From: Sphyrna mokarran | Lineage: Eukaryota | NCBI GenBank assembly: GCA_024679065.1 | Contig: JAGIQG010000009.1 | Span: 91,016,001 to 91,080,000, forward strand | Direction: 5' to 3' | DNA: 64,000 bases | Shown: positions 1 through 64,000 of the stretch, in pieces | Numbering within the stretch: the stretch's first letter is position 1 | Layout of the letters: every line of letters begins with the position of its first letter | Notes under the pieces: model-generated | Databases searched by the model: none | The model's input: the letters and a program-made list of their open reading frames with translations, nothing else | Told to the model about the DNA's origin: nothing | Made by a program: the position numbers and the translations under genes

Positions 1-1340
1 GACAGGATCTACAGGCATTTAGAGATGCAAGGACTGATTAGGGACAGTCAGCATGGCTTTGTGAGTGGAAAATCATGTCTCACAAATTTGATTGAGTTTT
101 TTGAAGGGGTAACCAAGAAGGTAGATGAAGGCAGTGCAGTTGATGTTGTCTATGTGTACTTTAGCAAGGCCTTTGACAAGGTACTGCATGGTAGGTTGTT
201 GCATAAAGTTAAATCTCACAGGATCCAGTGTGAGGTATCTAAATGGATACAAAATTGGCTATAAATTGGTGTTGCCAACTTCTTAACAGAAGCCAGAGTG
301 TGGTTGTAGAGAGTTGTTTTTTTAAAACTGGAGGCCTGTGACCAGCGGTGTACCTCAGAGATCAGTGCTGTGCCCACTGTTACTTGTCATTTATATTAAT
401 GATTTGGATGAGAATATGGGGGGCATGGTTAGTAAGTTTTCAGATGACACCAAGATTGGTGGCATAGTGAACAGTGAAGAAAGTTATCTCCAATTGCAAT
501 CTTGATCAATTGGGCCAGTGGGCTGACAAATAGCAGATGGAGTTTAATTTAGACAAATGTGAGGTGATGTACTTTGGTAGACTGAACCAGGGCAGGACTT
601 ATTCCGTTAATATAGGGCATTGGGGAGAGCTACAGAACAAAGTGATTTAGGGGTACATGTTCATAGCTCCTTGAGAGTGGAGTCACAGCTAGACAGAGTG
701 GTGAAGAAGGCACTTGGCATGCTTGATTTCATTGGTTAGAACATTGAATACAGGAGTTGGAACATCTTGTTAAAGTTGTACAAGACATTGGTAAGACCAC
801 ATGTGTGCAATTCTGGTCACCCTATCACAGAAAGGATATTTTTAAACTAGAAAGAGTGCAGAAAAGATTTGCTAGGATGCTACCGGGACTTGATGGATTG
901 AGTTATAAGGAGAGGCTGAATAGATTGGGACATTTTTTTCTCTGGAATATAGGAGGCTGAGGGGTGACTTTATAGAGGTCTACAAAATATTGAGGGGCAT
1001 AGACAAGGTGGATAGTCAATATCTTTTCCCAAAGTAGAGGAGTCTAAAACTAGAGGGCATAAGTTTAAGGTGAGAGGAGAGAGATACAAGAATGTCCAGA
1101 GAGGCAATTTTTTCACACAGTGTCTGGAACAAGCTGCCAGAGGTAGTAGAGGCAAGTACAATTTTATCTTTTAAAAAGCATTTAGATAGTTATATGGGTA
1201 TGATGGGTATAAAGGAATATGGGCCAAATGCGGGCAATTGTGATTAGCTTAGGGGTTTAAAACAAAACGGCAGCATAGACAAGTTGGACTGAAGGGCTTG
1301 TTTTCATGCTGTAAACTTCTATGACTCTGTGACTCTATGA
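1..1340 (+). mobile_element. CR1-clade LINE, decayed 3' portion (RT to tail)
   Basis: ORF fragments QHGFVSGKSCLTNLIEFF, FSKAFDKV and CVQFWSP..LERVQKRF; ends in (ATGACTCT)-type tail repeats at about 1319-1340. Confidence 0.93.
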
Positions 1341-3290
1341 GTCGCAAATGACACTGAACATTGTGCAATCATCGATGAACATCCCTACTTCTGACCTTAA
1401 GATGGAGGGAAGGTCATTGATGAAGCAGCTAAAGATTGTTAGGCCTAGGACACTACCCTGAGGGACTCCTGCAGAAATGTCATGGAGTTGAGATGACTGA
1501 CTCTCACAACATTTTCCCATGTATCAGGTATGACTCCAGTCAATGGAGAGTTTGCCCCCTGATACCCATTGATCAAGTTTCACAAGCGCTCCTTGATGCC
1601 ACACTCGGTCAATGCGGCCTTGATGTCACTCTCACCTCACCTCTGGAATTCAGTTCTTTTGTCCATGTTTGAACCAAGGCTGTAATCAGGCCAGGAGCTG
1701 AGTGACCCTGTGAAACCCAAACTGGGTGTCACTGAGCAGGTTATTGCTGACCAGGTGCTGGTTGATAGCACTGTTGATGACCCGTCCATCATTTTACCAA
1801 TGATCAAGAGTAGACTGATTGGGCAGTAACTGGTGAGGCTGGATTGTCCTGTGTTTTGTGTACAGGACATACCTGGGCAATTTTCCACATTGTTGCTTGT
1901 TGCCAGTGTTGTAATTGTATTGAAAGAGCTTGGCTAGAAGAGCTGCAAGATCTGGAGCACAAGTCTTCAGTACTATTGCTGGAATGTTATCAGGGTCTAT
2001 TGCCTTTGCAGTATCCAGTGTCTCCAACTGTTTTTTGATATCACATGGAGTGAATCGAGTTGGCTGGGAATTAGCATCTGAAATTCTGGGGACCACTGGA
2101 GGAAGCCAAAATGAATCATCCGCTTGGCGCTTCTGGCTGAAGATTGCTGCAAATACTTCAGCCTTATCTTTTGCACTGATATGCTGGGCTCCTTCATTAT
2201 TGAGATAGGGATACTCGTGGATCCTGTTTCTGCAGTGGATGTGGAAGAACTGTAGAGCTTAGGTCCGGTCCGTTGGTTGTGGGATCGCTTAGCCCTGTCT
2301 ATCATTTGTTGTTTTTGCCATTTAGCCTGCAAGTAGTCCTACTTGATAGCTTCAACAGGTTGACAACTCATTTTTAGATATACCTAGACTGTGCCTGGTA
2401 TGCCTTCCTGCACTTTCCATTGAACCAGGGTTGATCCCCTAACTTGATGGTCATGGTTGAGTGGGGGATATGCCAGACCATGATTGTGCTGGAGTACAGT
2501 TCCACTGCTGTTGACGGCCCCCAGCGCATCATGGACGCTCAGTCTTGAGTTGTTAAATTGGTTCAAAGTCTGTCCCATTTAGCATGGTATAGTGCCACAC
2601 AACACAATGGAGGTTATTCTCAATGTGAAGGTAAGACTTCATCTCCACAAGTACTATGTGGTGGTGACTCTTACCAATACTGTCAAAGACAGAAACATCT
2701 GCAGCTGGCAGAGTGGTAAGGATGAGATCAAGGATGTTATTTCCTCTCGTTGGTTCCTTCACCACCTGCTACAGATTCAGCCTAGCAGTTATATCCTTTA
2801 GGACCAGACCAGCTTGATCAGTAGTGCTGCTGCTGCATTACTCATGGTGGTGGACATTGAAATCTCCCACCCAGAGTATATTTTGCACCTCTTCCACCAT
2901 CAGTGCTTCCTCCAAATGTTGTTCAACATGGAGGAATACTGATTCATCAGCCAAAGTTAGCGGTACATGGTAACCAGTAAGAGATTTCCTTGCCCATGTT
3001 TAACCTGAAGTCGTGAGGCTTCAGGGGGTCTGAAGTCAATATTAAGGACTCCCAAAGCAACTCCCTCCCAATTAAATACCACTGTGCCACCACCTCTGCT
3101 GTGTCTGTCCTGCCAGTGGGACAGGCCATATCCAGGGATGGTAATGGTGGTGTCTGGGTGTTATCTGTAAGTATGATTATGCAAGAGTGACAGGCTGTTG
3201 CTTGACTAGTCTATGAGACAGTTCTCTCAATTTTAGCACTTGCCCTCGATGTTAGTAAGGAGGACTTTGCATGGTCAAAAGGCTGTTTGT
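1341..3290 (-). mobile_element. Second CR1-superfamily LINE family, endonuclease plus RT relic
   Basis: Minus-strand fragments EPTRGNNILDLILT (APE endonuclease), KAIDPDNIPAIVLK and GVPQGSVLG..FINDLP..MFIDD; many stops and frameshifts. Confidence 0.88.
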
Positions 3291-3379
3291 TTTGCCGTTG
3301 TTTTTTCTGATGCCTAGGTCGATGCTAGGTGGTCTAACTGGTTTTATTTCTTTGTTGAGATTTGTAGTGATTGTTACAA

Positions 3380-3686
3380 CTGAGTGGCTTGCTAGGCCAT
3401 TTCAGACAGCAGTTAAGTGTCATCTTGCTGTGACTCTGGAGTCATGTACAGGTTACACCAGGTAAGGGCAGCAATTTCTTTCTCTAAAGGACATTAATGA
3501 ATCAGATGGGTTTTTCTGTTAATCAACAATGGTTTCATGGTCATTGGTAAAATCTTAATTCCGGATTTTTAAAAGTAATTTCAAATTCACCATTTGCCAT
3601 GGTGGGATTTGAACCCAGGTCCCCAGAACATTACCTGGGTTTTTGGATTAACAATCTATTGATAGTACCAGTAGGCCATTGCCTCA
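3380..3686 (-). mobile_element. tRNA-derived (A/B box) SINE-like head contiguous with the 5' end of the preceding LINE
   Basis: Minus-strand A box TGGCCTACTGG (3668-3678) and B box GGGTTCAAATCCC (3604-3616); same module recurs at 38465-38668, 11340-11470 and 54016-54200. Confidence 0.7.
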
Positions 3687-3727
3687 CCATCCCCAAATAT
3701 ATATCCAGTAGCATCCCCTTATGCAGT

Positions 3728-4168
3728 CAGGTTTGAGTTATAAGGAGAAGCTGGATAGACTGGGACTTTTTTCCCTGGAGCTTGGGAGGCTTAGGGGTGA
3801 TCTTAAAGAGGTCTGTAAAAGAAATGGGCACAGATCAACTAGACAGTCAATATCTTTTCAGAAAGGTAGGGGAATCTAAAACAAGAGGGAATAAGTTTAA
3901 GGTGGGAAGGGAGGGATACAAAAGGGTCTAGAGGAACAATATTTTCAAGAAGGTGGTGAGTGCCTGGAACAAATTGCCACAGGTAGTGGTAGAGGTGGGT
4001 ATAATTTTGTCTTTTAAAAAGCATTAGACAATTACATGGGTGAGATGGGTATAGAACGATATGGGCCAAACATAGGCAATTGGGACTAGCTTAGTGGTCA
4101 AAAAAAGGGGCAGCATGGACAAATTGGTTGAAGGGTCTGTTTCCATGCTGTAAACCTCAATGACTCTG
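3728..4168 (+). mobile_element. CR1 LINE 3' fragment (same family as 1-1340)
   Basis: Colinear with 895-1335, including the tail GCTGTAAAC..ATGACTCT. Confidence 0.88.
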
Positions 4169-4169
4169 C

Positions 4170-4365
4170 ACTTACTCCCCAAAAGAACATCTCATCCTGA
4201 CTGTCCCCTCTGCTCGTTTCCTGTAACTCTACATTTCCCAAGGCCGATCCACCTACCTGTACATTTTTGGACTGTGGAAGGAAACCATAGCACTCAGAGG
4301 AAACCCACACAGATATGGGGGGAACATACAAACTCCACATAGGCAGTCATCCGAGGCTGGAATTG
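4170..4365 (-). mobile_element. HE1-type (V-SINE) fragment
   Basis: Reverse complement of the HE1 core TGTCTGTGTGGAGTTTG..GGGTTTCCTC..CCACAGTCCAAA seen in intact copies such as 39356-39709. Confidence 0.8.
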
Positions 4366-4454
4366 AATGTGTTTTTTGATTCTGTGAGGTATGAGTGTGA
4401 ACCGTCATCTGGATCCAATTGTTTAATATCCAGTATCCACCTGTGTCCATTTGT

Positions 4455-6772
4455 GGGCGGCACGGTGGCACAGTGGTTGGCTGCTTCCTCAGAGTCCTAA
4501 GGACCTGGGTTCAAGTCCAGTCTTGGATCACTGTATGGATTTTGCACGTTCTGATGAGACAGGGAGGTTATGGTAGGTTATAGGAACCGTGGTGCACAAA
4601 ATTTGTAATGAATCTAGTTGAAAAGAAAAGAAAAATATACAAAAGATTCTGGGAGCTAGGTAATGTTAGCGATCTAGAGGAGTATATGGCTTGTAGGAAG
4701 GAATTTAAGAAGGAAATTAGAAGAGCCAGAAGAGGTCATGAGAAGGCCTTGACAGATAAGATTAAGGAAAACCCTAAGTGTTCTACAAATATGCGAAGAG
4801 TAAAAGGATGAGATGCGAAGGAATAGGATCTATTAAATGTGATGGAGGAAAAGTTTGTATAGAACCGGTAGAAATAGCAGAGGTGCTCAATGAATATTTT
4901 ACTTCGGTATTCATGGTGGAAAAAGATCTTGGCGGATATAGTGCAGGCTTGCAGCGGACTGAAAAGCTTGAGTGTATGGACATTAATAAAGAGGATGTGT
5001 TGGAGCTTTTGCATTGCATCAAGATTGATAAGTCACCAGGACTGGATGAGATGTGCCCCAGGTTACTGTGGGTGGCAAGGGAAGAGATTGCAGGGCCTCT
5101 GGCGATGATCTTTGTATCGTCAATGGAGACGGGAGAGGTTCCAGAGGATTGGAGGATTGCGGATATAGGTTCCTATATTCAAAAAAGGGAATAGGGATAG
5201 CCCAGGAAATTATTGACCAGCGAGTCTAACCTCAGTGATTGGTAAGTTGATGGAAAAGACACTGAGACACAGGATTTATTAACATTTAGAGAAGTATAGT
5301 ATAATCAGAAGTAGTCAGCACAGCTTTGTTAAAGGCAGATCATGAATTACGAGCCTAGTTAAATTTTATGAAAATGTGACTAAACACATTGACAAAGGAA
5401 GAGTGGTGGGATGTGGTTTACATAGACTTCAGCAAGGCATTTGATAAGGTCCCCCATGCAAGGCTTATTGAAAAACTGAGGGGACATGGGATCCAAGGGG
5501 ACGTTGCTTTGTGGATCCAGAACTGGCTTGCCCGCAGAAAGCAGAGAGTGGTTGTAGATGGGTCTTTTTCTGCATGGAGATCGGTTACCAGTGGAGTGCC
5601 CTAGGGATCTCTTCTGGGATCCTTGCTGTTTGTGACTTTTATAAATGAGCTGGATGAGGAAGTGGAGGGATGGGTTGGTAAGTTTGCCGATGATACGAAG
5701 GTCAGAAGTATTGTGGATAGTTCAGAGGGATGTCAGAAGTTGCAGTGTTACATAGGATGCAAGACTGGGCAGAGAAGTGGCAGATGGACTTCAACCCAGA
5801 TAAATGCATAGTGGTACATTTTGGCAAGTCAAATGGGATGAAGGAATATGATATTAAGGGTAAGGCTCTTAGTAGTGTGGAAGATCAGAAGGATCTTGGG
5901 GTCTGGGTTCATAGGACTCTCAAGTCATCTTTGCAGGTAGAGGATGTGGTTAAAAAGGCGTATGGTGTACTGGCCTTCATCAATCAAGGGACTGAATTTA
6001 GAGTCAGGAGATATGCTGCAGCTGTCTAAGATCCTGGTCAGACCCCACTGTGCTCAGTTCTGGTCACCCCATTACAGAAAGGATATGGAAGCCATAGAAA
6101 GGGTGCAGAGGAGATTTACAAGGATGTTATCTGGATTGGATGGCATGCCTTATGAGGATAAGTTGAGAGAACTCAGTCATTTCTCCTCAGAGAGATGAAG
6201 GATGAGAGGGGACTTGATAGCGGTGTATAAGGTGATCAGGTGGACTCTCAGAGGCTTTTTCCCAGGGCTCAAATGGCTGCTGCAAGAGTACATAGGTTTA
6301 AAGTGCTGGGGAGTAGGTACAAAGGTGACGTCAGGGGTAGATTTTTCACTCTGAGGGTTGTGGGGTGTGGAATCAGCTGCCATTGGTGGTGGTGGAGGCA
6401 AATTCGTTAGAGTCTTTTAAGAGATGTCTGGATGAATATATGTGACTTAATAGGATTGAGGGTTCTTGCTAAGCCTAGTAGGTAGTGATAAGATCGGTGC
6501 AACTTGTGGGCCAAACGGCCTGTTTGTACTGTAGTTTTTCTATGATTCTCCCTGTGTCCATGGGGTTTTCTCTGGGTGGTTCAGTTTCCTCCCACAGTCC
6601 AAAAATGTGCATGCTATGTTAATTGGCCATGCTAAATTGACTTTAGTGTCAGGGGATTAGCAGAGTAAATATGTAGGGTTACGGGAATAGGGCCTAGGTG
6701 GGATTGTGGTCAGTGCAAACTTGATGAACCAAATGGCCTCCTTCTGCACTGTTGGGATTCTATAATTCTATG
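4455..6772 (+). mobile_element. HE1-type SINE split by a CR1 insertion (pieces 4455-4552 and 6546-6772)
   Basis: GGGCGGCACGGTGGCACAGTGG head and B box; body resumes after the CR1 with TTCT duplicated (4549-4552 and 6546-6549). Confidence 0.85.
4553..6545 (+). mobile_element. 5'-truncated CR1 LINE inserted in an HE1 SINE
   Basis: ORF2 fragments KSPGLDEMCPRLL, DFSKAFDKVPH and KFADDTK; CR1 tail stem-loop at about 6505-6545. Confidence 0.93.
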
Positions 6773-7529
6773 AACAAGTTTTAATCTATAAATTCAGAAG
6801 TGAATCCATCAAGAACAACAATTTATTTTAAGAGTTATACTTCCAAAATTTGAAAAAAAAGCATAATTCATATAATTATCCATGATTTTAAAAAGCAAAT
6901 TGGTTATTATGCTTATTGCTGAATATGATTAAAAAATTGTAGGAAAAAAGTTGGAGCATGTTGCTATTTTAGATCAGAGAAGCACCACTACTTGGCGATG
7001 CAGGGCTGCAGTTAGTTTCTATTATTTTATGATATTATAAACTTGGAATGTGGGGAATCTAAGACTCAAACAATAAACATGATTAGTCCAACCAGGCAGG
7101 CAAACAGGAGAATTGCTTTATCCAGAGAATGGATTGTACACAGAAATTGCTCTGCCATGGAGTATAGGTACATTTCAGCAGAAGCTACAAACATTCAAAG
7201 GAGATATGAATTGGAAGATATACCAATTAGCCTAACTGAACCTTAGCAGCTATTGTGTGAGAGTGAATTCCAAATTTCTATGACTCTCCATGTCATGACT
7301 GTGAAAGTGCTTCGTGATTGGGTCCCAAAATGGCCCTGATCTATTTTTTAAGATTGTCTTTCCTTCATCTGGACTTCACCACTACAGGAAATAGTTTCTC
7401 TCCAAAATACTACTGATTTTCTGTACCACATTAATCTCCTCAATCAATTATTCTTCAGTTTAATGAAATGCAATTAATCCATGCAATGTCATCATCATCA
7501 ATCTTCTGAGATTGGTTTCATTCTAGCGA

Positions 7530-7865
7530 ATCTCCAAGTTGGAGAAGGAGAAAGTGAAGGTGGTGGAAGGGAGAAGGAGGAAATGAAGAGAGCAAGAGGG
7601 GGAGAGAGAAATGGTGGAGGCACAAGGAGAAGGGAGTGGAGAGAGACGAAATAGGCAGGAAGAAGTACAAGTGGAGGAAGTGAATGTGATGGTCTAGAGC
7701 AGAGATAGGAGAAAGAGGAGAGGGGAAAGGAGGGAATAAAGGGAAGAAGTAGAGGGAGAATGTAAGAGGAAGTGGAAGAGGAATTTGAAGGGGAAAGGAA
7801 GAGGAAGAAATGGAAGAGTAATTTGAGGAGCAAGTGCAGGATGAGAAAGTGGGAGGGGTGGGAGA
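7530..7865. repeat. Purine-rich low-complexity tract
   Basis: Almost entirely A/G on the + strand. Confidence 0.85.
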
Positions 7866-8372
7866 CACTTCCACAGCATCAGCAGAGCTGTCCAGGTAGA
7901 TAATGTAAGTTAGTGATTTTTATGTAGTATTTATGTTATAATTCAAGTCAGAAACTCCAAGGTATTTTATGAAGTCTGCCTGGATCATAGGTTTTGCAAT
8001 TTGAATTTGACTAGGGTAAACATGAGATGTTTCACTTCAAGTGTGATTCAACTGACCCATGAGGGAGCTTTTATCAAACAAAGTTAATTTAAGAATGCAG
8101 TTAACATATAGCAATTATAAATAACAAATAAGAAAAAACCCCATGATATTATACAACCCTTGACAAGTATATGAAATTTCCAATTAAACATCTTCCTATA
8201 CATATCCCTTGCCACGAGTTTAGCACAGAAAATACAAATGCTCACGTGATGCTGGTACTTAGTCCTTTGATTAGAGAATTGAACTTTTGACTTCCCAGCC
8301 TTGTAATTTCCAGCAGCCCTCTTGATATACACACAGACAAGCTTGAAGTCAGAAATTTCCCAAAGCCCTGAG

Positions 8373-8373
<1 letters not shown>

Positions 8374-8406
<33 letters not shown>
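8374..8406. repeat. (GA)n microsatellite
   Basis: Direct inspection. Confidence 0.95.
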
Positions 8407-8409
<3 letters not shown>

Positions 8410-10717
8410 TCAGTACTAGATAGCAAACCACTAACAGCAGAATTTTCACTCCAGGAAGGCAAGGAGGCCTGCTTCCAGCTAGTAAGCTGAATTTACAATA
8501 CCAGAGAGTGAGAGAACACTGCTTTTCAGGCTGATATCCAAACACCTTCCAACTAAAATGAAACAGCCCAAACTGAAAATGAAAGAACTGTCACTTGACA
8601 GGGCCACTGTGCATATGCCGATCTTGGCACAGACAAATTTTTGCATAGTGGCCTGCTCAGCGCTATGCTGCCGGCAGCAATAGGTCCTGTCCCCAGAACA
8701 GCACTGAAAAAGAGACACAGTGGCAACTGTGTCAGGTATTAAGAGTGCAGTCAATGTTCTTGTCTGCTTTTTTTTAAATTCTACCTTCAAAATTTCAAAT
8801 CAACTTTAATCAATTATACTTGTTTTAGCCATGTTTATGTCATTAATATTATTTCTGAAGCTGTATTCTATTATGGTCACTATTGCTCAAGTGTTCTCCA
8901 ACTTTCACATCTTCATCTGTTTTGGTTCACTTCCCATTACTAAAGCCAGTTATTAATCCTCTCCTTTTGGGCTTCCTAAATATTAGGCAATAAAAGAGTT
9001 CTGCACTACTACATCCTCTTTACCATATTCTCTTCAAGCTAATTGATATCAGATATTTGATACTCATCATGATTATTATTCTATGGGTGTAATATTATAG
9101 CCCGCTCCTGCTGGTGGAACTTTCCAGTCCTGCTGAAATCAGTGGAGTTTTGAATGACTCACCACAACTTAATGGCTTTGCCTCTATCTAGACAGAACCT
9201 CTTCATTCTGTACTTTCTACACATTTTTTAAATTTTTCTGTGCATTTCATCTTCTACCTTTGTTCCATTATTCAACTTATATCAGGTAATCACATCTTTC
9301 TTCAAAATCCTCCTCACCAAAGTTTTATCACCCCTTCTGATACCTCATTCAGAACAGTGTCTTTTATCTTTCATCATTCCCCTATGAAGCACTTTGGGAG
9401 TTTTTCCAGGTTCTATATAAATGTAAGTTGTTGTTCTGGATTAAAATTGCTTCATAGTTTATCATCCAACCTGATATGTTTCAGAACATTCCAAAGTTCA
9501 GGTGATGCATGTGCTATTTCTCAAACTTCTCTTTGGTTACAGGACTCATTTTGAAATAGATTTGTAATGAGCTCTGGGCAAATTAAGTTCTGAATTGCCC
9601 ACATTCCAGTTTTAAGATATCACTGAACAGAGAAAGTGACTGTCTCAGCCACCAGATGGTGCTATTTCACCATCCTGTCTCAGGAACAGTCTCCATCTGC
9701 CCCTTCTATATACCCTAAATTGTTCATCAGTTTGTCAGAATAATCCATTTCCCTTTTCAAGTCATTTGTGAAACAGGTGAAGCATATTTCCTTGGAAAAA
9801 ACTTTAAACAGAGATCGTTATTCTTAATAACTTTCTTTTGTAGTCAAAATTGCTGTCTGAGAGTGTGAGAACACCAGGGCTTGCTACAACATGCTGAACA
9901 CCAGAATAAGGTCCTCTTCGGTATCTGTGTCATAAAACATTTCTCAAACTATGCTTTTAAATTTAAGCTCTTGTTAGGAATTTGGAGATCATTAATGGAT
10001 ATTTGACATGAGAAAAGTATCAGAGTAAAACATATGAAGCATTTTGTAGTAGCATAACATTACATTTTACTCAGTAATGTTAGACATCTATCCTTCAATT
10101 AAAAATTTTAGGCCGTGATTTGTTGTTTCGTTCATCAATGGGATGTGGGCATTACTCACTGGACAGCTTTGTTGCCCATCCTTAATTGCCCTTGAACTGA
10201 TTGGCTTGCAGATAATACTGCCAAATGTCTCCCATCTTCTGTCTTATTTCAGAACCTTCCTTTGTCCTCCCCAACCCTTACATTTCATCCATATAAAAAT
10301 TTGTACATTTCTAACTTTTTCTCAGTTCTGATGGAAGATCACACCTGGAACATTAACGCTCTTGCTCTCTCATCAATGCTGTCTGAACTGCTGAAATCAA
10401 TGTGTTTCTCACTGAGCTGAGACTAGATCCTCTCCACTTTTCAGCTCATTATTTCTTATTGCAGAGCAAAGTGCTCATTGAATCTCACGGCAGAGTGGGC
10501 AGGGATTCATCTGCCCCACTAGTGGCTCATGGGGTCGAAGATCCTGGTGCCAAATTTAATCAGCATCTGAACATTCATTCACTCTGAACAAGTGTGTAGA
10601 GAATCTATTGAAAATGCAGACCGAAGATCCAAACATTCTTCCAAACATTCCAGGATAGGTGCACATGCTCTTTCCAAGGGATATGAGCCACAGCCCCACT
10701 ACTGGCCTGATGAAAGT

Positions 10718-11165
10718 CGCAGTAAGAAGTCTCATAACACTAGGTTAAATCGAACAGGTTTATTTGGTAGCGCAAGCCACTGGCTTTTGGAGCGCTGCTC
10801 CTTCATCAGATGAGTGGGAGTTCTATTCACAAACAGGACATATAAAGACACAAATTCAATTTATAAAATAATGGTTGGAATGTGAATCTTTATAGGTAAT
10901 CAAGTCTTAAAAGTACAGACAATGCGAGTGGAGAGAGGGTTAAGCACAGGTTAAGGAGATGTGTATTGTCTCTAGCCAGGATAGTTAGTGAGATTTTGCA
11001 AGTCCAGTCAAGTTATGGGAATTACAGATAGTGTGACAGGAACCCAAGATCCAGTTGAGACCATCCTCATGTGTGCAGAATTTGGCTATCAGTCTCTGCT
11101 TTATTGTGCGGAATGAAGGTTGCCTTGGAGAATGCTTATCCGAAGGTCAGGTGCTGAATGCCCAT
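10718..11165 (-). mobile_element. Penelope-like element 3' end/pLTR with decayed hammerhead motif
   Basis: Colinear with 47975-48425; minus strand CTGATGA-AGGAGCAGCGCTCC-(A)AAA at 10777-10818 followed by AATAAA. Confidence 0.82.
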
Positions 11166-12019
11166 GATTTGCTTTGATGGAAATCACTAGGGAGATTTGC
11201 TCATATAGACCTTAAAAGGAAGTGCTCCCCCAAAATAAATCCACCTTTTCATCATTCTGAACTTACACTCACATAAAACTGTCGGGCAGCCTAAGATTTA
11301 CAATCCACAAGAATCTTACACATTAACAGCAAAAGTTAAAAGTCTAATGATAACCTTGTTGATTATTGTAAAAACCCATCAGGTTCAATAACATGATTGA
11401 CTATTGAATGCCTGAAGTGAAGGACAGTTAGGGATGAGAATAAATGCTGCCCATTTCCTGTAAATAAATTTTCTAAAAATTGTGACTCCAGAGGATCATA
11501 CTTTTTCAGAAATGCAGGCCTGAATTTTCTGGTAGTTTTGTGGCGTGTTTTCTGGAGGGATCTTCTGATCCCATCGAAGTCTATGGTGGTTTGTATGGTT
11601 CATCCACCTCGTCGCTGCAGGTGGGAGAGGAGTGGATCAAAAAATCTTGCCAGCAAGAATGACTAGAAAATAATTTCTTTTTAAATGACATATTGCTTTG
11701 CATATATTGGTAATAATCATCAAATTCCCTCCTTCAAATGTAGCATTTCTCACTTTTGATGTTGTACCTCATTACCATGCAGTTACTGGTCCTAAATTTT
11801 TGCCAATGATTTTTCTCTTACTCTTTCAAACATTGAGATGACTTAAAAGCAAGATATTGTGAATGCCAAAAATCTGTAATCACAACAGGAAATGCTGGAA
11901 AAACTCAATAGGTCTAGCAGCATCTGTGGAGAGAAACAGGGTAAGCATTGTGAGACAGAGCTGCAAGGAGGTAGGAATGTGGTGGGATTTATGCTGCTGC
12001 AAAGAGGGGATAAACAAAT

Positions 12020-12945
12020 TTGATTTGATTAGATTTGATTTAGTATTGTCATATGTATTCAATGAAAAAATACTGTTTTTTGCACAGTATACAAAGCATA
12101 CTGTTCATAGAGAAGGAAAGCAGACAGTGCAGAACGTAGTGCTACAATTATAGCTGGGGTGCAGAGAAAGATCAACTTAATACGAGGTAGGTCTTTTCAA
12201 AATTTGATGGTAGCAAGGAAGAAGCTGTTTTTGAGTTGTTTGGTACATGATTTCAGACTTTCATATCTTTTTCTCAATAGAAGAAGGTGGAAGAGAATAT
12301 AGAACATAGAACATAGAACATTACAGCACAGAACAGGCCCTTCGGCCTTCGATGTTGCACCGACCAATATAAAAAGCAATGCCCCTCCAAACTAAACCAT
12401 TCCCTTCTCTTCCATATACTTATCAACTAACCTCTTAAACACCACCAAACTTGGCGCATCTACAACTGCTGCGGGCAGGGCGTGTTTGGGGTGTGTGGGG
12501 TCCTTGATTATGCTGGCTGCTTTTCCAACGCAGAAGGAAATGTATAAAGTGTCAATAGATGGGAGCTGGTTTAAATAATCGACTGGGCTTCATTCACGAT
12601 ATTTTGTAGTTTCTTGCGGTTTTGAATAGAGCAGGAACCATACCAAGTTGTGATATAATCGGAAAGAATGCTTTCTGTGGTGCATCTGTAGAGATTGGTT
12701 AGAGTTGTAATGGATATGCGAAATTTCCTTAGTCTCCTGAAAAAGTAGAAGCGTTGGTGAGTTTCCCTAACTATAGCGTCCGCATGGAGGGACGAGGACA
12801 CATTGTTGGTGATCTGGGTACCTAAAAACTTGAAGCTCTCAACCCCCTCTGCTTCATCCTCATTGATGTGAACAGTGGCCTTTCACTAATCTTCCTAAAG
12901 TCAATGATTATCTCCTTCATTTTGTTGACATTGAAGAAGAGATTA
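12020..12945 (-). mobile_element. Rex1/Babar-type LINE 3' fragment, interrupted by a CR1 tail
   Basis: QRFYFFRRLRKF..LTNLYRCTTESILSDYITTWYGSC is characteristic of the Rex-Babar RT C-terminus; (AATCA)-like tail at about 12020-12040. Confidence 0.82.
12298..12482 (-). mobile_element. CR1 3' tail fragment with (TTCTATG)n
   Basis: ATAGAAC repeats and AGGCCCTTCGGCC stem; near-colinear with 41140-41320. Confidence 0.88.
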
Positions 12946-12949
12946 TTAT

Positions 12950-13945
12950 TGTGGAGCAAAATAGAGAGCCTGGATTAGGTTGGAGCTCCAAGGAGATGAA
13001 ATGACAAAGATATCACAGATGCAAGACAAAGTAGTCGTAATGACAGTGTTAAAGATTGAATCAGAGTTTAATAACTGCATAAAGGGCAGATAGCGGAACA
13101 TGACAACAGCATAACAATGGTCAGCACTTTCTGAAAGCACAACATGAAAACAAGTTACAGACTACGCTGAAGCACAGTAAGGGGTGAAAAAAAACTCAAA
13201 ATAGAGAACAGAGTTCAAAGTTATTGCACTTAATATAAAGTCTCAAAGGTCGTAAAATGCTGAACTGAAAGTATTGTTCCTCCAATTTGTTAGTTTCCCG
13301 AGAACTTTGTAGTAGATCAGGATGGAAATGTGGCCATGAGAACAATATGGTGACTTGAAATGGCAAGCAACGGGAAGTTGGGTCATGCATGCATGCAGAC
13401 TGAGTGAACATATTCCACAAATAGGTTATCCAATTTTCTTTTACTCTCTCCATGGTACAGGAGACCACAGACTAACTTAAAAGAAGTGCAAGCGCATCAT
13501 CTAGAAGGAATCTTTGTGGCCTTGGATGATAGGGGATGGTGGGAAGCGGTTAAAGGGACAGGTGTATATACTGTCTGCAATTGTATGGGAACATGCTGAA
13601 GGAAGAGGTATTGGGGTGATTGAAGAATATACCTGGGTGTCACAGAGGGAATAGGTCCCATGGAATGCTGGTAGGGGAAGTGAAGGTATAATATGTTTGG
13701 AAGTGAATCCATGTTGGAAATGGCAAAGAATGATCTACTGAACACAGAAGCTGGTGGAGTAGAAAGGAACACTAAAGGAAACGTTAAAGGGAGGGGAAGA
13801 GGTGACAGCACATGTGTGGCATCATTGTAACATATATGGCAGAGACAAAAAACTGGGCGAATGGGATGGAGTCCTTACAGGAAGCAAGGTGCGGGGACTG
13901 TAGTTGAAGTAGCTGTCTGAGTCAGTGGCTTGTATCGAATAATGG
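12950..13945 (-). mobile_element. Old Penelope-like element relic (GIY-YIG C-terminal region)
   Basis: Minus-strand LLQSSRETNKLEEQY..LRPLRLYIKCNNF resembles the Penelope C-terminus KLEEQHLIFRLGTLQPxGLN. Confidence 0.7.
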
Positions 13946-14695
13946 CAAACAAACTACACGATTTGTGACAAAGGACAAATATTCCAATTTCCTTCTAAGT
14001 GAGGAATGGCTTCTCTTTTAACAGAAGTGTAAATATGTTCAGATCTTGTGAAAACAGCTTGACATCCTCAACTATTTCAATTCCTATATGCTTTGCAATT
14101 ACTGCCAATTCCTCCCGACATCTGACTCAGATTAGTTTTCTCTAACAATGGGTTCTTTTCATTTTACAATGTGGATCACAGTGTCTCAGTAAGCTCTGTG
14201 TTGTCTGTTATTTCTCACAGTTTGTTAAGCATTCTGCCATATTGTTACCTACATCACATTTTATTGTATTTACATCAGAAACATTGCAGAATTTGAAGCG
14301 TCTATTTGGACTGAACTCTATTCCTGTTCATTTGTGGTTGTGTTTTCTTCCACTGGATTGTGTGCTCTGGGTTGTGACCCTGTCTGAAAAGGCTGCAGTT
14401 TAAACTGAGGATGGGAGTCACTCAGCTCCACATTCACATTATGAAACATAGTTTTTGGGGGAAAATGAGCGAGGTTGGTCTCCAGAAATAGTTGTGCTGA
14501 ATCTAATGGAAATATTAAACATAGTCAATTGCACGATGTTTGGAAAAAGTGGACATTAATACGCCAACAATTTAAAATTTCTATAAAACTTGGAAACTCA
14601 CCGATTAAATGTCCTTTTTCAGAATTCCTATGAAATGGTTGCTGTGGATTTCCTGTTTTATCTGTTATTATGGACAAGACCAAGGAGTATTAATT

Positions 14696-17600
14696 GCAAC
14701 GGGGAACGGAGAGAGCGTAGGAGGAATATAGAGAGTAGAAGGGAGCTCAAACGGGGAGTTAGAAGGGGAAAAAGGGGACATGAAATGGTTTTGGCAGATA
14801 GGATTAAGGAAAATCCAAAGACTTTTTACTCCTATGTTAGGAATAAAAGGGTGGTTAGAGGAAAATTCGGATCTCTTAGGGACAGAGGAGGGAACTGTGC
14901 TTAGAGCCTGAGGGAATGGGGGAGATCCTGAATGAATACTTTGCGTCAGTATTCACGAAGGAGAGGGGCTTGTTGACCGGTCCTGTCTCTGAGAGAACTG
15001 TAGAACAGTTGAGGGAAATATCCATACCAAGGGAGGAAGTGTTAGAGTTTCTAAGTAGTACTAAGACTGATAAATCTCCTGCGCCTGATGGCATTTATCC
15101 CAGGCTGCTTAGGGAGGCGTGAGGTGAAATTGCTGGGCCTCTGATGCAAATTTTTGTTTCTTCTTTGGACACAGGTGAGGTCCCAGAAGACTGGAGAATA
15201 GCTAATGTTGTACCATTGTTTAAAAAGAGCAGTAGGATAACCCTGGAAAGGCCGATAAGTTTGACGTCAGTGGTAGGGAAGCTGTTGGAGAGGATTCTTA
15301 GAGATAGGATGTATAGACACTTAGACTGTTGCGATCTGATTAGGGATAATGCAGCATGGCTTTGTTAAGGGGAGATCATGCCTTACAAATCTGGTAGAAT
15401 TTTTTGAGGAGGTGACGAAAGCAGTCGATGGAGGGCGAGCCGTTGATGTCGTCTATATGGATTTCAGTAAGACGTTTGACAAAGTCCCTCATGGGAGGTT
15501 AGTTGAAAAGCTGAAGGCTAATGGGATACAAGGACAGGTAGCTAGATAGATAAGTAACTGGCTTGGTAATAGGAGACAGAGAGTAATAGTGGAAGGGTGT
15601 TTTTCCAGCTGGAGGTCGGTCACTAGTGGTGTGCCGCAGGGCTCAGTACTGCGATTTCTTCTATTTGTAATATATATAAATGACTTGGAAGAAGGAGTAA
15701 GTGGTGTGATCAGCAAGTTTGCAGACGATACAAAGGTGGCTGAATTTGTGGATAGTGAGGAGCATTGTCAGGCGATACAGCAGAACATAGATAGGCTAGT
15801 AGCTTGGGCAGATAGATGGCAGATGGAATTCAATCCTGATAAATGCGAGGTGATGCATTTCGGGAGAAAGAATGTAGGGGGGAGGTATATAATAAAGGGT
15901 AGACCTATTAAGAGTACAGAAATGCAGAGGGACCTGGGGATACAAATGTACAAGTCTCTGACGATGGCAGAGCAGGTGGAGAAGGTTGTGAAGAAAGCAT
16001 ATGGTATGCTAGCCTTTATAGGAGGGGACATAGAGTACAAGAGCTGGCCTTTAATGTTAGAACATAGAACATAAAACACTACAGCACAAACAGGCCCTTC
16101 GGCCCACAAGTTGTGCCGAACACATCAAAAACCTACCTAGCCATAGACCTATCTATAACCCCCAATTCCATTGGATCCCATATACTCATCCAGAAGTCTT
16201 TTAAAAGACCCCAGCGAGTTCACCTCAACCACCACCGACGGCAGCCGATTCCATTCACTCACCACCCTCTGAGTGAAAAACTTTCCCCTAGCATCCCCTC
16301 TGTACTTGCTTCCCTGCACCTAAAATCTGTGCCCTCTCGTCGCGACCATTTCAGCCCTGGGAAATAGTCTCTGAGAGTCCACCCTATCTAATCCTCTCAA
16401 CATCTGTAAACCTCTATCAGGTCGCCTCTCAACCTTCATCTCTCCAGGGAGAACAGTCCCAGCTCCCTCAACCTGTCTTCATAAGGCATGCCTCCCAATC
16501 CAGGGAACATCCTTGTAAATCTCCTCTGCACCCTTTCAATAGCTTCCACGTCCTTCCTATAGTGAGGCGACCAGAACTGCGCACAGTACTCCAAGTGTGG
16601 TATGACAAGGGTCCTATAAAGCTGCAGCATTACCTCCTGACTCCTGAACTCAATCCCTCGATGAATGAAGGCCAGTACACCGTAAGCTTTCTTAACCACA
16701 TCCTCCACCTGGGAGGCCGATTTGAGAGTCTTATGGACCCGGACCCCACGATCCCTCTGCTCTTCCACACAGCTAAGACTCCTACCTTTGATAGTGTACT
16801 CATTCATCCCGTTGGATCTGCCAAAATGGACCACAACACATTTATCCGCGTTGAAGTCCATCTGCCACTTCTCCGCACAGTTTTGCATCCTGTCGATGTC
16901 ATGTTGCAACTTCTGACATCCCTCCAGACCATCCACAACACCACCGACCTTCGTGTCATCGGCGAACTTACTCACCCATCCCTCCACTTCCTCATCAGGT
17001 CATTTATGAAAATGACAAACAGCAAGGGTCCTAGAACAGATCCCTGGGCACTCCACTGGTGACCGACCTCCATGCAGAAAAAGAGCCATCCACAACCACC
17101 CTCTGCCTTCTGCAGGCAAGCCAGTTCTGGATCCACAAGGCCAAAGCCCCTTGGATCCCATGGCCTCTCACCTTCTCAAGAAGTCTTGCATGGGGGACCT
17201 TGTCAAATGCCTTGCTGAAGTCCATGTACACCACGTCCACTGCTCTTCCTTCGTCAATGTGTTCAGTCACATTTTCGAAGAACTCAATTAAGCTCGTAAG
17301 GCACGACCTGCCTTTTACAAAACCATGCAGACTATTTCTAATCAACCTAAACTTCTCCAAATGCTCGTAAATCTTGTCCCTCAGAAGCCTCGCCATCAGC
17401 TTACCAACCACTGAGGTCAGACTCACCGGTCGGTAATTTCCAGGACTATCCCTGTTCCCTTTCTTGAAAATAGGGACCACATCCGCAATCCTCCAATCCT
17501 CCGGAACCTCTCCCATCTCCATCGATGACGCAAAGATCATCGCCAGTGGCTCTGCAATGACATCCCTCACCTCCCACAATAACCTGGGGTACATCCCATC

Positions 17601-18955
17601 TGGTCCCGGAGACTTGTCTATCTTGATAGCACTTAGAAGTTCTAACACATCTGCTTCCTTAATATCTACATACTCAATCTTTTCAGTCTGCTGCAAACTT
17701 GTAGTGCATCTTCCCAGATCACTTTCCACCGTGAATACTGAGGCAAAGTACTCATTAAGCACCTCTGCCATTTCTTCCGGTTCCATACAGACTTTTTCCC
17801 CCTTCACCTTTTATAGGTCCTATCCCTTCTCTTCTCATCCTTTTACTTTTCACATATTTGTAGAAGGCCTTGGGATTCTCCTTAATCCTACCAGCCAAGG
17901 TCTTCTCATGACCCCTTCTGGCTCTCCTAATTTCCTTTTTAAGCTCAAATTAATGTTGCAGTTGTATAGAGCGTTGGTTAGACCTCATTTGGAGTACTGT
18001 GTCCAATTCTGGTCGCCTTATTACTGGAAGGATGTGGAGACCCTGGAGAGAGTGCAGAGGAGGTTTACCAAGATGCTGCCTGGTATGGAAGGCCTGAGTT
18101 ACAAGGTTAGGCAAATTGGGGCTGTTTTCCTTAGAAAGACCTAGACTTAGAGGAGATCTAATAGAGGTGTACAAGATTATGAGGGGTATAGATAGAGTAA
18201 ACAGTGTTAAGCTTTTTCCTAGGATGGACTCAAATATCACGAGGGGTCACAGGCTTAGGGTAAGAGGGGTAAAGTATGATTTGGATGCTAGAGGGAATTT
18301 TTTCACACAAAGTGTGGTGGGGGTATGGAATGCGCTGCCAAGTAAGGTGATGGATGCAGGTACTCTGGAGTTATTTAAGAGATACCTCGATGAGCACATG
18401 AACAGAATGGGAATTGAGGGACATAGAAAACTGATTTAAAATAGGGATCATGAGCCCTGGGAAGTGTGTAAATTGTCAATGATTGATGTATTTCTGTTTT
18501 ATCCTACAGGTACTTCGATCCACCTTGTTGTCTGACAAGGGGCATACATGCAATGGGTCGTGAGAGGGCTGCTCTTGGATTTTTCGAGAGTAGCCTATTG
18601 CTTCACATTGTTAGTGTACGCTTGAAATGAACCAGTTGATGGGCAACACGACAGCTCAGTGACTATCGCTGTGCTGTGCAGATACATGGATTTGGGCCTG
18701 TGTCTGTGGGAGTTTGCACGTTCTCCCCGTGCTTGCACGGGTTTTCTCTGGGGGCTCCGATTTCCTCCCACAGCCCAAAGATATGCTCTTAGGCTGACTG
18801 GCAAAACAATTTCTCCATAAATTGTCTCCCAAATTTGGTTCCAATGCATAGATCTATAAACATAGACAGGGATCATGGGTATAAGTGGGAACATTGAGGT
18901 GGCAGTGCGGCTCGTTGGGCCGAAGAGCCTGTTTCCTGTGCTGTTTTGTTTTTTG
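14696..18955 (+). mobile_element. CR1 LINE subfamily A (long SINE-containing 3' UTR), split by an antisense CR1; pieces 14696-16058 and 17950-18955
   Basis: Continuous ORF2 homology across the insert; TSD TTAATGTT at 16051-16058 and 17950-17957; 3' UTR 18440-18955. Confidence 0.95.
16059..17949 (-). mobile_element. Young 5'-truncated CR1 LINE nested antisense in a CR1-A copy
   Basis: ORFs 17031-17807 and 16436-16987 carry RT motifs (YRPVSLTS, DFSKAFD, FADDTK); 8-bp TSD. Confidence 0.96.
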
Positions 18956-19027
18956 CAAACACATTTTAACTATAAATTATTCACTGAGATGTGATAATTC
19001 TGGAGAACTTCGACTGAACTATATTTT

Positions 19028-19047
19028 TTACCCGGTTGAGATACACC
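19028..19047 (-). pseudogene. Candidate short cytoplasmic/terminal exon of the class I pseudogene (G-C-I-S-T-G-stop)
   Basis: Strong acceptor TCTTTTTTTCCAG (AG at 19048-19049), phase-compatible with the TM exon; no homology support. Confidence 0.3.
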
Positions 19048-19473
19048 CTGGAAAAAAAGACCATGGTAAACTGTAAACATAACAGTTTAAGAAATAGGAA
19101 TAGGGAATTGACAATGTGGTCTGTTGAGCTTGCCCCATAATTAATATGATCATGGTTGATCTTGGGCTTCAACTCCACTTTTCCGCTGCTCTCCCTTGGA
19201 TTTCCTAAGGGCTACAATTCTATCTATTCCACCCTTTAATGTATTCAGTGGTGGAACATCTATAACTTTCTGGGGAAAATGATTCCAAAGATTCTCTCCT
19301 CATCTCAGTCCTAAATGAACATCCCCTTATTCTGAGAATATGTCCTTCTGATCCTATCTATATTCTAGATTTTCCAGCCAGGGGAAACAATCTCTCAATG
19401 TCTACCTGTCAAGCTCCTGCATGTTTCAATGGGATTGCCCATCATTCTTCAAAACTCCACAGGACATAGACCC

Positions 19474-20400
19474 AGTCAGAATTCTCCCAAAAAAATTCTA
19501 AGTGTTGAATTTGCGTGAAAACTGGAGTAAGTCATATTAATTTTTTCAGTAGGAGTGCAGACTAGAATCTCCACACTCTGTGCAATGTGGAGGCCACCGG
19601 TGTGAATATCATTATAAATCAGTGGATGAGGCCTATTCTCACCAGGAGGCTGAAATGAGTGGGCCTCTGCGCACTGTCAGCCTTCTGACTGATATCCAGC
19701 TTGGTTGTTGATCAGCCCCACGAACTCCACAATGTTGCACCTCTGACCCTCATTGCCTCCCGGCCTCTTCCAGGTCAGCCCTGACTCTCCTTCCAAGACC
19801 ACCCTGATCTCCAGCATCCCATCCACTGTCAGTTACAACCCCCAGCAATGCCGATCCCCTTCCAGGCAGATGCCCCTCCCCGGCTGACCCCACTCCTCCC
19901 CCAGCCCACTCCGATCGCTGGCCTCGGTCCTTAGTTGACCGGTCCCATGACTGATCCCAATGGCAGAGTAGCAGTGGGATCCACCCACCCTCACCAACTG
20001 TCCCTTAGGCCCTGCCCCATCAGCCAATAGGATGGGCAGTGGCAAGGTGCCCCCAGGCACTGCCAGGATGACCTTGCCCTGGGACACCAAACCATTGCCC
20101 GACACGGGGGGATTGTTCCCCCTTCACTCCAGAGGGGTCAGGCTACTAGCTCCCCGAAAGTGGGAATATACTTTAATCCCCACTGGACTGAAACACTTTA
20201 GCTGGCTGGTAGAGGCTAGCGGGCCTGGACAATTTGAGTTCTGGGCCTCTAATACCACTTAAATTATATTTAAAATATTATTTAAATGCTGTGCCTACCT
20301 CCCCAATTTTCAGTACGGACCAGATGGTGGTAAAAGTTGCTGTGCTGCGCTAAAAAATTAGTGTAGCAGAATGGGAGCATCACAGGCCTAGTCTCTCATT
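19474..20400. mobile_element. GC-rich non-autonomous DNA-transposon-like relic
   Basis: Begins with CAGAATTCTCCC, whose inverted copy ends a similar GC-rich block at 32846-32860; no ORF. Confidence 0.35.
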
Positions 20401-21225
20401 GTAGTACGGCCAAATCATTCCTGGGTCAAGGTAGTGAAGCTTCACTTTACCACTCCTGTGCAAGTAACATTCCAAGGAATAAGGCAGGAATAGGTCTTTG
20501 AGCCTCTTGAGCCTGCTCTACTATTCAATAAAATCATTAATCTGTTGTGGCCTTAATTTCAATTTTCTGCCTGGCTCCCACCATTAACCCTTAATTCTCT
20601 TGTAGATGAATCAGTTTCACTCAGCCTTGAATATATTCAACATCCTAACTTCACTACCATGAACAGAACAGAATTTAAAGTTTTGAGAGAGTTTGATAGG
20701 GTAGGTACTAAGAAGATGTTTCCTATTGTGGGAAAATCTAGAAATAGGGAGCATAGTTTAAAAATAAGGCCCTCCCATTTAAGGTGGAGATGAGAAAGAA
20801 TGCCTTCTCTCAAAGGGTCATTAATTTTTTGGGGTAGTTTTTATTTAGATTGGCAAGTTATAGAAAGTGAAGTGCTACAGTGATCAGTGCTGGATCCTCA
20901 ACTACTTGCAACTTATACCCTGAAATATATCACCTAGTCTTGTCCTGCTTATAACCTGGTCTCAATGATGGTCATCTTTTCCTTTAAATCATTTTTTTCA
21001 TTTCTAATTCAATAAAAAAAATTAGCAATTAATGATAAGTGTGGATGAATAAAGAGATTAGGAAAGACTAAAACCAAAAAAAGATGTATGTTCAGTATGT
21101 GGCTAATAAAGGAACATAACATACTGAAAGATTTGGATAAGGTATAGTAGGAGGAGGTATGTGTGCAGTAAAAATACTGACATAAAGATGTTGGCCCAGT
21201 TCTTTCCAGTAAATTCTATTTTATA

Positions 21226-21470
21226 TAATTCCCCTCTCTCCCGTTCTCAGTATCCTGTACTCCCAGAACTGGAGATTCTCTATACACCCTCAGTTCTACA
21301 TTCTACTCTCTCTCTCGGTATCCTGTATTCCCAATACTAGAGATTCCCCACACTCACTCTGTCTCCTCAGTTCTACATTCTCCTTTCTCTGTCTTTCAGT
21401 ATCCTGTATTACCAGTAGTAGAGATTCCCCACACTCACTCTGTCCCCTCAGTTCTACGTTCCCGCTCTAG
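21226..21470. repeat. Degenerate tandem repeat, about 3 units of 65-85 bp
   Basis: Recurring CAGTATCCTGTA, GAGATTCCCCACACTCACTCTGTC and CCTCAGTTCTACATTC, adjacent to the TM-exon donor. Confidence 0.8.
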
Positions 21471-21479
21471 AATTCTTAC

Positions 21480-21599
21480 CTCGTTGATGTCTTTTCCAGA
21501 TAATTATTCTGATTATCCCAACTATAACAGCCAGTGCAGTGATCACTAATACTGTTATAAATCTAGGATTCAAGTGTCCCGAACTGTGTCCTGGGATTT
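21480..21599 (-). pseudogene. MHC class I connecting peptide/transmembrane exon
   Basis: TTTGTTTCAG acceptor and GTAAGA donor; IPGHSSGHLNPRFITVLVITALAVIVGIIRIIIWKRHQR. Confidence 0.88.
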
Positions 21600-21889
21600 C
21601 TGAAACAAATTGGAATAATGTCAGGATTTATTCTGTGTTGCCAGGTCCGTCCTCAGTTCCAATTTAATCTATTTGTGACTTTGTTGTTGTTCCCAGGTGT
21701 CACTGAAATTGATGTTTCTCGCATGCTAGCTGATAGCAAATGCCTATTTTCCATTGAAATAATGGCAAACTTTACACATAAGCAGCAAGTTAACTCCACC
21801 CTTGGATCAGCAGCCTGGTAACATAGGATTAATGCAGGGGCCAAGAGACATCATGGACAAGTAATAATAAGCACATCTGAGGCACAATT

Positions 21890-22400
21890 GAGACTTGAGC
21901 ATAAAATCTAGGCTGTCACTCCATTACTGTACTGAGGGAGCACTGCACTGTCAAGGCGTCAGCAGTAAGGGAGCACTATACTCTCAGGGGGTCAATATTG
22001 AGGGAGTGCTGTACTGCCAGTCAATTATAACTGAGAGAGCATGACACTGTCAGGGAGTCATTGCTGAGGAGTGCTGCATTGTCAAAGGGTCAGTATTGAG
22101 GGAGCACTGAAGTTTCAAAAAGTTAGTGCTGAGGGATTGCTCCAGTTTCAAAAGGGCAGTGCCAAAGCTGTAACCCTTGTTGAAATGGACACATAGTTAT
22201 ATTACTAGACTGTTGGACAGGCAGTACTGAGAAGGCAATGGAGGGCAAGCACTGACAGAAATACTTAGTGAACAATGTTGAGAGATGACTGCACTGTCAG
22301 AAGTACCATTTTTTAATTAGATTTTAAATTAGACCTCTCAGTCCTCTCAAAGTGGACTTAAGACATTATTTTGAATATGAAGCTCTTCCCAGTCCCAAAA
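21890..22400 (+). mobile_element. DeuSINE (SacSINE1/AmnSINE-like) relic with internal ~33-bp tandem amplification
   Basis: AATCTAGGCTGTCACTCC then repeated (CAGTACTGAGGGAGTGCTGCACTGTCAGAGGGT)-like units, then the SINE core resumes at about 22290. Confidence 0.65.
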
Positions 22401-24269
22401 CAAAATACTGAAGATGATGGAAATCTGAAATAGAAAATGCTGGAAATGCTCAGCAACTCTCGCAGCATTTCTGGAAAGAAACAGTCAATGTTTCAGGTTG
22501 TGACCCGCAGAAAGAAAAGGGATGACAAGACATTTGCTTTCCAGATGGTCTCATTCCAAATGCTTGATTAAGCTCCAAGAATTACTAATGCGTTTAACTC
22601 AGCAGGGGTCTGCTGACTCAGCTTACACTACAAGTTTTGTTTGACTGACATCTTTTAGTAAATATTTTTATGATGCAGTCTTTAAATGCCTTTATAATCA
22701 TAGAATTCCTGCAATGCAGAAGAAACCATTTAATCCATCAAGTCTGCACTGATTCCCCGAAAGAGCATCCTATCCAGGCCACATCTCCCCACCCAATGCA
22801 GAAGTTAATGTCACCCATCACAACTACCCTGCCCAGTGTAGACAATGGGGTAAGAAGTTAGACTGAGAAGAACATAGCACAGCGTAAGAGCAAGTAGAGG
22901 GAAGCCACAGGGCTCAGCAGGACTGTTAGTCTGGAGTGCGTTTGCTACAATGCAAGAAGAATTCAATGCAGATAAAACAGATGAATCAAGTCTGGATTAT
23001 TGCATGAAATTATAATGAAAATTTACTAAAAGTGAATAAAGATGTTAGTCAAACAAAACTTGTACTGTAAGCTGAGTCAACAGACCCCTGCTAAGCTAAG
23101 TGCATTAGCAATTCTTGGAGCTTAATCAAACATTTGGAATGAGACCATTTGGAAAACAGATGTCTTGGAATTATGATGTAATTGTAATTACGGAAGCATG
23201 GTTAAAGGAGGAGCAGAACGGGCAGCTTAACATTGTGGGATGGCAGAAGGATGTGGGGGAGTTGCATTACTGATTAGGGAGCACATCACAGCTGTGTTGA
23301 GGAAGGAGACATTGGAGGGATCTTGCAGTGAGGGATTATGAGTGAAGCTTAGGAATAAGAAGGGTGAAATCACAATGATGAGAGAGTAACATAGAACTGC
23401 CAACAGCCTGCAGGAGACAGAGGAGCAGTTTGTCATCAGATAATGAAAAGGTGCGAAAAGAAACAGAATGGTTGTGATGGGTGACTTTAACTTCCCTCAT
23501 ATTGATTGGGAATCTCTTGCAGCAGAGTCTTGGATGGAAAGCAGTTTGTTAGATGTATCCAGAGGGGTTTTTAATACAGCATGTTGACAATCCAACCAGG
23601 GAGAGAGCCATACTAGCCTTGGTATTGGGAAATGAGCTAGGCCAGGTGATCGATATTTCAGTGGGAGAGTGTTTTGGGCATAGCAACCATAATTCCATCA
23701 GATTTTGGATAATTATGAATAAGAACAAAAGTGGTCCTTGGGTGAGGGTGCTTAATTGGATGAGGGCCAATTACATTCAAATTAGGCAGGAATTAAGGAA
23801 TGTGGATTGGGAATGGCTATTTGAGGGCAAATCCACGTCTGACATGTGGGAGGCTTTTAAAGACCAGTTGGCTAAAGTGCAGGACAGATATGTCTCCACA
23901 AAAATGAAGAATAGAAACAGCAGGTTTGGGAACCATGGATGACAAGGGAAATTATAAGCTTAGTCAAAAGGAAGCATACCTTAGGTCTAGGCATCTAAAA
24001 ACTGACAAAGCCCTTGAGGAGTACAGTGAAAGTAGGAAGGAACTTAAATGTGGATTTAGGAGGGCTAAAAGGAGCCATGAAATATCTTTAGCAAACAGGG
24101 TAAAGGAGAATCCCAAGATTATTTTTATGCATATATTAGAAGCAAGAGGGTAGCAAGAGAAAGAGTAGTTTCACTCAAGGACAATGGAGGGAAGTTATGT
24201 GTGGAACAAGGGAACAACTTTGACTATTCTCACTCCTCTGGCTCACCTGAGCACTGCTTTTCTTTGTTT

Positions 24270-24463
24270 TTTGTTCTATCACTGTAACTCCACACATTTG
24301 TCATGGCCAATCAACCTAACCTGCATATCTTCGGATTGCGCAAGGAAATGAAGTACCCAGAGGAAGCCAACTCAGACATTGAGAAAATGTGTAACACAAG
24401 GCCAGAATTGTTCCGGGTTGTAGAGTTGTGAGGCAGCAATGTTAACCACTGTACCACCATGCC
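24270..24463 (-). mobile_element. HE1-type SINE fragment (part of a duplicated block)
   Basis: HE1 head and core on the minus strand; shares non-SINE flank with the 26395-26616 copy. Confidence 0.75.
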
Positions 24464-25214
24464 ATGTTAAGTTACACAAGATTAACTTTCATGGATGAAA
24501 TGCTTAATGATTACTTTTTATTGGTATTCACCAAGGAGAAAGACATGATGCATGTTGAGGTTAAGGATAGGTGCGTGAACGCTCTTGAGAACATCAATAT
24601 ATCAAAGAGGAAAGTGTTGAGTATCTTAAAATGCATTAAGGTAGTCAAGTCCCCGGGGCTGGATGGGATATATCTCAGCTTACTGCAGGCAGCAAGGGGA
24701 AAAATGTCTGGGGCCTTAACAGTTATCTTCACACCCTCTTTGACCACAGGCAAGCCAAAGGACTGGAGAATAGTCAATGTTGTTCCCTTATTTAAGAAAA
24801 GAAGCAGGAATAAAGCAGCAAATTATAAACTGGTGAGTCTGACATCAGTGGTGGAGAAGATTTTGGACAAGATACTGAGGGACAGGTTGTATGCACATTT
24901 GGAGGAAAATGGACTAGTTGGTAATAGGCAGCATGGTTTTGTACGGTAAAGGCCACGTCTCATCAACTTGATTGAGTTTTGTGAAGAGGTGACAAAGTAA
25001 ATTGATGAGGGAAGGCTGTGGATGTAGTTTATATGGACTTTGGTAAAGTGTTTGACAAGGTCCCACATGGCAGACTGATACAAAAAATAAATTATGTGGG
25101 ATTCGGGGTGGGCTAGCTAGATGGATACAGAACTGCCTTGATTATAGAAGACAAAGGGTAGCAGTGGAAGGGTGTTTTTCAGAATGGAGATCTGTAGCTA
25201 GGGGTATCCTGTAA

Positions 25215-25643
25215 TGCAATGGGACCCTGTGTGAGAACCTCTCAGGCTATATCGAGAGCATCCTGAAACCCATTGTACAAAGAACCCCCAGCTTTTGTCT
25301 TGACACTACGGACTTCCTACAGAAACTCAGCACACATGGAGCAGTAGAAACAGGGACACTCCTTGTCACAATGGATGTCTCGGTGCTCTACACCAACATC
25401 CCCCACGACGATGGCATTGCTGCAACTGCCTCAGTACTCAATGCCAACAACTGCCAGTTTCCGGATGCAATTTTACAACTCATCCGCTTCATTTTGGACC
25501 ACAATGTCTTCACCTTCAACAATCAGCTTTTCATCCAGACACACGGAACAGCCATGGGGACAAAATTTGCACCTCAGTATGCCAACATCTTCATGCACAG
25601 GTTCGAACAAGACTTCTTCACCACACGAGATCTTCAACCAAGG
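25215..25643 (+). mobile_element. Penelope RT internal fragment
   Basis: LVTMDVSVLYTNIPHDDG and GTAMGTKFAPQYANIFM are Penelope RT motifs. Confidence 0.9.
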
Positions 25644-26394
25644 TTAGTATCTTTACATCATGGCTAGGGGTCTTCCACAGTGATCAGTGCTGGGACGTCC
25701 GTTGCTGTAGTATGTTATATAGAAATGATCTGGAGGAAAATGTGGGTGGTTTGATTAGTAAGTTTACAGATGACACGAAAATTGGCAGAGTGTTGATAGT
25801 GCTGAGGATTGTCAGAGGATACAACAGAATATAGATACATTGGAGACCTGAGCACAGAAATAGCAGATGGAGTTTAATCCAGACAAATATGAGGTGGCGA
25901 AACATAAAAGGTAGGAGCAGGAGGAGGTCATTCAGCCCTTCAAGCCTGCTCCACCATTCATCATGAGCATGGCTGATCATCTAACTCAGTAGCCTAATCC
26001 TGCTTCCTCCCCATAATCTCCCCACAATCTTGATTCTGTTAGCCCTAAGTGCTATATCTAGCCACCTCTAGACAGAGTGGATAGTCAGATGCTTTTTCCA
26101 ATGATGGAAGAGTCAATTATAAAGGGTCACAGGGTCAAGGTGAGAGGGGAAAAGTTTAAAAGAGATGTGTGGGCGAAGTTTTTCATGCAGAGAGTGCCTG
26201 GAATGCATTGCCAGACGATGTAACGGAAACAAGTATATTAGCTACAGGCATCTGGATGGGTATATGAATAGGGACAAAATAGAGGGATACAGACCGAGCA
26301 AGGCTTTTTTTTCCCCAGGGAATCAAGATCAGTACAGGCTTGGAAGGCTGAAGGGCCTGTTCCTGTGCTGCACTTTTCTTTGTTCTTTGTCCTA

Positions 26395-26616
26395 TCACTG
26401 TAGTCCCTCACTGTAGTCCCATGCATTGACTATGGCCAATCAACCTAACCTGCACACTTTTGGATTGTGCGAGGAAACAGAAGCACCCAGAGGAAATCCA
26501 CGCAGACATTGAGAGAATGTGTAAACACAGAAAGTCATCCAAGGCTGGAATTGTTCCTTGGGTTGTTGTGCTGTGAGGCAGTAATGCTAACCACTCTGTC
26601 ACCATACCGACCCTCT
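26395..26616 (-). mobile_element. HE1-type SINE
   Basis: Head and core motifs on the minus strand. Confidence 0.8.
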
Positions 26617-26687
26617 TGTGTTAAGTTACACAAGATTAAAAGTTGCGAAGTAAATGCAAGTTTTTTGACTTTGACATTCTGAATGAA

Positions 26688-26922
26688 CAAAGAACAAAGA
26701 ACAATACAGCATGGGAAACAGGCTCTTTGGCCCAACGAGCCCGCGCCACCATTTTAACATTATAAGTGCCCTCCTCTACCTATGACCTTTGTCTACACCT
26801 ACTGGGGAAGATTGAGGGAAGACTTATTTAGGGACAACTTGTTAGGCTGTTACCAATCAGCCTAACAGCATGTTTTTGGGGTGTGGGAGGAAGCCAGAGC
26901 ACCCTGACAAAACCCATGCAAT
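26688..26922 (-). mobile_element. 3' fragment of the SINE-containing CR1 UTR (B-like subfamily)
   Basis: Tail GGCGCGGGCTCGTTGGGCC..CTGTATTGTTCTTTG and TTAGGCTGATTGG, colinear with 45325-45601. Confidence 0.7.
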
Positions 26923-27343
26923 CCCACCCATCCAAAATGGTATTGTTTGATTGACACTTGTATTAGGTTGAAAACTGAGCAGTTTGTGCCCCAGAGTAGA
27001 TTTCAGAGTCTCTGCTTATGTTGCCAGTTTCAGGTGAATTTCAAAGATAAGACTGGCCTGTCTGTTGAACTTACTTGAATAGTGACATAGCAATAAAAAT
27101 CAGCTCAAAAATTCCTGAAATTAAACATGGAAAAGCGCCAAAACATGAAAACATATGTGGCTTGCTCAATGATGTGTTTCATTTTAAATGTCCAAGTCTC
27201 TCTCTTATTCATTCTTTTTGAATCAATTTCTATGGCACAGTCCCAGTTCCTCTTGCTTGTCACCATCTAAATTTCATTCAGCCTTCACTTGCTGCTTATC
27301 TTTTTCACATATACACACAATATGCACACATATAGTACCTTAC

Positions 27344-27622
27344 TCCACTGATAGAGCTTGGGCTCTGCCAAACTGCTGTGTTCAATTTGACAGGAGTATT
27401 GATCCTCATCCCCAGCATTTATTTCAATCTCTTTCTGGATCTGATGGGTTCCATCGTGGTTCGGTCAAATCCCTGAAGATAGCATCTCAGACATTACCTC
27501 TCCATTCTTTAGCCAGGTCACCTCGATGTCTACAGGATAAAAGCCAGTAACCAGGCAGGAGAGAGTGAGGGGCTTGTACTGACTAATGGGCTCACTTCTG
27601 GAGATGAAGACTTCAGGCTGAA
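27344..27622 (-). pseudogene. MHC class I alpha3 (IgC1) exon with a premature stop
   Basis: LSCLVTGFYPVDIEVTWLKNG..GI*PNHDGTHQ..YSCQIEHSSL..W; AG/GT boundaries; TGA at 27465-27467. Confidence 0.96.
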
Positions 27623-27739
27623 CTGTAATGGGAAAGGGTGAAAACACAAACAATAAACCCACACTGAATGGAATGGGAGAACGGTTTGATAAATCAGTGA
27701 AGTTAGATCAGAACATGGATTCAAAACTGAAATGAATAC

Positions 27740-28015
27740 CATTCCTTTTAAGACATTCCTTTCCAAAGCGTAAATGCAGTTTTAAACTTTCAATCAATTC
27801 TACTTCCAACTACTACTTCCAATACTTGTTCCAAGATTCATCCGAATTCCATTTTTCCATGGTCTTCATTGCCATGTGATTGGATGCAATCCATCTCATT
27901 TTGTCCGGCTCTAAACTAATATAGTCCTTTCCATCAAATCCAAACCGCATCAATCTTTTAATGGAGCCATCTTCAGTGACCTCAACAGTCCTTATCCATT
28001 GGAAAATATGAATTC
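27740..28015 (-). pseudogene. MHC class I alpha2 exon, lacking C101/C164, with two stops
   Basis: GIHIFQWIRTVEV..FGFDGKDYISL..AMKTMEKW..YWK**LEVELIESLKLHLRFGKECLKR; 276 nt; AG/GT boundaries. Confidence 0.95.
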
Positions 28016-28194
28016 CTGTCAAAGATCAGCAGAGAATCAAAGATCAGCTATTAATAGGGCAGCACAGAAACACAGAGAATTACCCATGCTAAATTGCCCC
28101 TTAAGATAAATCTCTGTGTTGGTCCCGTATTATAGTAATACATCTCACTCTGGGTTCAGTCCGAGAGATATAAATCTATCAGCTCAGTATATTA

Positions 28195-29392
28195 TTCACT
28201 TATTTATGTGATGTGGGTGTCACTGGCTCGGTCAGCATTTATTGCTCATCAGAAGGCAGCGGTAAGCTGCCTTCTTGAACCACTGCAGTTAGGGAGAGAA
28301 TTCCAGGAATTTGTCCCAGCTACAGTTAAGAAATGGCAATATATCAGGATGGTGATAAATTTGAAGGGGAACCTCCAGGTGGTGGTGTTTGCTGCTCTTG
28401 TCCTTCTACATGGTAGTGGTCATGGGTTTGGAATATGTTGGTTCAGGATCGTTGGTGAGTCCTTATAGTGCATCTTGTAGATTGTGCACACTGCTGTCAC
28501 TGTTCATTGGTGATGAAGAAATTGAATGTTTGTGAAGAGGTAGCAATCAATTGAGCAGCATTTTCCTGGATGGTGTTGAAGTTGCACTCATCCAGGCAAG
28601 TGGAGAGTATTCCATTATATTCCTGTCTTCTGCCTTGAGGTTGGTGGACAGGCTTTGGGGAGTAAAAGGGTGAGTTATTTGCTGCAGAAGTCCTATCCTC
28701 TAACCTGCTCTAGTAGTCACAGTATTTATAGTGCTAGTCCCGTTCTATCAATGGTAACTCCCAGGATGTGGATAGTGGAGGATTCAGCATTATTAACATC
28801 AAATGTTAATGGTTAGACCCTCTCTTGCTGAAGTTGGGCATTGCCTGGCACTTGTCATAGAATCCTTACACAGTACAGGACGAAGCTATTCTGCTCATTG
28901 ATTTTGCATTGACTCTCCAGTAGACCATTTACCCAAGATCCCCCTCATCCTATTCCTACAACCTCATATATTTACTCCACCAATCCCCTAACCTATATAT
29001 CTCTGGACACTAAGGGAATTTAGCATGGTTCCATTCCCTTAGCATGGCCAATCCATCTAACCTGCACATCTTTAGACTGTAGGAGGAACTGGTAATACAG
29101 AAGGAACCCATACAGACACAGGAAGAATGTGCAATCTCCACACAGACAGTCACCCAAGGCTGGAATTGAACACTGAGGCAGCAGTGTTAACCACTGCGAC
29201 ATCATGACACCCATTTATGTTTCTTGCCGCTTGTCAACCCAACCTGGTATATTGTTCAGATCTTGCTGCATTTGGATATGAACTGCTTCTGCGTCTAAGC
29301 AGTCATGAATGATGCTGAACATTGTGCAGTCATCAGTGAATGAAGCAAGGTCATTAATAAAGCAGCTGAAGATGGTTGGGTCTTGAACACTA
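28195..29392 (-). mobile_element. 3' part of the second LINE family, interrupted by an HE1 SINE (about 28855-29214)
   Basis: PTIFSCFINDL..FTDDCTMF matches 1335-1520; tail GCAATAAATGCTG..CCCACATC. Confidence 0.78.
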
Positions 29393-29511
29393 CAGATTCT
29401 GTGACCTCGCCACGCTGTTAGTAGTCGCACTGGTACTGCAGACCAGCATGTGGGATTAAAAATCCGTTTCACACTTGGCACTAAACAGTTGGTGAGTCCT
29501 CTGACCCCTTC

Positions 29512-31157
29512 AAAGAACAAAGAACAAAAACAGCACGGGAAACAGGCCCAACGAGCCCACACCGCCACCCCGATGTTCCCACTTCTACCCGCAATCCCTG
29601 TTCATGTTTATAGATCTATGGATTAAAAACCAAATTTGAGACAATTTAGGGAGAATTTGTTTTGCCAATTAGCCTTAGAGCACATCTTTGGGATGTGGGA
29701 GGAAACTGGAGCTCCCGGAGAAAACCCACGCAAGCACGGGGAGAATGCGCAAACTTCCACAGACACAGGCCCAAATCCATGTATCTGCACAGCACAGTGA
29801 TAATCACTGAGCTGTCGTGTTGCCCATTAGATGGTCCAGGTCAAACATACACTAACAACGTGAAGCAGTAGGATACTCTCGAAAAAGATCCAAGAGCAGT
29901 CTTCTCACGACCCATCGCATGTATGCCCCTCGTTAGACAACAAGGTGGACCAAAGCACCTGTAGGATAAAAACAAGTACATCAATATCATCATCTATTTA
30001 CACACTTCCCAGGGACTCCCAAGGCTCATGATCCCTATTTTAAATCAGTTTCTATACCCCTCCATTCCCATTCTGTTCATGTGCCCATCTAAGTATTTCT
30101 TAAATAACTCCAGAGTACCTGCCTCCACCACTTTACTTGGCAGTGCATTCCATACCCCACCACCCTCTGTGTGAAAAAACTCCCTCTAGCATCCAAATTA
30201 TACCTTACCCTCCTCACCCTAAGCCCATGACCCCTCGTGCTATTTGAGTCCATCCTAGGAAAAAGCTTAACCCTGTTTACTCTATCTATCCCCTTCAAAA
30301 TCTTGTACGCCTCTATCAGATCTCTTCTAAGTCTACGTATTTCTAAGGAAAACAGTCCCAATTTGCCTAACCTCTCCTCGTAACTCAGACCTTCCATACC
30401 AGGCAGCATCCTGGTAAACCTCCTCTGCACTCTTTCCAGAGTCTCCACGTCCTCTAGTAAGGCGACCAGAAATGGATGCAATATTCCAAATGAGGTCTAA
30501 CCAGCGTTTTATACAACTGCAACATTAAAGGTCAGCTCTTGTACTCTATACCCCTTCCTATAAAGGCTAACATACTATATGCTTTCTTCACAACCTTCTC
30601 CACTTGCTCTGCCACCTTCAGATACTTGTTCACCTGTACCCCCAGGTCCCTCTGCATTTCTATACTCTTAATAGGTCTACCCTTTATCATATACCTCCCC
30701 ACTACATTCTTTCTCCCAAAATGCATCACCTCACATTTATCAGGATTGAATTCCGTCTGCCATATGTCTGCCCAAGCTACCAGCCTATCTATGTCCTGCT
30801 GCATCGCCTGACAATGCTCCTCACTATCTGCAAGTCCAGCCATCTTTGTATCATTGGCAAACTTGCTGATCACTCCACTTACTCCCTCTTCCAAGTCATT
30901 TATATATATTACAAATAGAAGAGGTCCCAGTACCGAGCCCTGCGGCACACCACTAGTGACCGACCTCCAGCTAGAGAAACAGCCTTCCACTATTACTCTC
31001 TGTCTCCTATTACCAAGCCAGTTACTTATTCATCTAGCTACCTGTCCTTGTATCCCATTTGCCTTGACCTTCTCGACTAACCTCCCATGAGGGACTTTGT
31101 CAAACACCTTACTAAAATCCAAATAGACAACATCAACGGCTCGCCCTTTGTCCACTG
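29512..31157 (-). mobile_element. CR1 subfamily A, 5'-truncated, with SINE-containing 3' UTR
   Basis: ORFs 30532-30990 and 30089-30481; UTR colinear with 18440-18955. Confidence 0.95.
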
Positions 31158-33761
31158 GAGTAACATTTTTAAAGTAGCATTTAAACATACATTGCCGTGC
31201 ATCCAATGTACAGAATTCACTGGCCTTTGGGTGCAGTGCGATAATGGCAGCAATACTACTCACTCCACTGTCAGAGACCTGCTGTGATGGTCACACCGGG
31301 GAACTCAGAGGCCACTGAAACCCCCAAATAGTTAGGGGCATGATCAGATGGTGCCCATTGAGCAACGTCCACTAGGTGGAGCCCACCTGGCAATGGTAGC
31401 AGTGTCTGGCAGTGGCCACTGGGTGGCCGTTTATTTATTTATTAGTGTCACAAGTAGGTTAACATTAACACTGCAATGAAGTTACTATGAAAATCCCCCA
31501 GTTGCCACACTCAGAGTCTGAATGAGTACATTGAGGGAAAATTTAACATGGTCAATTCATCTAACCAGCCTGCCTTTTGTACTGTGGGAGGAAACCAGAA
31601 CATTCAGAGGAAACCCACACAGAGGCAGGGAGAACATACAGACTCTGCACAGTGACTCATGCTGGGAATTGAACACAGGTATTTGAGCTGGGAAGCAGCA
31701 GTTCTAACCACTGTGCTGTGTGTCAGGTGGAGCTATCAAGGGCACCTCCGGCGATGGGTACTAACAGACACCGCCTGGCCACATGGGTCAATCCACAGCA
31801 CATGGACTGCAGCGATTTAAGAAAGTGGCTCACCTCCAGCTTCTCAAGGATGGGCTATAAATGCTGGCTTAGCCAGCGATGCCCACGTCCCATGAATGAA
31901 TAAAAAAACTGTCTGGGCTTTAATGGCCCGAGCCACCCCAATGCCTAGTGTTGATGTGAAACTTACAGTTCTCCAAAAAAGTGCCTGAGTGTGGGAGGAT
32001 TATAATGCGGAGCACGGTTGAGAGACACAAGCCATGATCTTACGAAAAATATTCTAAGTGCCAAAAGAGCGAGAAAACAGGTGAGTATCAGATCTGTTTT
32101 TTGGCTGAACTGGAAAGTGCAATCTTATGTTGCTGTCACTTTTCTAGACAGGAGTGCGATTCTCACCAGTGGCTGCGAGGAGCTTAAGCTTGCTGGATCT
32201 AGACTGATTGGGGCGTAATTGTGCAGGCACCTTGTTCTTCCTGTGAACTGGGAGACCTCTTTGTAATTCCCCAAACAGCACTTTAGCCCCTGGACAGCTC
32301 CACCACCCCCCACCCCCCAACCCATAGACATTCCCTCTCCATTATCGGTGACATTGTAACCTCCCTCACCCACATGGCAACATGGGTCGTTGGCACTGGG
32401 ACCCTCCTGATGAGTCCTCCATCAAGACTCCTCTCTGCCGCTTTCCCAGTATGTGCCCCACTTAGGCCCCATTTCTTGTCACCACCATGGTGCAGTTGTG
32501 GTGCCCAGTGGGCAGTTCTAAGGTGGCCAGTGGGCACTGCTAAACTGATACTGCTCCATTGACAGTGTCTGGCCAAGCCTTGAATCATTTGTGGGCTTCA
32601 ATGGCTTCTGATCCCATCGGTGAGGCCATCATATCTGGTCTGTACTGATGAAAAGCTTATCGCAAGAGGGTAAGTTCAAGTGAGCCCATGAAAAACGTCA
32701 TTAATATTTAAATCAGCTTTGCAGTTAAAACAGTGCTTGTATAATTCTAGGAGGTTGAAATCTACACGCAAACCAGATTTTTGGCCTCTCATGTAATCTT
32801 ACTGGTCGGGGCAAGCCATTAAGGTTGCGCCTTTACAAATATTTTGGGAGAATTCTGCCCCATATCTCAAGTGTGGATTCAGTAATACATAATTAGATCT
32901 CCCTGCAGGATCCATTTTGTAGTAACAGATTCTTCTTTTTTTTGGTTAACTCATAATGGCATCCATTAATGTAAAACTGAGCAAATGTTTGGTGTTGAAG
33001 GAAGTTTATAAGCTTATGAACAAGGAGATGGAATGGGCGATTCAGTCCCTTGAGCCTACCTAGCATTTAATATCAAGCTGATCTGATTGTCACCTCGCAT
33101 CTGCATCCCACCTCTCCTTGATAACCCCATCACATCCTTGCTTAACAAGAATCTTTTCATCTTCGTCCCAAAGACTCACGAAACTGAGAGAAAAAATTCA
33201 TCTCAGTTCCATTTTAAATGGGAGACCATTACTTTTAAACAGTTTTCCTCTGGTTCTAGATTCTTCAACAAGAGGAAGCATTCTTTCCACATCCACTCTC
33301 TGAGAAGACCCCTAAGGGAAACTTATGTGTTTCAATCAGATCACCTCATATTCTTCTAAATTTTAAATTAAAGAATTTATTTTCAGTGAATAACTCCATT
33401 CTGTGGAAAAAGGTTTCTTTTCAGAACCTGTCTTTTATGTCCCAATCTTGATGATCTAGAAGAGAAGGGAATATACCTGTTATATATTTGGATAGATGTT
33501 GTGTTGCTGTGCTGCCACCTTAAAAATCTAGCCATGGGTGTAATTTGTGATGTTAACGGCTGTTTTCCGGACTTTGAGCCAGGCTAGATCAAGCCTCCAT
33601 ACAGTGAACCTCAATATACCTGCCTTGTTGACTGCAATCAAGCATGTACTCCACTTTCTTTTATCCTCACAATTACAAGATATACAAGAAGATAAAAACA
33701 AAATTGGTGATGAGGAGCAGTTTAAAAATTTTCTTCTAACAAAAAGAAGAAAAGAAAAATC

Positions 33762-34846
33762 AGAAGAAAGCATATGGTATGTTAGCCTTTATAGGAAGGG
33801 GTATAGAGTACAAGAGCTGGCCTTTAATGTTGCAGTTGTATAAAACATTGGTTAGACCTCATTTGGAATACTGCATCCAGTTCTGGTCACCTTACTACTG
33901 GAAAGACGTGGAGACTCTGGAGAGAGTGCAGAGGAGATTTACTAGGATGCTGCCTGGTGTGGAAGGTCTGAGTTACGAGGAGAGGTTAGGCAGATTGGAG
34001 CTGTTTTCTTTAGAAAGACGTAGACTTGGAGGCGATCTAATAGAGGTGTACAAGATTATGAGGGGTATAGATAGAATAAACAGGGTTAAGCTTTTTCCTA
34101 GGATGGACTCAAATAGCATGAGGGGTCACGGGCTTAGGGTGAGGGGGGGTGGTAAGGTATAATTTGGATGCTAGAGGGAGTTTTTTCACACAGAGGGTGT
34201 GGGGGTATGGAATGCACTGCCAAGTAAAGTGGTGGAGGCAGGCACTCTGGAGTTATTTAAGAGATACTTAGATGGGCACATGAACAGAATGGGAATAGAG
34301 GGATATAGAAAACTGATTTAAAACAGGGATCATGAGCCTTGGGACTCCCTGGGAACTATGTAAATAGTCAATGATATTGATGTATTTGTTTTTATCCCAC
34401 AAGTACTTTGGTCCGCCTTGTTGTCTAACAAGGGGCATACACACGATGGGTCATGAGAGGGCTGCTCTTGGATTTTTTTTACGAGAGTATCCTAGTGCTT
34501 CACGTCGTTAGTGTATGCTTTACCTGGACCATTTGATGGGCAACACGACAGCTCAGTGACTATCGCTGTGCTGTGCAGACAAATGGATTTGGGCCTGTGT
34601 CTGCGCATTCTCTCTGTGCTTGCGTGGGTTTTTTCCGGGTGCTCCGGTTTCCTCCCACATCCCAAAGATGTGCTGTTAGGCTGATTGGTAAAAGAAATTC
34701 TCCCTAAATTGTTTCAAATTTGGTTTCAATCCATAGATCTATAAACATAGACAGGGATCACGGTAGAAGTGGGAACATTGAGGTGGCGGCGCGGGCTCAT
34801 TGGGCCAAAAGGCCTGTTTCCTGTGCTGTTTTGTTCTTTGTTCTTT
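33762..34846 (+). mobile_element. CR1 subfamily A 3' fragment with SINE-containing 3' UTR
   Basis: ORF 33779-34162; UTR colinear with the other A copies. Confidence 0.95.
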
Positions 34847-34894
34847 TACTTGTTGAAGGATTGATCCTCTTTCAATGTTTCTGATAATTGAAAT

Positions 34895-35246
34895 AGAATT
34901 CGCAGCAGGTAAATGCATCTAACATTGGACCAGTAAGGTAGTGGAGCATAAAGAAAGGTTTCTACCAAAAAGCAAAATACGAGCAATCTGAGGAGGTCAG
35001 GATTCAGAGCTTGCAAAGTGCATAGTTTAAGTAAAGCATGGAGGTACAGTGAAAAACAAATATTATAAAAGCAGAATTAGCAGCAGGTAAGTGATTGCGT
35101 CTGACATTGGACCAGTAAGGTAGTGGAGCATAAAGAAAGGTCCCTACCAAAAAGCAAAATATGAGCAATCTGAGGAGGTCAGGATGTGGAGCTTGTAAAA
35201 TGCATAGTTTAAATAAAGCATGGAAGTAGAGTGAAAAACAGATATT
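34895..35246. repeat. Two-unit ~178-bp tandem duplication in the Gypsy leader
   Basis: ACATTGGACCAGTAAGGTAGTGGAGCATAAAGAAAGGT occurs at 34922 and 35104 with colinear flanks. Confidence 0.9.
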
Positions 35247-36395
35247 CCTGGAATTGCATTAAAATCTAGAGCTAGCTGTTGAAAAATAAAACTAGGCTAT
35301 TTATTATCAAGACAAGCTCCTGGAAAACATTGCTGCCTGAATCTTAGTAAACCAGTAAGAATGGCAGGAAAGTTTGGTGCCAATAACTCATTCAAGGAAG
35401 AATCTAAGAATTGGAGATCTTATGTAGAAAGATTTCAATGCTATATATTGGCAAATAAGATTCCAGAGTGTAGAAAAGCTTTCAATTTATTCCAAAGTCT
35501 GGTCCAGCTTGAGAAACCAGGTAGCAACATGTATTAAGAAGTAACTAAGATACTGCAGGACTATTATTCACCTGAACTATTAACTACGGCATAAATGAAT
35601 TCAGCTAGAAGGAGAGAAGATATCTCAATTTGCAGCAATCCTAAAATGCCTTGCTGTGCAATTCGCAAGACTTTGTGCACATCTTTCAGATGCAAGAGTA
35701 CTGAGTGTAATAGGAACCTGCAGCACTAACAAGATCTGAGATCAGTGCTGAGACCCAGGTATCTGAGTCATGCTGCAAATTGGATATTGGAAACCCTGCT
35801 GAGCAACAGTCACCCACCCTCCTCCAAACCCCTCACACTTGTAGAGTTGCCACCGACCCAAAAAACATAATGGAGCCATGAAAGGACACATGGAGCCATC
35901 AGACGCTAGGCACTTACCTCCTCACCAACCCTCACTCTTGAAGTGTCTGAATTGGACTTTTATGGAGTTTTTGGACTTTTATTGTTTCATGCCAATTCCA
36001 GATTGGTGAACACATAGTAAAGGAAAGCATGCAGATAAAAGTTGGGTGTGCAGCCCATTAAGCAGATTGCAATGCATGCAAATATGTTAAAATGGCCATC
36101 GTGCCCATTTTTGGAGGATTCACAAAAGGCCATTTTTGAACCTTGGTAAACCAAGCTAAGGTGGCCACGAATTGCGCTACTCACCTCACATCCGACTTTA
36201 GCAAGCTTTCGTGCCTGGAAACAGGAGCAACATGATGGCAACATTGCCCCCAGTTTCTCAATATCCACTTACCAAAAGCTTTCATTTTTAAAGATGTGAA
36301 GCAGTATTAGGATTACGAGGGGAGGGAGGGGGAGAAGGCCTGGGTAAGATACTCTATCTGAGAGTCGATGCAGACTCAACGGAACAAATGGCCTC

Positions 36396-37843
36396 AAAGA
36401 ACAAAAAACAAAGAACAAAACAGCATGGGAAACAGGCCCTTCAGCCCAATGAGTCCGCGCCGCCACCCTGATGTTCCCACTTCTACCCATGATTCCTGTC
36501 TATGTTTATAGATCTATGGATTAAAAACCAAATTTGAGACAATTTAGGGAGAATTTCTTTTGCCAATTAGCCTAAGAGCACATCTTTGGGATGTGGGAGG
36601 AAACTGGAGCGCCCGGAGAAAACCCACCAGGTAGCAACATGTATTAAGAAGTAACTAAGATACTGCAGGACTATTATTCACCTGAACTATTAACTACGGC
36701 ATAAATGAATTCAGCTAGAAGGAGAGAAGATATCTCAATTTGCAGCAATCCTAAAATGCCTTGCTGTGCAATTCGCAAGACTTTGTGCACATCTTTCAGA
36801 TGCAAGAGTACTGAGTGTAATAGGAACCTGCAGCACTAACAAGATCTGAGATCAGTGCTGAGACCCAGGTATCTGAGTCATGCTGCAAATTGGATATTGG
36901 AAACCCTGCTGAGCAACAGTCACCCACCCTCCTCCAAACCCCTCACACTTGTAGAGTTGCCACCGACCCAAAAAACATAATGGAGCCATGAAAGGACACA
37001 TGGAGCCATCAGACGCTAGGCACTTACCTCCTCACCAACCCTCACTCTTGAAGTGTCTGAATTGGACTTTTATGGAGTTTTTGGACTTTTATTGTTTCAT
37101 GCCAATTCCAGATTGGTGAACACATAGTAAAAAAAAACGGGGAGAATGCGCAAACTCCCACATACACAGGCCCAAATCCATGTATCTGCACAGCACAGCG
37201 ATAGTCACTGAGCTGTCGTGTTGCCCATCAAATGGTCCAGGTCAAGCATACACTAACAATGTGAAGCACTAGGATACTCTCAAAAAAGATCCAAGAGCAG
37301 TCCTCTCACAACCCATCACGTGTATGCCCCTCATTAGACAACAAGGTGGACCAAAGCACCTGTAGGATAAAAACAAGTACATCAATATCATCTATTTACA
37401 CACTTCCCAGGGACTCCAAAGGCTCATGATCCCTATTTTAAATCAGTTTTCTATACCCCTCCATTACCATTCTGTTCATGTGCCCATCTAAGTATTTCTT
37501 AAATAACTCCAGAGTACCTGCCTCCACCACTTTACTTGGCAGCGCATTCCATACCCCACCACCCTCTGTGTGAAAAAACTCCCTCTAGCATCCAAATTAT
37601 ACCTTACCCCCTCACCCTAAGCCCGTGACCCCTCGTGCTATTTGAGTCCATCCTAGGAAAAAGCTTAACCCTGTTTACTCTATCTATCCCCTTCATAATC
37701 TTGTACACCTCTATCAGATCTCCTCTAAGTCTACGTCTTTCTAAGAAAAACAGTCCCAATTTGCCTAATTTCTCCTCGTAACTCAGACCTTCCATACCAT
37801 GCATCATCCTGGTAAACCTCCTCTGCACTCTCTCCAGGGTCTC
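36396..37843 (-). mobile_element. CR1 subfamily A 3' fragment; UTR interrupted by a 506-bp duplication
   Basis: ORF 37604-37828; UTR pieces 36396-36627 and 37138-37440. Confidence 0.93.
36626..37131 (+). repeat. Apparently identical direct copy of 35516-36021
   Basis: No mismatch seen by eye; offset 1110 bp; followed by an A-run. Confidence 0.95.
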
Positions 37844-39039
37844 CCCTATGGAAGATCACTGTTCGATCATCCCATGAGTCTTCTTTTTTGGAAGAGTGGT
37901 ACAGCCTGTCAATTCTTTTCTGGTATATGTATAACCCACTGATTTTTGGCTTTATCTTTGTAAATCTTTTCTGCACTGTCTCCAATGCCCAAGTGCCTCT
38001 ATATCCTTTTTAAAATATGGCAACCAGAATTACACACAGAAAGTGTGGTTTGATACTAAGGTTTGATACAACCATGACTGCCCTCCTTTTCAATTTGATA
38101 GAAATATAGCTGAGAACTTTGATTTCTTTTTTATGGTATCCTGTGGCACAACTCTTAATGATAAACATATTTGTGCTCTGTAATACCTCTTTTTACACCC
38201 AATTTAGATAGCTTTCAAGTAAAATGTTACTTCACTACTTCTACTAAAATGCACTATCTCAGTTTATCTGTGCTGAACTCCATTTGCCTATTTATTGATG
38301 CCCTCCAGCAATCCTTAGTATTGAATTACCTCGTCCCACCTCCCTATAAGTTGGTGCCATTTGCAATTTTCAAAATTGTGCTTTAATCCTAATTTCCAAT
38401 CTTTAATGCAAACTATGAATAGCAGCCTGATCATTGTGAAACACCCCTTGAAAAAATTCACTCATGCAGATTTCCTTCCCCAATGGGCAACAGTGAACCA
38501 GATAGGTTTTTACGACAATCAATAATGCTTTTTATGCTCCTTAGGAGATTTTTAATTCTAAATTTATTGAATTCAAATTTCATCATTTACCATGGTGGGA
38601 TTCAAATGCCAGCTTCTAGTTTATTACCCTGGGTTTCTGGATAGCCCAAAAATGATCCACCACCTCCCCTAACATTCTGCCACTAACCAAAGTTAGTTTC
38701 TTTTCTTTCTGTCTTGAAGACAATTAACAATACATTCTACCACTTATTTCCGACTCCACATTCTCTGACTTTATTCATTAATCTATTATGAGGCACTATG
38801 TCAGAGGTCTTTAAAAAATCCAGACAAATTATCTCTACTGCATTATAATTGTTCACTGTTTCCACAATCTCCTTGAAACAATCAACAATGTTACCCAAAC
38901 AAGGTTTTCCCATTGGACATTTATGCTAACTATTCATTGTTATATTTCCCATTTCTCGAAGTTCTTCTTTTCCCTCCTTTAGTAAGAATTCCCAAATTTT
39001 TCCTACTATTATCATTAACAAGGTTTGAATGGGAAGAAT

Positions 39040-39835
39040 TATATTGTCCAAAGAGGTAAATGCAAGAAAATCTTGAAGATAAGTTAATAAAAATTGGAGG
39101 GAAAGGCTGAGGGGCAAAAGACTGAATTTGGACTTAACATGTATTTGGAGGGCTGTAAGGCACATAATAAAAAGATGAAGTATTTTTCCTGGAGCTTAAG
39201 TTGTGCTTCCTCGCAACATTGCAGCAGGCCAAGGAAAGAGGTTTGAAGTTGGAGCAAGGTGGAGAACAAGTAACAGGAGGCTCAGGGTTATACTTATTGA
39301 CAGAACAGAGGTGTTCTGAAAAATGGCCACCCAGTCTATGCTTAGGATCCCTACTGGGTGGCACAGTAGCACAGTGGTTAGCACTGCTGCTTCACAGCTC
39401 CAGGGACCTGAGTTCAATTCCCGATTTGGGTCACTGTCTATGTGGAGTTTGCACATTCTCCTCGTGTCTGCGCAGGTTTCCTCTGGGTGCTCCGGTTTCC
39501 TCCCACAGTCCGAAGATGTGTGCGTTGTGCGTTAGGTCGAATGGCCATGCTAAAAATTGCCCCTAAGTATCCTGAGATGCGTAGGTTAGAGGGATTAGTG
39601 GGTAAAATATGTACGGATATGGGCATAGGCCTGGATGGGATTGTAATCAGTGCAGACTCGATGAGTGAATGGCCTCTTTCTGCACTGTAAGGTTCCTATG
39701 ATTCTATGAGACCACATTGTGAGCAGTGAAAACAGTATAATAAATGTAAAAATGTGTAAATCACAGTATCACCTGGAATGATTCTTTGAGGCCTTAGCTG
39801 GTGAGAAGACAGGAGGTAAAAGGGCAAAGGAGAGA
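39040..39835 (-). mobile_element. Old Penelope-like relic interrupted by an HE1 SINE
   Basis: LGLLQCCEEAQLKLQEKYFIFLLCALQP and KHRLGGHFSEHLCSV. Confidence 0.72.
39356..39709 (+). mobile_element. HE1-type SINE, nearly complete
   Basis: A box TAGCACAGTGG, B box GTTCAATTCC, V-domain core and CR1-like tail with CTATGATT repeats. Confidence 0.92.
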
Positions 39836-39855
39836 CTGTGTATCACTACTCTTAT

Positions 39856-40108
39856 CAGATGTCTGGTTTGTATTTTTCATTATCGTCTTCAGGTTCTCCT
39901 TTGCAATGGTACGATGTTTATTTCTTTGATTTGTGAGATATTTCCAGCACTCTGCACCAAAAGAGTCTGTCATCCACTGCCGTCGGGAGACTATTTGTTG
40001 AGTACCACTGTCATGATAGGCAACTGGAACCCCATTGATCATTCCTACACCAATGTAAATCAGTCGTGCCAGAGGTGGCCAAATACATTACAGTAAAGGC
40101 ATTACTAT
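39856..40108 (-). pseudogene. MHC class I alpha1 exon, frameshifted, donor mutated
   Basis: DSNAFTVMYLATSGTTD/YIGVGMINGVPVAYHDS..RRQWM..W..IMKNTNQTS; frameshift at about 40055-40058; donor reads G|ATAAG. Confidence 0.92.
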
Positions 40109-40225
40109 CTGTAAAACAAACAATTTGAAGACAAGTTAATAGACATTTACAAACATTAACACCCAACTGAAGCTTATTCACAGATTGACAATCTTCAGTA
40201 ATCCCAAAATTATATCAACAACAGA

Positions 40226-40520
40226 AACATAGTAGAATCCTACAGTGCAGAAGGAGGCCATTCAGCCCATCGATTTGCACTGAATACAATCCCACCCAGG
40301 CCCTACCCCCATAATCTCATGCATTTACCCTAGCTAGTCTTCTGACAGGAAGGGGCAATTTAGCATGGCCAATCCACCTAACCTGCACATCTTTGGACTA
40401 TGGGAGCACTGCAGAAACAGGGAGAATGTACAAACTCCACACAGACAGTGACCCCAGCTGGGAATCAAATCCGGGTCCCTGGCGCTGTGAGGCAGCAGTG
40501 CTGACCAGTTGTGTGACTGT
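40226..40520 (-). mobile_element. HE1-type SINE
   Basis: Head, B box and tail on the minus strand. Confidence 0.85.
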
Positions 40521-41139
40521 CTGAGGTTTGGGATGGGGTGGGGGAGGAGGAGGAGGGTTGGGTGGTGGGAGGTGGTGGGGGAGCCATGGGTGGTCGGTTA
40601 AAGTTGGGTGATCAGGGATTGATTGGAGATGTTGGCTATGTGGCTTAGTTGAGTTCCACAGACTGGCCACTGAGTTAGAGCAGGTACTGAACTGTGCAAC
40701 ATCTCCTAGCCCAAAACTCTGATACTAAGCTCAGCATTGGAGATTTCACAGGGGGTGCTGGGAAGCAAGAATTAGTCCAACAGAAGGTTAAACTTAAACT
40801 TTCTAGGCTAACACATTGCATGTGTGTGCATCTGGAAATACACAGGGTCCAGATATATGCCTCATGTCTCATCTCCAAACATCTGGAGATTGAAAAGTTC
40901 AGGCCAGTTAATCTTCAAAGTGTCAAGAGCTAAGTAGGCACTAGAAAATTCCCTAATGGAAGATAAAATGTCTCGCAAACTGCCCATCCATTCCTTTTAA
41001 TTCTTTCAAATCAAGTATAACTGGGAGTCTGAAACCAACAGCTTATTTTAAAACTTGTGGACAACAAAGATTGAAAGAAATAGTTGTTTGACTCCAATTC
41101 TAGTAAAAGTGCAGAGAAACAGAGTCAATGGCAAAGAGA

Positions 41140-41495
41140 GAACATAGAACATAGAACATTACAGCGCAGAACAGGCCCTTCGGCCTTCGATGTTGCGCCG
41201 ACCAATTAAGAAAAAGCAATAACCCTCTAACCTAAACCATTCCCTTTTCATCCATAAACTTATCTACTAACCTCTTAAATGTCACCAAACTTGGCGCATC
41301 TACAACTGCAGCAGGCAGGGCATTCCATACCCTTACCACCCTCTGGGTAAAGAACCTACCTCTGACATCCATCCTATAACTACCGCCCCTTAATTTAAAG
41401 CTATGTCGCCTCGTGCTAGCTTTCTCCATTCTAGGAAAAAGGCTATCACTGTCCACCCTATCTAAACCTCTAATCATTTTATATGTTTCAATAAG
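41140..41495 (-). mobile_element. CR1 3' fragment
   Basis: LIETYKMIRGLDRVD..FFTQRVVRVWNALP; (TTCTATG)n tail. Confidence 0.92.
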
Positions 41496-41529
41496 GCAAA
41501 CAATAATAAAGACGTGGGGCATACACATA

Positions 41530-41760
41530 CAGGGAAAAAATCAGAAACAGAGAGAGACAGACCAAAGGCAAATACAATAAGAAAGAGACATGAAGAGAGA
41601 GAGAGAAAAAGAGAGAAAGACAGAGAGACAGTGAGTAAGAGAGAGAATAGACAAGAAAGAGAAAAAAAAGAGACAGAGGGATAGAAAGAGAAACAGAGAC
41701 TAGAAAGACAGACACAAAAATAAATCCAAAGAGAGAGAGAGAGAGAGAGGAGAGGCAGAT
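41530..41760. repeat. GA-rich degenerate microsatellite
   Basis: Direct inspection. Confidence 0.85.
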
Positions 41761-41998
41761 GGCATCAATGGCCAGAATCTCTTGATCCCTCCCAATCCCA
41801 CCAAAGTGAATAGACTTTTGAATGACTCACTGCATCCATTGCACCTGGGCCACATCCCAGCCACAGAAATAGAGACAGAGAAAAAAGGATTAACACACAC
41901 AGTAAGTGAGATACTATCAGTGTAATATTGTAGCACATATCCTTTACAGGTATTGACACTCCCACTTTTAGTAAACTCCTCAGGAATTTACAGCAAGA

Positions 41999-42025
41999 GT
42001 GTGTGTGTGTGTGTGTGTGTGTGTG
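41999..42025. repeat. (GT)n microsatellite
   Basis: Direct inspection. Confidence 0.95.
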
Positions 42026-42081
42026 CGAACGAGAGAGAGAAAGGGTGAGAGTGAGAATGGAAGAGTGAATTCTGTACTTAA

Positions 42082-42133
42082 CAGGAGAGACCCAGGAAAA
42101 ACACAGGGAGATGGGGAAAAGGATCAGCAATAT
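42082..42133 (-). pseudogene. MHC class I leader exon (ATG>ATA, donor GT>TT)
   Basis: (M>I)LLILFPISLCFSWVSP plus phase-1 G; G|TTAAGT is one change from G|GTAAGT; joins alpha1 as Asp. Confidence 0.8.
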
Positions 42134-43359
42134 TCTCGGAATCTAATGTCCCAATTCCAATCTGACTGGGTGTTAAAACACTCTAAGAAATGATAGGGAA
42201 CAAAGAAAACAACAGCTCTGTTCAGACTCTATTCTCTAACTCAGACCTTTTCCTGAACTTCAATCATTTCCTGAACTGAAAATGGAGATCCAGCTGATGA
42301 AGCATTGTTCAGAAAACAGAAGCTTCAGAAAAATAACCAATTAAACCATTGCCAGCCTGTCATAGCAACTAGGAAGTTCAAACACAGTTCAGGCTGGGAA
42401 ACACGTAGGCCTGGAGTTTGCGAGGTGGTTTTGTTTAATGTGGGTTATCTGGTATCTGCTATTTCTTCTGAGAAAGTGAGCAATATGTCCCAAACCTGCA
42501 AAGTTCAGCCCTCAGAGTGAAATTAAAGAGATTTCATTCAATAGCGCCAGTACAAAGAAAGGAAGCACTGTGATCCTGGACTTACCCATTGCACTAAACA
42601 TATTGACCACTGGTTCACTCCCCTCAAGTAATCTTAAACAGGCGCTGAGCAAAATGGAAATATACCACGACATTACAGTGAGACATCACCTTTAATAAGA
42701 TGATCATCACACAGAGAGATCACAAAGAAACCCATTGAGCAGGAGGACAGTGAGGGGCAGGAGTCAAATTAACAAGAGACTGAGAAAAATAAATCAAATT
42801 AACAGGAGTAGTTCAAATCTACAGAAGAGTGAGGAGAGGGAGTTAAACTGGCAGAAGAAGAGTGGTTATGTTCACACTTCCCAAAATCCTCAACACTTCC
42901 AAGCACTATCACTGATTCATTTAATCCGAGATACTTTATGAAGATGGTTACTTGTAGATTTTTGTATCCCATTAGGCATGAATGGTACATTAAGACAAAA
43001 TCATTTATAATTGTTTTAATATCCTAATTTAGTCGTCTAAATTTTCTAGTTTCTGGATCAACACACTAGGAACTGAATTGAGAGATGCGCATTGAACTTG
43101 CACAACTCCTGATTATCAGGCATATAGATTCACGAGAATTGCCATGTCTGGTCTAGAATTTTACACTGATTGAACTGCTCCAATGTTTTCTTTGACAGTT
43201 GTGAGACTCTCACTGAAATCTAAACAACCACAAATACTTGGACTACATGCCCAAAAATTGTGCAGAAAATTACACTGATTAGCCTAGACAATGTCATTGC
43301 TAGTAGAAGACCAGGGGCATGGATTTAGAAGAGTTCCATTTGCTGGCCATTTATTACGA

Positions 43360-43625
43360 GTTACTCACCTCCTAACTTTCCAAAACCTTTCTATTATCTA
43401 CAAGGCACAAGTCAGGAGTGTGATGAGTGCAGCTCTAACTTGAATGCTTCAAGAAGATTGACATTAACGGGACAAAGCAGCCCACTTGATTGTTACCCCT
43501 TTCAAAAGCATTCACACCTTCCATCACTGACAAACAGCCCTATTTACTATCTGCATGATGCACTGGTGGAACCCATCAAGGTTCCTTAGATAGCATCTTC
43601 GAAACCCATGACCATTCCTATCTGG
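43360..43625 (+). mobile_element. Fragment of the second LINE family (ORF C-terminus)
   Basis: ATCTACAAGGCACAAGTCAGGAGTGTGATG, colinear with the reverse complement of 28370-28690. Confidence 0.65.
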
Positions 43626-43627
43626 AA

Positions 43628-44400
43628 CTGTAGTCTCCAAATAGTCAATCGCGATCAACAGGTCGATCCCAGAGTCTCAAGTGAATTGTCACTGCCTGCC
43701 AAACCTCACCAAAAGTGCATGAGACTCACGGTTCTCAAAATGATGAGTGAATCAGCTTATTGCTTACTGAACTGTGTCTAAATCTTCAAGAATCAGACAC
43801 AGAGATTCCTCCAGGCACCAAAACTTGTAATAAGCTGGGTGAACACAAAATGACGAGCAAGGAGCCAGGATCTTCTAAAAGGTGAAAACCTACAAATTTC
43901 ACCTGGATGGGAAATTAAATTTTTACAAAAGTCAAAGACAAGATAATTTGTTTCATTTGTCAACAAGAATATAGTCTCGAGTAAAAGAGGTAATTTGGCA
44001 TGACATTATTAACAATGCATGCAAAATTTCAATAAAATTTCTCTTCTGGGGATTTAGCAAGTTGAATGAAGAAAGTAGAGGGGCTAAAAGGGAATTTTGA
44101 AAACTCAACAGTCACTCGACAAAACTTGTGACTAAAGGCAAAGCTGGCAAAGAGGTTTCTTTTTGGATTGGTCATCTGCTGGCAAAACACAAGAAACCAT
44201 TCATTGATGTTGAAGTTATCAAGCAGGCTATGATAGTTGCTGCTGACACCTTGTTCAAAGACTTGTCACTTTAACAATGGAATTGTTATCCAAGAACATG
44301 TATCAGAAAATACACTAAGACTTATCAGACTGTGAATGTCCCTCACTGCAGTTTGATTACTGTAAATGACTTTTGGATGTTTTGGATGATGGATTTTGTG
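43628..44400 (+). mobile_element. hAT (SPIN/GTF2IRD2-like) DNA transposon relic
   Basis: ICFICQ..KRGNL and FWIGHLLAKHKKPFIDVEVIKQAMIVAADTLFKD. Confidence 0.8.
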
Positions 44401-44559
44401 ACCATATTACACAAATAGAAGTCATTCTTTTTCTGGGAAATGCTATGCATATTATAACCCATTGATGGAGAAAGTACACCAACTCACAGTGGCATTGACC
44501 AAGGTATTGTGTACAGGACTCTTACTGTAGGCTCCAGAGTGAGTAAATTTTGCCAGCCT

Positions 44560-45601
44560 GGTCACAAGTCCTTGAAGATGGCAGCACAGGTGGAGAAGGT
44601 GGTGAAGAAGGCATATTGTATGCTTGCCTTTATAGGAAGGGGTATAGAGTATAAAAACTGGCGTCTAATGTTGCAGTTGTATAGAACGTTGGTTAAACGT
44701 TTGGAGTACTGCATCCAGTTCTGGTTGCTGCACTACTGGAAGGATGTGAAGGCCTTGGAGAGAGAGTGCAGAGGAGGTTTACCAGAATGCTGACTGGTAT
44801 GGAAATCTTAGCTATGAGGAGAGATTGGGCAAATTGGTGTTGTTCTCCCTGGAAGATGGAGAATGAGGGGAGACCTAATAGAGGTGTATAAGATTATGAA
44901 GGGTACAGATAGAGAGAACAGTAGGAAGCTTTTTCCCAGGTTGGATGCGAAAATCACAAGGGGTCATGGGCTTAAGACGAGAGGGCGAGGTATAATTCAG
45001 GTATTAGAGGGAGGTTTTTCACACAGAGGGTTGTGGGGGCCTGGAATGCACTGCCAAGTAGGGTGATAGAGGCAGGCACACTAGAGTTGTTTAAGGCTTA
45101 CCTAGATAGGCATACACGGGGTGGGTCACACGAGGGCTGCTCTTGGATGTTGCTTCGAGAGTTGCCTAATGCTTCACGTCATTAATGTACACTTAAACTG
45201 GACCGATTGACGGGCAACATGATAGCTCAGTGACTATCACTGTTTGCTGTGCAGTTACAGGGACCCGGGTCGGATGTCTGACTTGGGTTGGTGTCTGTGG
45301 GAATTTGCACATTCTCCCCGTGCTTGCATGGGTTTTCTCCAGGTGCTCTGGTTTCTTCCCACACCCCAAAAACGTGCTTTTAGGCTGACTGGTGTTAATA
45401 AATTGTCCCTAAATTGGATCTTCTTTAATCTGGTGCACATATAATTCTCTAAATTTGCATCCCTTTATTGTGCAGTCTATGAGATGTAGACAAAAGTCAT
45501 AGGTAGAAAAAGGATTGGAATGAGGCACTCACTGAGTGTTAAAATGGGCGGCACAGGCTTGTAGGGCTGAAGGGCCTGTTTCCTGTGCTGTGTTGTTCTT
45601 T
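44560..45601 (+). mobile_element. CR1 subfamily B 3' fragment; UTR retains a more SINE-like head
   Basis: ORFs 44509-44793 and 44863-45066; UTR with CAGGGACCCGGGTCGGATG at 45258-45276. Confidence 0.9.
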
Positions 45602-47398
45602 GTCACACCAGGCTGACAAATCAAGTACTCAGGGTTAAGCTAAAAAGAACATTTATTGGGAATTACAAATCCATATAGAAGATTAATAAACAATTAACAA
45701 ACAACACAATATTAAACTTACATCAAATTTTGAATTAACCAAAATAACAAATGTAAGGTGAACACATCCCACTGTTAATACATCAAGGAGTGATGGGTTG
45801 AAAGGAACTCAGGTCTGTACAGACTCACCCTGAATCCCTCACCATACGCAGAATAGTTGTCCTCTCAGAAGGGAGACTGCAAACATGGTATTAGTCAAAC
45901 ACTTGACACCTGAAGAGGATCTGTGTACATCCACATCTTCAGAGTCTGATTCTACACCATACCTACTCCCGAGAACTAGTTTAGTTACACACATACACTC
46001 AAATTAGGGGAAACATTCTCAGAATACTAGACTGAAATTTCCTTAGAATCGCTGTGTTCTAGTCTGGCTTCCAATTCCATTGGTCACACATGACACTACT
46101 TACACATAATGGAGCTTGTTTCCATCATACAAATGGTTAGATCCTAAGTGGTCACATAGCTCCACGGACCAGTTTCCATTCCTGAAAGACAGTTTTCCCC
46201 AGGTGAGTTGGACAAAATTTTCTAATTCCTAGCTCTCTTTCCTTTGACCCTCCATTTACCAAAATGCTTTGTAGTCATCAATCTGGTTTAACCATTCCCT
46301 CATCTCCATCTTCTATACACTTGTTCCCAAAATTAACATTTACTCTTGTTCTTTTCTGGTCAATCTCCCTGCTGTTCTAGTCCAAGGGATGAACATTTGG
46401 GCGTATCAGGTATACGTGCTGTTTAGGTAGCCAATGCAGATTTGACAGAGCCACATCAAGGACTAATGGTCCTGTTTTCCTGTCAAAACTGCTATTACTC
46501 CATAATGTTGCATAACCTTTCTTTTCAGATAACAATCAGATAATAGTTTCCTTTTGATGCATCGAATAAATCTGCCTCCACCACAGTCTCACAAACTGCA
46601 TTCTGGATCCAATGTGTGAAAAGGATCTAATCTATTCAGATCCCTCATGGTTTTGAAGACCACAATCTCCTTATCTTCTTTTAGGAAATCTCTCTGGGAG
46701 GCATGTGATTCCCTCTATCAGATTTGTAGTTCATTTCTGTAAGAGGTTAGTGATCCTATCAATAAACTATTTGGGTGCGCAGGATATATACAGCACAGAA
46801 TCAGGCCATTCAGCCCAGATAGTGCAATTTGGTTTTTATGCTGCTGTTGAGCCTGTTGACAATTTTTTAAATTTAAATCCTTGTATTCCTCACTCCCTGT
46901 CATGGATTTGCCTAGTGACAGCAGGACTCAGAATTAATAAAAGGAATGATAGAATGTAATCTACTCAGCAACATGGAAGAATATGCCTGGCAACAGCAGT
47001 TACCAACATTCAAAGGGGATGATAAGATGCATCCTGCGATGAGATTAACAGACATCAAATAAGATCAGATGTAAAAAGCCCTATCATCAGAATCAGATAA
47101 TTAAGATGATTAATAAATCAGTGGAGGCATACAAATGCAAATTTTCAAGAGTCAAGGAATGAGAGAGACAGACTGTCAATATACAGAAGGCAGAAGCAGA
47201 GAGGCCCGTTTATCATCCATCAGCAAGCCAGTCAACAGCAGAGGCCACTTTTTAAAGTCTTACAGCCAAGCTATTGCAGAAATTTTTGTAAAGGCAGTTT
47301 AACTATTGTCACATGGTCAGGCAAAGATGCTTCCCTGACAGGATCATTGTCCTGGTAATGTGTCGTAACTGTAACTGGGTTTTACTCATAGACTTATT

Positions 47399-47738
47399 TA
47401 TAGAATCCTGCTGTGCAGAAAGAGACTCTTCGGCCCATTGAGTCTGCACCTAACACAATTTCACCCAGGCCCTAACACCATACCTCTAATATTTTACTCA
47501 CTAATCTCTCTAACCTATGCATCTCAGGACACTAAGGGGCAATTTTATAGCATGGCCAATCAACCCAACCTGCACATCTTTGGATTGTGAGAGGAAACCA
47601 GAGTACACGGAGGAAACCCACGCAGACACGAGGAGAAAATGCAAACTCCACACAGACACTGATCTGAGTCGGAAATCGAACCCAAGACCCTGGAGCCGTG
47701 AAGCAACAGTGCTAACCGCTGTGCTACCGTGCTGACCC
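47399..47738 (-). mobile_element. HE1-type SINE, nearly complete
   Basis: GGGTCAGCACGGTAGCACAGCGG head and GGTTCGATTTCC B box on the minus strand. Confidence 0.9.
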
Positions 47739-47974
47739 ATAACTGTATTATGGTGAATGCTGTTTGGCAACTTGTAGTTCAGATATCGTAAATGTAGTTT
47801 GAAAACATGGGCAATTTTCAGATCGTGTATGCTTATTAATTCCAATGTTTACTTGTATAGTCCTGTTTGTGTGTTTGTCTTTTCTTTAATTCAATAAGTA
47901 ATCTTTATTAATTGTTACCCTATGACTTTGCGGCTTATTCTGATATGGAGATGCCAGCATTGGATTGGGCTAAA

Positions 47975-49240
47975 CACAGTAAGAATTCTTACAACAGCAG
48001 GTTAAAATCCAACAGGTTTATTTGGTAGCAAACATCATTCGCTTTCAGAGCGCTGCTCCTTCGTCAGGTGAGTAGGAGTTCTTTTCACAAACAGGATATA
48101 TAAAGACACAAACTCAATTTATAGAATAATGATTGAAATGCGAGTCTTTACAGCTAATCAAGTCTTAAAGGTATAGACAATGTAAGTGGAGAGACCATTA
48201 AGCACAAGTTAGAGAGATGTATTGTCTCCATACAGGACAGTTAGTGAGATTTTGCAAGTCCAGGCAAATCATGGGGGTTACAGCTAGTGTGATATGAATC
48301 CAAGATCCCGGTTGAGGCCGTCCTCACGTGTGCAGAATGTGTCTATCAGTCTGTGCTCAGAGACTCTGTGCTGCTGTATCGTGAAGGTCACGTTGGAGAA
48401 TGCTTAACCAAAGATCAGAATGCCACGACCGCTGAAGTGTTCCCCAACAGGAAGAAAACAGTCTAGCCTGGTGATTGTTGCAGTATTCATTCATCTGTTG
48501 TCATAGTGTCTGCATGGTCTCTCCAGTGTACCATGCCTAGGGACATCCTTTCCTGCAGCATATCAGGTAGACAACGTTGACTGAGTTGCAAGAATATGTA
48601 CTGTGAAACTAGTAGATGGTGTTCTCACTTGAGATGATGGCACATCTTGCAGAGATTGCTGTGGCAGGGTTGTGTGGTATCGTGGTCACTATTCTCCTGA
48701 AGGCTGGGTAGTTTGCTGCGGACAATGATCTATTCAAGATTGTGCGGTTGTTTGAAGGCAAAAAGTGTTGGTGTGGGGATGGCCTTGGCAAGATGTTCGC
48801 CTTCATCAATATATGTTGAAGGCTCCGGAGGAGATGTTGTAGTTTCTCTGCTCAGGCGAAGTACCAAACAACAAAGGCTACTCTGTCCACTGTGCCCTGT
48901 GTTTGTCTTCTGAGGAGGTTGGTGCGGTTTTTGCTGTGGCGCGTTGGAACTGTCGATCGATCAGTCGAGCACCATATCCTGTTCACATGAGGGCATCTTT
49001 CAGCATCTGGAGGTGTCTGTTGCAATCTTCCTCATCTGAGCAGATCCTGTGTATCTGGAAGGCTTGTCCGTAGGAGTCGGCTTCTTTAACATGTTGAGAA
49101 GTGGAGCATCATGAGGTTATCCGTGGGCTTGTGATATAGTGAGGTGTTGAGGTAACTGTTCTTAACAGAGGTGCATGTGTCCAAGAATACAACCGATTCT
49201 GGAGAGTAGCTATGGTGAGTCTGATTTTGGGATGTATCAT
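47975..49240 (-). mobile_element. Penelope-like element 3' half (RT thumb, GIY-YIG, hammerhead motif)
   Basis: FLDT..TSLYHKPTD and NVVYLICCRKGCP*AWYTGETMQTL; CTGACGA..GAAA at 48036-48076. Confidence 0.88.
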
Positions 49241-49845
49241 TCCTACAGCTTATTCTCACAGATAGTTTCACATGGCTCCTCACACCATTTCAGAGCAAAA
49301 ATATACACCCATCATGAACTAGTGTCTCACATTGAAATGTTTTGCAAATAACATCAGCATGGCTTATAACACTGTCTCAGATGATTGTCTAGCTTCTCCT
49401 TAAATATATCTATACTAATCATTTCAATCACTCTCTGTAATAGCAAGTTCCACATTCCCTTCATTCTGAGGTACTTGCCTCTTGTCCAGAACAAGAAAAA
49501 CCTTGAAACATTTTCTTCTGAATCACCTACTTCCTGTTGCTGAGGAAATCTGCCCAAAGATATAGTGAAAGACTCTCCTAATATCTCCTTCTATACCTTG
49601 AGTGTCATTTTTTTCTGTGATTTTCTCTGATTATGTTTGTACAAAAAACCTTGAGACATTTGAGTATATTAATGTATAAATGCAAGTTGTTGTTGTTGAA
49701 GGGTTGATTCCTCATTACCACCTCAGTCCCTGCAATCCACAAAGTACTAACCTGGAGTAATTGGCCTCTAGTGCTCTGTTCCAGTGTAGACCCATACAGT
49801 GAAAGTTGTGAGACAATGAAGAGTATCGAAGTCAAGATAAATTCT

Positions 49846-50115
49846 GGGTAGCATGGTGGCACAGTGGTTAGGACTGCTGTCTCACAGCACCAGAGACCCC
49901 CAGATTTGATTCCTGGCTTGGGTGACTGTCTGTGTAACTCTGCACATTTTCTCTGTGCCTTGGTGGGTTTCCTCAAGGTGCTCCAGTTTCCTCCCACATT
50001 CCGAAAGATGTGTTTGTTAGGTGCATTGGACATACTAAATTCTCCTTTGGCGTACCCAGTCAGGCACCAGAGTGTGGAGACTAAGGGATTTTCACACTAA
50101 CTCACGTGAATAAAT
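49846..50115 (+). mobile_element. HE1-related SINE
   Basis: GGGTAGCATGGTGGCACAGTGG head and core. Confidence 0.8.
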
Positions 50116-51279
50116 TATTTATAAAATCCTCCTGTGTTCAAATGGCCCACCTAACATGGCGATTTGCAAGAGCAAGCTAGGATAATTGGACAAGTACAGA
50201 AACAGATAGCTTGCAGCTTCAAAAGAATTGGACAGAGATAAACAGACTGTAACTGTAGATGTTGGAGTGCACAGGCTACAGACCACTTCAAGGACAAAGA
50301 ATGTATTTTGGTCAAACAGTGTTGTTTACCAGTCACAAGGGCCTTGACCCCTCCTTTGGGAGGAAAGTATGTCACTTATGTGCCTCCAGCATCTACAGGC
50401 ATGGTTGTTGGGTACATCCCCAGAGACCAGTGTGGCAACACCTGATTGGACTTCATCAATTGGGGTAATCAAGTCCTGATTATTTATTGCCAATCAAAAA
50501 GGACGCAAAACCAATAAGATGTAAAAGGTGCTGCAGAACAGAAGAACCTCTCTTTTCCCCCTAATGAACAAACAACAGTGACTATCGCTAGCAATGGCCA
50601 ATGCAAGGAGAGCAACCTTGGAAGGAAGGAACAGCAGAGCCAGAGTGTCAAACCAGACTACAGACAGCAACACGCAGATAAAGGCCAATACCTGCCTGGG
50701 TACTTGCCAGTCAAGTGAACGTTAGTATTCTGTAAGATAACTTAGTATTGATTGAGTGGAAGCCTAATAATTGTGAGAATCAATATTACTGTACTAACAA
50801 GAAGTCTACTCGCATATAAGGGTGGACTGTGCAAGCTGTGCAGCAGGCACCCGCTGCTCTCCCCCTGACTTCCCATCTGGGCTCACTGAAGAATGGGATT
50901 TTGGACTGTAAGTTAACAGTTAATGCTACTGAAGTCCCTCCATTACTATTCCAGGAATGGCTTCCTCCCTGGGTGCTTGTGCTGATAGATCAGAAACTAA
51001 AAACCATTCTGTCCAGTGTGTATCTGATTGCCTTCTTGGTCAGAGTGATAGTCAGTGACTTGTACCTGATGCTGCACCAAAAAAATGCTGAGAATCTATA
51101 GGAGCTTCTAAACATATTTATATCTTCTTTTGATGATGTTTGGTGATCTGGTCAAAGGCTAAATTGGCCTTAAACTGATTGGACTGATGGTGGAAAAGGC
51201 TGGAGACAGATACTGCTGAGACAGACAATACTTTGGAAGGACAGTTCCCCTGTGTGAGCACTGGAAGATAAACAACACA

Positions 51280-51719
51280 GACAATTCTCAGTGAAAGTGA
51301 AGCAGGTGAACAAGCTCCAAGTCCATGTGGAGATGTCGGTATTTGGCAAGTGGAGGAGCAGGGTGATAAGGTGAAATAATCTTGATATGTCACACACTGG
51401 AAGGGTTTGTCTTCCAGGAGGTCCAACAACTGTGTGCGAAGGTTTTATTACAGAACTCACATCGATAGAGCATCTCCCCTATGTAAGGTGTGTTCAAGGC
51501 TCAGGGGATAATCTGACTGTATGAAAGTCTTGTCACATAATTCACACCTGAATGGTTTCTCAGCATTGTGAATCTACTAACACTTCAGGAGATCTGAGAA
51601 GTTACCAACCTTGTTACCAACATCAAACCTGCAGAGTTTCTCCCTATATGAATCTTTTGCAATTCAAAGAAGGTCAAAGGTATTACAAAAGCTTTAGTGC
51701 AAATCTCACACTTGAGGGG
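51280..51719 (-). pseudogene. Decayed C2H2 fingers downstream of the ZNF stop
   Basis: After the TAA: PLKCEICTKAF..QKIH, EKPFRCELCDKTF, YRCEFCNKTF and DKPFQCV, with frameshifts and stops. Confidence 0.8.
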
Positions 51720-52736
51720 TTACTCCTGGTGGATACTTTGATGTAACAAATGTTTTGATGGTCTTGAGAAGGATGTATTGCATTCCTCACACGTGAACGG
51801 TTTCTCTTCTGTGTGAATGCGTTGATGCTTACGGAGGTTTGATGAGTCCGAGAATGATTTGTCACACACGTCACATGTGAATGGTTTCTCCCCTGTGTGA
51901 ATGCGTCGGTGTACAACAAGGGTCGATGACCGTGAGAACAACTTATCACACACATCACACATAAATGGGTTCTCCCCAGTATGAATGCGTTGGTGTTCAA
52001 GGAGGGTTGATGATCGCAAAAACGATTTGTTGCACACCCCACACATGAATGGCTTCTCCCCAGTGTGAATGCGTTGGTGTTGGAGGAGTGCCGAAGATCG
52101 TGTGAATGACTTGTTGCACACTTCACACTTGAATGGCTTCTCCCCAGTATGAATGCGCTGGTGTTCAAGGAGAGTCCATGACTGTGAAAATGACTTTTTG
52201 CACACCTCACATTTGAATGGCTTCTCCCCGGTATGAATGTGTTGGTGAGTCACGAGTGTTGCTAACATCGCGAAGGCTTGGTCACACACCTCACATTTGA
52301 ATGGTTTCTTCCCAGTATGAAGGTATTGGTGTTTGCGGAGATTTGATGGATATGAGAATGATGCATTGCAGACTTCACATATGTATGGTTTCTTCCCAGT
52401 GTGAATGCGTTGGTGTGCATGGAGATTTGATGACTGAGAGAATGATTTGCTGCATACATTGCAAATGAATGGTTTCTCCCCTGTATGAATGCGTTGGTGT
52501 ACACGGAGGGTCGATAACTGTGCAAATGATTTATTACACACCTGGCACATGAAGGATTTCTCCCCTGTGTGAATCTTCTGATGTGACAGGAGATGGGAGG
52601 ATTGGGTGAAAAACATTTCACAAATTTCACACCTGAAGGGTTTTTCTCCTGTGTGAATTCGCTGATGTATCAGAAGTCTTGTGGATGTCATAAAGGTTTT
52701 ATTGCAAATCTCACAGTTGAATGGTTTCACTTCCAT
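51720..52736 (-). CDS. Tandem C2H2 (Kruppel-type) zinc-finger protein, 12 fingers, 338 aa
   Basis: 12 CxxC..HxxxH units with TGEKP linkers, uninterrupted; probable exon acceptor CCTGTTTTACAG at 53183-53184. Confidence 0.93.
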
Positions 52737-54369
52737 TTGGTTGCCCGTGAGAAGAGTTCTCCAACAGACGCATTACGCATGTTAGGGATGTCACATACCT
52801 TACATGCAAACAAACTTCCACCTGCAGCAGATTTTCATGCCTTCATGAGGTTTGATGAATGATGAAACCTTTCACTACATTTCGAAGTTCACTTTTCATT
52901 TCTCACTTGACCAATCACCTACAGCCGAACCTCTAGAAAAGGTTGGTTCTGCTGGAAGGTTTCACACCACTGACCAGTTTCAGATCTGATGATGTGTCAA
53001 AGCACCCCTGACCTGGCCAGTTTCTAGGTGGTTTCACTGCCAAACCATTTTTGTGTTGAGCATGTTGAGAAGGGACTGGGATATCTTTCCACAGTTGTGC
53101 AGTTGTTCTTTGGGTGATGGTCAGGATTTATCTGCAGTATCTATTCTCTCTGTATTCTCTGGTGTAGTTTGGTGCAATCCTTCTGTAAAACAGGAAAAGG
53201 AAACATAATTTTCTTCATTACCCTCCCTCCTTTATTGAAAGGTTTGACTCCAGAGTTAGAGACTTTTCCATAGTGAGTGCCTAACTGCCAGCCCTCTGAA
53301 TGGGAAATCAGATGCTAGTCCTTTATTTTTCTTCACTTGACTGTCACCCTCTGTTTCCACTGGAACACTGGATAATGATTAGGAGCAGACAACATGGCTA
53401 CTTTATTTACTCATCCAGATCCTATCTTCCCAGCACTGTGAGGCAAAGGGAAAAACAGTGGGGTGGAGTATCAATTCAGGAGAAAATTTAATTCAATAGG
53501 GAAAATGGAATTCCTCCCTGTTTTGCAAAATTATTTGAAGAAAACACACTGGGCTAGAAGTGAAGGAAAAATATTGCTTCAGTGTAGCTGAAGGATTCTG
53601 GTTTATCCTAGGAAATTACTCACTCAGATTGCACATCCCAAATTCAGCTATCAGTCACAGCACTGGGCAAAACTATTAAATCCAAGCACAGGCCTGGAAA
53701 GGCCAAGATAATTTTTTAAAGAAAGCATTAAAAAACATTTAATGATAGGTATTAAGGCCAAACTGTTACGGTGCTATATTAACCAGACTGGGATATTTTA
53801 AATCCAACCACAGAAAGTTACAAACGTGGAATTACACTGTGGAAACAGGTCACTCAACCCAATTGGTTTTTGCTGATGTTAATGCTTTCCACAAGCTTCC
53901 TCTCACCCATCTCCATCTCACCCTATTAAAATATCGTTCTGTTCCTTGCTCCTCATGTACTTACCTAGATTCACCTTAAAGACATCTATGTTATCCACCT
54001 CAACCACTCCTTCTTGTGAAACTGAATTTAATACATTTAGGAACTTGTGGAATTGAATCAAACATGAAAACTTTCAGTTTGTCTTAAAAATATAAATATT
54101 GTCCTTCAGTAAAGGGAGCCTGCTACAACTGTCTGGTCTGGTCATCATATGATTCCAGTCCCAAACATGACTGACTTTAAACTGCCCTCTGAAGTGACAC
54201 AGGAAGCAATGACAACAATCAGTACAAAGTCCAACAATAAGAGGAAAATCAGACAGATTTAAACACTCTTGGCATCGTGTCAGAATAAGATTAAGGTGAT
54301 CTCAGCCCAGTGAAATCTGTAAAGTCTCTCTTACTAAGGTCACAGGACAAATTCCCCAAGTCAGGACCC

Positions 54370-55630
54370 TCCAGTTTCCCTGGCTCCTTCATGAGCAAGA
54401 CACAGCTCCTGTTAGACTGCTTGATAGCTCTGGAGCTGTGGACGGATTCACTTTGCAGCATCAGCGATGCTGAGGAAGATCATTGATAGCATGTTCAGTG
54501 AGTTGGTCACACTGCAGGTAAAAATTACTGAGCGAGATAGGGAATGAGTGACCACCAGACAGGGGAAGAGTAGAGTGTAGGGGTCCCCTACGTCCAAAAT
54601 AGATATGTTATTTTGGATACTATTGGGGAGATGGCTTGGGAAGTTGTACAAATGAAGTAGCGGCATGATGAGAAAACTGGTCAATTATCTGGTACAAAAT
54701 AAGGAAAGCTGATCAAGTTATTTCAAAATGCCAGACTTCTGTAAGACTTAATAAGACTGACTCCGCATAACTTAAGACATGAATAAGACCGGAGAAGGTC
54801 AAGACCTGATCAGGCTAACTCCGCATGGCTTAGCACAATATGAGTACGATAAGGTCAGGTTGAAGGGGTCATCGACCTTCCTCTGTTCTATCAAAGGACA
54901 AGATAAAGGTATGACTGATGAGATAAAGAATTCCAGAAGGTCTGCAGGTTATACCATGATTAATGACACTGCTTATGATGTCTCTATTTGATCAAATTCC
55001 TGAATAAGCACTGGTTTTGCAAATGATTATGCATAAATACTGAGAAAGAATTAGCAAGTCATAACGATGGCTCTCTGAACTCAATACTACATGCGGTCTT
55101 TTGGAAAGAAAGACAAGTTATTTTGTAGGAACAAACTTTGTTGAATCTTTTTACCACAGTCAAGAAGCAGGAAAATTTGCACTTCAACAGGCTCATCAGG
55201 AGAAGATGGCAGCAGCCAAGTTCATGGCACTGTGGCTGGTTCTGCCGCGCAGGAGAGCAGGAAAAAGAGTGGCAGAGCTATAGTGATAGGGGACTCATTT
55301 GTAAGGGGAATAGACATGTGTTTCTGGGGATGCACATGAGTCTCCAGGATGGTATGTTACCTTCCTGAGGCAAGGATCAGGGATGTCTTGGAGGGGGAGG
55401 GTGAACAGCTAGCTGTCGTGGTGCATATTTGCTCCAACGATACAAGTTAAAAGAAAGGAATGATGTCCTACAAGCACAATTTAGGGAGTTAGAGTTTAAC
55501 TAAAAAGTAGGACCTCAAAGATTAGAATCTCAGGATTGCTACCAGTGCCACCTGTTAGTCAGTGTAAGAGTGTCAGGATAGCCAAGATGAATATGTGGTT
55601 TAAGAGATGGTGCAAGCGGGAGGGATTCCA
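54370..55630 (+). mobile_element. Old CR1 ORF1 (esterase) relic with internal insertions
   Basis: AIVIGDSFVRGID (GDS at 55289-55297), CYLPEARIRDV, VVHICSND and ISGLLPVP. Confidence 0.82.
54740..55132 (+). mobile_element. Solo-LTR-like insertion
   Basis: TG...CA ends, about 390 bp, internal short repeats and a TATA-like ATAAATA; no convincing TSD. Confidence 0.35.
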
Positions 55631-55635
55631 ATGGT

Positions 55636-55840
55636 GCAGCACTGTGGCACAGTGATTAACACTGTTTACCTCACAGCGCCAGGGACCCGGGTTCAATTCC
55701 CGATTTGGGTCACTGTGTGAGCTTGCACTTTTTTCCCTTATCTGTGTGGGTTTACTCCAGGAGCTCCACTTTCCTCCTGTAATCCAAAAGGATAGATGAA
55801 TTGCACGTGCAAAGTTGTCCCTTAATGTCAGATGGACATT
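55636..55840 (+). mobile_element. HE1-type SINE (5' part)
   Basis: GTGGCACAGTG..CAGCGCCAGGGACCCGGGTTCAATTCCC. Confidence 0.85.
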
Positions 55841-55841
55841 A

Positions 55842-56120
55842 AGAACAAAGAATAAAAAAAATTACACAACTAGAATAGGCCCTTCAGCCCACCAAGCCTG
55901 CACCGACCATGATGCCTGACTTAACTAAAACCCCCTATCTTTCCGGGGATCATATCCTTCTATTCCCATCCTATTCATGTACTTGTCAAGGTGCCTCTTA
56001 AAAGTCACTACCGTATCTGCTTTCACCACGTACCCTGGTAACGAGTTCCAGGCACACATTACCCTCTGTTTAAAACATCTGCCAAATACACCTCCTTTAA
56101 ACCTTGACCCTTGCACCTTA
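55842..56120 (-). mobile_element. CR1 3' tail fragment
   Basis: WNSLP..FKRHLDKYMNRMGIEGY plus tail. Confidence 0.85.
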
Positions 56121-57087
56121 AACATAAAGCATAAAACATAGGACACTATAGCACAAACAGGCCCTTCGGCCTACAAGTTGCGCCGATCATATCCCTACTT
56201 ACCATGCCTATCTATAACCCTCAATCCCATTAAATCCCACGTACTCATCCAGAAGTCTCTTAAAAGAGTTCGCCTCCACCACCACCGACAGCAGCCAATT
56301 CCACTCACTCACCATACTCTGAGTGAAAAACTTACTCCTGAAATCTCTTCTGTACCTACTCCCCAGCATCTTAAACCTGTGTCCTCTCGTAGCGACCGTT
56401 TCATCCCTGGGAAATAGCTTCCGAGAATCCACCCTATCTATACCTCTCAACATCTTATAAACCTCTATCAGGTCGCCTCACATCGTTCATCTCTCCAGGG
56501 AGCAAAGACCTAGCTCCCTCAACCTATCCTCACAAAGCATGCCACCCAATCCAGGTAACATTCTTGTAAATCCCTCGATTAATGAAGGCTTGTACATCAT
56601 CCACCTTCTTGACCACATCCTCCACCTGCGAGGCACATTTAAGAGTCCTATGGACCCAGACCCCAAGGTCCTTCTGATCCTCTACACTGCTAAGAGTCCT
56701 ACCCTTGATATTATACTCCTTCATGGTATGGAAGGTCTGAGTTACAAGGAGAGGTTAGGCAAATTGGGACTGTTTTCCTTAGAAAGGCGTAGACTTAGAG
56801 GAGATCTGATAGAGGTGTACAAGATTATGAGGGGTATAGATAGAGTAAACAGGGTTAAGCTTTTTCCTAGGATGGACTCAAATAGCATGAGGGGTCACGG
56901 GCTTAGGATGAGGGAGGTAAGGTATAATTTGGATGCTAAAGAGAGTTTTTTCACACAGAGGGTGGTGGGGGTATGGAATGCACTGCCAAGTAAAGTGGTG
57001 GAGGCAGGCACTCTGGAGTTATTTAAGAAATACTTAGATGGGCACATGGGCACAAAGTCTTTTACTTTAGTTCTTAGAGTGTTTATT

Positions 57088-57277
57088 TCGGCGCTCCGTA
57101 GCGGGAGATAGGCGCGGGGGGCTGCAGGGAAGGAAGCGCGGGAGTATATAAGGAAGGCCAAGGTAGACAGCGGGCAGCATCGGGAGCGGGCAGTGGAGTG
57201 AGACGGGAATTAGAGTGAGAGCAATAAGGGCTTAAGCTCACTGGGCTTGGGCGAGCGCAGGCTTGGACGCGGTGAGT
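57088..57277 (+). promoter_or_regulatory. CpG-rich 5' UTR with TATA box and splice donor
   Basis: TATATAAG at 57145-57152, GGAAG motifs upstream, GCG|GTGAGT at 57272-57277. Confidence 0.55.
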
Positions 57278-57334
57278 AACTTGATTCCTATCTAACCTTT
57301 AGATAACCCAACACCTTTAAAGGGGGTGTACAAA

Positions 57335-58240
57335 ATGCCAGGCTACTTGGCCAAACGCGTCCACTGTGTACGCTGCCATATGTGGACCTTCTTGGAGGCA
57401 CCACGTCTCCCGAAGGCCCACATATGCGCAAAATGTTTAGAATTGCATCGTTTAAGAGCTAGGGTGAGGAAGCTGGAGCTGCGCTTGGAGGACATGTGTC
57501 TAGTGAGGGAAAACGAAGTTATAATGAATAGGGAAGGTAGTCCTGTGGGGACCCCAGGATCTAGTAGCAGGGACGGGCTGGTTACAGATACAAGGAAAAA
57601 GAATAAAAATCAAGGCACAAAGGCCATCTCAAAGGAGGATTCCCAGAAAACCAAGGGAGGGGTAAAAGCTGTGATGGAGAAGGCAAGTGAAGGGGAACAG
57701 AATGCCGCAGAGAACAGCAGGAAAGCAGGAAGAGAGATACTGGTGGGGGATGGGATGGTTAAAGGGATCGATAGGCGTTTCTGTGGGCAAAAGAGAGACT
57801 CCAGGATGGTAGTCTGCCTCCCTGGAGCAGGGGTCCATGATGTTTCAGAGAGGGTAGAGGGAATTTTGAAGGGAGAAGGGTCTAAGGCAAATGTAATAGT
57901 TCACGTAGGACAGAAAGATGTAGGAAGAAAGCGCAGGGGGGACATACGTAGGCAGTTTAGGGAGTTGGGGGCTCAGCTGAAAGGTAGGGCCTCCAGGGTG
58001 GCGTTCTCTGGGCTGCTGCCTGTGCCCAGCACCGATAGGGTAAAAACTAATGAGACACTACAACTAAATGCATGGATGAGGGATTGGTGTAGGTTAGAAG
58101 GCTTCATATTCATTGATCATTGGGAAGTCTTCAGGAGGGAGGGTCATCTATTCAAGAAGGATAGGGAGCAGTTGTCTGGGAGGGGAACCCATATTTTAGC
58201 TGGGAGGTTAGCTGGAGTGTTTCAGAAGTGTTTAAACTAA
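57335..58240 (+). CDS. CR1 ORF1p: CxxC-CxxC zinc finger, coiled coil, SGNH esterase-like domain
   Basis: CVRC..CAKC, LRARVRKLELRLEDM, LVGDG, CLPGA, VHVG and FSGLLPVP..LNAWMRDWC..GFIFIDHW. Confidence 0.93.
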   Translation: MPGYLAKRVHCVRCHMWTFLEAPRLPKAHICAKCLELHRLRARVRKLELRLEDMCLVRENEVIMNREGSPVGTPGSSSRDGLVTDTRKKNKNQGTKAISKEDSQKTKGGVKAVMEKASEGEQNAAENSRKAGREILVGDGMVKGIDRRFCGQKRDSRMVVCLPGAGVHDVSERVEGILKGEGSKANVIVHVGQKDVGRKRRGDIRRQFRELGAQLKGRASRVAFSGLLPVPSTDRVKTNETLQLNAWMRDWCRLEGFIFIDHWEVFRREGHLFKKDREQLSGRGTHILAGRLAGVFQKCLN

Positions 58241-58258
58241 TAGGGAGGGAGGGTGGGG
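58231..58258 (+). promoter_or_regulatory. Candidate -1 ribosomal frameshift signal (T TTA AAC, 5-nt spacer, G-quadruplex motif)
   Basis: In-frame X XXY YYZ heptamer immediately before the ORF1 TAA; ORF2 is in the -1 frame; GGGAGGGAGGGTGGGG at 58243-58258. Confidence 0.65.
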
Positions 58259-61133
58259 AGAGAGAGGGAACTGGGAGTGGGAGAGAGAGGGGTGATAGGG
58301 TAACACCAGAAGGTAGAAAGGAATATCCGAGAGCTGAGGGTCTTCAGTGCATGTGTTTTAATGCGAGGAGTGTGACTGGCAAAACAGATGAACTGAAGGC
58401 AATAATGTTCACGAGGAGTTTAGAAGTGGTGGCGGTGACTGAGTCGTGGTTGAAGGAGGGGCAAGGCTGGCAATTGAATATTCCAGGATATAAGTGTTTT
58501 AGGCATGACAGAGTTGGTGTGAGGAGAGGCGGGGGAGTGGCTTTATTAGTTAAGGACAACATCATAGCAGTGCAGAGGGAGGGAGGTACGGATGATTTAG
58601 GAATTGAGTCTCTATGGGTGGAGTTGAGGAATAGGAAGGGAGTGGTTACTACGTTGGGTGTTTACTACAGACCGCCCAACAGCCCGCGGGCCGTGGAAGA
58701 AGGGATATGCAGGGACATTTTAGATAAGTGTAGGAAAAATAGGGTAGTAGTAATGGGAGATTTCAATTTCCCTGGAGTAGATTGGAGAGTGCCCAGAGCG
58801 GTAGGAGTGGACGGGGAGGAATTTGTACATTGTGTTTTGGAAGGGTCCTTAGACCAGTATGTGGATGGCCCGACTAGAGAGGGGGCTATACTGGATTTGG
58901 TTCTGGGGAATGAGCCAGGGCAGGTGGTTGACGTCGAGGTAGGAGAGCACGTGTCAAATAGTGATCACAACTCTGTCTGCTTTAGGATATTAATGGAAAA
59001 GGACGAGACCTGCCCAAAAGCAAAGGTATTTAACTGGGGGAGGGCTAGATACAGCCAGATTAGGCAAGATCTTAAAGATACCGACTGGGATAAGCTTTTT
59101 GAGGGCTGGTCGACGAGGTACATGTGGGAGTCTTTCAAGGGAAAACTAAATTCTCTGCAGGAAAGATACGTGCCGGCAAGGAGGAAGGATGGGAAAGGTA
59201 GGATTAGAGAACCGTGGCTTACCAGGGATATTGAGGACTTGATCAGGAAGAAGCGAGAGGCGTACATTAGATCTAGGCAACTGGGGACTGAGACAGCGCT
59301 GGAAGCTTATAGAAAGTGTAGACGGGATCTTAAAAGGGGTGTTAGAAAGGCAAAAAGGGGCCACGAAGTGGCTCTGGCAGGTAAGATTAAGGAAAATCCT
59401 AAGGCATTTTACACCTATGTAAGGAGCAAAAGGATGGTTAGAGGCAAGATTGGACCTCTCAGGGACAGAGGATGGGATCTATGCTTAGAGCCTGAGGGAA
59501 TGGGGGAGATCCTGAATGAATACTTTGCGTCGGTATTCACGCAGGAGACTGGCCAGATGTCTGTTGCTGATTTTGACAAAGTTGAGGATCCGTTGAGGGA
59601 AATAAAGATTACAAGGAAAGAGGTGTTGGGGCTGTTAGACAGCTTAAAGACATATAAAGCTCCAGGGCCTGATGGCATTTACCCCAGGCTGCTAAGGGAG
59701 TTGAGGGAAGACCTAGCTGGGCCTCTGACGCAAATCTTTGTCTCTTCCTTGGACACAGTGAGGTCCCAGAGGACTGGAGGATAGCAAATGTAGTACCGTT
59801 GTTTAAAAAAGGTCAGAGGGATAACCCAGGGAACTATAGGCCGGTGAGCTTGACTTCAGTTATGGGTAAGCTAATGGAGAGGATCCGTAGGGACAGGATG
59901 TATGAGCATCTGGAGCGCTGCGATCTGATCAGGGATACGCAGCATGGCTTCGTCAAGGGGAAGTCCTGTCTTACAAATCTAGTGGAATTTTTTGAAGAAG
60001 TGACAAAAACAGTCGATGAAGGACATGCTGTTGATGTCGCCTACATGGATTTCAGTAAGGCGTTTGACAAGGTTCCTCATGGTAGACTGATAGAGAAGGT
60101 GAAGGCGCATGGGATACAGGACCAGGTATGTAGATGGGTCGAGAACTGGCTCGGGAGGAGGAGACGGAGGGTAGTAGTGGAAGGCTCTTTTTCCGACTGG
60201 AGGCCTGTCACTAGTGGAGTGCCACAAGGCTCAGTACTAGGTCCTCTTCTATTTGTGGTCTACATAAACGACTTGGAAGTTGGGATAGGTGGTGAGATCA
60301 GCAAATTTGCTGATGACACCAAGATGCTTGGATTGGCGGGTACAGAGGAGCAGTGCCAGGCAATACAACAGGGATAGACAGGTTGGTAGACTGGGCAGAT
60401 AGATGGCAAATGGAATTTAATCTGGATAAATGCGAGGTGATGCATTTTGGCTGGAAAAATGTAGAAGAGAGTTATAGGATAAAAGGTAAAACTATTCGGA
60501 GTATAGAGACGCAGAGAGACTGGGGGGTGCAGGTTCACAAGTCTCTGAAGGTGTCTTCACAGGTGGAGAAGGTGATAAAGAAAGCTTATAGTATGTTAGC
60601 TTTCATTGAAAAGGGTATAGAATACAAGAGTAGGAGTTTGATGTTGCAATTGTATAGAACGTTGGTTAGGCCTCCCTTGGAATACTGCGTCCAGTTCTGG
60701 TCGCCGTACTATCGGAAGGATGTGGAGTCCTTGGAGACAGTGCAGAGGAGGTTTACCAGGATGCTGCCTGGTATGGAAGGACTGTCTTATGAGGAACGAT
60801 TAAATAGACTGGGGTTGTTTTCCCTTGAAAGACGTCGGCTTAGAGGGGATCTCATAGAGGTGTATAAGATTATAAGGGTATAGATAGAGTAAATGGAGGT
60901 AAACTTTTTCCACCTTCAGAAATGGATAGGACGAGGGGTCATGGCCATAGGGTGAGGGGGGGGCTATGTATAAGACGAATATTAGAGGGCAGTTTTTCAC
61001 ACAAAGGGTAGTGGGGGTGTGGAATGCACTGCCGAGTAAGGTGGTGGGAGCAGGCACACTAGGGCTGTTTAAGGGTCTCTTGGACAGCCACATGAGCGGT
61101 ATGCAGATAGAGGAATATAGTAGGACTGTTTAA
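58231..61133 (+). CDS. CR1 ORF2p (APE endonuclease plus RT), broken by four small indels
   Basis: FNARS, VTESW, YYRPP, MGDFN, SDH, YRPVSLTS, DFSKAFD and FADD; indels at about 59758, 60372, 60877 and 60956-60963; stop at 61131-61133. Confidence 0.92.
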
Positions 61134-64000
61134 CCATGACTTTTTTTTCCACAGGTAATTCGGTCCAACTTGACCAACAAGGAGCATGCATTCGGCAGGT
61201 GGTGCGAGGACAGCTCTTGGATGTTGATTCATGGGTTGCCTGGTGCTTCATGTCGTAAATGAGGGCTTTATCTGGACCATCTGAAGGGCACCATGACAGC
61301 TCAGTGACTATCGCTGTAGCTGTGCAGACACTTGGAATTGGGCCGGTGTCTGCGGGAGTTTGCGCGGGTTTTCTCCGGGCGCTCCGGTTTCCTGCCACAT
61401 CCCAAAAATTCGCTCTTAGGCTGATTGGGAAACAAATTGTCCCTATATTGAGATTCTTCCATATTAGGAATAACCTAAAATTAGAATAGGAAAATGGAAT
61501 TGTTACTATAAAGTTATGACGGCGGCGCGGGCTCGTTGGGCCGAAGGGCCTGTCTCCCGTGCTGTGTTGCTCTAAAAAAAAATGAACAGAATGGGAATGG
61601 AGGGGTATAGAAAACTGATTTAAAATAGGGATCATGAGCCTTGGGAGTCCCTGGGAAGTGTGTAACTAGATGATGATATTGATGTACTTGTTTTCATCCT
61701 ACAGGTGCTTTGGTCCACCTTGTTGTCTAACGAGGGGCATACACGCGATGGGTCATGAGAGGGCTGCTCTTGGATTTTTTTTTGAGAGTATCCTTGTGCC
61801 TCATGTCGTTAGTGTATGCTTGACCTGGACCATTTGATGGGCAACATGACAGCTCAGTGACTATCGCTGTGCTGTGCAGATACATGGATTTGGGCCTGTG
61901 TCTGTGGGAGTTTGCGCATTCTCCCCATGCTTGCGTGGGTTTTCTCCGGGCGCTCTGGTATCCTCCCACATCCCAAAGATGTGCTCTTAGGCTAATTGGC
62001 AAAACAAATTCTCCCTAAATTGTCTCAAATTTGGTTTTTAATCCATAGATCTATAAACATGGACAGGAGTCGCGGGTAGAGGTGGGAACATTGGGGTGGC
62101 GGCGCAGGCTCGTTGGGCCGAAGGGCCTGTTTCCCGTGCTGTTTTGTTCTTTCTTCATCCCATTGGACCTGCCAAAATGGACCACTACATATTTATTTGC
62201 ATTGAAGTCCATCTGCCACTTTTCCGCCCAGTCTTCCATCCTATCTATGTCTCGCTGCAATTTCTGACATTGTTCCAGACTATCCACAACACCACCAACC
62301 TTTGTGTCGTCAGCAAACTTACCAACCCATCTCTCCATTTCTTCATCCAGGTCATTTATGAAAATGACAAATAGTGAGGGTGCTAGAACAGATCCCTGGG
62401 GCACTCCGCTGGTGACTGACCTCCATGCAGAAAAAGACCCATACACAATCACTCTCTGCCTTCTGCAGGCAAGCCAGCTCTGGATCCACAAGGCCAAAGC
62501 CCCGTGGATCCCATGCCCTCTCACTTTTTCAAGAAGTCTTGCATGGGAGACCTTATCAAATGCCTCGAAGTCCATATAAACCACATCCACCGCTCTTCCT
62601 TTGTCAATGTGTTTAGTCACATTTTCAAAGAACTCAACTAGGCTCGTAAGGAATGACCTACCCTTGACACATCCATGCTGACTGACGTGATCATACTAAA
62701 CTTCTCTAAATGTTCATAAATCCTGTCCCTCAGTATCCTCTCCATCAAGTTATCAACCACTGATGTCAGAATCACCAGTCGGTAATTTCCTGGGCTATCC
62801 CTGTTCCCTTTCTTGAAAATAGGAACCATATCTGCAATCCTCCAATACTCTAGAATCTCTCCTGTCTCCACAGATGATGCAAAGATCATCACCAAAGGCT
62901 CTGCAATCTCTTCCCTCACCTCTCACAGTAACCTGTGGTGCATCCCATCCGGTCCCGGCGACTTATCTATCTCGATGCAAATTAAAAGTTCCAACACATC
63001 CTCTTTCTTAACGTCTACATACTCAATCTTTTCAGTCCGCCATAAACCTGCAGTAGAAACTCCCAGATCATTTTCCACCATGAATATCAAGGCAAAGTAT
63101 TCATTAAGCACCTCTGCCATTTCTTCCGGTTCTGCACAGACTTTTCTCCCTTCACCTTTTATAGGTCCTATTCCTTCACATCTCATCCTTTTACTCTTCA
63201 CATATTTGTAGAACGCGTTGGGGTTCTCCTTAATTTTACCCACCAAGGCCTTCTCATTAACCTTTCTGGCTCTCCTAATTTCCTTTTTAAGATCCTTCAT
63301 ACCGTATATTCCTCTAGATCCTTAACATCTTCTAGCTCTCTGAACCTTCTGTACACCTTTCCTTTCTTTCTGACTAGGTTCATCACAACCTTCGTGCACC
63401 ACGGTTCCCATGACCTACCAACACCTCCCTGTCTCATTGGAATGTCGTCGTGCAGAGCTCCAGACAAACATTCCTTGAAAATCCATCACGTTCCTTCAGT
63501 ACTTTTCCCCAAGAACACCTCCTTCCAATTTCCTCATCTAATTATCTGCCTGGTGGCTTCATATTTCCCCTTACTCCAGATAAACGCCTTCCTAGACTGT
63601 CTGATCCTATCCCTTTTCAATGCTATCGTGAAGGAGATAGAATTTTGATCGCTATCCCCTCAGAGAGATCTGACACCTGTCCAGGTTCGTTAGTCAGAAC
63701 TAGATCAAGTACAGCCTCTCCTCTTGTAGGCTTATCCATGTACTGTGTCAGGAAACCCTCCCTTCTCATCCAAACCCCTTATCCTAAGGATATTCCAGTC
63801 AATGTTTGGGAAATTAAAGTCTCCCATCACGACAGCTCTGTTATTACTACATCTCTTCGGGATCTGTTTCCCTATCTGTACCTCAACTTCCCTGTCACTA
63901 GTGGATGGTCTATAGAAAACACCCAGCAAAGTTACCAACCCCTTGCTGTTCCTAACCTCCACCCACAGAGACTCCGTAGACAGTCCCTCCATGGTGTCCA

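Follow-up and report, generated by a model that had tools for sequence, protein, structure and literature searches.

The CR1 junction in the window

The window, i.e., the whole stretch of 64,000 nucleotides of Sphyrna mokarran DNA that was analyzed, carries on its forward strand (as do all features below) the ORF1/ORF2 junction of a vertebrate CR1 LINE, as judged from its domain layout and from matching published CR1 junctions. ORF1 (57335..58240) encodes 301 aa with N-terminal Cys pairs and an SGNH/GDSL-esterase-like domain and ends in ...FQKCLN. It is of the esterase type of vertebrate CR1 LINEs, with domain matches to OSK (E 3e-7) and to Lipase_GDSL_2 (E 1e-5, below the curated cut-off of Lipase_GDSL_2). 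Homologues of ORF1 in cartilaginous fishes share 37–68% identity, and LN forms the C-terminal end in 25 of the 33 homologues fetched. ORF2 (58231..61130) encodes an APE endonuclease and a reverse transcriptase and spans 967 codons from the heptamer described below in unbroken copies. A single-sequence PDB search gave no match, whereas a profile search matched L1 endonuclease structures (E 2e-6). The window copy itself is dead, with four ORF2 breaks at about 59750, 60375, 60875, and 60963.

An earlier note on this DNA had described a viral-type frameshift cassette where the two ORFs meet, and its account of the layout is confirmed. The predicted -1 shift site, the slippery heptamer U_UUA_AAC (TTTAAAC, 58231..58237), stands in 0-frame phase as X_XXY_YYZ directly before the ORF1 stop, which is TAA here (58238..58240) and TAG or TGA in other groups. 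ORF2 is open in the -1 frame past the heptamer; the frame runs from 58165 onward, adjoining a 3-nt feature at 58162..58164. Between the stop and the endonuclease lies a linker of 104 nt (58238..58341), which reads LIGREGGER... in the -1 frame. The first in-frame ORF2 ATG (58351..58353) falls within LQCMCFNARS, three residues N-terminal of the conserved endonuclease Asn. A spacer of 5 nt (TAATA) separates the heptamer from a canonical three-tier G-quadruplex motif, G3-A-G3-A-G3-T-G4 (58243..58258; loops 1,1,1), a family-specific candidate stimulator, and a second motif of four G3 tracts with longer loops follows at 58266..58292. The copy at 22931, to which the earlier note had pointed because it lacks a Met at this place, indeed reads LECVCYNAR; it is uninformative on the junction because this degenerate piece belongs to another subfamily and is not preceded by any match to ORF1.

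The heptamer followed by a stop is by itself a weak signal: the window has three matches where 0.97 would be expected, and a count of three is also reached in 6 of 100 shuffles. The other two matches are not ORF1 ends, and the heptamer at 58231 is the sole in-phase X_XXY_YYZ (Y = A or T) within ORF1. Canonical motifs of four G3 tracts occur only twice in the 4-kb element (58243 and 58266), both directly behind the heptamer, with none on the antisense strand. The combination of the two at the junction is thus non-random. The three-tier motif is intact in 26 of 30 copies of the window CR1 family, and in 3 of 20 copies the -1 frame runs unbroken over 967 codons, starting at the heptamer.

Predicted shift site, reading phase, and G-rich tract across lineages

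For comparison we used 220 CR1 copies from the same genome, forming 13 lineage groups that were collected without the heptamer as query. As the groups share ancestry, counts over the 13 are not independent draws. The commonest reading in all 13 groups is nnT-TTA-AAC-stop. The codon before TTA takes eight forms, encoding seven amino acids, every one of which ends in T; TAA, TAG, and TGA all occur as stops. In the background, TTA accounts for 10 of 116 Leu codons, AAC for 20 of 55 Asn codons, and T for 223 of 916 third positions. Of 22 degenerate columns with an invariant residue, a single one keeps the same codon throughout (0 of 13 for the four- and six-fold ones), and four-fold sites are 43% identical between groups (407/937). 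These figures show that the nucleotides of the heptamer are conserved beyond what the protein needs, as would be expected of a -1 frameshift cassette. The same junction is found in published consensi of sharks, coelacanth, frog, and crocodilians, and a published table of CR1-group consensi gave 18 of 23 pattern matches at the ORF1 end as judged by eye. One young clade (four copies, 99% identical) has G_UUA_AAC, a first-base variant that is also listed for equine arteritis virus (PMC5009743).

By strict count, ORF2 lies at -1 phase in 9 of the 13 groups; the four exceptions are group B and three groups with 3–6 old copies each. Stop-to-endonuclease distances in the nine are 104, 116, 119, 134, 134, 137, 137, 164, and 167 nt, all of -1 phase. 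Upstream of the heptamer, the -1 frame closes within 1–8 codons in 12 groups and after 22 codons in the window CR1 family, with no Met, and entry into ORF2 is therefore possible only near the heptamer. From there, 35–55 codons are open into the endonuclease. In 11 of 13 groups, the ORF2 frame meets no stop within the linker, whereas the other two frames contain 3–8 and 1–5 stops per group. We found no conserved ORF2 AUG across the 13 groups. All comparative checks that the earlier note proposed for its frameshift and fusion reading favor it: the synonymous sites of the heptamer are invariant, the -1 phase is kept over differing linkers, and a conserved AUG is lacking.

Conservation of the downstream element is of a different kind. 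The three-tier motif is not shared across CR1 lineages: it occurs in 1 of 13 group representatives, that of the window CR1 family, which is also the only one with four G3 tracts and short loops 5–8 nt past the heptamer. A looser three-tier motif starting at position 17 occurs in 5 of 9 sister-lineage copies, and even a two-tier G pattern is missing from 6 of 13 representatives. Common to the groups is a shorter tract, G5-6-W-G3, which starts about 10 nt behind the heptamer. G is the commonest base in 10–13 of 13 groups at positions 18–22 and 25–27, counted from the first heptamer base, and six published consensi, alligator included, keep the register unchanged (by eye). In the window this fixed-register motif, the general candidate stimulator, lies at 58248..58257 (positions 18–27).

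Local RNA structure gave no comparable signal. Folds of the 13 representatives have no stem in common (z -2.7 to +1.1), the window copy folds no better than its shuffles (z +1.1), and an Rfam search returned nothing above chance. We therefore rejected a local hairpin stimulator 5–9 nt downstream, a verdict reached on conserved stems and Rfam. Long-range pairing between the G tract and a C-rich segment of the 5' UTR was likewise not accepted as a general stimulator, although it may act in some families. The raw energies predicted for such duplexes are about -24 to -40 kcal/mol for four groups; for the window family, the values are about -20 to -22. The C-rich segment can also pair locally, several group-1 UTRs and the UTR of the window family lack it, and there was no clear case of compensatory change.

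Predicted -1 frameshifting and its counterparts

The slippery heptamer is kept in every lineage examined, and ribosomes therefore likely slip back one base there. We predict that programmed -1 ribosomal frameshifting on U_UUA_AAC yields an ORF1–ORF2 fusion, to which we assign a probability of about 0.78. Most ribosomes would terminate at the ORF1 stop and release ORF1p, while a few percent, with tRNA-Leu and tRNA-Asn on UUA-AAC, would move back by one nucleotide. The slipped product would be a fusion of about 1266 aa, ORF1p-linker-EN-RT, with the junction ...FQKCLN-LIGREGGER..., and the rate of slipping would set the ratio of ORF1p to RT in gag-pol fashion. The same heptamer is used by viral and retroelement -1 cassettes, in which, as in the proposed CR1 case, a structural-protein ORF becomes fused with the polymerase ORF that occupies the -1 frame; the heptamer is among the most shift-prone heptamers on mammalian ribosomes (PMC5009743). 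CR1 differs from these cassettes in its non-LTR host, in the stop adjoining the heptamer, and in that no hairpin or pseudoknot stimulator was found. Also comparable are TRE5-A and TRE3-A of Dictyostelium, which are APE-type LINEs for which a -1 frameshift is said to be needed for ORF2; they belong to another clade and another host, and the likeness comes from a one-line statement (PMC5911963).

The G-rich element may act as stimulator, although this part of the proposal is weaker. That it folds as a three-tier G-quadruplex in the window CR1 family has, in our estimate, slightly less than an even chance, and as a stimulator in this family the quadruplex is plausible, with its loops of 1,1,1 and 5-nt spacer; as a general CR1 stimulator it fails, with 1 of 13 representatives. 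Engineered reporters match the window family in having three tiers, 1-nt loops, and a 5-nt spacer (PMC3919603), and one reporter has the same heptamer and a 0 frame that ends just behind it (PMC12710887). (G3U)4 gave about 7% -1 shifting with spacers of 6–8 nt (PMC3919603), whereas two-tier quadruplexes are weak, with 0.54% for (GGU)4 and 2.7% for (GGA)4 (PMC3919603, PMC12710887). Within the literature searched, quadruplex-stimulated shifting has so far been described only in engineered reporters (PMC3919603, PMC12710887); the CR1 motif, in contrast, is a natural candidate.

In most lineages, which have no quadruplex capacity, the tract would most likely be a linear site for a G-run-binding protein, similar to the site in PRRSV nsp2, and the neighboring ORF1 stop would lengthen the pause. 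There, frameshifting is stimulated by nsp1beta together with PCBP, and a C-rich motif lies 11 nt behind the shift site; more generally, linear stimulators 11–15 nt downstream act with trans-acting proteins (PMC5009743). Both motifs are short, linear, rich in one nucleotide, and fixed about 10–11 nt past the shift site. They differ in that the CR1 motif is G-rich, the PRRSV site gives -2 as well as -1 shifts, and the CR1 binding protein is hypothetical (PMC5009743). The most far-reaching version of our proposal is tentative: that jawed-vertebrate CR1 RT has been a gag-pol-like -1 fusion since before the shark/reptile split, stimulated by a G tract about 10 nt behind the heptamer and not by a hairpin or pseudoknot, and that in the window family this tract developed into a natural RNA G-quadruplex stimulator.

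Direct traces of a fusion were sought in public data. A database search for longer ORF1 homologues, a weak search, returned no fused ORF1–ORF2 protein, and none of six public expression runs, covered as assembled contigs with the junction partly skipped as repeat, had half the words. A literature search yielded, among the matches listed, no report of CR1 frameshifting, the original chicken and turtle CR1 papers being outside its reach. Passages of PMC11835228, PMC4255032, and PMC6609765 contain nothing relevant, and the PMC4316615 supplement yielded 3' fragments only. If the shift site is true, the active enzyme would be an ORF1-EN-RT fusion carrying the esterase domain, and ORF2 annotations from an internal Met would be clipped. 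The junction, a cassette of about 100 nt, would then have to be kept in surveys of intact copies and in reporter constructs, and its stimulator may turn out to be a natural G-quadruplex or to depend on a protein. In most vertebrates, the retrotransposons that dominate are those of the CR1 group (PMC13343379).

Other routes to ORF2

The route by which LINEs translate ORF2 has been called unsettled (PMC3894237); the cases worked out so far favor reinitiation, unlike the frameshift predicted for CR1. Like CR1, SART1 and L1 have a bicistronic RNA and low-level ORF2; they make a separate ORF2p, whereas CR1 has a conserved slippery heptamer and no conserved start codon (PMC3894237, PMC5972666, PMC2881922). 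In a coupled termination-reinitiation of this type, ribosomes would restart in the -1 frame at the codon overlapping the stop, held there by the G-rich/UGGGA motif. We regard this as unlikely for CR1, although the phase would be identical to that of a -1 shift. The mechanism is documented for SART1, which has UAAUG and a downstream structure, and proposed for L1 (PMC3894237, PMC5972666, PMC2881922); restart on L1 ORF2 is described as having no need of the AUG (PMC5009743). The overlapping codon is ATG, giving UAAUG, in 2 of 13 groups and the near-cognate ATA or ATT in five, and restart is robust to single changes in the start codon. Ribosomes would, however, have to restart at GAA, GAT, or GTT in 6 of 13 groups, two young abundant families among them, and the window CR1 family has ATA where its likely sister group (support 89/87, not strong) has ATG. 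The UGGGA of TURBS works upstream of the stop, not downstream, and reinitiation leaves unexplained why the seven bases before the stop are synonymously fixed in an X_XXY_YYZ pattern.

Far less probable is that ORF2 starts at its own downstream AUG (58351), reached by leaky scanning, internal entry, or a spliced RNA, with the heptamer and G tract being passengers or serving another purpose. Such a start would retain the conserved Asn and the Pfam-defined domain, splice-donor-like sites occur in 5' UTRs, and a single contig from run X1 skips 57825–58470, with ends that are not GT-AG. In the other 12 groups, however, V, I, or L stands in place of the Met at 58351, the linker beyond the stop-overlapping codon lacks any Met in 9 of 13 groups, and the linker upstream of 58351 is stop-free in the ORF2 frame only.

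Equally improbable is polymerase slippage on T3A3 or on the G run, giving minority transcripts with ORF1 and ORF2 in frame: pure G-run length does differ among copies of groups B and E, and these runs therefore slip at some step, but G runs cannot fuse the ORFs because they lie past the ORF1 stop, the window CR1 family has no run longer than G4, and T3A3 falls short of the length usual for slippage tracts. In group B, the phase varies with this run. We discarded the idea that the group is a distinct out-of-frame lineage, as its tree has a star shape in which neither G8 nor G9 copies form a clade. Among its copies with a pure G run, 27 of 29 are out of frame (21 with G8), whereas of the six copies whose run is interrupted, five are in frame (Fisher p=4e-4 against the pure-run copies).

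The ORF1-ORF2 junction of the window CR1

The CR1 copy at ~57335-61130 has an esterase-like ORF1, whose named homologues are cartilaginous-fish sequences, and an ORF2 with an APE endonuclease and an RT. An earlier note had proposed that ORF1 ends in a -1 frameshift cassette, and its description of the junction was borne out. The heptamer TTTAAAC (U_UUA_AAC; 58231-58237) adjoins the ORF1 stop codon (TAA, 58238-58240) in the correct phase, the -1 frame of ORF2 is open from 58165, a G3x4 motif with 1-nt loops (58243-58258) begins 5 nt 3' of the heptamer, and the earliest in-frame ATG of ORF2 lies at 58351. Viral -1 shifting on U_UUA_AAC is textbook knowledge. Ribosomes that shift -1 at the heptamer would produce an ORF1-EN-RT fusion of ~1266 aa, and we give this programmed frameshift a probability of roughly 0.78. 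The window copy itself is dead, its ORF2 having four breaks. It belongs to a young, large family (2289 first-look candidates, of which the 40 scored are 98-100% identical), in which 3 of 20 fetched copies keep the -1 frame open for 967 codons from the heptamer.

Conservation of the heptamer and its phase among CR1 lineages

Since selection is not demonstrable from copies of a single family, we gathered further CR1 lineages from the same genome. Search inputs were ORF1 proteins (whole, ending LN), upstream ORF1 motif patterns and linker DNA 3' of the site; the heptamer was absent from every DNA query or pattern except the first-look search of the window family. The resulting 378 loci gave 365 junction candidates, 296 after identical sequences were dropped and 235 with an endonuclease anchor. 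Thirteen groups of at least three copies each contain 220 copies, with one group-2 locus counted twice; 15 copies in smaller clusters were excluded. Exact TTTAAAC plus stop is present in 204 of the 296 junctions and GTTAAAC plus stop in 2. A further 6 keep the heptamer but not the stop, 46 differ by a single mismatch and 38 by more than one; many of the 38 are deleted or truncated at the site.

The commonest codons are nnT-TTA-AAC-stop in all 13 groups; free synonymous variation of the heptamer, named in the earlier note as evidence against its proposal, is thus absent, and the shift-site claim is right on present evidence. The nnT codon spans seven amino acids across groups, and all three stop codons (TAA, TAG, TGA) occur. 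As background in that ORF1 region, TTA accounts for 10/116 Leu codons, AAC for 20/55 Asn codons and T for 223/916 third positions. As an internal control, among 22 degenerate columns whose residue is invariant, one kept a single codon, and among the 13 four- or six-fold ones none did. Between-group identity at four-fold sites is 43%, showing that the groups, though related, have had enough time to vary. This codon usage indicates that the heptamer is under nucleotide-level constraint. Its first base is not absolute: one young clade of 4 copies, which are 99.0-99.8% identical and whose ORF2 is long and open, carries G_UUA_AAC, a variant compatible with a shift site because a G_UU(A) start is listed for equine arteritis virus (PMC5009743). 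An LN C-terminus is found in 25 of 33 homologous ORF1 proteins (33 fetched of 37 found).

Counted on majority columns, the distance from stop to endonuclease is 104, 116, 119, 134, 134, 137, 137, 164 and 167 nt in nine groups, all in -1 phase; in a sister lineage it is 122 nt. Groups 9, 10, 11 and B miss the -1 phase on this count. Group 11 (3 copies) is in -1 phase if counted from its own heptamer, and the modal distance in group 10 (4 copies), 176 nt, is in -1 phase. Group 9 (6 copies) shows no clear phase. Most group B copies (loci L032-L081) lack one base that the post-stop G run would need to restore the frame. Where the run is pure, 27 of 29 copies are out of frame, 21 of them G8; where it is interrupted, 5 of 6 copies read in frame (p=4e-4 vs pure-run copies). 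This pattern suggests that the source had G9 and that its run tends to contract, with assembly error or slippage in the animal as candidate causes; the out-of-frame copies still count against a clean phase picture.

The linker lacks ORF2-frame stops in 11 of 13 groups and has many stops in the other frames. Upstream of the heptamer, a stop closes the -1 frame after 1-8 codons in 12 groups and after 22 codons in the window family, and no Met was found in this open stretch in any of the 13 groups. The other 12 groups have V, I or L in place of Met 58351, so that a conserved required ORF2 AUG, which had also been named as counter-evidence, is absent. Termination-reinitiation of the SART1/L1 type would explain the phase equally well, as a UAAUG-type restart gives the same phase as a -1 shift and phase alone cannot separate them. 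However, 2 groups have ATG as the -1 codon that overlaps the stop, 5 have ATA/ATT and 6 have GAA/GAT/GTT. Because the heptamer is fixed and the overlapping codons are often non-start, the shift is favoured and we regard reinitiation as unlikely. Expression of ORF2 from an internal AUG or a spliced RNA is very improbable, and so is polymerase slippage.

The G-rich element

The 4-kb window element contains only two canonical G3x4 motifs, both directly 3' of the heptamer, and the G3x4 behind the heptamer is intact in 26 of 30 family copies. In reporters, (G3U)4 gave ~7% shifting with spacers of 6-8 nt, and lengthening the loops or reducing the tiers lowered the yield (PMC3919603); with two-tier repeats it was 0.5-2.7% (PMC12710887). 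Such shifting makes a quadruplex a plausible candidate stimulator in the window family, a role we infer from these reporters. The earlier claim of a natural G-quadruplex stimulator was over-general: among single, partly decayed group representatives, a three-tier motif is present in 1 of 13 and a two-tier pattern within 30 nt is missing in 6 of 13. A looser three-tier motif occurs in 5 of 9 sister-lineage copies.

Common to the groups is a register: counted from the first heptamer base, G is commonest at positions 18-22 and 25-27 in 10-13 of the 13 groups, and further downstream mostly in just 2-8. The register extends to third codon positions, codon 19-21 being GGG in 12 of 13 groups; in the endonuclease, GGG makes up 27 of 100 Gly codons. 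Across the genome, the composite pattern matches 6628 times, versus 5 for a reversed control, an excess that mirrors copy number and is not independent support. Because stimulators beginning 12-15 nt downstream are frequently linear elements bound by protein, and the PRRSV stimulatory motif sits 11 nt downstream (PMC5009743), the candidate we rank first for the ancestral element is a protein-bound G tract. A weak or intermolecular quadruplex would come next, followed by contact with the ribosome or a constraint from a Gly linker.

Other vertebrates and neighbouring features

A positives-only search of the PMC13343379 supplement, with incomplete cells and no denominator, found the heptamer plus stop at 23 places in CR1-group consensi, 18 of them at the ORF1 end by eye. 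Their codes read as alligator, crocodile, bearded dragon, bullfrog, coelacanth, bowfin, elephant shark, sawfish, stingray, catshark and dogfish, and one entry carries a Crack label. The G motif is in exact register in six ORF1-end entries, shifted in others and missing in one. The words frameshift, overlap and translation do not occur in the main text of PMC13343379. The Dictyostelium LINEs TRE5-A and TRE3-A are said to require a -1 frameshift (PMC5911963), for Paramecium LINEs the suggestion was +1 shifting or restart (PMC5405496), and reviews on how LINEs are translated name reinitiation and consider the question open (PMC3894237, PMC5972666, PMC2881922). Full-text literature searches returned no report of CR1 frameshifting; the first papers on chicken and turtle CR1 or the Repbase notes may well contain an earlier remark. 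Judged from sequence, the junction is real, ancient and conserved, and its best interpretation is a frameshift cassette in a vertebrate LINE.

Several CR1 lineages (L402-L411, L288, L298) have a common 5' UTR module, 70-200 nt 5' of the ORF1 ATG, consisting of a TATA-like box, a perfect hairpin and then a C-rich tract and A run. The hairpin stem differs between lineages via apparently compensatory changes (by eye), and the C-rich tract of the module is complementary to the G tract at the junction. The module, which had no match in Rfam, is possibly a structured regulatory RNA element. The 5' UTR of the window family contains a TATA-like box (57145-57151) and a splice-donor-like GTGAGT (57272-57277), and a short inverted-repeat-like stretch (57283-57315) in the window copy replaces the pyrimidine tract of sister copies. 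Other lineages carry donor-like sites and pyrimidine tracts immediately 5' of the ORF1 ATG, which suggests short 5' UTR introns or U1 sites. Loci L323, L329 and L341 differ in their 5' UTRs from L260 of the same junction group, one resembling the window-family UTR, which we read as possible UTR swapping between lineages. At L297, an old CR1 copy, a stretch 5' of ORF1 presumably resembles the U2 snRNA 5' end. Tandem C2H2 zinc fingers in a 350-codon open frame on the minus strand (51720-52772) probably represent a host zinc-finger gene exon. The degenerate CR1 copy beginning near 22931 carries an inserted fragment of a different RT-like ORF (25215-25667), loose pieces of which look Penelope-like by eye.

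What the first reader, a model, noticed from the sequence alone, without database searches (positions are those of the whole stretch)
61134..61581. A LINE lineage that captured an HE1 SINE in its 3' UTR and now transposes with it
Seen: other CR1 families here end about 70-100 nt after ORF2. These copies carry a 450-520 nt UTR whose distal part follows HE1 (GGGCAACACGACAGCTCAGTGACTATCGCTG versus SINE GGGCGGCACGGTGGCACAGTGGTTAGCACTG, then TGTCTGTGGGAGTTTGC..TTCTCCCCGTG..GGGTTTT..CTCCGGTTTCCTCCCACA..CCAAAG). The same junction occurs at 18440-18955, 29512-30040, 34320-34846, 36396-37440, 45110-45601, 61134-61581 and 61625-62152, so it is part of the element rather than independent insertions. Three subfamilies form a series: B keeps CAGGGACCCGGGTCGGATG with a damaged B box (45258-45276), while A and C have lost the B box. 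Known: HE1 shares its 3' tail with CR1-clade HER1 LINEs. Inference: the usual direction is reversed, with the LINE adopting its parasite's body and tail, silencing the Pol III promoter and keeping the V-domain core.
Basis: partly seen in the sequence, partly recalled or inferred. Interest (0 to 1): 0.75.

Follow-up and report, generated by a model that had tools for sequence, protein, structure and literature searches.

The report
Shark retrotransposon carrying a tamed SINE
A family of self-copying DNA elements in a shark or ray genome carries, inside its untranslated tail end, a disabled and refolded piece of a smaller parasitic element that normally rides on it, and has kept that piece unusually intact.

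Summary
Confirmed: 7 of 7 named copies share one UTR behind a CR1 ORF2, with a same-strand V-SINE head and V domain. One copy (57052-61581) is a full-length CR1 nested inside another member, so the SINE piece moves with the ORFs. A/B/C form one side of an ORF2 branch (81-93% bootstrap). The Pol III boxes are damaged or deleted.

Not supported: adoption of the SINE tail. The terminal stem-loop is closer to plain CR1 than to free SINEs in 7 of 7 copies, and a plain CR1 at 26068-26385 looks like the empty site: a ~400-nt block sits inside a normal UTR.

New here: the block starts with an unknown ~120-nt three-way-junction hairpin, right behind a strong splice-acceptor-like motif; the captured head is refolded into two hairpins; head+V is 139/159 identical between subfamilies A and C against 48/86 at four-fold sites. 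Constraint is the likelier cause; recombination between subfamilies is not excluded. Splicing is untested. HE1 identity is not shown, only V-SINE. New variant of a known kind.

The parts
57052..61581 (+). Copy C: full-length CR1 element (5' UTR, ORF1, ORF2, SINE-bearing 3' UTR), nested in an A copy
   Evidence: the host A copy resumes on the other side with no sequence lost
57145..57151 (+). TATA-like motif in the 5' UTR
   Evidence: read from sequence; function untested
57269..57277 (+). Splice-donor-like site GCG|GTGAGT in the 5' UTR
   Evidence: rank 4 of 282 GT in copy C; about 12% chance expectation for 14 GT at a rate of 62 of 6943: weak
57335..58240 (+). ORF1, SGNH/GDSL esterase-like, with an N-terminal Cys-pair region
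   Evidence: Pfam OSK E 3e-7 (above cut-off), Lipase_GDSL_2 E 1e-5 (below cut-off); 37 homologues, the 11 named ones all from sharks and rays
58351..61133 (+). ORF2, endonuclease + reverse transcriptase, in four frame pieces (three breaks)
61141..61154 (+). Pyrimidine tract + CAG, splice-acceptor-like; also present in a plain CR1 UTR
   Evidence: top of 478 AG in copy C, rank 2 of 9038 in the window; aligns to plain CR1 at 26270-26340
61162..61278 (+). Three-way junction with a long hairpin, origin unknown (copy C)
   Evidence: z -2.9; 4 of 41 pairs with changes on both sides in 6 copies; no Rfam match
61286..61345 (+). tRNA-derived SINE head, A box altered, B box deleted, refolded (copy C)
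61346..61446 (+). V domain and following SINE body (copy C; 19-nt deletion)
61521..61581 (+). CR1-type terminal stem-loop and short A run (copy C)
56724..57051 (+). 5' part (ORF2 end) of the A copy that hosts copy C
61582..62156 (+). 3' part of that A copy: ORF2 stop 61620-61622, acceptor-like site to 61704, hairpin 61711-61832, SINE part from 61839, tail from 62098
14696..18956 (+). A copy, 5'-truncated, split by a plain CR1 on the other strand (16059-17946); UTR 18439-18956
29512..31176 (-). A copy, 5'-truncated
33763..34846 (+). A copy, 5'-truncated; acceptor CAG changed to CAA
36396..37850 (-). A copy, 5'-truncated, split in the V domain by a 506-nt insert
44560..45603 (+). B copy, 5'-truncated; keeps a damaged B box; proximal UTR deleted
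26689..26921 (-). Eighth piece: 3' half of V domain, spacer and tail, B-like
26068..26385 (+). Plain CR1 3' end that looks like the empty site: left half matches C's post-stop stretch, right half matches the A/B/C tails
   Evidence: 0 of 300 shuffles for C left and for B, C, A right; 17 of 300 for A left

Best explanation
One ancestral, active CR1 element received a ~400-nt block inside its short 3' UTR, just behind a U-rich tract (inferred). The block holds an unknown ~120-nt three-way-junction hairpin and the first ~205 nt of a V-SINE (shown). The LINE kept its own terminal stem-loop, which its reverse transcriptase needs, so the block has been copied in every later round of target-primed reverse transcription (shown by 5'-truncated copies with one shared 3' end and by one full-length nested copy). 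In the LINE lineage the internal Pol III promoter decayed (shown in sequence; the reason, avoiding a competing short transcript, is inferred), the SINE's own 3' part eroded, and head and V domain were kept and refolded into stable hairpins. The block most likely acts as a structured cis-element of the LINE RNA (stability, packaging or presentation of the tail; inferred, not tested).
For: Shared junction in 7 of 7. Full-length nested copy C. ORF2 trees: SINE-bearing rows need 1 change, support 91/97, 88/99, 81/94. Tail closer to plain CR1 in 7 of 7. Empty-site-like plain CR1. C versus one A copy: head 51/59, V 88/100, tail 34/37, against four-fold sites 48/86 (Fisher p 8e-8 for head+V) while the spacer is 41/68 (p 0.6). 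Invariant columns across A, B and C: head+V 125/155, ORF2 296/416, spacer 16/63. Captured heads fold at z -2.6 to -3.4 in 5 of 6, free SINE heads at -1.25 to +0.46 in 4 of 4. Whole UTR z -4.4 and -3.1 in the 2 copies folded.
Against: B and C are single copies. Four-fold identity with other pairs is higher and on few sites (C-B 25/35, A-B 23/31, C-A 22/36 to 24/36), so for B the excess is small. A and C share the B-box deletion although ORF2 does not pair them, and C-only changes are scarcer in head+V than in the hairpin (p 0.04) or ORF2 (p 0.11): a swap of this module between subfamilies could mimic constraint. The long hairpin itself (66/95) is not clearly above four-fold sites (p 0.07). The empty-site comparison rests on one plain copy that is not a supported sister on the tree. 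No branch for A+B+C reached the tool's starred level. Pair counts rest on 6 related rows and a structure derived from them.
Confidence: 0.6

Rival explanations
1. Neutral passenger: same origin, but the block does nothing; its high identity comes from module swaps (template switching) between subfamilies and from the ready-made folding of SINE RNA.
For: Shared B-box deletion in A and C against an ORF2 tree that does not pair them; fewer C-only changes in head+V; B tolerates loss of the proximal UTR in its one copy; C lacks 19 nt of the V domain.
Against: Conserved and diverged modules alternate (hairpin 0.69, head 0.86, V 0.88, spacer 0.60, tail 0.92), which needs several swaps; captured heads fold better than free heads; B-C and B-A also keep head and V at 0.80-0.86.
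Confidence: 0.2
2. One reading: the LINE lost its own end and adopted a SINE's body and tail, by read-through into a downstream SINE or by a template switch.
For: Same orientation; weak profile likeness runs on to the tail in 5 of 6 UTRs with the 5-copy profile; AU test does not reject it (p 0.08); the captured body differs from the window's free SINEs (head 0.62-0.71, V 0.71-0.81), so the donor may be an unsampled subfamily with another tail. That some ray HE1 copies end in a LINE-like tail is my recollection and comes from no call.
Against: Stem-loop closer to plain CR1 in 7 of 7; free SINE tails on their own branch; end repeat shared with plain CR1 copies; both halves of a plain UTR are found either side of the block.
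Confidence: 0.12
3. Add-on to the best explanation: the acceptor is used. Splicing from the 5' UTR donor removes both ORFs and gives a ~640-nt structured, tail-bearing non-coding RNA; in intronic copies it traps host exons onto a tail that the CR1 enzyme can copy.
For: Acceptor is top of 478 AG in C and top in 4 of 5 A copies; 4 family sites are among the 8 best of 9038 in the window; the block begins right behind the AG; no ATG before the donor; no strong acceptor nearer the donor.
Against: The best-scoring site of the window is the same motif in a plain CR1 UTR, so it may be an old U-rich spacer; the donor is weak evidence (about 12% by chance); no spliced copy in the window; no protein with the one long post-acceptor frame (weak test); splice scores come from a recalled, rounded matrix; no reads were laid.
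Confidence: 0.2
4. The long hairpin is a microRNA precursor carried by the LINE.
For: Arms of about 36-38 nt with a small loop; z -2.8 to -4.4 in 6 of 7.
Against: No Rfam match; the base is closed by a junction, not single-stranded flanks; arms differ between subfamilies at about 30% of sites; cutting would remove the tail from the LINE RNA (inference).
Confidence: 0.05
5. Independent SINE insertions behind separate LINE copies.
For: Free SINEs are common here (11 copies used).
Against: Same base, same flank and same derived changes in 7 of 7; an upstream hairpin found only in those 7.
Confidence: 0.01

Closest known systems
Vertebrate canonical CR1 LINEs with esterase ORF1 (PMC13343379, passages read); HER1 of elasmobranchs (named in the table of PMC3747384, passage read; original paper not read)
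   Same: Esterase-type ORF1, endonuclease-RT ORF2, 5'-truncated copies, terminal stem-loop with simple repeat.
   Different: UTR of 450-530 nt with an inserted hairpin and V-SINE block. Identity with HER1 itself was not testable.
V-SINEs (HE1, DANA, Ac1, anuran V-SINEs; PMC4824008 passages, PMC6887750 supplement passages)
   Same: tRNA-like head followed by the V domain motifs seen in published consensus sequences.
   Different: Not an independent Pol III unit: boxes damaged, embedded in a coding LINE, own 3' part lost. At two diagnostic spots read by eye (GGGTTTTCTCC; GCTCAGTG) it resembles MER6 or frog V-SINEs more than the window's free SINEs.
MER6/MER6A (PMC6887750, parts 1-2 of 5 and supplement passages read)
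   Same: Another transposon that captured a V-SINE segment and spread it.
   Different: MER6 is a non-autonomous DNA transposon holding body and tail without the head; here the host is an autonomous LINE, holding head and body without the tail.
Alu/LINE-1 chimeric insertions (bioRxiv 10.1101/2025.02.02.635956, passages read)
   Same: SINE and LINE joined in sense in one insertion.
   Different: Those are 113 separate events with the SINE joined to a mostly truncated L1; here one fixed junction lies inside the UTR of a propagating lineage.
SpIREs of human L1 (PMC5860796, abstract) and exon-trapping SVA subfamilies (PMC6139936, abstract)
   Same: Splice sites inside non-LTR elements that give spliced or exon-bearing retrocopies; the model for the add-on reading.
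   Different: No donor-to-3'-UTR splice removing both ORFs is described in those abstracts; use of the site here is untested.

Membership tests
CR1 clade LINE | ORF2 with endonuclease and reverse transcriptase | tested here: met
   PF03372, PF14529, PF00078
CR1 clade LINE | Esterase-type ORF1 as in vertebrate canonical CR1 | tested here: met
   OSK above cut-off, GDSL below cut-off; homologues carry PF13472/PF17182
CR1 clade LINE | Placement among reference CR1 RTs on a tree | not tested
   Trees used window copies only
CR1 clade LINE | 3' stem-loop and simple terminal repeat, 5' truncation | tested here: met
V-SINE (origin of the captured part) | tRNA-related head directly followed by the V domain | tested here: met
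   Profile hits; motif match by eye to published V-SINE and MER6 consensus
V-SINE (as a working element) | Intact A and B boxes | tested here: not met
   A box altered in 7 of 7, B box deleted in 6 and damaged in 1; box consensus recalled
HE1 SINE | Sequence identity to the HE1 consensus | not testable with these tools
HE1 SINE | 3' tail as in the free SINEs of this genome | tested here: not met
   (7 of 7 closer to plain CR1; AU p 0.08)
HER1 LINE | Tail nearly identical to the HE1 tail | tested here: inconclusive
   Differs from the window's free SINE tails; HER1 sequence not available
microRNA precursor | Match to a known family, or small-RNA products | tested here: inconclusive
   No Rfam match; small-RNA data not examined
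Spliced retroelement (SpIRE-like) | Genomic or RNA copy joined donor to acceptor | tested here: inconclusive
   None in the 64-kb window; no genome held; no reads laid

The most novel reading that the evidence does not exclude
This CR1 lineage makes a second, spliced RNA, as retroviruses do: a 5' UTR donor joined to the 3' UTR acceptor drops both ORFs and leaves a highly folded non-coding exon built from a domesticated V-SINE. That RNA, and host exons trapped at the same acceptor, would carry the tail the CR1 enzyme needs, giving sharks a route to retrocopies by a stringent LINE and showing a job for the V domain under selection at the level of the transposon.
Probability: 0.17. Interest if true: 0.8.

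Novelty: new variant of a known kind. Interest (0 to 1): 0.55.

Why it matters
Why the V domain has stayed conserved across animals is an open question (PMC6887750, introduction read). Here it sits in an autonomous element, cut off from its Pol III promoter, next to coding sequence that gives a built-in neutral yardstick, and it is more conserved than synonymous sites between two subfamilies. That makes the question testable by deletion in a retrotransposition assay. It also matters for annotation: such copies will be masked as a LINE plus a separate SINE, inflating SINE counts in shark genomes.

Tried and rejected
No whole genome is held. No reads were laid, so contiguity in other species and splicing stay open. 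Run search: 20 of 23 rows, 14 studies, hold part of 61582-62160; 4 rows under 3 coded organism labels hold half or more of the words, 13 more rows hold 0.38-0.47; none was laid, so this only suggests that the family is not confined to one species; 3 small-share rows are no evidence. Motif scans: one chance match in viral contigs, none in metagenome or prokaryote collections. 80 metagenome CR1-type loci (37-57% identity) carry neither SINE nor hairpin. Target-site duplications of the truncated copies were not found. A 10-12 nt repeat at both ends of the A UTR in 2 of 4 copies looked like a duplication around the block but is not above chance (3 of 30 and 5 of 30 simulations). Rfam and ARAGORN gave nothing. 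A likeness to Y RNA was considered and dropped for lack of an Rfam match. No conserved reading frame after the acceptor (read); protein search with the longest one found nothing. Earlier findings of the scan: none. Nine paper searches listed no description of a CR1 with a V-SINE in its UTR; Repbase, Dfam and subscription papers, including both Ogiwara papers, were out of reach, so it may be catalogued there. My recollection that BovB LINEs carry fused SINE pieces was not borne out by the passages read in PMC6036668 and stays unverified.

Full report
Observation. The seven named intervals are one family. Five near-identical A copies (about 3-9% from their majority), one B and one C lie behind a CR1-type ORF2 end. 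An eighth fragment lies at 26689-26921. Profiles made from the window's free SINE copies match the UTRs on the same strand from the first SINE base to about position 205, E 1e-34 to 4e-12, and do not match 81 outside loci. The V-domain motifs agree by eye with published V-SINE and MER6 consensus sequences (supplement passages of PMC6887750). Named ORF1 homologues are all from sharks and rays (11 named of 37), which fixes the host group.

One mobile unit. Copy C is a full-length element, 57052-61581, with 5' UTR, esterase-type ORF1 and an endonuclease-RT ORF2 with three frame breaks. It sits inside an A copy whose two halves (to 57051; from 61582) join without loss. The other copies are 5'-truncated at different points and share the 3' end. 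On the ORF2 3' end the seven SINE-bearing rows are one side of a branch in three trees (91/97, 88/99, 81/94; 13-15 window rows, no outside reference, midpoint root). One capture is therefore compatible with the data, not proven. The order of A, B and C is not resolved.

Whose tail. The last stem-loop scores higher against plain CR1 tails than against four free-SINE tails in 7 of 7 copies; the free SINE tails form their own branch; forcing them with the family costs 12.8 log units but p-AU is 0.08. A plain CR1 end at 26068-26385 aligns by its left half to C's post-stop stretch and by its right half, end repeat included, to the B, C and A tails (0 of 300 shuffles each; 17 of 300 for the A left side). 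The simplest reading is a block inserted inside a normal UTR with the LINE's tail kept. Limits: one plain copy, no supported sister position, and the donor SINE may be a subfamily not sampled here, since the captured head and V are only 62-81% identical to three free copies.

What else is in the block. Between the stop codon and the SINE head lies a pyrimidine tract ending in CAG, then a ~120-nt three-way junction with a long hairpin. It folds at z -2.8 to -4.4 in 6 of 7 copies; the seventh is B, which has lost its first part. Of 41 pairs, 4 show changes on both sides; 6-7 of 500 shuffles reach the observed values, a control that ignores relatedness. It occurs only in the seven LINE copies and matches no Rfam family. 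Its origin is unexplained.

The captured head. The A box is altered in all copies, the B box is damaged in B and removed by one shared 18-nt deletion in A and C (box consensus recalled). The remains fold into two hairpins, z -2.6 to -3.4 in 5 of 6 copies, against -1.25 to +0.46 in 4 free heads.

Constraint. C against the longest A copy: four-fold sites 48/86, first and second codon positions 552/652, hairpin 66/95, head 51/59, V 88/100, spacer 41/68, tail 34/37. Head+V exceeds four-fold sites (p 8e-8); hairpin does not clearly (p 0.07); spacer does not. Against this: other pairs have four-fold identity 0.59-0.74 on 31-46 sites, and the A-C sharing of the deletion plus fewer C-only changes in head+V allow a swap of the module between subfamilies. 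I put a functional cis role at about 0.6 and a neutral passenger at 0.2.

Splicing. The acceptor-like site is the best of 478 in C and the best in 4 of 5 A copies; C's 5' UTR has a donor-like site with no ATG before it (recalled, rounded matrix). But the same motif stands in the plain CR1 UTR and scores highest of all there, the donor has about a 12% chance expectation, no spliced copy is in the window, a protein search was blank, and no reads were laid. It stays a bold, testable add-on (0.17-0.2).

Spread.

Known and new. CR1, V-SINE and transposon capture of a V-SINE (MER6) are known; SINE/LINE chimeras are known as single insertions. A propagating autonomous CR1 lineage with a fixed, promoter-dead, refolded V-SINE and an extra hairpin inside its UTR was not found in nine searches. 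Seen of each paper: PMC6887750 parts 1-2 of 5 and supplement passages; PMC3747384, PMC13343379, PMC5786205, PMC4824008, PMC6036668, PMC7245038 and bioRxiv 10.1101/2025.02.02.635956 passages around search terms; PMC6139936 and PMC5860796 abstract and outline; the Ogiwara papers nothing. Repeat databases and the supplements of the 2026 CR1 survey were not seen and could hold this family. Verdict: real, new variant of a known kind, interest 0.55.

Noticed in passing
window 36626-37131 and 35516-36021: A 506-nt stretch is present twice, 100% identical, about 600 nt apart; the second copy splits an A element in its V domain and is followed by a short A run. A very recent local or templated copy, or an assembly artefact.
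   Followed up: partly
window 26296-26318 (+): The highest-scoring acceptor-like site of the window lies in the short UTR of a plain CR1, so such a site may be a wider trait of these LINEs.
   Followed up: partly
window 51765-52574: Array of 84-nt units (9.6 copies, 73% matches) within a 350-aa open frame on the minus strand; the 28-residue period suggests a C2H2 zinc-finger gene (inferred, not scanned).
   Followed up: no
window 57040-57056: A short tandem duplication at the 5' junction of copy C makes the target-site duplication ambiguous (0-3 nt).
   Followed up: partly
window 49845-50105, 31425-31722, 26405-26613, 24280-24468: Free V-SINE copies whose 3' parts differ from the main free type: at least two further subfamilies with other tails.
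   Followed up: no
window 34895-35246: Two head-to-tail copies of a 182-nt unit just downstream of an A copy.
   Followed up: no
proteins P0034-P0037: Annotated Mobula protein isoforms (TMEM204, ABHD14A-like) contain a piece like CR1 ORF1, suggesting exonisation of CR1 sequence or annotation noise.
   Followed up: no
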